Shown here piece by piece: positions 1-64,000 of a DNA stretch of 64,000 nt. Source of the DNA: Pavona decussata (lineage: Eukaryota); NCBI GenBank assembly GCA_977016875.1, contig CDRNST010000066.1, positions 1,116,001 through 1,180,000 of the forward strand, given 5' to 3'. Positions within the stretch are counted from its first letter, which is position 1, and each line of letters starts with the position of its first letter. The position numbers were made by a program, and so were the translations under genes. The notes beneath the pieces are model-generated. The model worked only from the letters and a program-made list of their open reading frames with translations. It did not search any database and had not been told where the DNA came from.

Positions 1-439
1 TGTTAATGTACAGCTTATTGATACGTTGCAAACATTTAAGCAAGAGAGATTAACTAACACTATTCAGAATTTGTTTGCGTTTATTCAGTCGTCATTAATA
101 AAGACAAACATCCCATGTGAAAAGAGTGGCAGAAAATGAACTTTAGGTGCCACCTGCCCATGCTTTTTGTGAGAGCTGCACTTTTGATATTTTCCTTTCT
201 ATAATTTAATCTTTTTATTGAGCAAGGCTACCAGAAGTCAATAAGCTACACTTGTTTCTGGATCTCTTATAAACAGAATCTTGTATGACTTGAGATCAGG
301 CTACTGCACTTTTGGAATCCCAAGTTCGTTATCCATTGCTGCCACTCCATTGTGGGCCCATTAGATAGAAACACATTCCACTGCTTTTTAACAAACTAAC
401 CAAGGATTCTAATTCTACTGTTTCTAATTAATTTCAAAG

Positions 440-3400
440 GATGATGATGAAAGTGGACAAGCAAAACAAAAAGTATGATGTCTGTTTTAATGGCTTCCTT
501 GATTCTCTGGTTTAAACACAGCAATGCCTTTAGTTATCAATCAGTCATGCTTCTCCTTCCTCTGACACCATCTCATTTGCATTTTACTTTTGCAACTGTT
601 CAAAGTCATGAAATCGTCAACATCTTCAGAAAACTGAAGAACTAAATAATTATTGTTTTTGGTTCAAACATTTTCAAACCAGTTTAGTTTTTATTTTCCT
701 TTATGCAGTATTCATTACCCTCATCTGAGACAAAGGGAAATAAAAATCAAACCAGTTTGAAAATTATTAAACCAAAACAAATTTTGAGCCACAACCATAT
801 CTCTATGGAAATTTCAACCCCAACACTATCCACTCAGTAATCCTAAAAATACATCATCTGCCTCATACAGACTTCATACTCTTCTCCGCATTAGGGTAAA
901 TAACTTAGCCAGCATTAGTGATTTTTTTATTCTGTATTCTTATTCCTACTACATTTTACATTACTATATAATACCAATGTTTTTTTGTTTGTTTGTTGTT
1001 GTTGTTGGTTTTTTTTTTTTTTGTTGTTGTTTTTTTTGTTTTTTTGGCTTGGTTCCTTTATACTTTTAGAAAAGGGATTTCGCGATTTTATTCTCTGATA
1101 ATATCAGGTTCACTGTTGAAAACTGAACTCTGGATTATTTCGATGAGTGTAGTTTTATATCGAGTCTTCATGTTTAATGTTTGTCCTATTTATTTATTAT
1201 TTTGAATTTTATCCTGTTTTAGTCAACTGAGGGAACTGGAGAAGGCGAGGGGAAAAAGAAAAGAAAGGTTTGAACAATCAATAAATTAATATTTCTTATT
1301 TCAACCTTTGTTTAAGGTACCTAACAGCTGGTAATGCTGACAGTGCTCTATCTGTATGGTTCTGTTTGCATTGTGTTTCTAATAATTTATTGTTTCTAAC
1401 TCCAGTATGACTGAATGTTCAGAAAGCTGAAGTCATGCTCAAACAATAATATCTTCAGTTCTCCATTCCGTAGACTTGAGATTGTACTCTTCTTGCCAAA
1501 GTGTGAAGCAACTTTGAGAGTCAAGTTGTAACAATATTGAGTCACATAATTATATCCCACCATTCCCAAAAATTTACAGCTCTGCTTTTTCTTTCTCGTA
1601 CAATCAGATTCTACTATCCGCACTAAGTTGTTTAGTACATAACTTAGCATGCATCGCAAGTAACTCTCATGGAGATCAAAAGAATGTGACTTGAAGAGCA
1701 ATTTATGTTCAGTTTTGTCATTTCTCTACTTCATGATGATGTTTGAAACATCAAAACATCACAACATGTTAACTTTTATTATTATTTATCCCATGCCATA
1801 GAGAATATAGCCAACCAGAAAGCTAGAAACTCATTGCATATTCTGCGGTATGCAACGGGTAGTATTCCATGAAAAAATCCTGGCATTCCACGCGGCCTAC
1901 AAATTTTTCCTGCTAAAAGATCTATTGAAGAGCCTGTGGCAGGTCAAAATTTTCATTCAGAAAAAGTTACTGTCAACAACTATAACATGGAAGAAGTATA
2001 CCCCAGTTTTGATCTTAATTTTGAATTCCTGGAACCAGACATTGAACAGGAAAGTTAATTCAATAAGTGGCATGGTATAAATTAGTTATGCAGTGCTTTC
2101 CAATTCTTTCTACTTCTTTCTACTGTGAATATCCCACTCGTGACTTGATTTTTCTTTGTATACACACGCTTAAAGGCTGGTGTGTATACTAAGAAAAATC
2201 AAGTCACTTGTGGGATATTTCAACGTATACCACTCGAAAACATTGCATAAATAACTAGTATATATTTTTTGTATATGAAACTGAAAAACTCCTTAAAATT
2301 TATCATAAGTTAAGTTACTCTTTGCCATGTAATGAAATCTTGCTCCAAGTAAAGAGTGTTGTACCTGTGGTAATCTTGGTAAAATTGGTTTCTTTTTGTA
2401 CAGGTTAAAGTGAAGCTGGAACTGTATGATCCTGAGGATCAATACTTTGTGGATGATGATGACGAGGTACATGTACTGCAATGATAACATTCCTTCCATA
2501 GCAACAAATTAAATTCAGCTACTCAAGGGCAGATCTAGGATATTTGAAAGAGGGGGCTGTCAGTGGGTGTGAGCTTTTACTGGGGGGGGGGGGGGGGTGT
2601 GGTACACCAGAAAGGTTTGAAAAAGTAGATTTTAAAATAAAGCATATCTGATTTTTTTGAACTTCTTGTGGGGGTTGCAACGCTCACAACTCTTCGATTG
2701 GACCTTACTGCAGACCTGACTGCCATCTTTTAAAAATCCTCTTGGGGAATGAAATGGTGTCAGAGTAGTATTTTTTTTTTTTAAGAAACACTTGATACAA
2801 GGCACTATTCAAAAACGAAACTACGTAGTGGGTTTATTTGTTTGTTGTTTACTCACGCAGTTTTCCTTGGGTTTGAAAAGTTTTGGAAATCTGAAGTCAC
2901 AACTGTTTTAGTTTGGCCCAACAGGGTTCTTGTTAAGAGACAGTAACCGGTTATTTTTACCGTCTATTCATGTACGTGTTACCAGCTATAGTGAAAAAAT
3001 GCTTCCAGAATTATTGAAACCACTTTCAAAATTCATTGATATTGAAAAAACTTGTCCTTGTTTTGGGAATTTTTTTTACATAAATAGTGTAAAAACATTC
3101 AGCAGAAAATGTCACGTTGGAAATCCATTGCTCTTGGTTTGAGAATTTTCTTTTGTCAAAAACGACGCTGACTTCTCAAGCTCCACCATATTTGGTTTCC
3201 ATTCTTCCCTCTGCCATTGCCTTTCCCATCATTCCCTGGGAGACATCAACAAGATGGCATCTACCTGCTATTGCAGATTTTGTTACCTCCCTTTACAAAT
3301 CTTAACAAGAACCCCACCCAAGCTAGGCAGAATACCCTTGATGAGATTTACTGTTATGGGTGACTTTGACTGAACATGGTTCATTTTACTCACAAAACAA

Positions 3401-3668
3401 CAAATTTGTTACTGATGTGAAGCTCATTGACACATCTCCACATGTAGCTCAAAACCCTGTGGGTATGCCCAGGCTGTTTTGTTTTGGGCGGGGTATTAAG
3501 ACCACAATAAATATAATTATTATATTTATGTGGGACACTTTTGTCATTCTCTGCAGACGTATGTGTGGTACTTTGACCCTGTTCATCCAAAGACATTTAT
3601 CATGGGATTTTTGGTTGGTAAGTATATCAATCAACTGGTCGGTTAATTGACCACTGCAAGCCAGATAT

Positions 3669-3735
<67 letters not shown>

Positions 3736-6700
3736 TTTGACTTCGCCTTCAAACTTAAAACTACAAACAGAACATAACAACGTGAAACAGAAAATAAAGG
3801 ATTACTGGGTTAAGGCAGGGTGACCACAACAGCTAGCGCCAATTACTGTGGGCCCAAGATTTAAAAAGTTCTAAAACACTCGAATAAGTTAGTAAAATAT
3901 AGTAAACTAATAACAACACGAAATAGGTTCTAAAAGATTGCTTGTCGTATTACATTTTAAACAGACAGATTTCCAGGTTCTAGGGTCCTCAATATCGAAG
4001 CGCACTAATGTCACTTAATTTGAGCAACCATTGCATAATAGCAAAATTATTTAAATTAAGGTTTTTGTATGGGGGAAAAGGTATCCTATTTGAAGGTAAA
4101 ATAAAATTTCTCACGTGAACTCATTTGTTGGTGTTTTTGTGTCCTGTGTCTTTTTGGGGTTGATTTGAAATGATTCCTTGGTGTTTTAGTTCCAACAACT
4201 TCTATCTCTATAATATATGTGTAACAATTATTTCATGAGCATGCATTACAATACAATACAATCTTTTTGTCATTACAAGTAAATATTTACAATAATTAAT
4301 TATATCATAATATTAGAAGATAAATAAATTGCAAGGAAACCTAATAAAAACCATTAAGGTTTGTAAGCTTAGGATCCCTCACAAGAAAAGATAGGATAGA
4401 TAAATTTAGACAACAGAAAACGTGGAAAACGTGTCTTTAAGAACATTTGCAATCTATAAATATAGAATCAGTAATTGTTGATAATGAATTTTTTTAAGTT
4501 TATTTCTGAAGGATGCAACAGATGAAGAGTTAGTAATCTCAGAAGTAAGAGAATTATTGAAAAACTTGGACCTTGGACCTTGGAAAAAAAAACCCGGAAA
4601 ATTGCCAAATATTTGCTCTACATAATGGTAGATGAAGGGGATTTGCGTGTTGGATATCAGATGATATCCGACAAGTGCGAGTGGGATAACTGTTTTATTA
4701 AAAACTTCCAAGAAATATTGCTAGATCTTGCTGATTTCGCTTTGCAGTAACAACCAAAAGACAATTTAATGGTCGCTATTTCTCGGGCATGGTGTAATGG
4801 CAGATATCACATGACCACTAAGCCAGTCAAACCTCTTGAATTGCATTATCTAATGATCCAATTGAAATACTATTATTAAAAACTGGGTCATTGCAATTCC
4901 AGAGTTTGATTGGCTTAGTGGCCATGAGATATCATCTCATATCCAATGTGCACTCTTGGAATAATTGTTAATTATTGGCCTGGCCCCAGTTGTTCAGAGG
5001 GTGGATCAGTTTATCCAGGGGATAAGTCACTACCCAGTGGTACAAATGTACTCCAAACAACGCTTTTGGCAAGTTTTCCACACAATCCCATACTTAAATT
5101 ATACCTACACATCTACTCTACGCAAAAATTATAAGGCTATAAGGAAATTCTTGCACACATTTATTTGCAGCATAGCGACCTATCTAGTGGTTAAAATTAT
5201 CCGCTCTTTGAACAACTGGGGCCTGGTCTCTAATGCACTTACATTTTTTTGTTTATTTGTATGTTTGTTTTCCATGATTAGCAGTTAAAGTCCCACTTCA
5301 TAAACATTATCTTCCAAATTAGCTACAGATTTAAAAGCTATCTACATGTACCACCTTTAATACAGATTTAACTGGAATAAGCAGATTAAGAGAGTTGTAA
5401 TTCTCCCAACAGTGATAGCCACCATTGCCATCTGCCTGTTTCCATTGTGGCCCAGTAACGTCAGAGAGTATGTCTGGTATCTGAGTGTTCTGGCTGCTGC
5501 TGCTGTTGGCTCCATTCTGCTGCTTGCTGTCTGTAAGTTTTGTCTTTGGTATCAGTGTACGAATTTCCTGTTTGGTCTCCACACATGTTACAGTCTAATA
5601 TCCTGAGATATTTTGGTAAATCAGCCCGTTCTGCTGTCTATGTCTTATGTGCTCAGGAGAATGCTCAAGTCAAACAGATAGTGTGGGCCAACCCTTTTGT
5701 CTATGTACGTGGTTTTTGAAAGCCAATGAGGCAGCGTGGCCCACTGGTTATGGCGTCGGACGTCTGGAGGTCAGCTAGCTGGAGTTGTTTCTCGGTAGCC
5801 CCGAGTTCAACTCCCTCGCTGCGCTTGTTAATTAACAAATAGATTCCATTTTGCCGTGCGTCTGTACTCTGATAACGCACAGATGACGTCAAAACGTGGT
5901 GAGAACAAAGAAGTACGATACGAGCCGCAGGCGAGTAGCGTGACTGATGTTCTCACCACGTTTTGACGTCCTCTGTGCGTTATCAGAGTACAGACCCACG
6001 GCAAAATGGAATCTATTTGTTTTATACAATAATCAAGACATTTCAACACATTTCGTGAGCGAGCATCGCGTTGCCTGAGCTGAGACAAAAACTTTCCAGC
6101 AAACTCAGTTTTGGACTACTACACACATGCAATTGTGATCTTCTAAATTAGAGTACAATCCGAAAAAATTTCACTAACAATATTTTCGAAACTAACCTTT
6201 ATTCCAGAAGGAAATCCTGACCTCAAAATATTACAGCATGTAAGTCGCTTCACTGCGATTTGTAATCGATTACTCGCCATTACCAAATTTCTATCGGCGA
6301 CATATTTCGACAAATATTTGCTTCCTTTTCACGTCACAACAAAGTTCTAGCTTTCCTATCCTGGTTGAAGTCACTCTCAACGGTCTTTGTCCAATTTTTT
6401 ATTGAACAGTTTTCCTTTCCTGAGAAAATTTGCGTGTGTTTGTCTGCTACTCGCAAAAACAGTTTGCAAAACTTTGTTGACCAGTCGCTCTGGCTGGACT
6501 CTAGACTCTGATCACGTGCGCCGGTCACGCCACTCGATGACGTCAATCGTGCGTCTATACTCTAATCACACACTCCTCTAGACCAATCAAAACGCGAGCT
6601 TTACACAGTTCATTGTATAACTGTAAATAGCCAACTGGTCTGCCTCCTGCCAGCTGTGATTCTAAACCATGTTGCGTTTTATTTTGAAACGTTTGTTTCT

Positions 6701-7463
6701 GAGCGGTTCGTTTCATTATCCCTGAAAAGCCCCTCAAGGGGAGAGGATAATTAAAAAAAAAACTATGTATTTTTCTTAAAAGTATACTACTACTGCTACT
6801 GTACATACGTTTTTCTGTTGTTGTTGTTTTTGTTTGTTTGTTTTTCTTCTTTCTTTCTTCCTTCCTTCCTCCCTTCCTTCCAAGGCGTAAGTTTTCCCCA
6901 AGAATACAGGGCTGTCCACCCCAAATCATTTTACCCCCAAGTTTTGCCACTATGCTTTTTAGGTTTGTGCTTGTGATGTTTCAAGTCGTCATTGAAAATG
7001 AAACATTTAGGAGGAATACTTTATAACTGCGTCTTTTGCTTAGCAGTTGCAATCACTCCTCGCTTAATTGACATTCCTTTTTTTGTGTATCTTTTCAGTG
7101 CGTTATGTGTTCTTTGCGATCGTGTGGGTGTTCACATGGGGCAAACATCACTTCTGGCTGTTACCGAACCTCACAGAGGAATGTGGCTTTTTCGAATCCT
7201 TTGTGCCGCTATACACGCATGAATATAAAGCAAACGAGACTGAACAAGGCGAAAAGGAAAAGGAGGAAAAAGAAGATGGAAATACAGAAGAAAAGGAAAA
7301 AGCTGAAGACGGAGGTAAAGATGAAAGCAGCGAAGACAAAGATCAGAGCGAATCTTGGGTTAAACTTACCGACGAAGAAGTAGCAACAGCGAAAAGCGAA
7401 GTAGACAAAGAACTCGAGGAGGAGGAGTCGAACGATGTGTTAACTTCTGAAGTCAAATGCTGA
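440..7463 (+). CDS. SEC62: Translocation protein SEC62, 3' part (5' exons lie upstream of the window). Exons 440-472, 1223-1267, 2404-2466, 3557-3617, 5413-5532, 7099-7463
   Basis: Manual splicing with AG/GT junctions and matching phases (0,0,0,1,1) gives DDDESGQAKQK|STEGTGEGEGKKKRK|VKVKLELYDPEDQYFVDDDDE|TYVWYFDPVHPKTFIMGFLV-V|IATIAICLFPLWPSNVREYVWYLSVLAAAAVGSILLLAV-L|RYVFFAIVWVFTWGKHHFWLLPNLTEECGFFESFVPLYTHEY followed by an acidic tail. This matches SEC62 signatures (YVWxYDP, LFPLWP, HHFWxLPNL, SFxPLYTHEY). The first two micro-exons are less certain than the last four. Confidence 0.93.
1780..2262. mobile_element. Non-autonomous element with short inverted repeats plus a long terminal hairpin (Helentron/Crypton-like architecture, family unassigned)
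   Basis: ATTTATCCCATGCCA (~1784) pairs with TGGCATGGTATAAAT (~2068). A ~40-bp-arm hairpin follows: AATATCCCACTCGTGACTTGATTTTTCTTTGTATACACA ... TGTGTATACTAAGAAAAATCAAGTCACTTGTGGGATATT (2128-2219). Confidence 0.5.
3667..4016 (-). mobile_element. 3' end of a 5'-truncated non-LTR retrotransposon (CR1/L2-like) with a (TAAA)n tail
   Basis: The minus strand reads VTLVRFDIEDPRTWKSVCLKCNTTSNLLEPISCCY*, resembling a Cys-rich LINE ORF2 C-terminus, followed by a 3' UTR and a perfect (ATTT)n microsatellite at 3667-3738 forming the tail. Confidence 0.6.
4247..4625 (-). mobile_element. 3' end of a LINE (ORF2 C-terminal remnant) with a (TTGTA)n tail, inserted into a palindromic ACAATTATT...AATAATTGT-type repeat (4223-4972)
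   Basis: ORF 4454-4711 contains FQGP..FFNNSLTSEITNSSSVASFRNKLKK, typical of CR1/L2 ORF2 ends (NxLPxEI...SFKxKLK). TACAA repeats at 4247-4262 form the tail. Confidence 0.55.
4983..5222. mobile_element. MITE, PIF/Harbinger-type
   Basis: TIRs GCCCCAGTTGTTCA / TGAACAACTGGGGC; 3-bp duplication CTG at 4980-4982 and 5223-5225. Confidence 0.75.
5727..6755 (+). mobile_element. tRNA-derived SINE split by a ~795-bp insertion
   Basis: Head GAGGCAGCGTGGCC..TGGTTA, body ...GAGTTCAACTCCCTCGCTGCGCTTGT (ends 5828), resuming at AAATAGCCAACTGGTCTGCCTCC (6625). The uninterrupted sister copy at 53880-54076 (-) reads ACGCTTTGTAAATAACCAGCTGG across this point. Confidence 0.7.
5829..6621. mobile_element. Hairpin-ended non-autonomous element inserted in the SINE
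   Basis: Near-perfect ~73-bp inverted repeat (5835-5907 vs 5948-6020), followed by short inverted TTATACAAT (~6022) / ATTGTATAA (6612-6620). Same architecture as the element at 1780-2262. Confidence 0.65.
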
Positions 7464-8593
7464 ATGCTTCACAAAACGGCTATTACAGTTTAATTACCAG
7501 ATTACGTAAATACTGAAAATATACAATGAGGTCATCGGTAATTAGGTATTGGGCACGGTGTGTTTGGGTTTGCTGATGTCAATCAAACAGAGTAATGAGA
7601 TTGACGGGAACTGTCAATCATTTTATCATCTCCAAGGAAACGTACCCGCAGTTCATTCGCTGGTGTTTGCTGTCTTAATAATTTCTGTTGGATTTATTTT
7701 GTTTCTACCAAACCTTCAGTTTTGTTTTTGTCTCGTCATTGTCCCACGTGATTATTTGTTATCCATTCCGTGAAGTATTAGTATGTAATTATTAGCACAG
7801 AGTTCCCAAATATCAAGAAATAGAGGAAATTATTTATATTATAAAATGTCTGTGTGCAAATGATAAGTGGCTGTTTGTTCCTTTGTTGTCCACTTACGTT
7901 TTATTTTTGTCCACTCACATAGAAGCATCCACTCAAAAGGCAATAATTAGGGATAAGACCTTGTGAGCACGAAATAATGATTAATAGTTTGTTCTCTTTT
8001 CCCACCCCCTGTCCTTATTTCGTTGTGTTGTGTGCTCCCCCAGAAAGAACAACATTGAAGGATAGAGAAGGGGGGTGTACGATGTGCAGTTTTTAGCTCC
8101 GTTTTTAAACACACCCACTCAAAACTTTGGTTATGTCATGGGTTCTTAATTTTGATTTTGTAGATGAATTTTTTTTAAGTGAACAGTATATTTTCCTGTG
8201 GTTCTTGGTTAACTACTTTTTCTTTTTATAAAACTTTTTATAAGACCATTGAGGCTGAGATTGGCCAGAATTTAAAGAAAATAAGAGTATAGATTTAGAT
8301 AACAAGGACTTTATTGTTTCCACTTTTTAACATTTAGCACGAAGGACATAGTCCACTTGAGCCCAAAACGCTAGAAAATACGGTAACATGTTCAGTTCTT
8401 ATTTGACATCCTTGTCCGCAATAATCTTTGATAAGGGGGTCAGTTTCTAAAGAAACCGTGGTGCTGAGTCGGTGGGAGAGTGGAAAAATATTTGGTTTTA
8501 TCAAACCCAAATATTGGCCTTTGCTGCCCATACCGGCGTCATTGATTTACTTAAAGAACCCTTGTCGGCCTCCGCCATTTTCGATGCCATCGA

Positions 8594-8626
<33 letters not shown>

Positions 8627-8745
8627 TATTGCTTAACTGTAACTTGTGTTCCTGAAAGTATGTTTCATTATGTTTAGTAGTTTCACAGTGATTTCTTTCA
8701 TTTCGACATGCTCCGAATAAAACGTAAAAGCCAAACTCTCGCATA

Positions 8746-8784
<39 letters not shown>

Positions 8785-8985
8785 ACACCCGTTGGAAATA
8801 CTATAACACGTAACTTAAAAGAACATTTCCAGGCCTAAATCGGCAAAAAATCAGTTATTATTCACTCCTGTCGAAGCATTGGTTTCAAACTTATAGGTTC
8901 TTGCTGGAAAGGAGTACATTATGCATTGGAAGTAACTTAGCGTGGATAAAATTCTTAATTGTGACCATTTACATGAAAGGTTTTA

Positions 8986-9336
8986 ACAGGGTTCGTGCTA
9001 CTCCTTGAAGTCCTTGAAAAGCTCTGGAATTTAATTTAAGATTTCAAGGGCGCTTAAAAAGCTCTTGAAAAGAAGAATTTTTGCTGAAAGTGCTTGAAAA
9101 TAATGAAAACTCCTTGAGTTTTTGTTCGGATGGGAAATAATGTAGGATTGTATCAAAGTTATTCAGGGATTAAGCGCAGATTTCAAAATCGGGGACAGAT
9201 TATATCCGGGGGTGCTGTTTTAAAGTTGCTATTGACCAAAGAAAACATTTCGAAACTTGCCTTGAATATTCCTTGAAAACTCAGTTTTTAGTGCTTGCCT
9301 ACTCCTTGAATTTTTTGTCCAAAAACCAGCCCAACT
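8986..9336. repeat. MITE-like interspersed repeat with multiple CCTTGAA/CTTGAAA motifs
   Basis: Begins ACAGGGTTCGT; about 10 copies of (T/C)CTTGAA clustered near both ends. Confidence 0.4.
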
Positions 9337-9341
9337 ATGTT

Positions 9342-9720
9342 TTAAAGGGGCACTGTCACGGATATTTTTCTGTATGTTGACCAAACTGCTCAAATATTTG
9401 ACAAAGAACCAGGTATTACGTGAAATTGCTCTTTGATCACCAGGAGGAAAATATGAAATGATTTCTCCAATAAAGAATAAACTATAAGTGTCGCTTTTTA
9501 TCGATTTCTCAAAATTCACAGGAGGAACTTGACAAAATTGGCCAATCTTTTCCAGTTGGAGTCCAATCCACAAACAAAACTGATTGATTCTAGTTTCTGC
9601 GTCCTAGTAGTGTTATTTAAAAAAAAATCGAACCATTATTTTAACGTTTCCATCAAAACAAATATGTTTTCCTCGCTATTAAACTAAAGTGACACTTAAA
9701 TAGGTAACACCGCGCCTTAA
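9342..9720. mobile_element. TTAA-flanked MITE (Kolobok/piggyBac-type), degenerate
   Basis: TTAAAGGGGCACTGTCAC at left versus GTAACACCGCGCCTTAA at right (imperfect TIR, TTAA at both ends). Confidence 0.45.
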
Positions 9721-10139
9721 AGCAATGTTTTCATTTGCTGTTGGTTTATATTGTGCACTATTTTGCAAAATGTTTTCCTTTATTAAAAAAAAAAAACAAA
9801 CTTCGGAGTCTGGCTGAAGATGTCCTTCAGTGAGTTGAGTCAGAAAAGTCGAAAGCAATGACGCGTGTGATCACTCATTTAAAAAAAAATACTTTTGTTG
9901 CGGCTCGATTATCAGGCGCCGTGAGGAATACCGGCGGAACTGATTTTCCGTTAGATTCCCTTGATAGCTCCTAGGTAGAAAACAGCTTGTTTACATTTTC
10001 TGACCACAAACATGCAATAGTAAAGCTTGACCACTTGGTTATTGGCAGCGCCGGGTTCAACGAGCGAGATAGAAAGTGTTTAGTTTGCCGCAGAACTTGT
10101 TTTGTAGCGGTAAAACTCGTGTTGCAAGTCACGATTAGA

Positions 10140-10410
10140 TTTGGTTTTGTCTTGACTGTCTTTGCCTCGCATTGGTTGACAAAGTACCGCGCGTAAAGCA
10201 AGCCAAAGCAGAAGCAATGCACGTTCGCTTTGCTTTTCTGCGCTCTGTGATTGCCTAGTTGGTTAGCAAAATTCGTGTCACTCTCAACCAATGAGAAGAA
10301 AAACCAAACCAATCCTGAGTTGCTTGCGCGCGTTTTCCCGCGCTTGGCGCCGGTGACATATATTTGCTTCGAATTAGGATCGGCTTATGGGCATCTGTTT
10401 TTGTGATTTT
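10140..10410. repeat. Dispersed repeat family (CCAATC...GCGTTTTCCCGCGCTTGG...TTGCTTCGAATT); related copies at 55660-55905 and 53730-53810 (opposite strand)
   Basis: Shared core AAACCAATC..CGCGTTTTCCCGCGCTTGG..TATTTGCTTCGAATT at ~10305-10375 and ~55755-55830. Confidence 0.6.
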
Positions 10411-11061
10411 CTCAAGAAAAATTTGTTTTTGTTTGTTTAACGGAAGCGCAGTTAAAGAAGCCCCTTAAAACAAGAAAACAAATTAGTACTATTGGATACC
10501 GGAACACCAAACTGAACTGAGCCTTGGAGGTACAACGCGCGAAGTAAACAAGAGCTCGCAATCCCGATCGTAAAGAATAGAGCTCTACAAACTCTTTCAA
10601 ACGCTTGCACTGTCAAATAACAACATATAATTTCTTTTTACACCAGGAGAAACGAATACCTCCCGCGCCTCCACCCCCTCCCCACTCCCACACTCACCAA
10701 ACAAACCACCAAAATACATGAAGAAAACAATTCCCGAGCAAATTTTTGGCTAGAGAGTAAATTCCCTACAATCCTGGCACAAACTTAGACTTTCTCAAAG
10801 TCGCTCGCTCGCTTCTCATTGAATGGAGCTCTTGCTCGCTCGCTCGAGCTCTAACAATCGCGCTTCGCGCTCTCTCCCGACCGTTAAGCAAGTCTAGCAC
10901 AAACTGTGTGATCCCGAAAACTAAACAAAATCTTATCAAAATAGTTCTTCGGATTTTTCGTGAAAATCTCACCCTGGGCGGCAAGCTGCACAACACAACA
11001 GTAATTTCACTACAGCGGAAGAAATATCTTTAAGAGATGACAAACAACATTTGTTTTGGCG

Positions 11062-11081
11062 ACAGGAAGTCCGTTATATAA
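11062..11081 (+). promoter_or_regulatory. Candidate core promoter (ETS site ACAGGAAGT plus TATATAA) upstream of the 7TM gene
   Basis: ACAGGAAGTCCGTTATATAA about 1.2 kb upstream of ATG 12244; potential 5' UTR donors AAGTGAGT at ~11368 and ~11688. Motif-level evidence only. Confidence 0.25.
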
Positions 11082-12243
11082 CAGCTGCCTTTTGGCATGA
11101 CTCAGTAATTGAAATTTTAATCTGGTCAAAACAAAACAAAAATTGAAAAAGATTTCATATCAGGAACTTCGCTAACTGATCAAATGTGGAAATGTTCTGC
11201 TTCAAATTGTATTAAAAATGCGCCATATCTTTGTCCTCTAAAGGATTTCAAAAGCATTAGTGACAGGCAAGTTTTGTGTATTGTCGTTGTGTTGAACCTT
11301 TCATAGTAAACGCAGGCCAATACCAACAGAACTAGAAATATTACTCTTGGGAAAATTGCGGGTGGCTAAGTGAGTTATTTTCTTATTGCTACATCATTGC
11401 AATATTCTCAACAGCTTTGACGCCCTCGGTACTTGTTAATACTTGTTGGAGATGTCATTACCAAACTTATAAGATGAACAAACACGTTGAAGCAAAAGTT
11501 CAGTTGAATGGGGATAGGAGCCGAATGCAATGTGTTCTTGAGATGACTTTGAAGCGTCAGTTGTTGTCGTTGAGGTATGATATTGCAGCATTTCTTGATT
11601 TCTTTTGAAATTTTTGGCTAGCTTTGGCAGTGTTCTTTCGTTTTCAGCGTCTCTTGGCATGCTGAATTAGGTCGTCTTCATTTTTGAAAGTGAGTGCAAT
11701 CCTTTGGTGAAGTTAGAGATCGCGGATCGAGGCAAACGACATTATCCATACAAAGAGTTGTTGATGCAAATTTAATTAGCATCTTTTGGGAAGTAAATCA
11801 AATGAAATTTGTAGAAGCAAATAACAAAGCAAACCCGGTGATCAAATTAAAATAGGGTTGACTCAGTTCCCCGTTTTGTCGTTAGTTTATCTAAGTATTT
11901 CAGATTACCCGATCGAGACAAACTAACGGCTTCACAGAAAAGGAAGCACGCCATTTTAAAGTAGAAGGGACAAGAATTGAATTATTCTTGTTTTTAGTTC
12001 TCTTATCCATTTTTTCCGTTCCTGTCCTATTGTTTTAATGGCTTAATTCCGCAGAGATAGCAGAACAAGCTAGTTTGCATTCGGTAGTCAGATAAAATCT
12101 ATAAGATTTGCTTCTCCCTTATAGATGTTAATTATTTAAAATTGTCGTTTACTGGCAGGTTTTTTCCGCATTGTGACAAGATTTTGTGTTATAACTCGAA
12201 ATAACACTCACTCGAAGAAACAGCTCACATCCAGCAGAAGGCA

Positions 12244-13386
12244 ATGGTAAATACAACAGCGAACAACAGCGAGGTCATCCTCGGTAATCAACCAGCAGGG
12301 AGAAAGAAACCTCTTAACTCAGAGCCAGTTCCTGATTGGATAGAAGCACAAGCTGTGTTCAAATGGGGCTGGGAGGTGCACTGGATCTCATTCGTGGTGC
12401 TGTTTTTGGGACTTGCAGCCTACTCTACCTTATGTCTCATTGCGGCTTCCAGAAAGCGACGGTTGCGGGAAAAGGTGTCCCGCAATGTATCGTACGCTGT
12501 TCACTCATTGATTATAGTCCTCGGGATTACCCGCGCGCTGGCGCTGGTACTCTTCCCATACGAGATGACAACCCATATCAACAATGCAGACATAGTTATC
12601 CCGCTTTACGTTCATCGAATTGTTTTTGGTCTCGGCTTCCCTTGTTTCATGGCTGCGTTTGCTCTGATTCAAATTACGTTCACGGCGAGCGTAAAACCCA
12701 CGCCTTTGACATACTCCAAGCTACGCAAAGTCCGGTTCTTGGTGCTGGTAATCGTAGGACACTTTAGTGTCGTCATCATAGCGGACGTGGTGACAGCAGT
12801 GGTGGAGAATACCTCGGCTCTGTACATGGTGTGTACCGCATATCTGCTAGCCATGACCCTGTTCACAGCCATTCGGATCACAAGGACCGGTTGTAAAGTG
12901 GTTCGCGAAAACACGGAGCATAGGGCAGTAATTGGAAGATTGGACTCAAGTAACGTGCAAGCACCGTCTTGCATCCCACGCCGAATCAAGCGCTCGTCGT
13001 TCAGCTCCAAAGCCGTACGCAAAGTGTTCATTATTACCTCACTGACAATATTCTTCTGCATCGCGCTTTTCGCGTTGAAAATCTACGATCTAGTTGAAGT
13101 GATACAATTTACTTTTGTGTGGGAAAAAAATACGACACTGGCGCCTTGGCCTTGGTTCATTCATGAAACTTTATTTCGGTTAACGGAATTCGCGTTGGCT
13201 TGCACTGTACTGTACGCCGTTTCACCTTTAAAACCACTAGAAAAGAGCTTCTTCAGTTGTTGTCGCTGTTGTACAGGCAAAAATGAAGTAAGTGACCTCG
13301 CACCACCGCGGCCAAGAACGGGTACAAATGAAATGGTGCTCTCCACTCCCCCTCCTCTAAACCCTGCCGACAATACCCGTTTGTAA
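12244..13386 (+). CDS. Proline-rich transmembrane protein 3/4 (PRRT3/PRRT4)-like 7TM protein, 380 aa, intronless CDS
   Basis: Seven hydrophobic helices; PDW..A...W.W.WE.H motif before TM1, RALAL.L.PY in TM2, LGFPC in TM3 and PWPW...TLFRL.E in TM7 are characteristic of the PRRT3/4 membrane domain. N-terminal N-glycosylation sequons (NTT, NNS), a Cys cluster after TM7, and C-terminal -TRL. Confidence 0.78.
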   Translation: MVNTTANNSEVILGNQPAGRKKPLNSEPVPDWIEAQAVFKWGWEVHWISFVVLFLGLAAYSTLCLIAASRKRRLREKVSRNVSYAVHSLIIVLGITRALALVLFPYEMTTHINNADIVIPLYVHRIVFGLGFPCFMAAFALIQITFTASVKPTPLTYSKLRKVRFLVLVIVGHFSVVIIADVVTAVVENTSALYMVCTAYLLAMTLFTAIRITRTGCKVVRENTEHRAVIGRLDSSNVQAPSCIPRRIKRSSFSSKAVRKVFIITSLTIFFCIALFALKIYDLVEVIQFTFVWEKNTTLAPWPWFIHETLFRLTEFALACTVLYAVSPLKPLEKSFFSCCRCCTGKNEVSDLAPPRPRTGTNEMVLSTPPPLNPADNTRL

Positions 13387-13648
13387 AATATACGTACACT
13401 CAAGGCTTCAGTGTCACCATTACTGTGACGTCTTATAAAGGGGAGCGGTGAAGATCAGTAAAGATAAAACAATTATAATACGTTACTCTGGGCTAGTTTT
13501 CTAGAAAAGTAATTGACGAAACAGCAGATTGTCATTCCAACATCGGTATGGCAGGGAGCATGCCAATATATCAAGAAGGTACTTCTTGTCTCCGGAAATG
13601 ACTAAGAGAAGTACATGCAAATAACAATCAGCATAATTAAAAGATATA

Positions 13649-13881
13649 ATAGAGATATTAGAATTACGTTTACGAGAAACGGAGAAAAGACCACTTGATC
13701 ATGTTTATCTTACATTTGCCTCTCGCTGCTTTCAGTTTCTCAGTAAAATTGAGAAGTTTTGTGTTTGTGTCAAAAGCCATAATTATTTTACATTCATTTC
13801 TGTGCTCATTTTTTCAAGAAAACACAAACGTGAATCTCACGTTTGCCGTTTGCCGTAAACGCTATTCTAAATATCTCTATT
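13649..13881. mobile_element. MITE with ~27-bp TIRs
   Basis: ATAGAGATATTAGAATTACGTTTACG ... CGTAAACGCTATTCTAAATATCTCTAT, flanked by TA-rich sequence. Confidence 0.7.
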
Positions 13882-15491
13882 AATTTGTTATTTCTTGAAA
13901 CTTAAGCTAGCTTCTGCTCGATTCAGTTTTGAGTTCCGTCGAGGAAACTTTTCTTACACGTTTTAGTCTTGTAGTAAAAACCGCTTTTGATATTTACATG
14001 AACAATATTAATATCATCGTTATTTGTCAGCAATATCGCAATTGAGACTATCTTATTTATTTAGCATTCTTCACACATAATCTTGGGAGTTCGAATTGTT
14101 GGTACTTTTAGAAAAAAGTACATTTTTTATTGAGTGATGTACTAGTCAACCATCGGCGTTGGACTTGTGGTATGAGAACAACACCAGCTCCGATTTGCTG
14201 AAAGGCAAGAATTGCATTCAAATTAAACAATAAAATACTATGCCATTAAATTCCTGACACTAAATATTTCTTCAAGAGGCGCAAAAATAGTACAAGCAAA
14301 AGCATATTCTAATTAAGGTGGCTGAACACAGTTAGTAGAACCTACGTCTCATTTGATTTGACTTCCAAATCGAACATGCCAAAGTGTAACCTCAAACTAA
14401 GGGAATTGTTATTTTGTTAGTTCAGCTGAGCTTGATGTTGTATCCATGGTACATGACAATTTATGAACCAACATTAAAAATTGAGTATTGTTTATTTGCC
14501 GAAAATTCAGTGTCATTAAATCTCCTTCGTCATTTGTCTGTAACAAACTATACAATGGTCCAGTCATTAGAATTTCTCGAGAAAATGGCGCATTTCAGTT
14601 GAAAGTCACAAACACACTTTGTCACAGTCTTTTGGTCAACTGTGCGAGTGCGCATGTGCTGGTATCAACTCATTCTCGGCCCCAGACCCTTTGGCTTCAC
14701 TGCACAAGTCCTAAAGGAAAAAAACATATTCTCCCCGCCTTCAGTCATGCGCAAAACGGAAGAGCTCTGGGGTCAAGAATATGTATCAACTGAATTTTAA
14801 CAACATACATTAAAGCTGGATTTCTTTCGAAGTGAGACTGCAGACTGGCGAGTGATTTTAGTGAGAAAATAGTACTATTTATCCAAATGAAACGAAAAAA
14901 ATATTCCTTTATCGAACCCACAACCTCCAGATTTGATCGTCCGTTGCTCTATCGACTGAGCTACGAGTAGCACAGTCTTGTAACACCATCTTCTGTCCAG
15001 CTTTCTCTAACATATTCCTCTTTTGTTAACTCACGGCTTATGCTACAAAAAAAGCCAGTCCTAATTAAATATCTCAAGAGTGTTTAGTAAAATCAGAATT
15101 CCTTGGCTTGTATCGTTTTGCCCTCCTCATCGTATATGGGTGGAAGAGGTTTTGCAAATATTTCGGACGTAGATGGTCGTTGGTTTTATCAAGAGAATTC
15201 TATATCTTGTAAACGTCTGTCGTAAAAAAAATGGAGATGAGGCCTGCTGCAGTAGATTCATATAGAGTACGATCTGTTAGTGTAGAAAAACATTTTTATT
15301 ATCAGCTTGCATCACAGAATTTAAAATTACAATCAGATCGAGGCAAAAGCCAGGGGCTTATATGGTATGAAGCTGGTCAGAGGTACGAGAAATTACAAAT
15401 CAAGATCTGCTAATCAAAAAGGTCAACCGAATAATGCCTGAATATTGTTTTGAAATACTATACTGCCATTTAACTGGTTTTTGAGAAATCT

Positions 15492-15710
15492 AAGGCCGCT
15501 TTCCATTTGTCAAATCTGGCTGGCCAGACTCGTGGTCAGTTCGGAATGTATCGATTTGAGGGATAAGTTTAATCCAAGTCCTTCGAATTTCATCAAAAGA
15601 GCGCGTACCATTTTCGGAGTGATTATCTTTCAAGATTTTGCAGCACCATCTCTTCAAAATGTCTCATTCAATTTACAGACTGGGAGGTCTGGAAAACGGA
15701 AAGTGCTCTA
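15492..15710. mobile_element. MITE of the GCTTTCCATTTGTCA TIR family (Harbinger-type); relatives at 36630-38951 and 46584-46823
   Basis: AAGGCCGCTTTCCATTTGTCA ... CTGGAAAACGGAAAGTGCTCTAA; shares its terminal motif with the outer element at 36630. Confidence 0.5.
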
Positions 15711-16011
15711 AGCTTAACCTAACTCGCTTCAAGAGTCAACACAACTGAGCATTCCGGCCATAGTGAGGTTTGTGCGCATGCTTACCATTGTCTGCCAACT
15801 TCGATTCGACCCAACGACAATTCGATTCGACGACAACACGCTCGATTAATTGCGGGATGCTTACTGTCACCTTACTGATTTAATTCCATTAACGCCTAAT
15901 TACAACTAAAACACCCTTTTTTGAGCTAAATCACGAATTACCCAAACTCAAGTTTTCGTTTTGAAGAATTATTTTTTTTTTGGAACTGATAAACAAAAAT
16001 ATGGTCATTCA

Positions 16012-16829
16012 AGGGCCGTTTACACGACCGAAAAAATTGGAACGGCTCGGATAAAAAGACGAACGGCTCCGACAAAATTTGACGTGTAAACGGTACTTGA
16101 CCTGTTCCAGTCTTATCCGTTCCGTTCCTAAAAAGGTCCATAGGCGGCTACGGACCCCTTTCGGAACGGAACCGATAAAAAACGGTTCCGTACCCACATT
16201 TTTGTTTTCTTTACAACATGTAAACGCTCGCCCTTTTTTCGGTACCGTTCTGTTACATTTTTTCTGAGCCCGTAGTACTCCACGTCAGTTGTTTAGCATA
16301 CCATTGATCGTCAGAGTAAGTGCGGTAAGTGCTAAGATCAAACCAAGCGCTTGTTCTTGGAATTTGCCACAAGCTCCGTTCGACTGTGAAGTGCGATACA
16401 AGGGCTGTTAATAGGAGAACCGTAAGCCTTGTTTTTCTCCTAATTCGGTACATTTTTCTCAGAGGCATTTCTCTGAAGAATCACTCGCGCTGTCAAACGT
16501 GAATTTCGTGTTCTCTTCTTCAGAAGAAACCAGAAAAGTGCTTGTAAATCTATGATAGTCGGAGATACGCACAGTGTACTGTACGTGCAAGCGCATATGA
16601 ACAACTAATCGAAGCAGTTTTGTTTAATTATTGCGGGCTCTATCGTTACCGGTCTCGAAGAAAACAACGTGTAAACGGTCTAGTACCCGTTCCAAGGGGC
16701 TCTCAAGTACCGTGCCTTTTTCTGTTAGGTACATTACAGAATTTCTACGTGTAAACGGGAGATTTCGTCTGGTACCGGTACTTGTTTCTAACCGAGCCGT
16801 TCCTTCTCTTTTAACGTGTAAACGGGCCT
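16012..16829 (-). mobile_element. Internally deleted PIF/Harbinger DNA transposon with an N-terminal transposase remnant
   Basis: TIRs AGGGCCGTTTACACG / CGTGTAAACGGGCCT; TSD TCA (16009-16011 and 16830-16832); subterminal CGTGTAAAC and GGAACGG repeats. ORF 16468-16253 (ERSLWQIPRTSAWFD...YSDDQWY) resembles the N-terminus of Harbinger/HARBI1-ALP1-like nucleases. Confidence 0.82.
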
Positions 16830-17833
16830 TCAGTTTAAAAGTTTTCCTTCTGTTGTACTTAATTATCCGTATTTAATTTCCATACAAATTAATTTAATCA
16901 AAACAACAAATAAAGCTATTTGTTATAATCAGGAAAATTAAGTTGATTTCACCCTCAACAGTTTCAGGCTTCTAGTAAAAAGCATTTAATGCGAGTCTTG
17001 ATTTTTCCATTTAATTTTGTGCTTATTTTTTATGATAAGCCGGAGCCAAACCTTTAGGCAAATGACTCGCGAACAAATTGCTCTTCTATGCTGAACATGC
17101 CACAGATAATTGAAATTTTAATAAGAAGCACGTTCTCCAAGCATAGCTTTGTGCTAGTGCTTAGAAAGCAAAGGATATTCATCATTCATCGTTGCAATGC
17201 GTGGTTTTGCACAAAGACGGCAAAGGAAGGATGTGCAAGGAAGCGATACTGTGGGGTACGTATAAATATCGAAAGACATGACCTTCGCGCAATTCGCTGT
17301 GGTTAAGATAAATCGCTCGTTGATCAATAAATATGGATATTTGAGGACTTAAGAGATCAAGAGTTCCATTTCTGTAACCTATTTATTGGCCAATAGATTA
17401 TACAACAAGAGCCTTAGAGCCGCATACATCTACTAAACAAAAGATTCACTGGTGTGAGACGAACAACGCCTTGGCGCGCTGAGTTCTGCATTCCGCTTGA
17501 AGCGAAAACAAAGCCTGCAACCGCCGTCGATAATTCCGAGCGGGAGATATTGTTAAACCTAATTAACAAGTCAAATTTATGGGCTGTGATTTCGTGCAGA
17601 TATAATATATCAGTCTAATACGAGCGCGCTGTGTTTATTTGCTGACGATACGTCCTAACCTCTGTACGTGTCTGCTTGTGACAGTCTGATACTTTGGCCA
17701 GAGTTAGGTGCGAATTCTTATTGAAGGATTCGGAGCTTTTTAAGTCGCTTGCTAAGGAAATAAGGAGAGTGATAGAAACATTCCTTTGCAAGTTTACAAC
17801 TGAACTTTTCGCTTGAGTGAAACAACAAACAGC

Positions 17834-19075
17834 ATGTCTGAGAAAGAGAAGAAAAAATCTGTCTCAATCTTTTCGCTGTTTCATTGCTGCGTCAACGGCG
17901 GATCAAAGCCAAAAGTACAGAGGAAAAGTGGCGCGTACGGTGATACTAAGGATGCACCACCTGAAGAAGGCAAAGAAGCTTTAGAAAATGGTAATGCTGG
18001 CGACAAATCCGGCGACTTGGAATTAGAATACAAGCCCGCCCCAGCAGATCCTGTGGTCTCTCCGAGCGATGATTACAAACCGAACTACGAGGAAGCTAGC
18101 ACCGCGTCTGTCGCACCATCCAGCGTAGGAAGCGAGGAGGATTCCAGTTTTAATGCGCCTGGTAGCATACAAGTCGTACAAGAGAATGGCACAGCTTCGG
18201 GACACCCGCGGGAAATTGGGACTGGCGGGCGGCTCAATTTGCAGTTCGTCTACGATTCTGAAACCTCGAAGCTGACGCTAACTATCCTAGGCGTGGAATT
18301 CCCGCCTTTCCAAAACTGGAAGATGGATGATTTGGAGATTAGCTGCATGCTGTTGCCCATTCGACAACACAGTTTTCGCGCTCGCCCCAAGAAGTTTAAA
18401 GAACCATTCAGCATGATCCTTACGCCAAAGGACAGAATAAACCAGATGTCACTGCGATTCCGCTTGTACGACCACCGCGCCATGTCCAAGCACATGATTG
18501 GCCAAGGAGTGGTGAGTCTCAACGATATCAAGTTGGGTCCGCAAGCAGTCACCATCGCACTGGATCTCAACATTCCCGAAACCTACGCCATCGATTCCCG
18601 CTACATTGCGACCATCACGGGTGAGAGCGGGCAAACACCCGCAGAGGATAGCAAGCCCGAGCTATTGTTGTCTCTGGAGTACCGCTCTCTGACGCGAAAA
18701 CTCCTCGTTGAAGTTATCAAAACCCGCAATCTCGGCCTTCTAAACAACTCCAAGCCGCAGGATATTGCTGTTGAGATGAAGCTGATGGGCGAAAGCAACC
18801 AAATGCTGCGGGTCTGCCGCACCACGCTCAAGCGTCACGTTATCGACGCCGAATTCAACGAGATGTTCATGTTCCGCGTGACGTACGAGAAGCTGGCGAA
18901 TGTGAGCGTGATTTTCACGCTGTTTCGCATTGGCGACAGGCGAGGAAAGAGAGAGAACATCGGGGAGGTGTGCTTTGGTAAGCAATCCAGCAGCCATTTG
19001 CAACAGGACCACTGGAATGAAGTGGTAAAGGGAAACGAAAGGGTCGTCACAAAATGGCATCCTTTGTTTAAATAA
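17834..19075 (+). CDS. Synaptotagmin-14/16-like tandem C2 protein, paralogue A (413 aa, intronless, no TM helix, N-terminal CC)
   Basis: First ATG at 17834 within ORF 17813-19075. C2A (GRLNLQFVYD...MLLP...LRFRLY...MIGQ), C2B (PELLLSLEY...FNEMFMFRV...IGEVCFG), and a WNE...KWHPL C-terminal motif. LRFRLY and the lack of most Ca2+-binding Asp residues point to the SYT14/SYT16 group. Confidence 0.88.
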   Translation: MSEKEKKKSVSIFSLFHCCVNGGSKPKVQRKSGAYGDTKDAPPEEGKEALENGNAGDKSGDLELEYKPAPADPVVSPSDDYKPNYEEASTASVAPSSVGSEEDSSFNAPGSIQVVQENGTASGHPREIGTGGRLNLQFVYDSETSKLTLTILGVEFPPFQNWKMDDLEISCMLLPIRQHSFRARPKKFKEPFSMILTPKDRINQMSLRFRLYDHRAMSKHMIGQGVVSLNDIKLGPQAVTIALDLNIPETYAIDSRYIATITGESGQTPAEDSKPELLLSLEYRSLTRKLLVEVIKTRNLGLLNNSKPQDIAVEMKLMGESNQMLRVCRTTLKRHVIDAEFNEMFMFRVTYEKLANVSVIFTLFRIGDRRGKRENIGEVCFGKQSSSHLQQDHWNEVVKGNERVVTKWHPLFK

Positions 19076-19768
19076 GGTTAGTTCTGATGGCTTGTTTCTG
19101 TAAACAATGCATCGTGCATGATGTTAAGTATAATAAACTCCTGCCAAACTCCTGCCAAAAAAAAAGGTTTGTGCTTGAATGCAACAAAAACACTTGGGAA
19201 AAGTGTTGGCCGCTAAATTATGGTCGAAAGTAACTGATCTTAATTCTTGCCAAATGTTTGTTTTGTACATTTTTGTATTTGCAAGCTCGTCTTGGCGAGA
19301 AATGGAACTGGGCGAGTTGTTCTCGTCAACTTTTTAAACAACTTTGCAGTATACCGAAACTAGCAGTTTAAGTAAGAGAGTCCATCGAAACGTGTTTCGT
19401 ATACTTTTACACCCGAGCAAGAATAGAGCGTACACAAAATTGCCATTTAACCGGGACTGACGCAATAAATTGGCTGTTTAGGCAAGTTCGTCGTTGAAAA
19501 GTCAAATTTGACACAAATTTGTCTACTTAGTTTGCCATGTCTGTCTGTTGTGTTGTTGGTTTATCTTATCTTGTCATTCTTTGGAAGTTTTCTCAAGTTT
19601 GTAAGCACTTGGAACTGAATTTTCATGTTGTCTGAAATACTTTTGTTTCTTTATTCACCGTCTCGCTTTCAAGAAAGCTCAATTTTGAAATAATAAAAAA
19701 AACGTCCTAAATCTCATTTTTTGTCAAGTCAGTTACAAGCAAAGAGCACCATATTAAATATTTTTCAA

Positions 19769-20020
19769 TAGCTTTCATTTGAATGTTAACACTTTAGGTT
19801 CCTCTACACACAAGTTAAAACCACGTCGTATAGCATAATAAACAGTACAGCACGAAAATACTGCTCGTGTAGCTTTCATTTACATGTAAATGGTCACACT
19901 TAATTAATACGATTTCACCCACAGACTTAAAAGTTAGAAACACTTTCTGACTAATTTGTACAACATAATAAACAGAATCAAAGGAAAATACTGCTTAGTA
20001 GCGTTCTTTTTCTTGGTCAC
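19769..20020 (+). repeat. ~105-bp minisatellite, ~2.5 diverged units
   Basis: AGCTTTCATTTGAATG..ACACTTTAGG...CATAATAAACAG...AATACTGCT repeated; same unit as 44686-45240. Confidence 0.75.
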
Positions 20021-20427
20021 AGTTCAAACGTTTTCATAACTTTGTTCTAATGCTGATGCGTTGTAAACAAATTACTAGACTCTTGTTTTCCTAATTTGTT
20101 TATCTTTATTCAACGCTTTCAGTTTCTGGCAATTTTTTTGTTTGTGTAACTCAAATCAACAGAAAAACTTGTTGCCCGAAGCCGGTTGGTCGGATTTGTC
20201 TCGGTTTGCGCTCTGCAGAGCGGTAAAAATCTTTAAAAAAAAAAAAAATGGCGACAGGGTCAATAACTCCCGTACGCAGTATTTAATAATGACGGATCGC
20301 TCAGAGCGAACGAGGATCGGTGGGGCAAGAGCTTGAAAACATCTTTCTTATTCTTGCTGTTATTGTAAGCCCGTCAAATTAGAATTAGAATATACGAGAG
20401 AAATACAAATTGCTCCGCAAAAAACAG

Positions 20428-20747
20428 CTCTCATGTGAACCTTCAACAGCGAACGGGAAATTGATCCACTGTGACAGAGGAAGGATCTTGGCGTTCCTTT
20501 GGAACAGGAGGGAAATTGGTCTTCCTTGTCACACAGGAAAAATTATTGGACTTCCTCTGACGTAAGAAGGCCAATTGAACTTCCTGCGGCAAGGGAAGGA
20601 AATTGAAATTCACTCTTACAACAGGAAGGAAACTGGTTGCATCACGAAAGTTAGGCACGAAGATGACAGGGAACAGTCTATTGACGTGTTCTTGTGCTAG
20701 CAAAAGTGAGTGAAAACTCTCCTCGAGCTCCTGAGAGCACATGAGAG
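20428..20747. repeat. Degenerate ~29-nt-period array of AGGAAG-N9/10-CTTCCT dyads with variable 7-8 nt spacers
   Basis: Units start at 20449 (partial), 20478, 20506, 20535, 20564, 20593 and 20623; flanked by the inverted 10-mer CTCTCATGTG (20428-20437) / CACATGAGAG (20738-20747). Confidence 0.65.
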
Positions 20748-21211
20748 TCAATAAGAACCCGTGAACCATTTATTCTGCAAGGGTCACACAACACACCTCC
20801 GTGGTATGACCAGTAATTTGGGCATGACAATTAGCACTTAAACTCGAGGGTGAATTCAGTTTGCAATCTCGTAAACTCTCCATTTTTCCCAACTTAAACG
20901 ATGGGTGATGTGTTATGAAGACTGTACATGAAAATTATTTGCTTTTTCATCACAGATATTCTGTATTTTTCTTTTTCCAGTTTAATCCGCAAACGAGGAG
21001 ACAGAATCTCCAATCAACTAAAGCAGCACAGCAGGAGTTTGGATTGAACAGCGGTAGAATTATGGTCTTGCTTTTACAAAATTTTGCGTATGGTTCAACT
21101 CAACTATAAAGGCTATATCAGTGAACTTGAGTTGAATAATTCTTCAAACTGAAGGGATTTTTACAGTTTTTGATAGGGTATTTATTACAGTAGTTCTTTA
21201 TGTAGGACCTA

Positions 21212-21449
21212 GGCCCAGTTGTTCAAAGCCCGATTAAGCTACTCCAGTGTTAACATGAGCTTTGATTCAAGTTTAATGACTAATCAACAAAGATTTTTCC
21301 AAAAGATTTTTATCCTTTAATTTGACTTAGGCTTTCCTTTATAATTAGCTTAAAATTAGCTTTTGAAAACATTTTTAATGAGGGAGACGAAAACCTCGGT
21401 TAATGTTTGATCGAGGATTAGCGTTAATTATCTTTCGAACAACTGGGCC
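21212..21449. mobile_element. MITE, Harbinger-type (same TIR family as 4983-5222, different interior)
   Basis: GGCCCAGTTGTTCAAAG ... CTTTCGAACAACTGGGCC. Confidence 0.7.
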
Positions 21450-22227
21450 CCTGGAGTTTTCTGAAAGTTTGTCACTGATCTTCATTCAAGACTGGTCTTC
21501 GATTGCGAATCGTAGCACCAAGGAAATCACTCTTTCCACCAATCAAAACTGGAAGGCAAATGCATGTAACTAGCTGGCGATTGGCCAACCTCGTTACCAG
21601 GTTTCTTCGAAAAGAGGACCCTTAGAACAAGGTTGGTGACTTGCTTGGAGTTTTACCTAATTAGTTAATGTAAGCAAATTGTGGAAATTAGTCAAACTTA
21701 TCATAAAGCTTTCGGTTGCTAAACATAATCGCTAAGTAACCGAGGTCAACTGCCTTAGACACTCAATTGAATGCAATCATTCCCAGAGGATCTATCATGA
21801 AAAACATTTCTAAATGATAGTTGAAAATCAGTTCTTATAATATGAGTACTGCTATACCCACTGATACTGGCAACGGGCCAGTTAAACTTTTGCAACTTTA
21901 AAATTTTTGAAGAAAACCTGGCACAATACCGAAAGTGATTTCAGAAAAATCAAAGGTCAGTTTATTTTTATAATAGTAAAACAATTGATAAGGGTTTGAG
22001 ACTGATTACTTACAATATTTAACAATTTCACTTGGGGAATGTTTAATGAAAAAATGCGTTTTCAGCTGAATTTGAACAGCTGAATTATAATTAGAAATTT
22101 CTTTGCGAAATGATAGGGTAGAAAATGGAGTTGATTGATTAAGCTTCCTTGTGCACATCATTTACATTGTACATAACACCGCGGAAGAAATAGAACTAGC
22201 TTGTTATTGCCAACTTTTTTAAGTACG

Positions 22228-22263
<36 letters not shown>

Positions 22264-22273
22264 CGTTGTTGTT
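22228..22273. repeat. (TTG)n microsatellite
   Basis: Direct observation; others are (TTG)n at 25056-25090 and (AAT)n at 42010-42043. Confidence 0.95.
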
Positions 22274-22802
22274 AGCAAGCTCGTATTTGACTTGTAAACG
22301 TGAAATTTTCAAAATGGGTTGTTCACTTAGGTTAGGAAAGGAGTTGTCATCAGACGTAGTGATTTTTTTGTTTGTTTGGATTTTTGTGGTGTGAAAAAGC
22401 GCATTTGCTTTTTGTTTTAAATTTGCCAATACTCCGCCGCATGTGAATGCCCGTTGAGGTGATAGTCGATTTTGCTTCAGGTACGAAAATGTTTAGAGTC
22501 GGTGTTCTCGTCAATTTTCAAAATTAGCCACTACTTGAAAAGGGTTGTTAAAAAAATAGCAACAAGCCGTAAAATGATTAAAGTGAAATATATGAAATTC
22601 ATATATTTGGTCTTTCATTTATTAATTTGCTGTAAACCGTCGACCGACTACACATAATTGTCTACTTTTATTTCTAATATGTTTAGACGTTTTACCGATT
22701 TAGATACGTTTTCCAATAAAGTACTTTACTAACTGGTCAGAAAGAATCGTTTATCTGTGGAATCGTTTTACTGGGTGTATTTTTGTAGGGTATGTGCTAA
22801 AA

Positions 22803-23060
22803 AAAATAAACCACTTTATTTGAGTGTCAATGTATTTAGCGCAGAGCACTGATTGGGGACACTTTCCAGATCGAATTGGAATTTAGAAATGTTGGTATTG
22901 AGGAGAGGGGAAAACCAGAGTACGCAGAGAAAAACCTCTCGGAGCAAGGACGAGAACCAACAACAAACTCAACCCACATATGACGCCGAGTCCGGGAATC
23001 CAACCCCGACTACTTTGAAGGGAGGCGAGTGCTGTCACCACTGCACCATCCCTGCTCCCT
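22803..23060 (-). mobile_element. Full-length tRNA-derived SINE with a conserved V-domain-like core
   Basis: Minus strand: GGGAGCAGGGATGGTGCAGTGG (A box) ... GGTTGGATTCC (B box) ... TGTGGGTTGAGTTTGTTGTTGGTTCTC...GGTTTTTCTCTGCGTACTCTGGTTTTCCCC ... AATAAAGTGGTTTATTT tail. Confidence 0.78.
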
Positions 23061-23609
23061 TGTGTTTTCAACGAGATAGCGTATTCATTGAAAATGGAGC
23101 ACAATTGCAAGCCCAGAGAACTGTTTCCATTTCGTCTCATAAACTACCCACTTGAAAAAGATATAAACACGATACAAGCTGTTTGAATTCTTTGAGACAT
23201 TGAGACTACCTCCTTGCGGAGAACTTAACGCTCACGTGATCACGTGACACGCGCGCGATCTTTCAAATTTTTATAGCTCGCACGACTTGTTGACGCGTAC
23301 AAGGTTTTTATTTTTTGCAAGAGTTTGCAGTTTTCTTTTCACACTTTGTTGTTTACCATTTTCCCGTGTATTTATTGGGATTAAATTTGGAATTTGAGCC
23401 TACCATTCAAGGAGAATGTTTTCTTAACACAAGCCTACAACATTTACATTGCGCATGCCTTGAACTAATCAAGTGGCCAATCAGTTTTCAAAATTTGAGT
23501 TCCTCCCTATTGCGCATGCGTCTTATACGAGAATGGTTTTCGTCATGCCCATGATTGGGTTTTCAAAAGATCCCGCGTTCCTCCCCTTCTTCAGGGAGAC
23601 ACTGACGCT

Positions 23610-23769
23610 AATAGTGAACCTCATTATGAAAGCGAGGCTAAGTGCAGAGTTTTTATTATGAAAATTAGTTTTCATTCATAAGCAAACAAAACTAATTTTC
23701 AAATGAAAAGCTTTTGCACTTAGCCTCGCTTTCATAATGAGGTTCACAGCAACTCGGAAATGGCCTATT
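23610..23769. mobile_element. Foldback/palindromic MITE (left end truncated)
   Basis: GTGAACCTCATTATGAAAGCGAGGCTAAGTGCA...TGAAAATTAGTTTT and its near-perfect inverse AAAACTAATTTTCA...TGCACTTAGCCTCGCTTTCATAATGAGGTTCAC (23615-23747). Confidence 0.75.
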
Positions 23770-26719
23770 GTTTTATCGTTCACCAATGCATTTTTTTTTT
23801 CGAACGAAAATCACTGAAACTGACATTTCAGCTCGTCATCAACCAGTTAAATAAATGGAAGAATAGAATACCGGTTATACGATACAATAAGAGCAAACTA
23901 TTCATTGATTAATTAGAAATTGTATGCGAGGTTTTCTGCGCACCAGTTCTATCCATCCAGGTAGTTTTGGTCGGATGGACTCTCGATTGCCGGATAGTAC
24001 CTCCTCGCGGTACACTCTATTACCTCACGTGATAAATTTAAACCAATGAGACTCTAAGAAAATTTATCGGTGAAGTATAATTGAAGGGTTGACAGCGTAA
24101 CTGTCTTATGTCGAATTTTAGGCCGATTTTTCGTCTTGCTTAAAAGTGCCGGAATGTTTGCATAGAAAATTCAGTTTAATCAACAACATCGCTCTGTTTT
24201 ATTTCTTTCTTATTGTTAATTCTTGTCAATTGCTCATACAAAACTGGAATTAGTAGTGTAACTGCAAAACAAAGAATTCTGAGTGAGTAAAAATAGTTGT
24301 AAAACGAAGAGAAACGTTTAATTCGTTGTCTGTCAGCCAATAGACAGAGAAATGAAGCTAAAATCAAATTGTCGCACATGTCTCCGCGGTGTGAATAGAC
24401 TAAAAACCCGCTAAATTCAACTCTTACGTACTACAGCTGCATTGGAAAGACCCTCAACCTTCGATCCGTTTTAGACAGTGATTATAATAATTCCACAAAA
24501 GCACTGACCATATACCATATTTCAGGACCTGGCAATAATAATTAGTGGATTTTTTTCTAAACAACCTGCTCCTTCGTGTGCATTGAAGCAATTCCTTTGA
24601 ATTCGTTACACGTCGCAAGGTTCTCGCGCCTTTTTCGTTTAGTCATGTGATTGACACCTGTTCGCTGTATCTTCAACGCGTTACCTTTCATCTTTGTCCG
24701 ATTCTTATCTTTTCTACTTCAACTGGAGAATGCTACTTGTAGATCTTCTGTACCTTCAACCCGTTGGGGTAGGTACCGTACATTGCACATTTTTGCTGTA
24801 TTGATGGTTTTACTGCAAGAATTGTTCTACTTGGAGTCTGGCTTGCATATATCAGATGCCGGCGATTAATTCGAACCTTCGGGAATACCTCGGCCACTGA
24901 TGAAGCCGCTAGGCTAGAAACGTGTGAAATTTTTTCGAATATGTTGTCACTGTTCTTTCTATCACTGAATTAACCTTTGCTACCTGTTAAATGGACTGCG
25001 TTGAAGAACTCAGGACCGTTACTGGTCTCAGTTAGTTTCACCAAAGCCCTGGTTTCTTGTTGTTGTTGTTGTTGTTGTTGTTCTTGTTGTATTTTAAATC
25101 ATACTTGTACATAAAAGTGAATAAGCACCATTGGGCGCAAGCTTACACTCTTGAATCACTATTTTCACTACCATTCTGAAAAGGATGTGCAAATAGTCGA
25201 GAAATGCCGACAAAGAGAATAGAATAGAATTCAAAATTGAGACCCTCTTAAATGACGCACTCGACTTCGTACAGTAGAAACCGCTGTGTAAAAAATAAGG
25301 GCTCGCGTGGAAATTTGACGAGTGTTTCTTAGCAGGAAGCACTGAGATTTGCATGTTCTTTGTTAGTTTGGTTTGTGAACATCCCCGGTGGGTTAATTAA
25401 TTTTGGAATTATTTACTCCAGCGCCAGATGGCGTTATTTCACGGTGCTGCATTCGAAATGAATGCGGCTACACCTACTCGGCTAATGCCTTACAAGTTAA
25501 AACATGAAACAATTGGTTTTGTTTTTCGCAGTTTACAAAAACCTATCGCAAAGGAATAATCATGACTGAATGATATCAACAAAAATTTTTGGGGGGAGAT
25601 TTGTAAAACCACAACGCCAAAAATTAGAAAAAGCAATTCTCATTTCAAGTTGTGACTTTTCAAGCTTTTATTTGCTAACTGTGATTACGAAATACTCAAA
25701 ACTCGCCCACAACAGAATAAGCGAGGCCGTTTGCGCCGGACACTGGATGTTGGGTGAAAAGAAGCCATTTTATGACACGGCCGACGCTGAAAATTGCTAC
25801 TGTTCCAATTTGGCTGTGATGCGTGTTTTGATTAATGATTTTGACCCGCTTTGGGCGCGAGATCAAAAAACATCGAATTTAAATCGTGTGTCAGAGCCAT
25901 ACGACGTGAAGAGTTTATGGCTAAAATATTTTATGTAAATATACAAATTGAAAAGCAGGTGCCTCAAAAACAGTATATAATTAATTGATTTTCTCGAAGC
26001 TTGTTGGCTAGTATTTTGGGTTGCCGTAATTTGTTGCCTTCGATAAGACCTCTGATTTCTTGGTTTCAAACAGAGCGAGCTGAGAATTTACCAAATTGTG
26101 TTTTCGAGCCGAACCGGCGACGCGTTCAAGGTATTATTTGGTCATTTCAGGTCAGAGCTGCATAATTTTGACTCCATTCACATTTTGCATTTAAATAATT
26201 CAATTACGTTCAACAGAGATCATCTGCGAAAAAGTATGAAAATTTCGCCTGTGTGGGCATTGTAACAATTCCAGGAGGTGTGGAGTAATATCGGCGTCTC
26301 GTGTTGGTAAAAAACCAATAATGAAAGGCAGAGGAAGAGAGGAATAACACAGTCTAAAGCTAAAAGAATTTAAGCTTTACTGTCTCAAGCCGTGAGTATA
26401 GTCAAAAGTTTGTGTTTAAAGCGGAAAAAGTTCTTAGTTTCGTTATGGAAAAACTTATTTTATTTGTACGTCGTGTTAGAAGAAGCAGTTTTTTCCGTTC
26501 TCGGCGAATTGCAATTTTGTTAATTTCTTTCGAGTTTTCAACCGACCAATCGAATCTTGTTTATGCTCGCGAAAAGTGAAAAGCCCGCTTGCTAATTGAT
26601 CTTCTTTCTTATATTTTCAGCAGTTTCAGAAAAGACTCTTCATTTTCGATTTCGCTAGAACAGATGGACTACTAGCGTTGCAAAGACGCACGACTGTCAA
26701 AGCTTTCGACGCTTCATCA

Positions 26720-29000
26720 ATGGATTTTACTGCCAAAATCGGCGGCTTCTTTCGAAGCATTATTAACCCAGAGGGTGAAACTCAAAACACCGACAAATCA
26801 ACACAGGAAAATAGGTAGGAAATCCTAAATCTAGGGCATGAAATTATATCTTTATTGTCAGCTTATTTTTGTATTCAATTGCGTTCTTTATATCGACTGA
26901 AAAAGTTAGTGGGGTGGGGTTAGAAATTCCGCAGCAAACACTCTATTCATTTCGGTTTCACCTAGAGACAAAATGGATCCACGCCGAAAATCAAGAATAA
27001 GATGGCCAGAAAATCTAAATTAAATAATTACGATGCGAATAAAATTCTAGTGTCTTGCTTGTTTTGGTTTGATCGCGCGCGATCTCGAACTGGCTTCAAA
27101 GCACAGACCCTGCACCTGTTGTCGTAATTGTAAAGTCAAATTCACTGCTTAGAGTATTTTGGCTTTCGGTGAATAGAAAGCCACTATATGATAGAGTTCG
27201 ACAATGGGAAGAAGTTAATACGCTTGAATGGAGCATTCTCAATTGAAAAAAAGGAGAAACAGTAAACGTGATTTACTAGAAAGTAAAACCTCATTCGTAA
27301 TTCACGCGCGCGTGCAATGGCTTATCCGAAACATCATAACATGAGCGAATACAAGGAAGGGAAAACATACATAATTGAGCGAACAAATGTTTTAATTTTG
27401 AAGGTACATGAAAGCATCTTAAATGAGCCGAGAGCCAATGAGGGGAGCGAAATGGTGCTTGCGAATAAATAGCACAGAAGCATTAAAAGTTTAGCCGAGA
27501 CAAAGATATAGCAACATATGTATTTATGTGGATTTATCGTCGTGGGGTCTGTTTTGTTAATGTCGCCTAATTGAGGCTTCGAACATGAATATAGGCTCCG
27601 TTAAATTTTTTATATCTTCTCAGTTGTCATTGTTTCGCTGTTGTCTGCATTTTAGGCCTGTAAGCAGTGACACCAGGCCTGGCGACGAGGAAGGTGAATA
27701 TGATGAAAGAGATGTGGAATTTATAGACGACGAAGATGATGAAAACACAACCGGCTTCCTGCAAAGAAACAGCTCTCTACCCCTTCCCGGTAAATCCAAA
27801 CAAGATACAAACACAGGCGCCTTGGCTTTGCAAGTCCCTAACACAGGAATACAATTCAAGAGGAGATACACCCTCGCTGGCGCAGCCCCAAGTTATGGAC
27901 TAAGCGCGTTAACTAATGGGCGATCGGTGCCCAGCGTTGCTCGCAAGCACAACGTAGAAACTAGCAGCATTGTTTCCGACGACGAGACCGTCCGTGGGAG
28001 CGCGGCGCGAAGAGAATTCGGGGGCTTTCCGACGCGAAGTCGGAGCGAAACGCCGCGAGCGTTTGGTGGTACGTCTTCGAAGAGAGTTTCCAGCTCGAGT
28101 ACTGTGTCGGACTGGACAATGGATTCAAGCGTTCGTGGAGTTGGTAGACTTCATATTGTACTGGACTTCACAATGCATACAGCTAAACTATCGGTAACTG
28201 TTACAAAAATAGAATTTCCACCTTATCATCAAAGAGACACTTCTTTGTTAGAAGTGAGTGTCATGCTGTTGCCAGGAAAACGGCAGAGCTTTCGAACGAG
28301 ACCCCGGGACTTCAACGAACCCATGGCAATGTACCTTTTTCCTAAGGACAAAATCAAAGATATGTCATTGAGATTTCGCTTGTACGAGCAAGGAGCTATG
28401 GGATCTAAGCACTTGTTGGGCGAAGGGAATCTTCGGCTGAGGTCAGTGGATTTAGACTCGGAAATGATACCTGCATCAGTTGATTTGCAACCGCCAGGAT
28501 CGTATGTTCCCGAGGCAGCCTCGGGAGCGATAATGTACGAGGGCGAACTGGCGATTTCCGAAGAGGACCGACCAGAGATCTTACTTTCTTTGGAGTATCG
28601 CCCTCTGACGGGAAAGCTCCTTCTTGAGGTGATCAAGACGAGAAATTTGGGAATGTTGACGGATTCGAAAGCACGTGAAACATACGTTGCTGTGAGAGTT
28701 ATAAGAGACAACGGAGAGCTTATTAGCAAAAGTAAGACCACACCAAGACGGCATATGATAGACCCCGAGTACAACGAGATGTTTTTATTTCATGTTCCTG
28801 AACACGAGCTAAACGCTGTTACCGTTCTACTAACTGTTACAAGTATTTCTTCGAGAACTCTTGCATTGAGAAAACAAAGGGTTGGAAGAGTGTCTTTGGG
28901 ACAGAACTACAGCAGTGAGGAAGAGCTGCGACACTGGTATGAAATGACTCGGCGGAAAGAGAAGGCAACTGTGGCTTGGCACAAAATAAACCAAGTGTAA
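26720..29000 (+). CDS. Synaptotagmin-14/16-like tandem C2 protein, paralogue B. Exons 26720-26814 and 27656-29000 (479 aa); possible alternative start at 27585
   Basis: Exon 1 MDFTAKIGGFFRSIINPEGETQNTDKSTQEN-R ends AG|GTAGGA (phase 2) and joins TTTTAG|G-CCT in frame with ORF 27585-29000. The C2A/C2B domains are clearly paralogous to 17834-19075 (EFPP, MLLP, MSLRFRLY, PE.LLSLEYR.LT.KLL.EVIKTRNLG, NEMF.F, WH). Confidence 0.87.
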
Positions 29001-32000
29001 ACAATCGTAGAACAAAACCAAAACGTTTTATCGAACCGTTTTACAAGAAATAGATTTCCAAAAACATTACACTGTAATGTAAACTGAGATTAATGCCAGC
29101 AAGTTTCGCTTCTAGTGTTTAAAACTTTGTTCGTATTTTCCAAAGTGTGTATCAGTGATTCGTTTTAAAATGGAGTGCCCGCTTCCAGAAGCAGTATTAG
29201 TAGTTAACTATGGCTGAGTATTAGGCACAAGAAAAAATTTGATAATTATTTTTTAACCCTAAATGGGAATGTAGGATGTCCAATGTGTTAATAACTTGGC
29301 GAGTTACTGATTGTGTATGTTTTACAACTGATAAATTAAACTAGACACGAGTTAATTGACTTCTGTTTTTACACATAGATAATGATCTAATTTGTAGAAA
29401 CATTTCTTCGTTTTTTAGAAATTTTTCAGTGAAACGATCACACGATTTTCGTTTATCGAACCCAGAATAGTAAACCACACCTAGATTTCACTGTTATATG
29501 TGAAAAACTTAAACTGTATGATTTACTTCAAGAAATTGAATAAGCACATTCGTATACTCGTTAGAAGGAGAAAAAGATATCTACAAAGTATTTATGACAT
29601 CAAAAACATTTTGAAACGATCAACTTGAAATGTTTCTTTTGGAAGGAGTAAGATGGAGATCTCGAAGAATTGTGATAAAAGGCTAAAACGGAACGCTATT
29701 TAAATTTTAAAAACAAAATGTTTGACTTGTTAAACAATAGGTAAATTTGATGGGGTCTTAAAATATGCATGTCAGTTTTTCAACTTGTGTTAAAAAATAT
29801 ATGGTTACACAATATCATTTCTTTTACAGTGATACGAGTAAATGGAAACAAAGCCGAATTTAGAAATGTTATCTTGATAGAATATTACATTCTCGGACTA
29901 AACACTAAACGAGAATTGATTAATTTGACCGATTTATACAGCAAGCCATTTTAGGTCATTCTAGGCTTTTAAATATTCATTTTTGTAAAGAAATACAAAC
30001 AAGTTGAAAGTTCAGGAATAATTTACAATTCAGATGTACGAGAAATGAAATTATTTTATACTTTTGTTAGCTTATGGGAAAATTTATCGCGCCACACTCA
30101 ACAAATAAACCAAACTTTAGTCTTCCGTTTGCGATTAATTTTTGCAGGGGTTTTGGTCATCATTCACCTGTAGTGTAGACATCTACTCTTTACCAAATCT
30201 GCCCATTTTGCGATGAAATTCATAACGAGAAGTCTTTTGTAATTATATTATTTTACTTCATGCCTACAAGGTTAGCAAACCCAATCAGAGGCTCAAGAAA
30301 GCGGTATTTATGCGATGGTATCTCTCGAATGGTTACCACTGTGTTTTCCCGCCAAATTCTGTTGGGTGCGTCACGGCTGCGAATTATTTTCCGATTGGTA
30401 AAACACAGCATTAGAAAACATTACTATAACGTTGAATACTTTGGTACAAAAAACCTCGGACTTTACATTGTCGGAGACTTATTCGGCACATTTTGGACAC
30501 GTTCTAGCGAACAATTTTGGACCATTGTGTTCTGAACTGATGAACTCCAATGAATCAAATTTGGCAAAAAAAGGTAGGTGGAAAATTATAAACACACTTT
30601 GTCCAACAATACTACAAACACAAGCAGCGCATAATCAAAGCTACTGTAGTGTTATTTAGCTTCTCCGAGTCAAAACTCTTACAGTTGAAGTGATAGCACG
30701 AAAGATGTAGGGCAATTGATGGCATTTATTGTGAGTTGTTGTAAGTGAGATCTTAATGCCACACCTCAAGACAGGGTCTTCCCTTGCTCTGCCTGGAAAG
30801 TCGTTTGAAAATTTTAACCTTGGGATGTTGCTTTTTATCAATGTTCCAACTGTTTGAGCATGAAATGTGCACGCCCAAATGTTTTCGACGTTAAAGTAGT
30901 GTAGATTGCCTACGGAAGTGCTAGCAGAAAAGTTGCCCAAGTATATTGTACAACAACAACAACTTTATTGAATAAATAATAAAATTGCCTGACAAAGACT
31001 TGAGAACCTGCAGGTAGCTATCAAGCTATTCAAGGCTGGATCAAGGAAAGGAAGAAAAAAAAAGAATAAATACAAAAGCATTGATCCTAAGACTCCAAGA
31101 CACACTCTATAGTGTTTAGCATAGCCACAAATCTATATTTACATTTAAATGGAATACGGCGTAGTGGTGATATCTAGTTAATATTTTAACTTCAGAATGC
31201 ATTGTTTAATTTGGGAGACTTTAATTTAATCATCTTTATGTTCTGTGTTCGTTGATTTTTTGCCTTAGAATATGAAGTAGGAAAGATCAAATAACGTACC
31301 ATTTAATGCCATCAAACCAAACTTTGTTGTCATTTTTGTATTTTTTGTAACAGCCGCCTCGTTTATCGAAATATTTCCTCTTCATTTAACGTGGCGAAAC
31401 GGAAAACCGTTTGTTTCTCTTCCGCTGCTCGGAGGTGAACAGTACTTGGCTAATCACCTCCGAGCTAGCTAATCAGCGCCCGCATAAAGCACTTTTCACT
31501 TGTGTGGTAGATACTAAAATATAATAATCATACAAGATCATTTACAACGAAACCTCTCATTGCTGCTCAATGGTTTTCATAGAAGTTCTCAAACGAGAGA
31601 GCACATAGAGCTACTGTATACTGGGCTGTCTGATACCGAATACAGGTGTGATGATTAAAAAGTTTGAGCGTTTTCTGCATTGTATTTGGAATTAACTCAC
31701 TTTTTATATTTTTAATTTTAATTTCCTTTGGGGGATTTGGCCTTGCATTATCGATCGACCGGGCGAGTAGTGAGGTGATCCTGATTGTAGAAAATGTATT
31801 AAAATGTCTCCTCGGGGGTTACCAATACAAGGCCTATAACCAGCCATGTTGCCAGCGCCTTTGGTTCAATGACCGAGTGGTTAAGGCATCTGACACAGGT
31901 TAAAATCCTCGCTGAATCTCAGCTGAAGCACATTTTCACTCGTTTCCTTCGTTGTGTTGTGTTTATTACTGTTCCCAAATTGCTTGTTATATTTCTATGT

Positions 32001-33197
32001 TTTTAATTGATGTACCAATTCAGTTGCCAAGCACCCATTTTTTTTTCCCGTTTTCATGCTAGAGATTGCGGGAAAATCTTGAACAGATCAGTTAATCTTC
32101 GATGTTAGACATAACATTCTTAGGTATATAAATATGACTTTGAATCTGTTATTGTTTGATGAATCAAAATATTTAAGGCAGTTCACTTAAGTAAATTAGA
32201 AACTACTTTTTTACTACAGTGACGGTCAGATTTTACTAACAAAAACCTTTAAGGCTTTCCATAAAATTTCCCCAAGGAGTTTTTCGTTTGTTGAGTGCTA
32301 GTCTTTACTGTGCGACAATTTTTACTCAAAGCTCACTGTTGATCAGTTTCTCCTTAAAAATTTGACTGCTAAACTGCTACAGTGGTAAAGTTTCTTTCCT
32401 TCCCATGAAAACACTACACTGTTTCTACTCCAAACAATATCGTTTTGTCAGTAGACTGCAAAAGAGTGTATTTTTTGCATTGGTTCGATCGTACTAAGAG
32501 CGCGAGCTCTTCGAAAGGAAATGGCCGTGATGCACCACAAGGCTCGAGCGCGAGAATCCACGCCTCGCCCCACGCGAGTTCCCGCTTCCCCCTTCGTAAA
32601 TTTCAAGAGAAAAAAGGTGGTTTTGCAGTTATTTTTCAGCGCAATAATTGTTCGCGTGCATATTATCCTGCTAAGTTAAATTAAGTTAGGATTGACAGAT
32701 GGTATTCTCAAAAAGCTTAGACACTAAGACATAACAATTGTCAATCAGACAATCTTGCACTGATAAAACGTGATGTTTCTGCATGTGCCTTAAGGAAATT
32801 AAAACAACACAACCAGCTCCCCCCATTTTCATTGGATCGAAATTAATCAGGAAAAGCAGTAATTGCTTCTTGTTTTCGGTGAAGCCTCGATAAATTGAAC
32901 CAAGTGCTGTAGCATGAACACATGAAGCTAAACCGAGACATAATTTTGGAGGCACCATGCGGTTCATTTCGATAAATACTTGACCGGAAGGCTTCAATCG
33001 CCTCCGGCCTCAAAATGGATGAAAAATGTCGCTAAGAGAGTGAACTAAGAACAGCTAGATTTTCTGAAAACCAACAGCAGCTGGTAAATTTGGCGGATGG
33101 GGTTCCGTTCCCTAAATTTTTTGCAATTTAAATATATTCAGGTAAAGAATCGAAACAGATCAGACCACATTAGCATACACAATTGCCCCCCTTTTAA

Positions 33198-33553
33198 AGG
33201 GAAGTATCACGCAAATTTGCTCTCATCTCAAAACCCAAAAATGTTTGTCTGTCAGCAGAAACAACGAAATAATTGTCAAGTTTGTTATAAGTTATCACCC
33301 CAGTGCAATAAAACTCTCAATTTGAGTAGGTCGGTATGGATTGAAACTTGAAAAATGTTAGGCTAATGTTTTTTCAAGTTCTCGTATTTTTGTTTCCAAA
33401 ATACGCTAGAACAGATCACGAGTTGTTCCTTTCAAGAATTGAGTTGATTTCTTTAATTTCCTCTCGTCATTCTAGAATTATTAGGCAGCTGACTGAAGGT
33501 CTTATTTCATCATTTTTAACAAAAAATACAAAAAACCCCATGATACTCCCCCT
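33198..33553. mobile_element. TTAA-flanked MITE (Kolobok-type)
   Basis: TTAA (33194-33197) | AGGGAAGTATCACG ... CATGATACTCCCCCT | TTAA (33554-33557). Confidence 0.72.
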
Positions 33554-36500
33554 TTAAGTCCCGGAAAAGATCTTCGGCAGAGAGTAGAAAAGCAGAAAAC
33601 GACATTTTAAGAAGTATTTTACTTAAAAAGCCTTGTTGGGTGATTTATAAATGCGTAAAATACAGTCAAACATTTATTAACCCGACACTTTTCTGTGACT
33701 CACGCGACACGCTGTCATACAACGTTAACCTCGCTCTACGGACACTGGTTATCTGCGCACCGTATTAATTGTCAATATTCAGTCCGTCTGGCTGAAATAA
33801 ATTGAAAATGTCAGTTGAGGGCAAAGTCACGGACTACATGTATTTTGAATGATTACAATGCAAGTTGCGTCTGAAGCACGGAGAGAAGATTAATTTTAAA
33901 TAGTGCGCGATTTTAAATGAGTTTTTCGGTCAGTTTGAACTCATGCTACATTTAAGACATTATTTTTTCTTTGCATTGCTAAAACAAGTGTCCGTGACGT
34001 TTATTGTGAGAACCCTCTCAACTCGCAGACACCCGGATAATACATAAAGTTTTGCGAGTCCTTTTTTGGTGTCCATATCAATTCAGCTGCAGTTAGATAT
34101 TGAGTCTGCACTCTGTTGGACCAGCTCAAAGTAAACTGTACTTCTTGTTGTTTTGTGGGTTATTGAGATGATTTGAGCGGGTGCTTGCCCCTTTTTTTCG
34201 GCGGTTTGACTTACATTCGTTGCCACTGAAGTCTGAACTATTTACATATAAACTGAGCATCGGCTTTTTTTACTTTCATCTTTCACAGCAGGCCCAACAG
34301 TGTAGGGGAAAATGTTCTAAAAAGAGGGGAAGCCCAGCTAAAACCAACGATTTTCAAGGTATTCGTACAAAGGACACGGCAAATGCGGATCTCGTGACGC
34401 TTTGGGTTCGCGCGAAGTGAGTTAGCTTTTAAAGTCTGGATAGCAGCGACAGCACACTTAATTGAACTGCGGAAAAGGAACCACCACGTTTCATGTTTAT
34501 GACAACATATTCACATAATCCCTTTTAAGTGAGAAATGAATGTGTTGCGCAAAGACGTATTGGTTTTCAGTGTGTAATTTTTAAAGAATGTTTTAATATT
34601 TCGTATTCCTGTTAATTTGTGTCTATATTTATAAGTGAGAGGAAGAAAGGAAATGTCTCTTTCGTTTCCTAGCTTTTCTCCACCTGCTTCGTATATAAAT
34701 AATCATTCTAAGTTTCATAGAACTTTTCGCTTTTTCTTAAAAATGATAGCCAAGGAGTATACTTGTTGAATAGAATTGTGATTGTCTGTTGAAGTCCAAC
34801 ATTGCCCGGCTTGAGTCTCGTTCGACCTTATTCGTGTCAACAGAACTCCAAGCTGTTATTAACGAATATTCTAGCTTTCCAGATTGCAGGCGGTCGACGT
34901 TTTGAAAGGAAAAAAAACTCAACCCATTTGCAGAGAAGATTAATGAAAGCCCACTTTATGAAGCTTTACCGCTCTCAAGCTGAATATCTTGTTTACTTTC
35001 ATTCTGTGTCACGCAATTGTTTTCATTTTAAGAGTCTACTTTTAAAGAATTGCCAACCGGCACCGAGAGCACTATTTTTATTTATTATTTATTTATTTAT
35101 TTTTTTATAATTTGTTTTCAATTTCTTCAGGGAATGGGAAACATTATGGATTTTTCTTGAGCCTGAGAAACAATATCAGAGTTATCGTGAAGTATTAATT
35201 TTGTTCCTACAGCGAAATTATCAAGCAGGTGCAAGTAAAACGGTTATACATCAATTTATGAAGTTCCCTTTAAAGACAAATGTATTCATAAAATACACCC
35301 AAGTAGATAATTTGTTATCAAAACCCGACTGTGCGTCTGATAACGCTATGAACAAGAAAGAATTTTCATAGCACTAAATTGACTGTGGCGTGTCTTTAAA
35401 TCAAACGAGACTGTTTTGTCTGCATTCTGAATATATATTAAGTAGAATTGATAGACAAGCACTGCTCTAATTTCAAGGACGAAACAAGATTTTCTGTTTA
35501 CCTGGAATAGCTCGTTTTGAATTTAGGCTTGCTTGGCTCAACATCCGGCAGAAAAAAAAACTTTATGGTTGTTTGGTAATTTTCAAGCAATGAAATGCGA
35601 AACCAAATCACGTTTTTCCCGAGGTTGAAAAGAGCGAGAAGCATTGAAGCTACCGGGTGCTATAAAAAGTAAACTTGCAACTTTCAAAAGCTCTATTTTT
35701 ACTGGATCATAATAACCTGCAGCTCCATTATTTTTTCAGGGCTGGGAACATTGTTGTGTTGTTCGTTCTTATTGTTCTCTCCTCCAACTATGTAAGGCGT
35801 TGCAAACGGTGCAGGTCTCCCAGCTATGACAAAGGTTAATTACAAATTATATTTCCTACGTTGTTGAGTTTAGCCGACAAATTTCGACTCTAATTTTTCA
35901 GGGAATAACTAAATAATGTGTGGGGGATCGATGACTTGTTAAACATCGGAATCAAAGAAATCCGCTGTACAGTCCTAACAAGGGCTCTAGTAAATCAGAA
36001 GTAAAAAGGTTTGAAAGAACAGATATTACTGTGTGTTTACAGTGTGTTTCAGGTATGTAAAGAAATTATTCTTGAGCGGGTTTTCTCAGTCGCAGTTTAT
36101 TTATCCTCCATGAATATCCAGGATATTACGAACTCAACGTACTGCACCAGCATCACAGAGGGCATGGGTTCGAATCCCGTTCAAGGCTGATTTTTTTTTT
36201 TTTTTTCAGGCTTTCTTTTCCTATAATACCTTGAGTCAACCCTTTCCCAATCTTGTCAGATTGCTCGTCTTTGATTGGGTATCTGAACTGTGGGCATTCC
36301 CTAGGGCCCCTGAACCTCGTTCTAAAAATAAATCTACTCGCTAAACGGTTGACTACGAGAGACAGAGGCTAGGGGTCAATGGGCTCCTTATACGCGTGAG
36401 GGATTGTGGGATCATTTGGGCGAGCACGGTACTGTTATAAATCTCAGCGGTATTCTGTTGTCAAGGAAAACTTGCTTTAGCTGAAACAGTTTTAACAAGA

Positions 36501-36836
36501 GCTCCACTATCGGCCGTGAACACACCGAAAAATGTAATGTGCGCCATCATGGCGTCCTTCCGCTTACCCAAACGATCTCATAATCTCACTCGAGTCAGTT
36601 CTTCTGGATTTCTGGAGTAGGGAATATATGGGAGCTTTCCATTTGTCAGGACTGGTCGGCCAGTTCAATCATTTCACTCACGGAATGTACTAATTTGAAT
36701 GACAGTTTACACCATCATTCAACTTCAAAATGGCACGTACTGCTCCCAGAATGTGCCATTTCGAAGAATTCTAAGAATCAGTCCTTCAAATTGGTACACT
36801 CCATTTATGCACCAACCAGTCTGTCTACCGGGCCAG

Positions 36837-38927
36837 CCTGTTTCTCGAAAGTCCCGGTAACTTTTCGGACCCGAAATGAAATATTCAAATCAAAATCTAA
36901 AGAATAAAAGCGCGGGTCCTAGCTAACAAACCAAACCATTTTGTTTTGTTAAATGATAGTTTTATCATATTATCTGCAAAACTATTGAAGCCTCGATCTT
37001 GAATGTAAACAACAACAACTTTCCAGGGGCCCGTTTCTCGAAAGTCCCGGTAACTTATCGGGCCCGGTAAGTGGCCCGTTAAGTCCCCGATAAGTTTACG
37101 GGTGTTTCTTGAAACTCCCGTTATTTACGATCCCGGTAAATTTCCCGGTAACTTGCCCGGTAATTTACGGGAGGTCATGACCTCCCGTAAACTTACCGGG
37201 AAATCGCAAATGTTGCGACACTAAACAAAATGGCGGCCGGAGGCGGACTTTTTTGTTTAGTTAGGAGACCTCGGTCTTGTCAAAGACGACTAATTCTGGC
37301 CGACATGGCTGACTGTGAAGTCATAGAAAGATTCAGGCTTTTGCGAGCGAGAATCGAGTGGCTCGTGAATGAACTTGGAGACGAATTGCGGAGAAATAAA
37401 GCGAGAGGCTGCCCGCTGGCTCCGGAAGCAAACGTGAATACAGGCGTAGTACTTGTTGTTGTTGCTGTAAGTGTTGTTTTAAATGTTTGAAAAGCGCTTA
37501 GGGTGTTTGCATATGGGCGCTATATAAATTTGAAATTATTACTATTTTATTGTTATAAATTATCAACCAACGGCGGAAGAAAAAATAAATATTTTGTCAT
37601 GTAAACACGGCTCACTCGCCGCACATTATTACTTCGAAATGGCTTCCTTTTTAGCATAAAATGGGTTCCTGTCATGCAAAACTAATCCTACCGTAAGCGA
37701 TATTGTTTGCTTTCTTGTAATGTGCAGAATTTTCATAAGAAAGAGGAAGTTAGAAATCTGACATGCTGCACTGAGATAAATGTAAACATAACCATTGATA
37801 TACTTATGAACAGAGCGATCGCGATGAGAGTCGAATTGTGCGCCGTCCTCGAAATACACAAATGCAGTGTTTGTTGCATTAGCTAGAGGGATAAAGAATA
37901 AGAAGCTTACACACGATAGATAAACGAGAATAAAGAACTTAAAAATCGTTCCACTTTTCGCAAAATAGTTTCAGTCGCATTTAAATTGATCGAGCCTTGT
38001 GGTAGTATACAAAAGCCGATTTCGGATCGGTAAAAATAGTAGTGCTTGATGTCTGCCGGAGAAGACGATCAAATCACGCCAGTTGAACTATAGCTATTCA
38101 ATTTTAAAACTTGTATAAGGTCCTTCCTTATTCCCAATATTCTCTATACTGAGGCTGCTAAAAGTAAATTTGTATCAGTACGAACTGTTGAAATAGGCGT
38201 TGAAATAGGACATCACGCAGACACTGTTCCCCGGCGATCGCCATAGCTTGCTTAGCTTCATCTCTTCTACAACTTTGAAGGAATTACATACTGATCCTGA
38301 CTATTAGTTTGATGCTCACAATAAGAATTTATGTTGATAACATTCATAATCCTTTTCGGGTTCTATCTCGCATCAGGGAGTTTCCTGAAAGTAATTGCCG
38401 ATACCATGCATGATGCAAAATAGTGATCTCTCTTGGTTGCTCCCCTTTGATAAAACGAAGAAGTTAAACTTAGAACGTATTGTATTGTCCTTCAAAAAGC
38501 ATGCAGACAATCCTGTCTCATCCATAACCGTGCTTTTCTCAAATGAATCGAATGGATTGGTGTAGTCCTAAGTCGTTCTCCTTCTCTTGCGAACGAGCGT
38601 GAAGCGCGCAAGAGCCTGGCAATGGCTTCTATTTTACCGGGCCCGGAAATTACCGGGAAAGTTTACGGGTGCTTCGAGAAACGCATTATCGGGCCCGGTA
38701 AAGTTTCCCGATAACGGGCCCGGAAGTTACCGGGACTTTCGAGAAACGGGCACCCCATTGGCCCGATAAGTGTCTTTGGTGAAAAATGTTACTCAACAGA
38801 AGTCAATTTTTGTTAGCTTTGAACACTAAATTTCAAAATCTGTAATCACAGCGTAATCGGCGAAAAACACATTTAAACATATACTTATCAGGGCCGGTAA
38901 GCTACGGGACTATAAAGAAACGGGCCC
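36837..38927. mobile_element. Middle Harbinger-family MITE of the nested composite
   Basis: Left CCTGTTTCTCGAAAGTCCCGGTAAC, right GCTACGGGACTATAAAGAAACGGGCCC; CAG on both flanks. Confidence 0.62.
37026..38754 (+). mobile_element. Inner Harbinger transposon derivative (1.73 kb) with a HARBI1-like transposase N-terminus
   Basis: ~31-bp TIRs GGGGCCCGTTTCTCGAAAGTCCCGGTAACTT / AAGTTACCGGGACTTTCGAGAAACGGGCACC; CCA on both flanks; many subterminal CCCGGTAA motifs. ORF 37230-37490 (DCEVIERFRLLRARIEWLVNELGDEL....RGCPLAPE) resembles the Harbinger nuclease N-terminus. Confidence 0.82.
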
Positions 38928-40166
38928 CAGTTCTGACAAATGGAACTGCCCTATGATATTTCATATAATTATTCAAACGTATACATTTACTTACACAAAG
39001 ATGTCACCTTACAAAATAAGTCGACAATAAAGGCGTTCTTGCTTAATCTCAGCACCTTGCATGTTTAACATCTTAATAAAATTTTGACCTTTCTCAAGCT
39101 TAACGTTCTCATAAAAAAGCTTGTAATAGCAAAGCAACAAATCAATGAAAAGGCTCTTACAATTCTGCTCTCATTTTTAAATAGTTAGCAAACACAGAAA
39201 AAACTTTCGGTTTTTAGGATCAACTTTATTATCCTGTGTTGACAAGAAATGAAATGGACAGCTGAACCGGTTGCGTTCTGAACAATTTCGAAATGCGGAC
39301 CGTCAGAAAATGAAGCATTCTGTCTAGAATATATTTGACACATATGTGTTTCTTGTAGCAAGTGGTAGGGAAAAGTGTGAAAGACCGGTATCAAGAGGTA
39401 AATATTTCACTTGTTATAAATATTCCTGCCTTTGAACAAGTGCCAACTGGTTTGTTTAGTAAACGACAATGTGAAATTCGATAATTGCTTAAAGTTAACT
39501 CGAAGAAAAATTAATCTGCCATATTTGTTGTTGTTATTTATTGAATTTCATTCCTTGTGTTTGCCTCTTGTGACAACTTTTTATGCTTAACAGCCGTAAA
39601 CAATGAGAATGTCTTAATATATGACTTGTGACAGCTCGAGACCCGCAAACTGCCATGGTACCAGAAAAAACAAAGAAATATCGATTTTGCAAATATTACT
39701 TTGAAGTATGTTTTTAACATTTTTTTCACCAAGTATTTGTTGGCCAGAGGTACAAGCTGAAAAAGCAAATGAAATCGCTCAAAAATATTAACTAATAAGG
39801 ACCGGAACGCGATAGTTTATCAAATATTAATTTCCTATTTGATCTAATTCGCGTTTTTGTTTAACAAGCAACAGGTGTTTCGCCTAACTGCGCATGTGTA
39901 AGACACGCTTACTGAAAAAAGGAAGCTTATGTTTTAGCATCCATGAGGCCATTCCGTTATGTTACTAAGTTTTTAAGCTCATTTAACTCGAAATAATAAT
40001 CGGCCTGAATTGAAATACCGGATATTTGTCGAATCGGATAAGTGTCGAAGTCCAATACGGAGGAATCTTCTCGTCGAGAAGCAAAAAGTTCCCAACACAA
40101 ACAAGGACTTCAAGATCGACAAATATCCAACGGATTAATTCGACCGTGGCGCGATACACATCTTAA

Positions 40167-42009
40167 ATGGCCAGTTTGGTGGGATGTTTAACGAGGAGGA
40201 AAAGAGTTTGCCAGGAAGAGAAAACTAACACTGAATTGTCTAAGTGTCTTACAACATGGGACTTAACATCGCTCGGGATTGGCGCTACTCTGGGCGCGGG
40301 AATTTACGTTGTGTCCGGACAAGTTGCAGCGAGTATCGCGGGACCAGCAGTAATCATCTCGTTCGCTTTAGCGGCATTAACATCCATTCTCTCAGGTCTG
40401 TGTTACGCTGAGTTTGGCGCACGTGTTCCCAAGACAACTGGATCAGCATACGCTTACAGTTATGTCACAGTCGGGGAAATATGGGCTTTTATTATCGGAT
40501 GGAACTTGATTCTAGAATACATGATAGGTACTGCAGCAGATGCTAGAGCGTTAAGCGCCTGCTTTGATTATGTCATTGGAAACGTGATCCGGAATTTAAC
40601 CCTGACCTACATTGGGGAGATAAACACTCCAGGTCTGGGTACATACCCAGACATACTATCCTTCATCGTCACAATCATTGTTACTATTGTTCTAGCTATT
40701 GGTGTCAAGCAATCTTCAACGTTCAGTACGATTTTTAACGTTCTAAACTTCTTAGTCGTAATTTTCATTGTAGTAGCGGGGATGTTCTTTGTTGACACAA
40801 GGAACTGGACAGAAGGAAAAGGCTTTTTCCCGTACGGGGCATCTGGAGTCCTGAGTGGAGCAGCGACCTGCTTTTACGCTTATGTTGGTTTTGACATCAT
40901 CGCTACAACAGGAGAAGAAACTAAAAACGCACCCAAATCTATTCCAATCGCAATTGTGGCATCCCTGGTTGTTATTTTTGTTTGCTATTTTGGAGTGTCT
41001 ACGATAGTAACACTAATTGTTCCTTTCCATCAGTTGGACAAGCTTTCACCCATACCTAATGCGTTCGTCCAGAGAGGCTTTCCAATGGCTAAGTACATTA
41101 TTGGCATGGGCGCTGTTTGTGGTCTATCGTCGAGCCTCTTAGGCTCCCAGTTTCCTTTACCTAGGATCATTTATGCCATGGCCTCAGACGGCTTGCTATT
41201 TAAGTTCCTGGCTAGTGTGAACCCAAGGACCGAGGTCCCTGTTGTGGCCACGGTGTTCCCTGGCATTCTAACAGCAGTTATTGCTTTGTTGTTTGATTTA
41301 AATGAGCTAGTTGAGATGATGTCCATAGGAACATTGTTGGCGTACACACTAGTGTCACTTTGTGTTTTGATCTTGCGATATCAACCAAATATTCCGGAAG
41401 ATCCGTTTATTGACAAGTGGTATCTAAAGGAACCCGAGATATACGGACAACTTTCAATGTATGATCAATCACCAGACGAGCATGAATATGAAATTACCAC
41501 AAATAAAAAACTACACTCTTCACATCTTACGAAAAGCAGTCGAGAACACGATTTCCATTCATCGCAGAAGGATTTCGCCAAATCATACAAAAGGACTCCG
41601 AGCCAGAATCTACAAAATAAACTCAAGAGGGGTCCCACGGCAGAAAGCGTCCGAATAGTGAACTGGGCTGTCGCGCTGCTCTTCGTGTCCTTCGTTGGAT
41701 TCTGCAGTGCCACAGTTTACGGTCTAGAAGCCATACAGAGACACAGTCATGTCATTCTTGTGTTCCTGGCAATTTTTGGAGTCCTCAGCGTATTTGCTAT
41801 TGTGGTAATTTGTCTTCAGCCGCAGAACACAAACGAGATATCATTCAAAGCACCATTTGTTCCAGCTTTGCCTATTCTCACCATTTTCTTCAATGTGTTT
41901 CTTATGCTGAAGTTGTCAAGATTGACATGGATTCGCTTTGGGGTCTGGATGGGTTTAGGTTTGTTCTTCATATTCAATTTATTGAATAGCCGACAGATCT
42001 TCGATATCA

Positions 42010-42043
<34 letters not shown>

Positions 42044-43205
42044 TTTATTAAAAACTGGGTCATTTTATATTGCAATTCCAGAGTTTTGGTTGGCTTAGCG
42101 GCCATGGTATGTGAGCTAATATATACTTCCCGAAAAAGAGCGACCAATGAGTTTGTCTTCTGGTCGTCCTTGCAAAATGAAATCAGTTACAACCAGCATT
42201 ATTTAGTGGTTGTTGGATATGAGATGATTATAGCCAACTCCTCATTGGCTATCTATCATCTTATCCAATGAGCGCTTGTGGAATAATTGTTGACTATGGT
42301 TAACTTGCTAAACGCTACTGTTGAAGCTCATGTAGAAGTCAGATGAATTTTTTTTGAAATGGAAATAGACGAAATTGTCACGACTGACACACCTGGCCCC
42401 TGGATTTTGGGATCGTTGGTGTCGATATTCGTTCGCATAAATTAGCTTCCACTTCAAGTTAAAACAGGAAAAATTTAACCGTAGGAATGTAAATATCGTG
42501 TTAAAAATGTTTGCTTCGTTTAGAGGCGTCTCACTTTTCCTGGCCTTTTCATCCACCCTTCACACTCTTAGCAACATATTTTGAGGACGTCTGCTTATGG
42601 CGCAAAAAGAAAAAATGTGGTTAAGTTACTTTCTGGTCAAGGACAGTGAATGATAAGTGGTTGAAGTTGGGCATTTCAGTAATGAGGGAAATTTGAGCCA
42701 GGTTTACCAGGAAATCCTGAACATGGGCCAGGCTTACCTGCTTTTTTACCTGATTTTGACCAGAGGCTTTCACTTACCTATTTTCCTATCCTCTATAACA
42801 TAACTTGTCATAAATATTGGTTCAAGAACTTATCATTTTATTCCTAATCTCGCCAACTGTGACATAAATAACCAACACAGAAAAGTGACACTGCCGACTG
42901 AAGGGAAAGCGCCTGGGTGAAAGGGTTAACACTACCTCTCCGAACTTGCAATTTCAATGCTCAACCATTCTCTCTTTCTTTTAGGTATGTTATTATACTT
43001 TGGATACAGCATCTGGAACAGCAGAGAAAGACTCCAAATGTCTCGCTTGGAGCAAAGGATATTTGACAGACAAGTTCTTCTGGCGGATGATCCAGATTAT
43101 GTTGACATTGAGTATGAAATGAATACCATTCCAGCTCATAGGGAAGAAGAAGAAGAAGAAGAAGAAGATTTTCCACCAAGTCCATTTAAATGGGATAGTC
43201 TATAA
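40167..43205 (+). CDS. SLC7A14: Cationic amino acid transporter, SLC7A14-like (670 aa). Exons 40167-41958 and 42985-43205
   Basis: 14-TM CAT fold with GATLGAGIYV, CYAEFGARVPKTTGSAY (the KTTG insertion is SLC7A14-like), GFDIIATTGEE, EMMSIGTLLAY and F.APFVP. Phase-1 intron G|GTTTGT ... CTTTTAG|GT joins to GMLLYFGYSIWNS and an acidic tail. Confidence 0.85.
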
Positions 43206-44685
43206 ACTGAAATGTCTCTCTCCGCCAAAGGGGGCAAAAAAAAATATATATAAAATTTGCAAAATTTTAAAAACACACTGGGCAGGGAAGTATTGTTTAA
43301 TAGCTTTTATCGGATATCGTTGCTGATCATTACACGGGAAGGAAAAGTCGATGCAGCATGACTAAGGGAGGGATTTGTGGTCTACTCTAGAATGACAATG
43401 AACAGAATAGGAATAATCACAAGGATTGAAATATAAACCAATAAGTGAAAAACAACCATTTGAAATAAGAATGAAACCTTGTTCATTCTGTTGTAAACAA
43501 TAGAATGACTGGAATTTCATAGAGTAGCTCAGATCATTTCATTCACACTTCGATATTTTGTTAAATTTACAAAGTATATGCTTAAGTAATGAAACAATAA
43601 AAAAGAAAGACGGAAATAAATGGCTTTGGGGGAAAGTGGTTAAAAAAAAACCGCCAAACGCTATTCCAAGTATTCTCATTCTAGAATGGTTCCCAAACAA
43701 CGTGCCTTGAGAGAACTTCTTTGGACATTTATGACCCGTTGTGTAGGTGAAAGCACTGCGAAGACAGCTATGTTACAATTCCATTCAACATCAACAGTTT
43801 GTTAAAAATATATCTAACACAACGAAAGGCTACGGTGATGAGAACGCAGACAGGAAAATGGTTTATACTACGGTATAGTAGCCCCTGGATGTTGCTTTCA
43901 AGGCCAAGACCCTCTGCCCTTCTTGTTATCCATTTGGTGAACTGTACTATTTGTATGTAAATTGTGATTGTGTCTATTGTACGTTGTATGGAGTAAATCA
44001 AATAAAAAAATCAAATGTAATAATTCAGCGGCTATAACTTATGTTATCGCTTAAAAGGAGGTTTGAAGACTAAAGGTACGGTCCATAAACTTCCCCACCA
44101 CTCTCCCCGTGGAACGTTGTACCAAGACTAACGAAAGTTACGTTAAAGACGGATTATCTTGTAACCTTTGCACTGAACTGCCGAATTGGCTTCTTTCGGA
44201 ATATTAAAATTCAGCTTGAATACAAGGGCTAGAGGACGCCAAACATTGTGAAGCCGAATTTTAATATATCGAAAACGCCTATTGGGACAGGGTGTGAGCC
44301 GTAGAAACGAACACTCGAGAATTCCAGCTGGTTAGTGGCTAACACCCCTATGGGCATACAAACGTCGATAGCAGCTTTCGGTTTTGGGTGCTGTTTTCAT
44401 CGGAGCACCTGCTACTGATGTTTGCGCCATCGGAGAAAGAGGATCCAAGAAACCACGCCCAGAAATTACTTAGGCGCCGGAAAAAGTGTGAGCTCACGCA
44501 CGAGTTGACACTCGCGCGTCTTGCTTGTCATTTCCTCTGTCACTCCAGACTTGTGTTTGAAGACGACGGACAAAATAAACAATACGAACAGTTTTGCAGT
44601 CTAGTGCGTTAGCCGTTATAGAACCACCCATAAACAAGTACCACAGAAATTTATTTTTAAGGGCAGTAATTTTCAGCACCTTTCG

Positions 44686-45240
44686 TTTTAACGGTCACGC
44701 TTAATGATTCTATCCAAGGCTCAACTAAACGTATAGAGCCACCTTGTACAGCGTAATAAACAGCACCACAGGAAAGTACTGCTCAGTAGCTTTCATTTGA
44801 ATGATCACACTTTAGGATTTCATCCACAGAGTCAATACTTAGAATCACCTTGCGCAGCGTAATAAGCAGCATCACAGGAAAGTGCTGCTCAGTAGCTTTT
44901 ATTTTAATATTTAAAAACGGTCATACTTTAGGATTTCATCCACAGACTCAAACCTGAAAACAACCTTGCGCAGCATAACAAACAGCATCACAGGAAAGAT
45001 ACTGCTCAGTAGCTTTCACTTGGATGGTCACACTTTAGAATTTTTCCACAGACTCAAAACTTAGAACCCTCTTGTACAGCACAACAAACAGACCACAGGA
45101 AAGCATTACTCAGTAGCTTTCATTTGATTAGTCACACTTTAGGATTTCATCCACTGACTCAACACTAGAGCCACCTTGTAAGTCTTGTACAGCACAATCA
45201 ACAGCACCACGCGAAAAGTACTTATCAGTAGTTTTCATGT
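44686..45240 (+). repeat. ~105-117-bp minisatellite, ~5 units
   Basis: AGTAG(C/T)TTT anchors at ~44786, 44891, 45008, 45112 and 45227. Consensus AGCTTTCATTTGAATGGTCACACTTTAGGATTTCATCCACAGACTCAAAA.TTAGAACCACCTTGTACAGCATAATAAACAGCACCACAGGAAAGTACTGCTCAGT. Confidence 0.9.
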
Positions 45241-47541
45241 GACGCTGAGTACAGATGTATTTCATCTCCATGTATATTATAGTTATGTCTCTTAATTTAA
45301 TAGTCTCAAAAGCTAACTAGTGCGTGGGAGGGAAACGGTTAATTTTCTAAAGAATGCCGTGCCAATTTGCTGCAATTAACAAATTTACTCAAGGCATTGT
45401 ACTAATGACTCCCTTGCCTGATTATTGGCGCCATCAAGGCTGATCGTAAATCCAGCCATTCTCAACAATAAAGAACAGTGCAGAAGATTATTTGTCGTCA
45501 ATATGTCTCAAGCATTATCGCTAAATTGCGCCAATAGATTACACACAAAAGGAACATTTTAGACAGTTACTATTGGCACAGGAAGCGTTTAGCGAAAGTA
45601 GCACGTTTTTTAGTTGTCAGACATCATAATGACAATCGATAAACTACCCAACAAGAATTGGTTGAAAATTTGAGCCTACGCTGAGAAAAATTGTTTTCAG
45701 TCTCGAAAGTAACCGCGGTTTGTTTCTTAGGTTCGCTCGCTTTCTGGTTTGGAATCTCCTTGTAAGGCAAGAAATGCAATTAGAAACGTTGTTTGATAGG
45801 TCATTTTTCAAACTGCCCACGCTTTTTAGTAAATCCATCGACAGTGCTTACATGTACAAACTCAGCGTATGAAGTTTGCCAACTTATGAAACAATTTTAA
45901 ATCTCCTACAAATCTCTCATGTTTCTAAGAGGGTTTGATTCACTAAAAGCTTTCCTCTCTATTCAATACACAGGGAAAAAAATCAGTACATCTTGAAATA
46001 AATATAATGAAAGATCCATATTGAAAACTATCAATTAACGCAAAGTATTCAGTCTACTTGGCTTTCCTTCTGTTCATAAAGCTGTGAAAAAATAGTAAAT
46101 TGAAGTCTGTAAGCGTCTCTCGTTGTATATCGCAAACGTTCAACCCGCGAGTATTTGTACAGCCAATCCTACACAATATTTGAGCGTTCTTAACCCCAAT
46201 AAATAAAGAGCGGGAAGGTTAACGTTCCTAAACCGACGGGAATGAAAATTTTAAGAGTCCTTCCATTTTATTTTACATTGAATTGGACGTTTTTATCTGA
46301 CATAACAACTGTACAATCTAATTGCTTATTTTTATGTTTTAAGTATAGAATAAGTATTTGATAAATCACAAATATTGAAATCCACATGAATCCATTGCAT
46401 TCTCCTTCCATAACTTAAGGTTCGGTTTCTGGCCTTAGGCCGCATTTCCTTGATGTACTTTTACGACAGCTTCGCTCGTGTCTATCGAGCGAGCCAAACT
46501 TCGGAGGCTTGGGACTGAACTCGATAGCGCAACTGATAGCCTAATGGGTGAGGTAAGATTCGACAACGCAGCAAGGATGACTGGGGATGCTTACCATTTA
46601 CGCAAACCACCCGGATGGAAATTTTCGGCATAAATACGAAATGAGTTAGCTTGTCTTAACAGAAGATGGATAAATTTATGGACACCAGCTGTAAATCCCA
46701 AAAGGAGCAATAAAATGCATCGCTTTGACCAGAAGCCCATAATTTCAGAAGTACTCCAAATGGAATGATGCGTACCATTTGATTTTCCAACTAAACTGGA
46801 ATCCAGGTAAATGGGAAGCACCTACTGACTGGCTGCCAGTTTAGCGACGATCTGAATGAAAGGCGTTCGCTAGTGATTTATAAACCTAGGAGATTGCAGG
46901 GTGTGAAATGTTTATAGATTGAACTTTACAGGACTTTAATATTTACAGCATTTACAACAATATTTACAGTACTAATATATACATCAATAAAGCGAACACA
47001 CGACTCAAGTCACTTTGCACTAAGTCAAAGAAGGATTGAAATGAAATTTTGAATAACGCGGCTGATTTTTGGCGGAATGACAAAGCTTTACTGGGCGGAG
47101 CCAGGAGCCCATTAATCGGAACTTACAGCTCCCAAACTAAGCCTTGGCCACGGCGTTTTTACAGATCGGTCGATTTTTAGATACGCCTGGGAATACTATT
47201 TCCCGCGTAAATTTAAATTCCGGCTCACATGAGAATTACGCCGTCAAAGTTTGAGACTGGTTAGTAAGGCTCTAGTGGGAGACAGAATTTGTGGAAACTT
47301 CAATCTTAAAATAATTTTAAATAGGTCTGTACAAACGCCGCTACACGGATGTATAGGAGTTGTACGTTCCGGGTAATTGGCTTCTGGCGAAGGCTATTCA
47401 GGACTTTTTTTTCCTTTAAAGATATTTTTATGACGCTTTTATCACTTTCCATTTAATCTTGCTTTAAAATTACAAAGACGATACTGGTGTATACGCAAAA
47501 CAATCCATTAAGTGATGAAGATGACACCTTCATCTTTAATG

Positions 47542-50500
47542 TTACTTTTTGTCAAACACCCAAGTTGCGAAATCGTGTTGTTGGCTGTCATCTTCATTTG
47601 AAGGCAGTCGTAGGTATCTACAATGCTTCAGGTCTTCATACAATTTTTCCAAAGCAGCTTGTTTCTGCTCCAAAGCCAGCTTGTCAAGTTCTCTTTGTTT
47701 CTGGAGAGCAACCATTCCATTTAAAAACATGTTAACGTTGAAAACTTTCTTCATCGCTTTCAGCCATTTTGCCCTCGTATCCTCAGAGAGCTCTTGTTCC
47801 TTAGTTGCAAGACTCCCCTGTGTTTTCCTACGTCGAATAGATTCGTTTCTCTTCGTGTTTTCCACTCTGAGCAAGTCCTCTTCAGAACATTGTGCAAGCC
47901 GCTGAGAAGACAACGAGCGTGAACCTGCAGTTAGCTTTTCTCCTCTTCCTGAGGCATTCTTAGAAGTTTTTATTTCCTGACCTTGCTCCATCCCATTTAG
48001 GCCAAGAGACGCCTTACATTTACCAGACACCTTTCTGGTAGCACCTGTTGAACTGTCATCATCCCTTGGTAATTCACGTCGGACGCAAGCAGCGTTATTG
48101 CTTGAACCATCTTCCAAAACACGTTCTTGCTTGATCGGAGGTGGACGTCGACGCTTTAACAAACAAACGGGACCTGAGTGACAGACGGAGCCTTGCTGGC
48201 GAATGTTTGCTCTGCTGCTGCCAAGTAGCTGAAATGAGCCAGACATTCCTTCAGTCTGGTTTGCCGCCTCGGTGTTTTGGTTTGCTGTTGGGGACTTCTG
48301 ATCCTGGAAAACTGGAGGAAGAACATCCAACGATTGCAAGGAATTCAACGAGTTTGATTTTCGGAGTGGAAAGTATGACGGCGGGAAAAGAAGGTTCGTA
48401 CATTGTACATCTTCTGCTGTTGGGAACGCCATCTTGGTTAGTCCACTGTGCTTTTTACCTGTAGTTTTCAAGTCACTCACGAAAGTATCCTCGTATTGTT
48501 CTTCATGTGAAGTTCCTGTTATTAAATCACACAAATTATTAGTTCTCTTGTCCTCTTCAGAATAACTTCTGTTGCGTGGGGTGTCTCGCCCAGATAATAA
48601 CTCTCCCTCTGGCAACGGTTTGCCATTCCATGTTTTGCACCTTATACGGGGAATGACACTCTTCTTTCTTTGTACGTGGGTCACAAAGGTCGTTGTAGCT
48701 TCATCATTCTCGCGCCCCTCCTTCGCAAGATTAGATTGGCTGTCTGGTGACTTGACATCGTCTTCTACGAAAACAGGTGGAATCCATTCAAATTTGCGAT
48801 TGATAGGAGATTGGCAGGTGCCAGCTGACGTGCGATTGACAGGAGATTGGCAGGTGAGAGGTGACGTTGGAGACAGAGGTTCTTGTGTTTTCATGTTGCC
48901 TCTTGAAGGTAATCTTGGGAGCCTAGAAGAGAGTGAATACAAAATAATAACTTAGTGAGAATTTCCAGTGTAGAAAAATCCTGGATCTTTGCATTTTGTT
49001 TAAGGACTTTGCCTGCTACTGAATACAAACGTATATTTGCACAGTTTATCACTTTGCGGGAAAAGTAGATTTTAGTAGACTTTTTTAACAGGTAATTAGA
49101 GGCAACAACAATTCAATGTATGCCATTTTTAACAAAATCGAAACATGCGTGTCTATCCCTTATTTTTGTTTGGATTAGAACAACCTATACTAAGATCTGC
49201 TTTCCCGCCGACCATCCCTAGATGCGCAGAACGTATGCTCAGTAGCAAAGAGAAGCACCGCCCTTGAATTAATCTGAGATAAGTACGCTTACTTCGAATT
49301 CATTTTCACAGTTCTTTGACTGAGAGGATTACAGCGGTTACCAATAACACGCGACCTAACCGTCTTCAAAAGAGTCGGATAAAGTTACGTTTTGGTGGAT
49401 GTCAATCAAACAAAAGCCGTTGAAATTATTTTGAATTCTGACAAGATTCCGGGGTAACCCGGCAAGAAACTAAGAATTTTACCTCGCTAAGATAAGGTAA
49501 ACTTTATTTAAATTGATTTCCGAGCCAGATCAAGCGAAAATAAAAGATAATTTTTGATTTAAAAAATTTAATTTTCACTGCACGTGATAATTTGCTCACT
49601 TGCGTGCATCGCTGATTTTGCACAATTATTACGGGTACGTAGCGATTTAAAATGTTTCAAAAACATACGGCTTCATCTAAACAATGCCCCTTCTTTTAGC
49701 TAAACTGGCTTGGAAATCAACTTTCATAAAGTTTACCATCTGTCCGCGGATAAAACTGCCAATTTCTTGGTTCTGTTGCCTTGAAATGTTCTCAGAATTC
49801 AAAATAATTTCAACGGCTTTTCTATGATTGACGTCCGCCAAAACGCAACTTTATCGGAGTCTTTTGAAGACGATAGGTCGCGTGTTATTGGTAACCTCCG
49901 TAAAGTTTCGACTTTTTTCTGTTTTTGCTTCAACAAAACAAAGCCGAAACTACTCCAAATGTAAATTTGCCCAGCCCAATCAGACAAATTTAAAAATTTG
50001 GGAATGTGACTTCTCTCACCTCCTCATATGTTGGCTCCATTCTTCATCCGTTGAAAACACGTTGTCGCCTTCTGACAGTGAGTCGCACACGTGGATGTAC
50101 TTTAAACTCTGTGAACTTGTCAACCACGGTTTACCCTGTAAAACAAAAAACACAGATCATAACTCTAAACTCTCCTACAAAATTCTCTAGTTTTGCATCT
50201 TCATAAAGTTCATTGCTCCATACGTTTCTATTCTGTTTGACCCGCCGTCCTTTTTATTCCATTGTCTGCCTCGACATCAAGCACCAATGCATATGGCAAA
50301 AAGGGAGCGTGGCGCTTGATGGGAAGAAGTTGTCCCACAACTCCTAGCGCACTGCACTCCTTACAAAAAACCATTCCAAATTTATATTCTATCCAAAATG
50401 TGTCACCCTCGTTAAACAAGGTCGATTAATTTACTATGTTTTAGCTGCACTGAAATAGTTTGAACCCAGGAGTCATTTCATATCAGATGACTTCTGCTCA

Positions 50501-52093
50501 GGTTGTTGAAACGTTCGTCAATGTCGGTCACCTCAAACAGTCATTCTTAGGACTACACTCACCCGGAAGATCATAGTTTGCCAACGTACACTTAATTTTA
50601 TTTAACAAAATCGATAAAACCATTAACTGAATTTCCTACTGTCCACAAGTCTAAACCATTGAATATATACAGCGCGCGTGTGTTTTCTTAGTACTGTTTC
50701 ATCTAAAGTTTTTCCTACAGACAAATTGCAGATGTACAAAGGTTTATGAAATAAAAAGTAACTCTCAACAAACGCAGTTAAACAAAGCGATGTTTTGAAG
50801 CACACGTACTCATACAGACGATGCACCAGTTGTACAACAGAACAAGACGCTGTGAGAGCGGATACTTGGGCGTCGTTGTATTAGGCGTATTTGAGCATGC
50901 ACGTTAGTTCAGTTTTTGATGACGAGTGAACGATAAACGACTCGCTGATAGTCCAAGGCATCACTTTGTAAGTGAGATAAATTAGATGTAGTTCCCGGGT
51001 GTAGTTCAACCGAAAATGTTACGCAAAGGATGAAAAAAAAAAGTAATACATTACTAAGATGTCGGGTTTTGTAACCATGAGTGCATCTAAGATGATGAAT
51101 TTTGGCGACAGAGGAGTATTCGTATGAATACCTTTCCACCCAAATACCCTAATTTTCTGGGCTTTCTGTGACAGACGTTTCAGCTTTTCCACTGGTATTC
51201 CATATTGGGCGCACAATCGCGTCAAAACACACCCGTGAAATCAATTGCCAATTAAAACTAGCTTGAGGAGATCTCAATTCAATCACATTTATTTTCACTG
51301 TAACACCATTTTCCTTTGGTAGACTAGGTATAGTTACCTTCATAGTTTTCTCCGACACATCACTACGATCATCAAACACAATTTCAACAGATTTTGCTGA
51401 TAATGCACAGAAAAGTATTGCTCAAGAGCCTTCATTTGAATGGTCACACTTTAGGATTTCATCCACTGACTCAAAAGTTAGAACCGCCCGGCTTGTACAA
51501 CATAACAAACAGCACTTAAGGATTTCATCCACAGACTCAAACGTTAGAACCACCTTGTACAGAATAATAAACAGCACCACAGGAGGTATTACTCAGTAGC
51601 TTTCATTTGAATGGTCACACTTTAGCCATTATTTAATCCACAAGTTTAAAAGTTGGAACATACTACAGTACACCAATAAACGTTTGACAATGGGAAAGCG
51701 TTAAAATCTAAAGACATCATTGATAGGCCGTCGCCAAAAGGTTAAACAGCCTTTACGTCTTAATCTTAAGTTTTGAAAACACATAAATCACTTGCACAGG
51801 TCTCGAGAAGAACAAATGTTAAAAGATAACCTACAAACCTCCGACTGAGGGTTTAAGCTTCCTTTGTTCAACTGAACCCCATTTGAGTCGACTCTCTTGA
51901 GAACCAAATTTCCAAGCCGTTGTTCCTGCTTCATTTTCAACAGCCTCGTCTCTGAACGATATCTTCTCAACAGTCTTTTCTCCTCAAGCTCTATAGAGCC
52001 AAGTTTGTTTTTAAGGACGCGCTCCTCCATTCTGTTTCTTAGTATGGCAAAGAAGTCTTGAACTGACAGGGTTCCATAAATGCCGTAACTCAT
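47542..52093 (-). CDS. Uncharacterised 583-aa protein: N-terminal coiled coil (weakly CCDC190-like), long disordered Ser/Pro-rich middle, C-terminal helix ending LKHCRYLR. Exons 52093-51839, 50135-50020, 48922-47542
   Basis: Exon 1 ends NPQSE (GAG|GTTTGT, phase 0). Exon 2 runs TTTTACAG|GKPWLTSS...QHMR-R (AG|GTGAGA, phase 2). Exon 3 starts CTCTTCTAG|G and joins the 466-aa ORF in frame. Total 1752 nt = 583 aa plus stop. Confidence 0.8.
50458..50590 (+). mobile_element. Penelope-like element terminal (pLTR) remnant with a degenerate hammerhead-like core
   Basis: AGATGACTTCTGCTCAGGTTGTTGAAACGTTCGTCA...GACTACACTCACCCGGAAGATCA resembles Penelope-associated repeats I recall from cnidarians; the CTGAAGA box is not intact. 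Recognition is from memory, not a database search. Confidence 0.45.
51405..51665 (+). repeat. ~105-bp minisatellite, ~2.5 units (intron 1 of the 583-aa gene); a further decayed copy lies at 52490-52665
   Basis: CTTCATTTGAATGGTCACACTTTAGGATTTCATCCACTGACTCAAAAGTTAGAACC matches the 44686 unit. Confidence 0.8.
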
Positions 52094-53879
52094 GTCACAT
52101 TTAAACGATTCTTTTGTGCAAATTATTCTAAATGGTCCGCAAAATTAAAGGGGCTAACTTTTTTTCTTTATGCCGTTCGTTCGAAATTGACCGACAACTT
52201 TGACAGTTTATTAACCTGGTTAATGGCGCTCTCATTCAATTAGATTCCACAACCTTTGTGTTTGGTGAATCGTCAAGAGAGTAAAGATTTAAGGCAGACT
52301 TAACTAGTCAATTAAGCAGCTTTTGTGGATTATTGAGTCAATATTTTTTTATATTTCCGGTTAAAAGCTGCAAACAAGAATCCAAATTACCTTTTCAGTT
52401 AATATCAAGGTAGTCGAACTTCAAAACTGGAAGGCAATACCAAATTTTAGTCAAAGAACGTTTGAAAATTGAACAACATCGTAGGAAAATCCTTTTCAAT
52501 TGCCTTAATGTGAATGGCCATATTTAACGATTTCATCCTCAGACTCAACAGGCCAACTAAATTGAACAGCAACGCATAGCAAAAAGCACTGTACAGGAAA
52601 GATCTGTTTAATCGCTTTCGTTTGAGAAATTACACTTTATAATTTCAACTACAGACTTGAATGTAAACGTTGTATCAGTGTATGAATCACGGATTGAATC
52701 TGGGAGAGGGTTAGCAAGGACAAAATTAAACCCTACACTTTGAAGTCTTGAATGCGAGTTACGAATGAACCTTCATCCATCCTTTGCTCTCACTCACTGC
52801 TTTGCCTTGTAAATGCTGATGAATTAAAGTTCATTCAAATGAAAAAAAAAAAACGAAAATGTTACACCAAAGATGACATTTAGAGGTTAGTATTCCAGCT
52901 TATACTTTGAAGCTTAAAAGCGTAGTTGAATGATTTGGTTGTGCAGTGCTCATTCGAAGAGTATTTAGGCTAATGTTTTACCCCAATTAGTCTAAGAAAA
53001 TTAAGCCTATTCAGATTAAAAAAGTGCGCAACCTATTTGAAAAGATCTTTCTGTCTTATTGTTTTCAAGGGCGTCATTTACTTAATCAATTTGCACTTAA
53101 CATAAAACAAAATGGATTCGAAAATAATTTAATTCAGCTCCTCCCTCGTCGGCCACTGAAGAAAACAAGCTACGTAAAAAGCTAGCATTCCAACTGTACA
53201 ATAGCTAGAAAACCGAACCGAACTGAACTGAAGCTTGACTTTGGCTATTAGAGGACCAAAGTTTCCTTGTGCTTTGTTGTTGTTAAGGTGAATTTTCAAG
53301 CATCATCTAACATGGGTTACCAAGGCAAACCTTGTTCTCTGGTCTAGTTTGTCCATGAAATTATAAACAGGAAACCTAACATATTACCAATTACTTATAA
53401 GTTGTTTCTTGTCTCGTAGTGACAGTTGCCATGCCAACAAAGCGTACAAAGAGAAGTGGATTTTTTTTTTTTTTCAACGTTTCATCTTAATTCTTTCCTA
53501 TCTCGAGTTTCCTTCAGTGAAATTTTACAACTTTCCTGTCTTGTTTAAACACTTTAAACTAATGTTTTGGAGGAAAAATGTTCAGATGTTTTTTTTTTTT
53601 TTCAAATGAAGTGAAGTAATCTTTTCATATGAAAATCATGTTCACATGTAAACACTCAGTACAGACAAAAACAACCTCGCGTCCACAGGATCCTCAGAGG
53701 ACCCCGGGAACGAGGTTGAAGTGACAGCGCAATGAACCAATCATAACTCGAACAATACATGCAGCCGGTGCCAAGCGCTGGAAAACGAGTGCGAGCAAGG
53801 CATGATTGGTAAATTTATTTATACACGGTTAGATTTAACCTGGAAACTTGTGAGACCGTGTAATCAAAAAAATATTTTA

Positions 53880-54076
53880 AACAGAACAGAAACTCTTTAA
53901 AAATCCCAACTGGCAAGGAGGCTTACCAGCTGGTTATTTACAAAGCGTGGGCGAGGATTTCAACAGGGGACTACCCCAAAACGAATCCAAGCCAGTGGAC
54001 AGAGTAGGGACTTGAACCTGGGGCCTCCAGATTATGAGCCCGCGCCTGAGTCTAACCACTCGACCACACCGCCTCC
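53880..54076 (-). mobile_element. tRNA-derived SINE (same family as 5727-6755)
   Basis: Minus strand: GAGGCGGTGTGGTCGAGTGGTTAG (A box) ... GGTTCAAGTCC (B box) ... TGTAAATAACCAGCTGGTAAGCCTCCTTGCCAGTTGGGATT. Confidence 0.72.
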
Positions 54077-56002
54077 TTGTTTGATTCCCACTGATTGAGA
54101 ACGTGGCGCGAGTCACAGAACAGTTATGTAAACTTAGAGTAAGCCTCAGTGAATTACTCTCAACACTCAATTGAAGAACACTCTGATAAACGTTTGTATC
54201 AAAACAATTAGCTCTCGTTCTCTATCACGTGAAAGTTGATAAGCGTACAGCCTGAATCAACTGTCACTCGGTAGAAATGTCGAGCTCACTCTCATTGTCA
54301 AATAGAAACGAGGACAAATTACAGTTCGTCTTTCCATACGGTGCGAGTAGCCTTTCTACTTCTCTCAGATTCTATGCTTGTGGAAATGAAACAAGGAGGG
54401 ATTAGGGAGAGAGAGCTTCCTCTTTTCTGTGCCTCGATTTGGAAAAAAACAGGGACTGATCGCAGTCTAGTCACTCCACATTGTTCAGTTTCTCGTTCGA
54501 TCAAGCTTATGCTCGTGTTAACGTTTTTATTAATTCTATACAAACAGACAAAATCTTCCCAATCTCCTATGACAGACTATGAGTTTCCATAGAGTTACAG
54601 AAATGGGGCTTTCAACCCGGCATTCAGAGTGTTCGCTCAGAACAGGTAATAAGAAGGGCAACAAGATATGTGTTTCACATTTGAGAATGCTAGGTAGTAA
54701 CAATGGCGTGTAATACATAAATAAACAAAAGAAATAAATCACTTCATTTAAGGGTCGAGCGCAAATGGAACATGAATACATGTATACTGAGACACATCAA
54801 CCGCAAGATAACAGCTTCGTTTTATTTACATGAAGCACTAGTACACCTGTGACAATATCATTTGTATAGTTATAGATTGTCGTACATAAATATTATCTTT
54901 ATACTTCAAGGCCAATTTATACCTAAAGTGTCATAAACGTCTTAATCAGAAAATACCAGGCAGAATTTTGCGTACATTCGGATTAATCCAAAATACAGTC
55001 CATTAACAGAACGAGAAATGGCATCCAACAGGCAAAACAGGATCAAAAAACTCCAGTAAAACACAACTAGTTATAAGTTATTTTCGAATAAAAAACGGGT
55101 CCACATTGCGACAAGGGAAAAATAAAATTGGGCGTGCGCATGTCATTACACTTCCCCTCTGACGTGAAGGAGATGATCGAAATTTGGGTTCGAGCTACCA
55201 TTGCAAACGTGAACCGATTCTAGGTTTAAACTCAACCGTTTCACGTATTCGCATAAAATGCTACCTATTACTTTTTTACTTATTATACTACTAAATAAAT
55301 ATAATATGACTAATTTCGAGCGCTCAGCGCCAATTTAAAATAATTATTATTATCATGAACAAATCCACAAAATAACCAGTTGCTGAATTTTTTATTCTTT
55401 ACGTAAAGGAATGAAAGGGAATATTTGAATTAAAAATCAACATAAGTGACCTTTATAACAAGGTAAAAAAATACATGTTTTGAAAGAATCTGAATGGTCC
55501 CTATAATATATTCTCTCGGTATCACTGCTATCGGGTGAACCAATTGTAAGCCTATTAGGCTAATTTTATACCCCGGCATTAGGGCGCGTAGATTTTAATT
55601 CAGGCCACAGAAAAACCGAGAAAAATTGCAGTAAATCGACTCAATAACACAGTTTTCAATCAAGTTTTTAAAAGCAACTTCGCCTTTGCTTTACCACGCT
55701 TTGTGACTGGTAAGAAAAACTTGAGACACTTCCTTTCCCAAAGAAAAGAAAAACCAAAACCAATCGCGCCTCGCTCGCACGCGTTTTCCCGCGCTTGGGG
55801 CTGGTTACACGTATTTGCTTCGAATTGTGATTGGTTCATTGAGCTGCTTTCGTCTGCCCCTGATTGGCTAAAGTAATTACTTTGACACTCAGCTGAAAAC
55901 TGCTCCAAGCACTCAAACAACAAATAATACGCTTCAAAGTTTAGAGGCGCATGGCGAAATTTTATTGGACGTAGAAGAGATGTGACTAATTAATCCTTAA
56001 TT

Positions 56003-58616
56003 TTAACTATCTCGTAGCTCTTCTTGATTATTTTGTCCGTCCATTTGCTCTAAAGGCACATAACCTTCTTGCTCTTGTTGCCTCTTGCCTTCCACACTGT
56101 GACGTAGACCATAAAATAAATAAATTGATAAACCTGTGGAAAAACAGAACAAGAAATTGTAAGATACCCTAATTAGAAACAACTGGCTGTTTACTGGTTG
56201 AATTAATTAAGTGTCTCTATTAAGACGAAGCCTGATAAAGAAACATTAATGTAAAATGATTTTTGTTTAAAAGTAAATGAAAACTTCATGCATGCGGCCA
56301 AGTATTACTCAAAATCGCGCGAAACAATTATCCCAGAGGCAACGAACGATGGCATCAATTCCGAATGGACTATTTTACGCAACCGATCCCGAGTCTCGTA
56401 AAAGATACTACACAAAATAAAGATTGCCAAAAATACGAACCGAATTAGGAGCAAGTGTGTTCTCGACTAAGGCTATATGGAGAAAAGTTGTCCCGGGAAA
56501 GAGGGTCACCCTCCCAGCCGAGTCAACTTCAGCGAGTGTTTATATGAGAAAAAAGTTGACCCCTTTGCCCAACAGCCCTCGCGCATGCTCTGATTGTCTC
56601 GCCTTGACGGAGTTGACCCGGCGAGGCAAGCCAAAGTGTATATATGGAAAAAAGTTGGCCCGGCTAGGAGGGTGACCCTACCATCGAAAAAGGGTGACCC
56701 GGCTAGGCGAGTGACCCTTCTACCCGGGACAACTTTTTTCCATACAAACAGACTACTGTTGAAACGAAACATTTATTACGTTAAAGCGAAATTATTTCTG
56801 AAGCTGGTACAACGACAGGTCTGGAGAGCAAAAAACTATTTCATTTCGAATAACAAAATCTTAGCGGGAGTTTTTATCCCAGTTATAAGCTATATCGGAC
56901 ACAATACCCCTCAAAACCCATTAACTTAATTTATTTTGCTAATCGGTTTTGCGGTTATCCGTGTGCACAAATTGCGAACCTATGATTTTGGCAAAGGCCG
57001 AGAATCTCACCTATCGCCATCCAAACTGCAAACCGCATCCACGTGGCCGGGTTAAGTTCCATCATAAGATAAATATTGATAAACATGGACGCGAGAGGCA
57101 GACAAGGAACGAGCGGAACCTTGAACGGTAATGGCGTTAGACTTTTGGGTTGCATACTCAACACAATAATGGCAGCTACGAAAACTATGACCAACAACAC
57201 TGCGAGTAAAATGGCCCACGCCTCGCCTTGATACATGGGAATAAGGCCATTGATCAGAAACGCGCTAAAACAGAAAAAGTAAAAGAATAAAAACCAAATC
57301 ACGCGTTTTGAAATCATCCCTGTTCGTTCCGTTGGCTCTCGTGCCGGTTTCGTCGACTCGGAACTCGAATTTACGTCTTCCTCGGTGCTTTTCACAAAGC
57401 CGATGGTACCGGGTTGATATCGTAAAATAAGCACTGAGGTGGATACGATTGTGTACGCTTGAAGTGTCCCTATGGACATCATTTCTACAAGGGCCTGCAG
57501 CTCGAAGATCATTGCGAGAAATCCGGCCAGAACCCCTGAGAAAAGTGTTCCAACAAAAGGGACCTCGGTGGTCTTACTGACGCAAGCGAAACTTTTGAAA
57601 ATAAGTCCGTCCGAGGCCATGGCATAGAGCAGGCGCGGCAGAGGGAAAAGCCCGCCGTTTATAGCTGCTGTCATTCCACAAAGCGCGCCGACCGCAATAA
57701 TATACTTAGCAAAGTACGCTCCTCGGTGTTCAAAGGCTTTCGGCAACGCCGCCCCATAATCCAACTTGTTATAAGGCCAGATCAAAGTGACGGCAGCAGA
57801 AACGCCAAAATACGCCAAGAAACAAATCGTTAATGCTATCAAAATAGACAACGGAATGGTTCTGCTTGGGTTTTTCGCTTCTTCACCCGCTGTTGCAATG
57901 ACGTCAAAGCCAACGAAAGCAAAGAATGCCGTGGCGGAGCCCGCGAGGACGCCCGAAGGTCCGTACGGCATGAAATTGGACCAGTACTGCGGTCTGGCCA
58001 GGATAACACCCATGACAATGATAAAGACAATGACAACGATGTTTATACAAGTCACGCCGAATATGAACACAGTAGATTTTTTAACACCAAACAATTGAAT
58101 AATCATAAGGATGCTTATGATCCCGACTGCTAAGAAATCAGGATAACTGCCTAGTCCATCGATCTGTATGGATCCAACATGTTCAAGAACCCAAAATCTA
58201 ACTTTATCGTGTATCATGGAATCGAAATAGGCACTCCACGCTCGTCCAATTGCTGCAGCCCCTATCATATACTCCATTACAAGATTCCAACCAATGATAA
58301 AAGCGACTAACTCCCCAACAGTCACATAACTATAAACGTAGGCTGAACCAGCTTTGGGCACGCGTGCGCCGAATTCAGCGTAACAAAGTCCAGACAACAC
58401 CGACGCGATTCCAGCGATTAGAAATGAGATCACTGTAGAAGGGCCAGCAACATCGCGAGCAATTTCACAAGCAATGACGTACACGCCAGCACCAAGAGTA
58501 CAACCAACGCCTAGAGCGGTTAAATCGAGTAGAGACAAACAACGAGCGAGTTTTGTTTCCGATAAGCTCGCTAAATCAATGCACTTGCGTCTTGAAAATT
58601 TTCGAAAGCAGCCCAT
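56003..58616 (-). CDS. Cationic amino acid transporter, SLC7A1-4/CAT family, body B (578 aa). Exons 58616-57011 and 56133-56003
   Basis: GCTLGAGVYV, CYAEFGARVPKAGSAY, GFDVIATAGEE, EMMSIGTL and FKVPLVP motifs. Donor ATAG|GTGAGA (phase 1) and acceptor TTTTTCCACAG|GT give GLSIYLFYGLRHSVEGKRQQEQEGYVPLEQMDGQNNQEELRDS*. AATAAA (minus strand) at 55966-55961. Confidence 0.92.
56470..56754. mobile_element. MITE (Harbinger-like) in the CAT terminal intron
   Basis: ATATGGAGAAAAGTTGTCCCGGG / CCCGGGACAACTTTTTTCCATAC inverted ends; internal repeats of AGGGTGACCC and ATATG.AAAAAAGTTG. Confidence 0.72.
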
Positions 58617-59823
58617 GCCTCCTTGACAATGAACAAAAGTCTGCCTGTGAAAGCTGTACTTAGCGGCTTAAACTGGCTAAATTTTAAAGAAACTGTGTCT
58701 TTCCTTTCTTGTTTGTTTGCTCACGATAGTTGAAGACCCATATTTACAAAAGCTCGGTTTTCCTTCCGTGAAAAAATCCAAATCTCTGATTAAAAACCAC
58801 GGTGAATTTCTTGATGATTACAAGATGCGCCACGTACATTCACCCTGTTACGTACCACACTGATGACGTATCAGTTCTCCTTACTTGTTTTCACCCGCTG
58901 AGAGAACCTAGTTATGAGAATCTAGCTTAAAATCAAAAAAACTTGTATATTCTTCGTATTTTTCGTCACGTTCATGGCCTACCAGTTCCATTTGTAAATC
59001 TAAGGAGAACTGAGATTGTGATCATGTATGTGAAAAAGACCTGTAGTTTATAAATAGACCGGTTTCAACCGGTAGTTTTACAGGTAAAAAAATATTGAAA
59101 AAGAGTTGAATGAAATACCAAATACTTTTTAGTTCTAACAGCCGTCGTAGCTAAAAAATTGTAACAGTTGTAACAGTCTGAAAGACAAATGATCAAAGAC
59201 GAACAAATGGGGGACGGGGATATTTAATTTTTTTTTTTTTTTGTCTTACATTTGAGCAACTGTTATTTATTTGTTCTGTTTGTTTATATTTGGGATTAAC
59301 TAGTTTACTTTTTGAGTTCAGCGAATGGTGTCACACTAGTTCATCTTTAGGAACAGGTTTCTTAAATAAGATTAAAAGCAGCCAGTCTTTAAATCAAGAC
59401 AGTACGTTACGCAAGTTCATAGTGGCTGGTTCGATCAAGAATCTAACGTCCCGTCAGTGTAATTAAAAGCAATCGGCAAAGAACGGCTTAAAATAACTTG
59501 AATTTGCTCTATTTGATTTCTTAAATTAAATAACTGTTTACATGTTTTGTTTTGTTTTGTTTTTTTTTTCTTTCCTAGTAGAATTATTAAGTGGTTGTCG
59601 CCTAAAAAGGAGCTTAAAACAGTTTTGCAACTCGTCACCATTGAAGAAAGTTTCAATTTCCGAGTTAATAATTATTATCTTGGTTAACTGGTATCAGTGT
59701 CAATTTTTTTTTACCGTTACCCGGTCAGCAATGTAATTTCTTTAAGGTCATCTGTGCAAAGCGCCAGAATTTAATTGAGTGAAAATTAAACAAATGAATT
59801 TAACTTTTATCCTCACTCCTGAC

Positions 59824-59834
59824 TGCGCATGCGC
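59824..59834. promoter_or_regulatory. NRF1-type palindrome TGCGCATGCGC, candidate element of an internal promoter for CAT body B; a CRE/ATF-like TGATGACGTA lies at 58861-58870
   Basis: Consensus motif matches about 1.2 kb and 0.25 kb upstream of ATG 58616 on the minus strand. Motif-level evidence only. Confidence 0.3.
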
Positions 59835-60774
59835 GGACGATGAATTGGGACATTTATAAAGAAAAAGAACAAAATATTTAAGATAACATAAACATGCCGT
59901 TAAAATTTTTCAAAGTTTCTTTCCCAAGAATCGTTCTTTCTCAAGAAAAACATTAACCATCTACTAACAAGACAAATTGCAGGAAACCGTAGTACCACAA
60001 GTGAAGGAAGAACCAAACCTTGTCATATAAGTAGACGAAAAGCACTCATAAATTGTCGTGTTGTATGAGCCGAGAGAAGGTTAGCATCTCCCTCGATAAG
60101 GACGAGAAAAGTCTTCGGACTTTCAACCTACAACACATGGTTAAGGCTATGCCACTTACTTTGTGGCATCTAACCAATTTTTTAAGATCTCGAGGTCCTT
60201 AGCAGCGCTCAGTTCCGCTGTTTCTGGAATTCTCTTATTTGGCCATTATTTCCTCCTCTGCACGATGGACTCGAATTTAGAAAATGCGAAACAAACTTGG
60301 AAAGTTCACCGCATATATAATGACATATGGTTCGTTATCAATAAATTTACCAACTCAGCAATGACTCTCCCAAACAGAAAATAAATAGCAGAGGCAAATG
60401 TTTGGTATTTTCACCCATCCTATGGCACTGACAACAAGGAAATTACAGCCGAGTTACAAAAGATTAACAGCTACCTGTGCTACGTTTTGATTTTGTCGCG
60501 TAACGTCGACGTTTAAAAGTCCGACGTTAATTGAAATAGCTGTGCACATGGCGAGCAAAGCACCTCTGATTTATTTAGAAAACGTAGCAACAACTATTTC
60601 AGTTTCGTCCTGTTAGCAAGCGTAATGAGAAAACCTGAATTCTCATCGGTAGAACACTGACGAAGCAGTTTTTTGCTACAATATTTCAACTACAACAACA
60701 ACGCAAAAACGCGCTTTAGGAACCATCTGAACTATATAGTTCTAGCAATATTTCTTGATTGTTTTTTTTTTTTT

Positions 60775-60873
60775 TACAATTATTCCGCTCGCGCTTGATG
60801 GATATGAAATGATTATAGCCAGCGAGGCGCGTATATCATCTCATATCCAACGCACACTCGTAGAATAATTGTT
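60775..60873. repeat. ~100-bp palindromic repeat (ACAATTATTC...GAATAATTGT family; relatives at 4223-4972 and 42045-42292)
   Basis: ACAATTATTCCGCTCGCGCTTGATGGATATGAAATGAT ... ATCATCTCATATCCAACGCACACTCGTAGAATAATTGT. Confidence 0.7.
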
Positions 60874-60930
60874 ATGAAATAACCTGCAATACGTGTAAGG
60901 ATATTATACATTTTTTTCTCTAGAACTCAC

Positions 60931-61989
60931 CTATAACCATCCAAACGGCAAATCGTATCCACGTCATATAAGAAAGCTTCAGAATAAGGAAGACATTGAT
61001 AAATATGGAGAGCAGTGGTATGGCCGGTACACAAGGCGCTTTAAACGGCAGGGGCGTCTTGTTCTGGGGCTGACGTACAAGGAGCACTATACAGGCGATC
61101 AGGAGAACACCTAATACAACAGCCAGGCAGATGGCCCATGATCGAGCCTTCAAAAGGGCCTCACCTCCCCAGATTAGAAAGATACTTAAGAAGAAGAACA
61201 TTAACACGCTGCAGTAGATTCCAATGGCCGCACGACGCGCCGTTTGCAGAGTGGGGCCGTTATTGCCCTCGGTCAGTCGGGTGTCCTCTTCAGCTGTTTC
61301 TTCTTTGAGCAGGTTTTCCTGGCTGGTTGAAAATATACTTTCTCCTCCCTTAACAATGCCTACAGTGCCGGGCTGATAGCGGAGCAACAGCACACACAGG
61401 GCCACGATTGTGTAAGCTAGCAGAGTACCAATGGACATCATTTCTACTAGGGCTTCAAGGTCAAATATCAGGGCAAGAAACGCCGCAAGAGCGCCTGACA
61501 GGACAGTGGCAATAACTGGGATCTCTGTCTTAGGATGTACCTTAGCTAGAAACCTAAAAGGAGAGGGAATGAACGAGAAATTAAAACTGTTCGCTTTAAA
61601 GCGTTTTCCTTTTTATGATTGTCATGAGCAATTCACGTGTGCGTTGGTATTGCTTTTCTATGTTCTGTCACTGACTGAGATAAAAATGGTACATGAAACG
61701 GATTACATGCAGCAAATGACAAAAGCTCTAAGAAAACAATTAGTTTTCCCTTACTTGAAAATGAGGCCATCGCTCGCCATAGCGTACAGCATTCTGGGTA
61801 AAGGGAACAAGGCCCCTATTAGCGAGGCACTCAATCCACATAGGGCACCCACAGCGATGATGTATTTGGCCCACGCGGCTCCTCGCATCGCGAACACTTC
61901 TGGAAGTGCGCTTCTTTCAGCCAACTGGTTATAGGGCCACATGAGTGTTAACACGGCAGAGACACCAAAGTACGCTACGAAACAAATAC
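60931..61989 (-). CDS. Cationic amino acid transporter, SLC7A1-4/CAT family, body A, internal exons 61989-61755 and 61553-60931. 5' exons lie beyond the window; the terminal exon is probably 56133-56003
   Basis: TTTCGTAG|GT-ICFVAYFGVSAVLTLMWPY...LFPLPRMLYAMASDGLIF-K (AA|GTAAGG, phase 2), then CTTTTAG|G-FLAKVHPKTEIPV...EMMSIGTLLAY...TWIRFAVWMVI-G (G|GTGAGT, phase 1). No stops or frameshifts in either exon. Confidence 0.88.
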
Positions 61990-62469
61990 CTACGAAAGAA
62001 ACAACAAATAAAAAAACATAAGCGAGTTCACAATATAAAAAGGTTGTAACACGCACGTTTCAGGGTCAATCTTTCGGGAAATTAATATTTTTTTTGGCGA
62101 ATACAAAACCATGTCGCACGACAAATTAAAAACTCAATTCACGTTTCACGGATAATTATTATGAAAAACCACGGATGCTTGGCTCTTGTCACTTCGGAAG
62201 GGAAACAAAACAGTCATTACTTATTAAGCCAAAAAAATGGTAATTCGCAAGTTACGAAAATGCTCCTTACCACCAGTACAAAACCACTAAATTATACACC
62301 GTTCGCTACATAGCAGTTAGTGTGTGATATGTTTTTCTTAGCGTCGTGAGCTCAGTGTTAGAATTTAATTTTGCCATGTTAGAAAATTCTCACTTTCTGA
62401 TGAAGTCCTTTTGCCTTTTTTTAATTACCAATTTGAACTGGAACTGACGGCATGTGACGCTTTTTACGT

Positions 62470-62650
62470 CACCGTTTTCACCTGTCCACATTAGAAACGG
62501 TGCGTTTTCGAAAGTCTGCACTTTTGAAATCGTTTTCGAAAGTCTCCGTTTTTATCGGCGTTTTTGGGCATTTTAGTGTGGACGATAGGCGAAAACGCAT
62601 CAAAAAGTATGCGATTTCAAGCGAAACGCATTAGAGTGGATGAGGCCTTA
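62470..62650. mobile_element. Partial Harbinger-type MITE
   Basis: GTCCACATTAGAAACG / TTTTAGTGTGGAC / TTAGAGTGGATGAGGCCTTA terminal-type motifs and repeated CGTTTTCGAAAGTCT. Confidence 0.45.
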
Positions 62651-64000
62651 GAATGTCTCCAGTAAAACGCAGTTGGCAAACAGCCGCAGGAACATGGCGG
62701 TTTAATGACGGATGAAAGTCATGGAGTTTGAACGCAAAAAAGACCCACTTTCCGTCATCGCATGAGGATATACCTTAGAAATCATGTACTTTAGGACATT
62801 AACAACCAATCAAAGGAAAATAAAAGGTGACCGACAATTTGATCGTAGTAGCACTTTAAGTAAACAGGCTCTTTTTTATGAATAGACGGCCTAAACTAAA
62901 CGTTGCTAATTTGGACCACAAATTAAATCGAAGCGATTGCTTTTATTCGGTTTCTCTCAGTAAAAGAAAAATCCAAAACAAAAACCAAAATATGTTTCCG
63001 ACCCTGTGAGGAATTTTTCGGTGACGTGTTTGAAGACTTCTCGCCAAAATGTATGGCAAAACTTAGCTCATGACAGAAATTTTGTCTTTTTGCTTTGCGG
63101 AGTAGACGCATCTGGTCTTATCTGCCCATAAAAGCGCATGCGTTACCATTTCCGAGCACAGTTGGCTTTTTCAGTCGAGTGCGTCCATCATGGAAGATAG
63201 CTCAAGTAGAGATGACCCCTGAAGAAAACAATTTTCTTCCCAAACGACATCCTTTAACATGACGCACTACCCTTAACATATTTCTCCTCTACCCTCTCTC
63301 TCGCCACGACTTTGCCAACTTCCTTTTTTCTTTCTTTTAATTTTTAATTTTTTTTTCATCCGTATTTTTCCATCCGATTTTTGTCATCCGCCATCCGCAC
63401 GCATCCCGTCCTCCGGTTTTTTCAGACACTCCTGAGAAAGAACAAATCCAATGAACGAAGTACGAACGCCAGCATTGAAGAGTTCGATCACGTTCTCGCT
63501 CCAAATTCTAAAGACGAACTCGCAACCGGAGAAGTACTGATTTAACATCTGCACTGTTTGGAAACAAGTAAATTTTGTAAGCGCCCGATATCAGTTACAA
63601 TAAACCTCCAGATTATAAAATTGAAGAGCAAACACGGATAAAAAGTCAATCAATAGTCTGAAATGTCATCCAACTCCCACCCCCCCCCCCCCCAACCCAC
63701 AAGGGGCGTTAGGGGGAGGAGATGGCTGCCATTTCAGACTAAACAATCAAAAGAAACAAGAATTTAACGGCTGGTTTAACTGACTACGCTATCCGCAATA
63801 ATAATTTGTTATCTGACGTTCCTGACGCAGGTTTGGACGGTTTTACCGGTGGAAACAGGTGTTGAACTCTACAGCTGGTAAAAATCAATTCAACAGAGCA
63901 CGCAGTACACACGTTCTATAAAATGTTGTATAAATTTGCAAATGAAATCGGAGTGTTATCATTTACAACAAAGTTTGCTAAGCAACAACCAACCAGTGGT

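Follow-up and report, generated by a model that had tools for sequence, protein, structure and literature searches.

Two, Probably Three, Versions of a Cationic Amino Acid Transporter From One Coral Locus With a Shared Last Exon

Introduction

How can two diverged transporter bodies, arranged one behind the other on the same strand, both be completed when a single exon encoding the end of their last transmembrane helix lies downstream of them? This question is raised by a locus of the stony coral Pavona decussata, contained in large part in a stretch of 64,000 nucleotides of contig CDRNST010000066.1 (positions 1,116,001 to 1,180,000), referred to here as the window. The initial annotation had proposed that an upstream body, A, is spliced across a complete downstream body, B, and that both receive the same tail. 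The analysis described in this article leads to the conclusion that two, and probably three, versions of a cationic amino acid transporter (CAT) are produced from this locus, alternative body exons being spliced to a common last exon. It is very probably a compound SLC7A1-4-like CAT locus, built on a variable-exon/constant-exon plan with two nested tiers. This design is known mainly from the vertebrate UGT1A, GCNT2 and protocadherin clusters.

Anatomy of the Locus

The exons are all encoded on the minus strand in the order C, A1, A2, A3, B and constant tail exon, with an entire transporter body encoded by B alone. The variable units are tandem paralogues located upstream of the shared exons, with pairwise identities of 50-61%, and the TM1-TM14a bodies of A, B and C are about 50-60% identical to each other. 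Both the AA_permease core, which spans the first 12 TM helices, and the CAT-specific AA_permease_C domain (PF13906, TM13-14) are present, which places the products in the CAT subfamily; the best named relatives are all annotated as cationic amino acid transporter 1/2/3-like, and transport of arginine, lysine and ornithine is predicted from the family.

Body B (57011..58616, minus strand) is a single variable first exon of 1606 nt (535 codons plus one base) that runs from the ATG to TM14a, exactly to the base as first described. It encodes a complete AA_permease_2 domain (PF13520, E 1.7e-42, positions 1-424 of 427) and ends in WMAI-G before the donor GTGAGA, stopping one base into the Gly codon (phase 1). 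Body A had been given as 61989-60931 (minus strand); these ends are right, but the interval comprises two exons and only the C-terminal 55% of the body. Exon A2 (61755..61989, 235 nt), defined by sequence and RNA, is the first constant exon for A1 and C, and is separated by a GT..AG intron of 201 nt (61554..61754) from exon A3 (60931..61553, 623 nt), which extends from TM9/10 to TM14a and is also represented by RNA contig pieces at 60929-61551. A3 ends in WMVI-G before the donor GTGAGT, at the same Gly codon and in the same phase as B.

The remainder of body A is encoded beyond the window's end by the first exon A1 (minus strand, G000:C66:1181124-1180332, window-equivalent 65124-64332), which is followed by the A1-A2 intron (in-window part 61990..64000). 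Farther upstream lies first exon C (minus strand, G000:C66:1185682-1184884, window-equivalent 69682-68884), an intact paralogue of A1. Each of the two starts with an ATG, is free of internal stops, measures 3n+1 nucleotides and ends in the same phase (donors GTAAGA in A1 and GTGAGC in C); they cover positions 1-227 of PF13520, and A2 resumes at 229. No further body was found upstream of exon C up to window-equivalent 84000 or among the scored whole-genome candidates, and relics of exons 2 and 3 were not detected behind exon C in 65125-68883. In this coral and sibling species, exon C has database matches solely among unspliced ORFs and, in general, most B-type and C-type database matches are ORF calls that run on into the intron and are uninformative on splicing. 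Exon C is likely used in this coral as well, judging from its anatomy here and from the spliced products of other corals.

The constant tail exon (56003..56133, minus strand) was defined by its sequence, as the RNA acceptor of both body-to-tail joints and as the sole tail-profile match. It opens with GT TTA TCA and is translated as (G)LSIYLFYGLRHSVEG...RDS*. Its first 2 bases complete the Gly codon; the sequence that follows, with the IY.FYG..HS continuation at the start of the exon, encodes the remaining half of TM14 (LSIYLFYGLRHS) and a cytosolic tail of 30 residues; the stop codon occupies 56005-56003 and the 3'UTR extends below 56003. A Y-V/I-P-L motif in the cytosolic tail is kept from anemones to corals and could, as a guess, represent a tyrosine-based sorting signal. 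The PF13906 matches of B and of A3 both cover positions 1-38 of 51 and stop at the last residue of each, while full-length spliced anemone isoforms match 51 of 51 positions across the body/tail junction; the tail exon is therefore needed to complete either body.

An HMM built from 64 distinct CAT tails and run on six-frame translations of 55000-68884 matched only the exon at 56133 (E 1.4e-13, 45 bits); no second tail exon was found in this interval, the next-best match having an E value of at least 0.88. This profile, together with tblastn, rules out that A or C has a tail of its own, also within 58617-60930; in the case of A, such a tail had been looked for by eye. In a plus-strand paralogue in the window (body 40179-41957) the intron is found at the same position, followed, as noted earlier, by a tail exon of its own, seen from 42986 and reading G-MLLYFGYSIWNS. 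Paralogues on contig C20 that have A's exon structure own private tail exons 0.8-1.1 kb downstream; these duplicated C20 paralogues have gained different private tails.

Exon lengths add up to 1782 nt for A (793+235+623+131), 1788 nt for C (799+235+623+131) and 1737 nt for B (1606+131), each divisible by 3, the frames being judged by this arithmetic and not from joined exon models. The predicted products would have ~593, ~595 and ~578 aa for A, C and B, respectively.

Splice Junctions in RNA Contigs

The RNA evidence consists of assembled contigs, from which neither the start and end points nor the strand or abundance of transcripts can be read. The runs were labelled as RNA by guess, and their RNA content is shown by the joints themselves, which lack the introns and have GT..AG borders. 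The A2-A3 joint (61551>61753) occurs in runs X1, X3 and X13. The last intron of the A and C isoforms (56134..60930, minus strand, 4797 nt, GT..AG) holds all of B and B's own intron, and its removal was found in frame (60931>56133) in the same three runs, from studies P1, P2 and P4, at precisely the bases that had been predicted. This joint was mapped as 56131>60929 with the cut at +2, and its tail side measures 132 letters in runs X3 and X13. In each of these two runs one contig contains the end of A1, A2, A3, the tail and the 3'UTR, into which it extends 156-242 nt past 56000; the A1-A2 joint follows from the loose end behind 61990, whose sequence corresponds to the 3' end of A1 (window-equivalent 64333). 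The A3 contigs differ by ~3% from the window, pointing to other individuals or a close lineage as their source.

The predicted junction of B with the same tail was likewise recovered. The B-to-tail intron (56134..57010, minus strand, 877 nt, GT..AG) is removed in frame (57011>56133) in one contig, of run X1 only, which reaches 24 (+4 ambiguous) letters into the tail; the joint was mapped as 56131>57009 with the cut 2 places to the right (CT..AC on the plus strand). In run X1 both path-specific contigs end ~24-28 nt into the tail, as expected of a k=31 graph where two paths merge into a common exon. Body B is tiled by RNA contigs of runs X1, X3 and X13 (57009-58625). An abundant repeat is present inside the B-to-tail intron (~56474-56750), and depth at 56400-56799 is very high in all runs, including run X10 (coral metatranscriptome), which covers repeats and no exon and speaks neither for nor against the joints.

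In the mechanism proposed, transcripts initiated at A1 would join the A1 donor to A2, and the A3 donor would then be joined to the tail exon across 4.8 kb including all of B, which could be skipped since it is a first exon without a used acceptor. Transcripts initiated at C would presumably join the C donor to A2 and continue like A1 transcripts, and those beginning just upstream of B would join the B donor to the same tail acceptor as A3. A, B and C would thus have the same TM14 end and the same cytosolic tail, so that any signal in the tail would reach every isoform.

The Locus in Other Corals, Anemones and Cnidarians

The same layout was found in the orthologous locus of the anemone Nematostella vectensis, with the order 1a (C-type), 1b (A1-type), A2/A3, B body and single tail, the tail HMM giving one match only. 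A2 and A3 are contiguous there, the A2-A3 intron being missing. Two Nematostella RefSeq isoforms, X1 (P0080, A-type) and X3 (P0033, B-type), have different bodies and identical tails, and their ranges are nested (10001-19561 and 17065-19561) with a common end base. The design is therefore older than the split between anemones and stony corals. Orthologues of body B are 88% (Montipora capricornis isoform X3), 71% (Nematostella isoform X3) and 70% (Actinia isoform X3) identical to it. In the phylogenetic tree exon C is placed with Nematostella exon 1a (support 99/97), and the anemone B bodies form a clade with B (99/96). In other corals, RefSeq models and transcript-derived proteins join C-type or A1-type first exons to A2-A3, the RefSeq models including the shared tail; the Porites lutea isoforms X2 and X3 differ only in their first ~265 aa.

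Outside Hexacorallia, no sign of the design was seen in a very thin sampling of three loci. The Hydractinia locus (L020) and the B-like loci L021 and L022 each contain one body, and none further was found in the 10 kb upstream. A tail exon belonging to L020 itself lies 1 kb downstream, L021 gives a weak tail match only, ~9 kb downstream, and a tail was not found for L022.

Transcription of Body B and Alternative Explanations

The initial annotation also placed a promoter for B inside A's last intron. B's putative promoter and 5'UTR would lie in the segment 58617..59048 (minus strand). This segment can be aligned at 63-80% to genomic contig L018 of a related species, and alignability is gone further upstream, an indirect hint that B may have a promoter of its own within A's last intron. 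The 576-aa protein P0011, considered as a spliced B transcript, was discarded, as its contig is this same L018, unspliced genomic DNA.

The tail could also be shared without such a promoter if the B mRNA were cut from the primary transcript of A, for instance by spliced-leader trans-splicing near 58645 in an operon-like manner. A's primary transcript necessarily passes through B, a plausible acceptor (tttcacag|g) is located 25-30 nt upstream of B's ATG, and the most upstream B contig of the runs stops at 58625. Against this, contig L019 (96% identical, library type uncertain) is collinear from 58757 through 58645 and B's ATG, the ~430 nt upstream of the ATG are conserved with the related species, and the RNA contigs show neither a loose end at 58645 nor any joint entering B from upstream. 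Among cnidarians, spliced-leader trans-splicing has to our knowledge been described in hydrozoans but not in anthozoans. An operon-like origin of the B mRNA is thus improbable, and a promoter upstream of B is the reading preferred here.

Less probable still, and very unlikely to hold, is the view that the A-to-tail joint is a read-through by-product of a conjoined gene, with A having lost its last exon and decaying or ending in the intron, and B plus tail as the only real gene. The private tails of the C20 paralogues agree with such a loss, and read-through would yield VIGEF* with an AATAAA at ~60575. However, the sole joint from the A3 donor leads to 56133, in three studies and on contigs that also carry the A exons, and the A reading frames are intact. 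Runs X3 and X13 have no contig coverage at 60400-60799, and thus no sign of an end near 60575; run X1 has there only a thin contig with repeat-derived loose ends. In addition, an A body without its own tail occurs in Nematostella and in RefSeq isoforms of Porites, Orbicella, Pocillopora and Montipora, which argues for long-term selection.

That an assembly collapse or gap erased A's own last exon is hardly credible, as no point in its support was found, the window and its flanks are free of Ns, independent RNA contigs skip precisely 56134-60930, the genomic contig of the related species is collinear from 60087 to 55997, and the same layout recurs in the Nematostella chromosome, which was assembled independently.

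Comparison With Known Variable-Exon Loci

Several features of multiple-variable-first-exon loci are found here: a tandem array, own start codons with same-phase donors, A and B joints both at 56133 and a single constant tail. In clustered protocadherins (Pcdh alpha and gamma) a large variable first exon, having a donor only, encodes nearly the whole membrane protein and is joined to constant cytoplasmic-tail exon(s), with upstream variable exons splicing past downstream ones; B plus tail is exactly this plan. The protocadherin clusters have dozens of variable units against three in the coral locus, which belongs to a cnidarian and encodes a 14-TM solute carrier instead of an adhesion receptor; its constant part also completes a transmembrane helix, and its promoter choice is putative.

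In contrast with UGT1A, the coral locus has two tiers, as the "constant" A2-A3 block is itself alternative to B for the tail exon; we know of no such nesting in UGT1A. C and A1 with A2-A3-tail fit the plan of UGT1A and GCNT2, multiple-variable-first-exon loci where tandem paralogous first exons are joined to common exons and contribute the N-terminal half, with substrate specificity in UGT1A (PMC1885805). Mammalian SLC7A2 is a locus of the same family that gives transporters with differing bodies, CAT-2A and CAT-2B. What distinguishes these two is the choice between mutually exclusive internal exons encoding ~42 residues; whole alternative bodies, each beginning at a start codon of its own, are not involved.

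The same products as those described here are found among the RefSeq (Gnomon) isoforms X1-X3 of Nematostella vectensis, Actinia tenebrosa, Montipora capricornis and Porites lutea, which are automatic models that leave the design uncommented. A published description of the shared-tail design of coral or anemone CATs was not found in open-access full text. The coral locus adds to the UGT1A- and Pcdh-type loci an example that is already implicit in these models.

Implications for Coral Transporter Biology

The variable-exon/constant-exon design now extends to cnidarians and to a solute-carrier family, where it has been stable for a very long time. CATs recur in the lists of coral symbiosis and stress transcriptomes (PMC7561415). 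Counting reads of the shared 3' end, or treating the locus as one gene, would merge up to three putative arginine/lysine transporters, and 3'-tag single-cell data of corals and anemones are especially prone to this merging.

The bodies may differ in function. On balance, and by a narrow preference, hexacorals would have maintained since before the anemone/stony coral split a two-tier promoter-choice locus, with the C, A1 and B bodies each used in its own cells or conditions and one tail whose Y-V/I-P-L motif directs all of them to one membrane domain or partner. If so, a Pcdh/UGT1A-style design would serve a solute carrier in a non-bilaterian animal. The locus also offers a natural experiment on the CAT C-terminal tail, with three bodies carrying one tail here and the C20 paralogues carrying different private ones.

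Organization of the CAT Locus in Pavona decussata

The window (G000:C66:1116001-1180000, part of a 602-Mb coral genome) carries on its minus strand a variable/constant exon locus for cationic amino-acid transporters (CAT, SLC7) that is real and conserved. Body B consists of one open exon (58616-57011), from the ATG to ...WMAI-G|GTGAGA, and body A includes exons A2 (61989-61755) and A3 (61553-60931), the latter ending in ...WMVI-G|GTGAGT. Identity between the bodies is 60%, 71% and 50% over the three regions that were compared, and the exon end one base into the Gly codon is common to both. The small tail exon (56133-56003, minus strand) reads (G)LSIYLFYGLRHSVEG...RDS*, and the same intron position occurs in a plus-strand paralogue (body 40179-41957) with its own tail exon at 42986. 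What the initial annotation described of these elements was right to the base. The CAT-specific Pfam domain AA_permease_C stops in B and in A3 at profile position 38 of 51, the last residue of each, and is matched at 51/51 positions across the junction in spliced anemone isoforms; the tail exon is needed because the domain is incomplete in B and A3 alone.

Upstream, past the window end, where a look for more bodies was also suggested there, lie the first exon of A, A1 (C66:1181124-1180332, minus strand, 793 nt), and a second, paralogous first exon, C (C66:1185682-1184884, minus strand, 799 nt), 3.8 kb further upstream. Each has an ATG start, no stop, a length of 3n+1 and a GT donor in the same phase, and the exon lengths sum in frame (A 1782, C 1788 and B 1737 nt). 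Exon C shares 61% identity with A1 and 51% with the corresponding part of B; it retrieved unspliced ORFs alone in the database search, and the flank examined behind it held no exon-2/3-like or tail-like sequence. C would be used in P. decussata as in its relatives.

RNA Evidence for a Shared Tail Exon

Logan contigs of four RNA runs (X1, X3, X10 and X13), which carry no information on transcript starts, ends or levels, were placed on 56000-61999. A joint skipping 4797 nt is present in X1, X3 and X13 (three runs, three studies) and, once the cut is read two places to the right, corresponds to a GT..AG minus-strand intron at 56134-60930 that joins A3 to the tail exon over the whole of B, as had been predicted for A. 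The X3 and X13 contigs hold 132 letters on the tail side of this joint and extend 156-242 nt past base 56000, beyond the stop codon into the 3'UTR. They also hold the A2>A3 joint, and their loose end behind 61990 matches the 3' end of A1 at window-equivalent 64333, therefore A1-A2-A3-tail is read in one assembled molecule. A single X1 contig over 57009-57666 joins B to the same acceptor (877 nt skipped, GT..AG), in agreement with the earlier claim that both bodies receive the tail at 56133. In X1, A-specific and B-specific contigs both reach 24 letters into the tail and then end, with in addition 4 letters (ATAG) common to both bodies, which is the pattern expected of a k=31 assembly graph where two paths converge on one exon used by both. 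Contigs tile the B body in X1, X3 and X13, and X10 covers repeats of the locus, not exons. In these contigs the A3 and B donors feed one acceptor and the A1 donor feeds the A2 acceptor.

About 3% of positions in the A3 contigs do not match the window, thus the source of these contigs is other individuals or a close lineage. The contigs of the three studies have ~20 differences from the window in common within A3 (61000-61510), and this share of ~3% is far above the 0-1.5% in B. The differences in A3 seem to mark a diverged allele or a difference between lineages, concentrated between 61190 and 61310.

A private tail exon for A or C was found neither by tblastn at the locus nor by a tail HMM, built from 64 distinct CAT tails from database matches, over six frames of 55000-68884, a target that takes in all introns of the locus and 1 kb downstream. 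The HMM scored the 56133 exon alone (E 1.4e-13, 45 bits; all else E >= 0.88), and a previous search by eye, equally negative for A, was thereby upheld. An ending of A by read-through (VIGEF*, AATAAA near 60575) is unsupported, since 60400-60799 has zero coverage in X3 and X13 and one thin contig with repeat-derived loose ends in X1.

As to how B is expressed within the shared-tail locus, it may be a first exon with its own promoter inside the last intron of A. This is hinted at by three observations: no joint enters B from upstream in the contigs on 56000-61999, ~430 nt upstream of the B ATG align with a related species at 63-80% while the remainder of the intron does not align, and a contig from a library of unknown type stays collinear as far as 141 nt ahead of the ATG.

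Conservation in Anemones and Corals

Among named proteins, B is best matched by CAT gene products labelled "isoform X3", with 88% identity in Montipora capricornis, 71% in Nematostella vectensis and 70% in Actinia tenebrosa. The tails of the Nematostella isoforms X3 (P0033, B-type body) and X1 (P0080, A-type body) are letter-identical, and on the Nematostella chromosome (locus L017) the products are called at 10001-19561 and 17065-19561, with a common end base. This locus comprises exon 1a (10001-10804), exon 1b (12802-13578; 74% identical to A1), A2 and A3 with no intron between them (14174-15019), the B body (17065-18684) and the tail (19346-19558), the latter being the one match of the tail profile in the whole 29.5 kb. 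A tree built on first-exon regions places C in one group (99/97) with exon 1a and with the first exons of the "X2" isoforms from Orbicella, Pocillopora, Montipora and Porites, and B in another (99/96) with the B bodies of anemones, to which hydrozoan CATs are sister (97/96). Spliced, apparently transcript-derived proteins of other corals join a C-type or A1-type first exon to A2-A3, and in Porites lutea the difference between X2 and X3 is confined to the first ~265 residues. From the Nematostella layout, the tree and the coral isoforms, the order C, A1, A2/A3, B, tail therefore predates the split of anemones and stony corals. In Hydractinia the gene is plain: a single body, followed 1 kb downstream by a tail of its own and preceded by an unrelated gene.

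The A2-A3 intron (window 61554-61754) is present in the coral and the C20 paralogues described below and absent from Nematostella, the result of either a gain in the coral lineage or a loss in the anemone. An Actinostola sp. hypothetical protein (P0028, 764 aa) has a C-terminal A-type part fused to a complete B-type body and tail, likely a mis-prediction caused by the nested layout; it places A3 next to B on a single strand in a third anemone.

Paralogues With Private Tails and the Tail Motif

The closest relatives of A (70-77% in the first two regions) are two tandem genes on contig C20 (G000:C20:2222500-2238000; L015 and L016) with the same three-exon body structure, each followed 0.8-1.1 kb downstream by a private tail exon whose first 19-22 residues are 64-89% identical to those of the shared tail. 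Sharing a tail is therefore no requirement of the family but a property of this locus, and one that has been kept. A Y-V/I-P-L-E/Q motif, perhaps a tyrosine-based sorting signal, is present in all hexacoral tails read, and the Y-V-P-L motif is absent from both C20 private tails. The shared tail may hand one cytosolic signal to all isoforms.

Exon 1 of the two C20 genes is 90% identical between them, and the tail of the downstream gene ends in ...EESTV, resembling a class I PDZ ligand. A second CAT cluster, 0.8 Mb away on the contig of the locus (G000:C66:2007421-2143912), has at least 5 paralogues, some with single-exon bodies and others with an intron near residue 380.

Relation to Known Variable-Exon Loci

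Multiple-variable-first-exon loci include UGT1A, GCNT2 and the clustered protocadherins (PMC1885805). As in these, each variable exon brings a start codon and a donor, has no acceptor in use, and splices to the constant acceptor that comes next. The B>tail arrangement, with the whole protein in the variable exon and a constant cytoplasmic tail, is like that of protocadherins, and C/A1>A2, with a variable N-terminal half, is like UGT1A; the nesting of both designs in one locus is unusual. The products are already listed as isoforms X1-X3 in RefSeq, and a full-text search of open-access literature found no description of the design in SLC7 genes or cnidarians. Expression levels taken from the shared 3' end lump together as many as three transporters.

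Repeats in the Introns

A short MITE-like element, GGATATGAGATGAT...GGAATAATTG, lies at 60835-60874 in the last intron of A and at 42216-42290 in that of the plus-strand paralogue; at this element, contigs of all RNA runs end in loose ends without match in the locus. The B-tail intron contains at 56474-56750 a repeat whose blocks (GGGTCACCC.. and CCGGG..) recur internally in direct and inverted orientation. Its word depth is very high in all RNA runs, reaching ~11,000 in X10, a run with no exon coverage at the locus, and it is probably an interspersed repeat that is abundant and transcribed.
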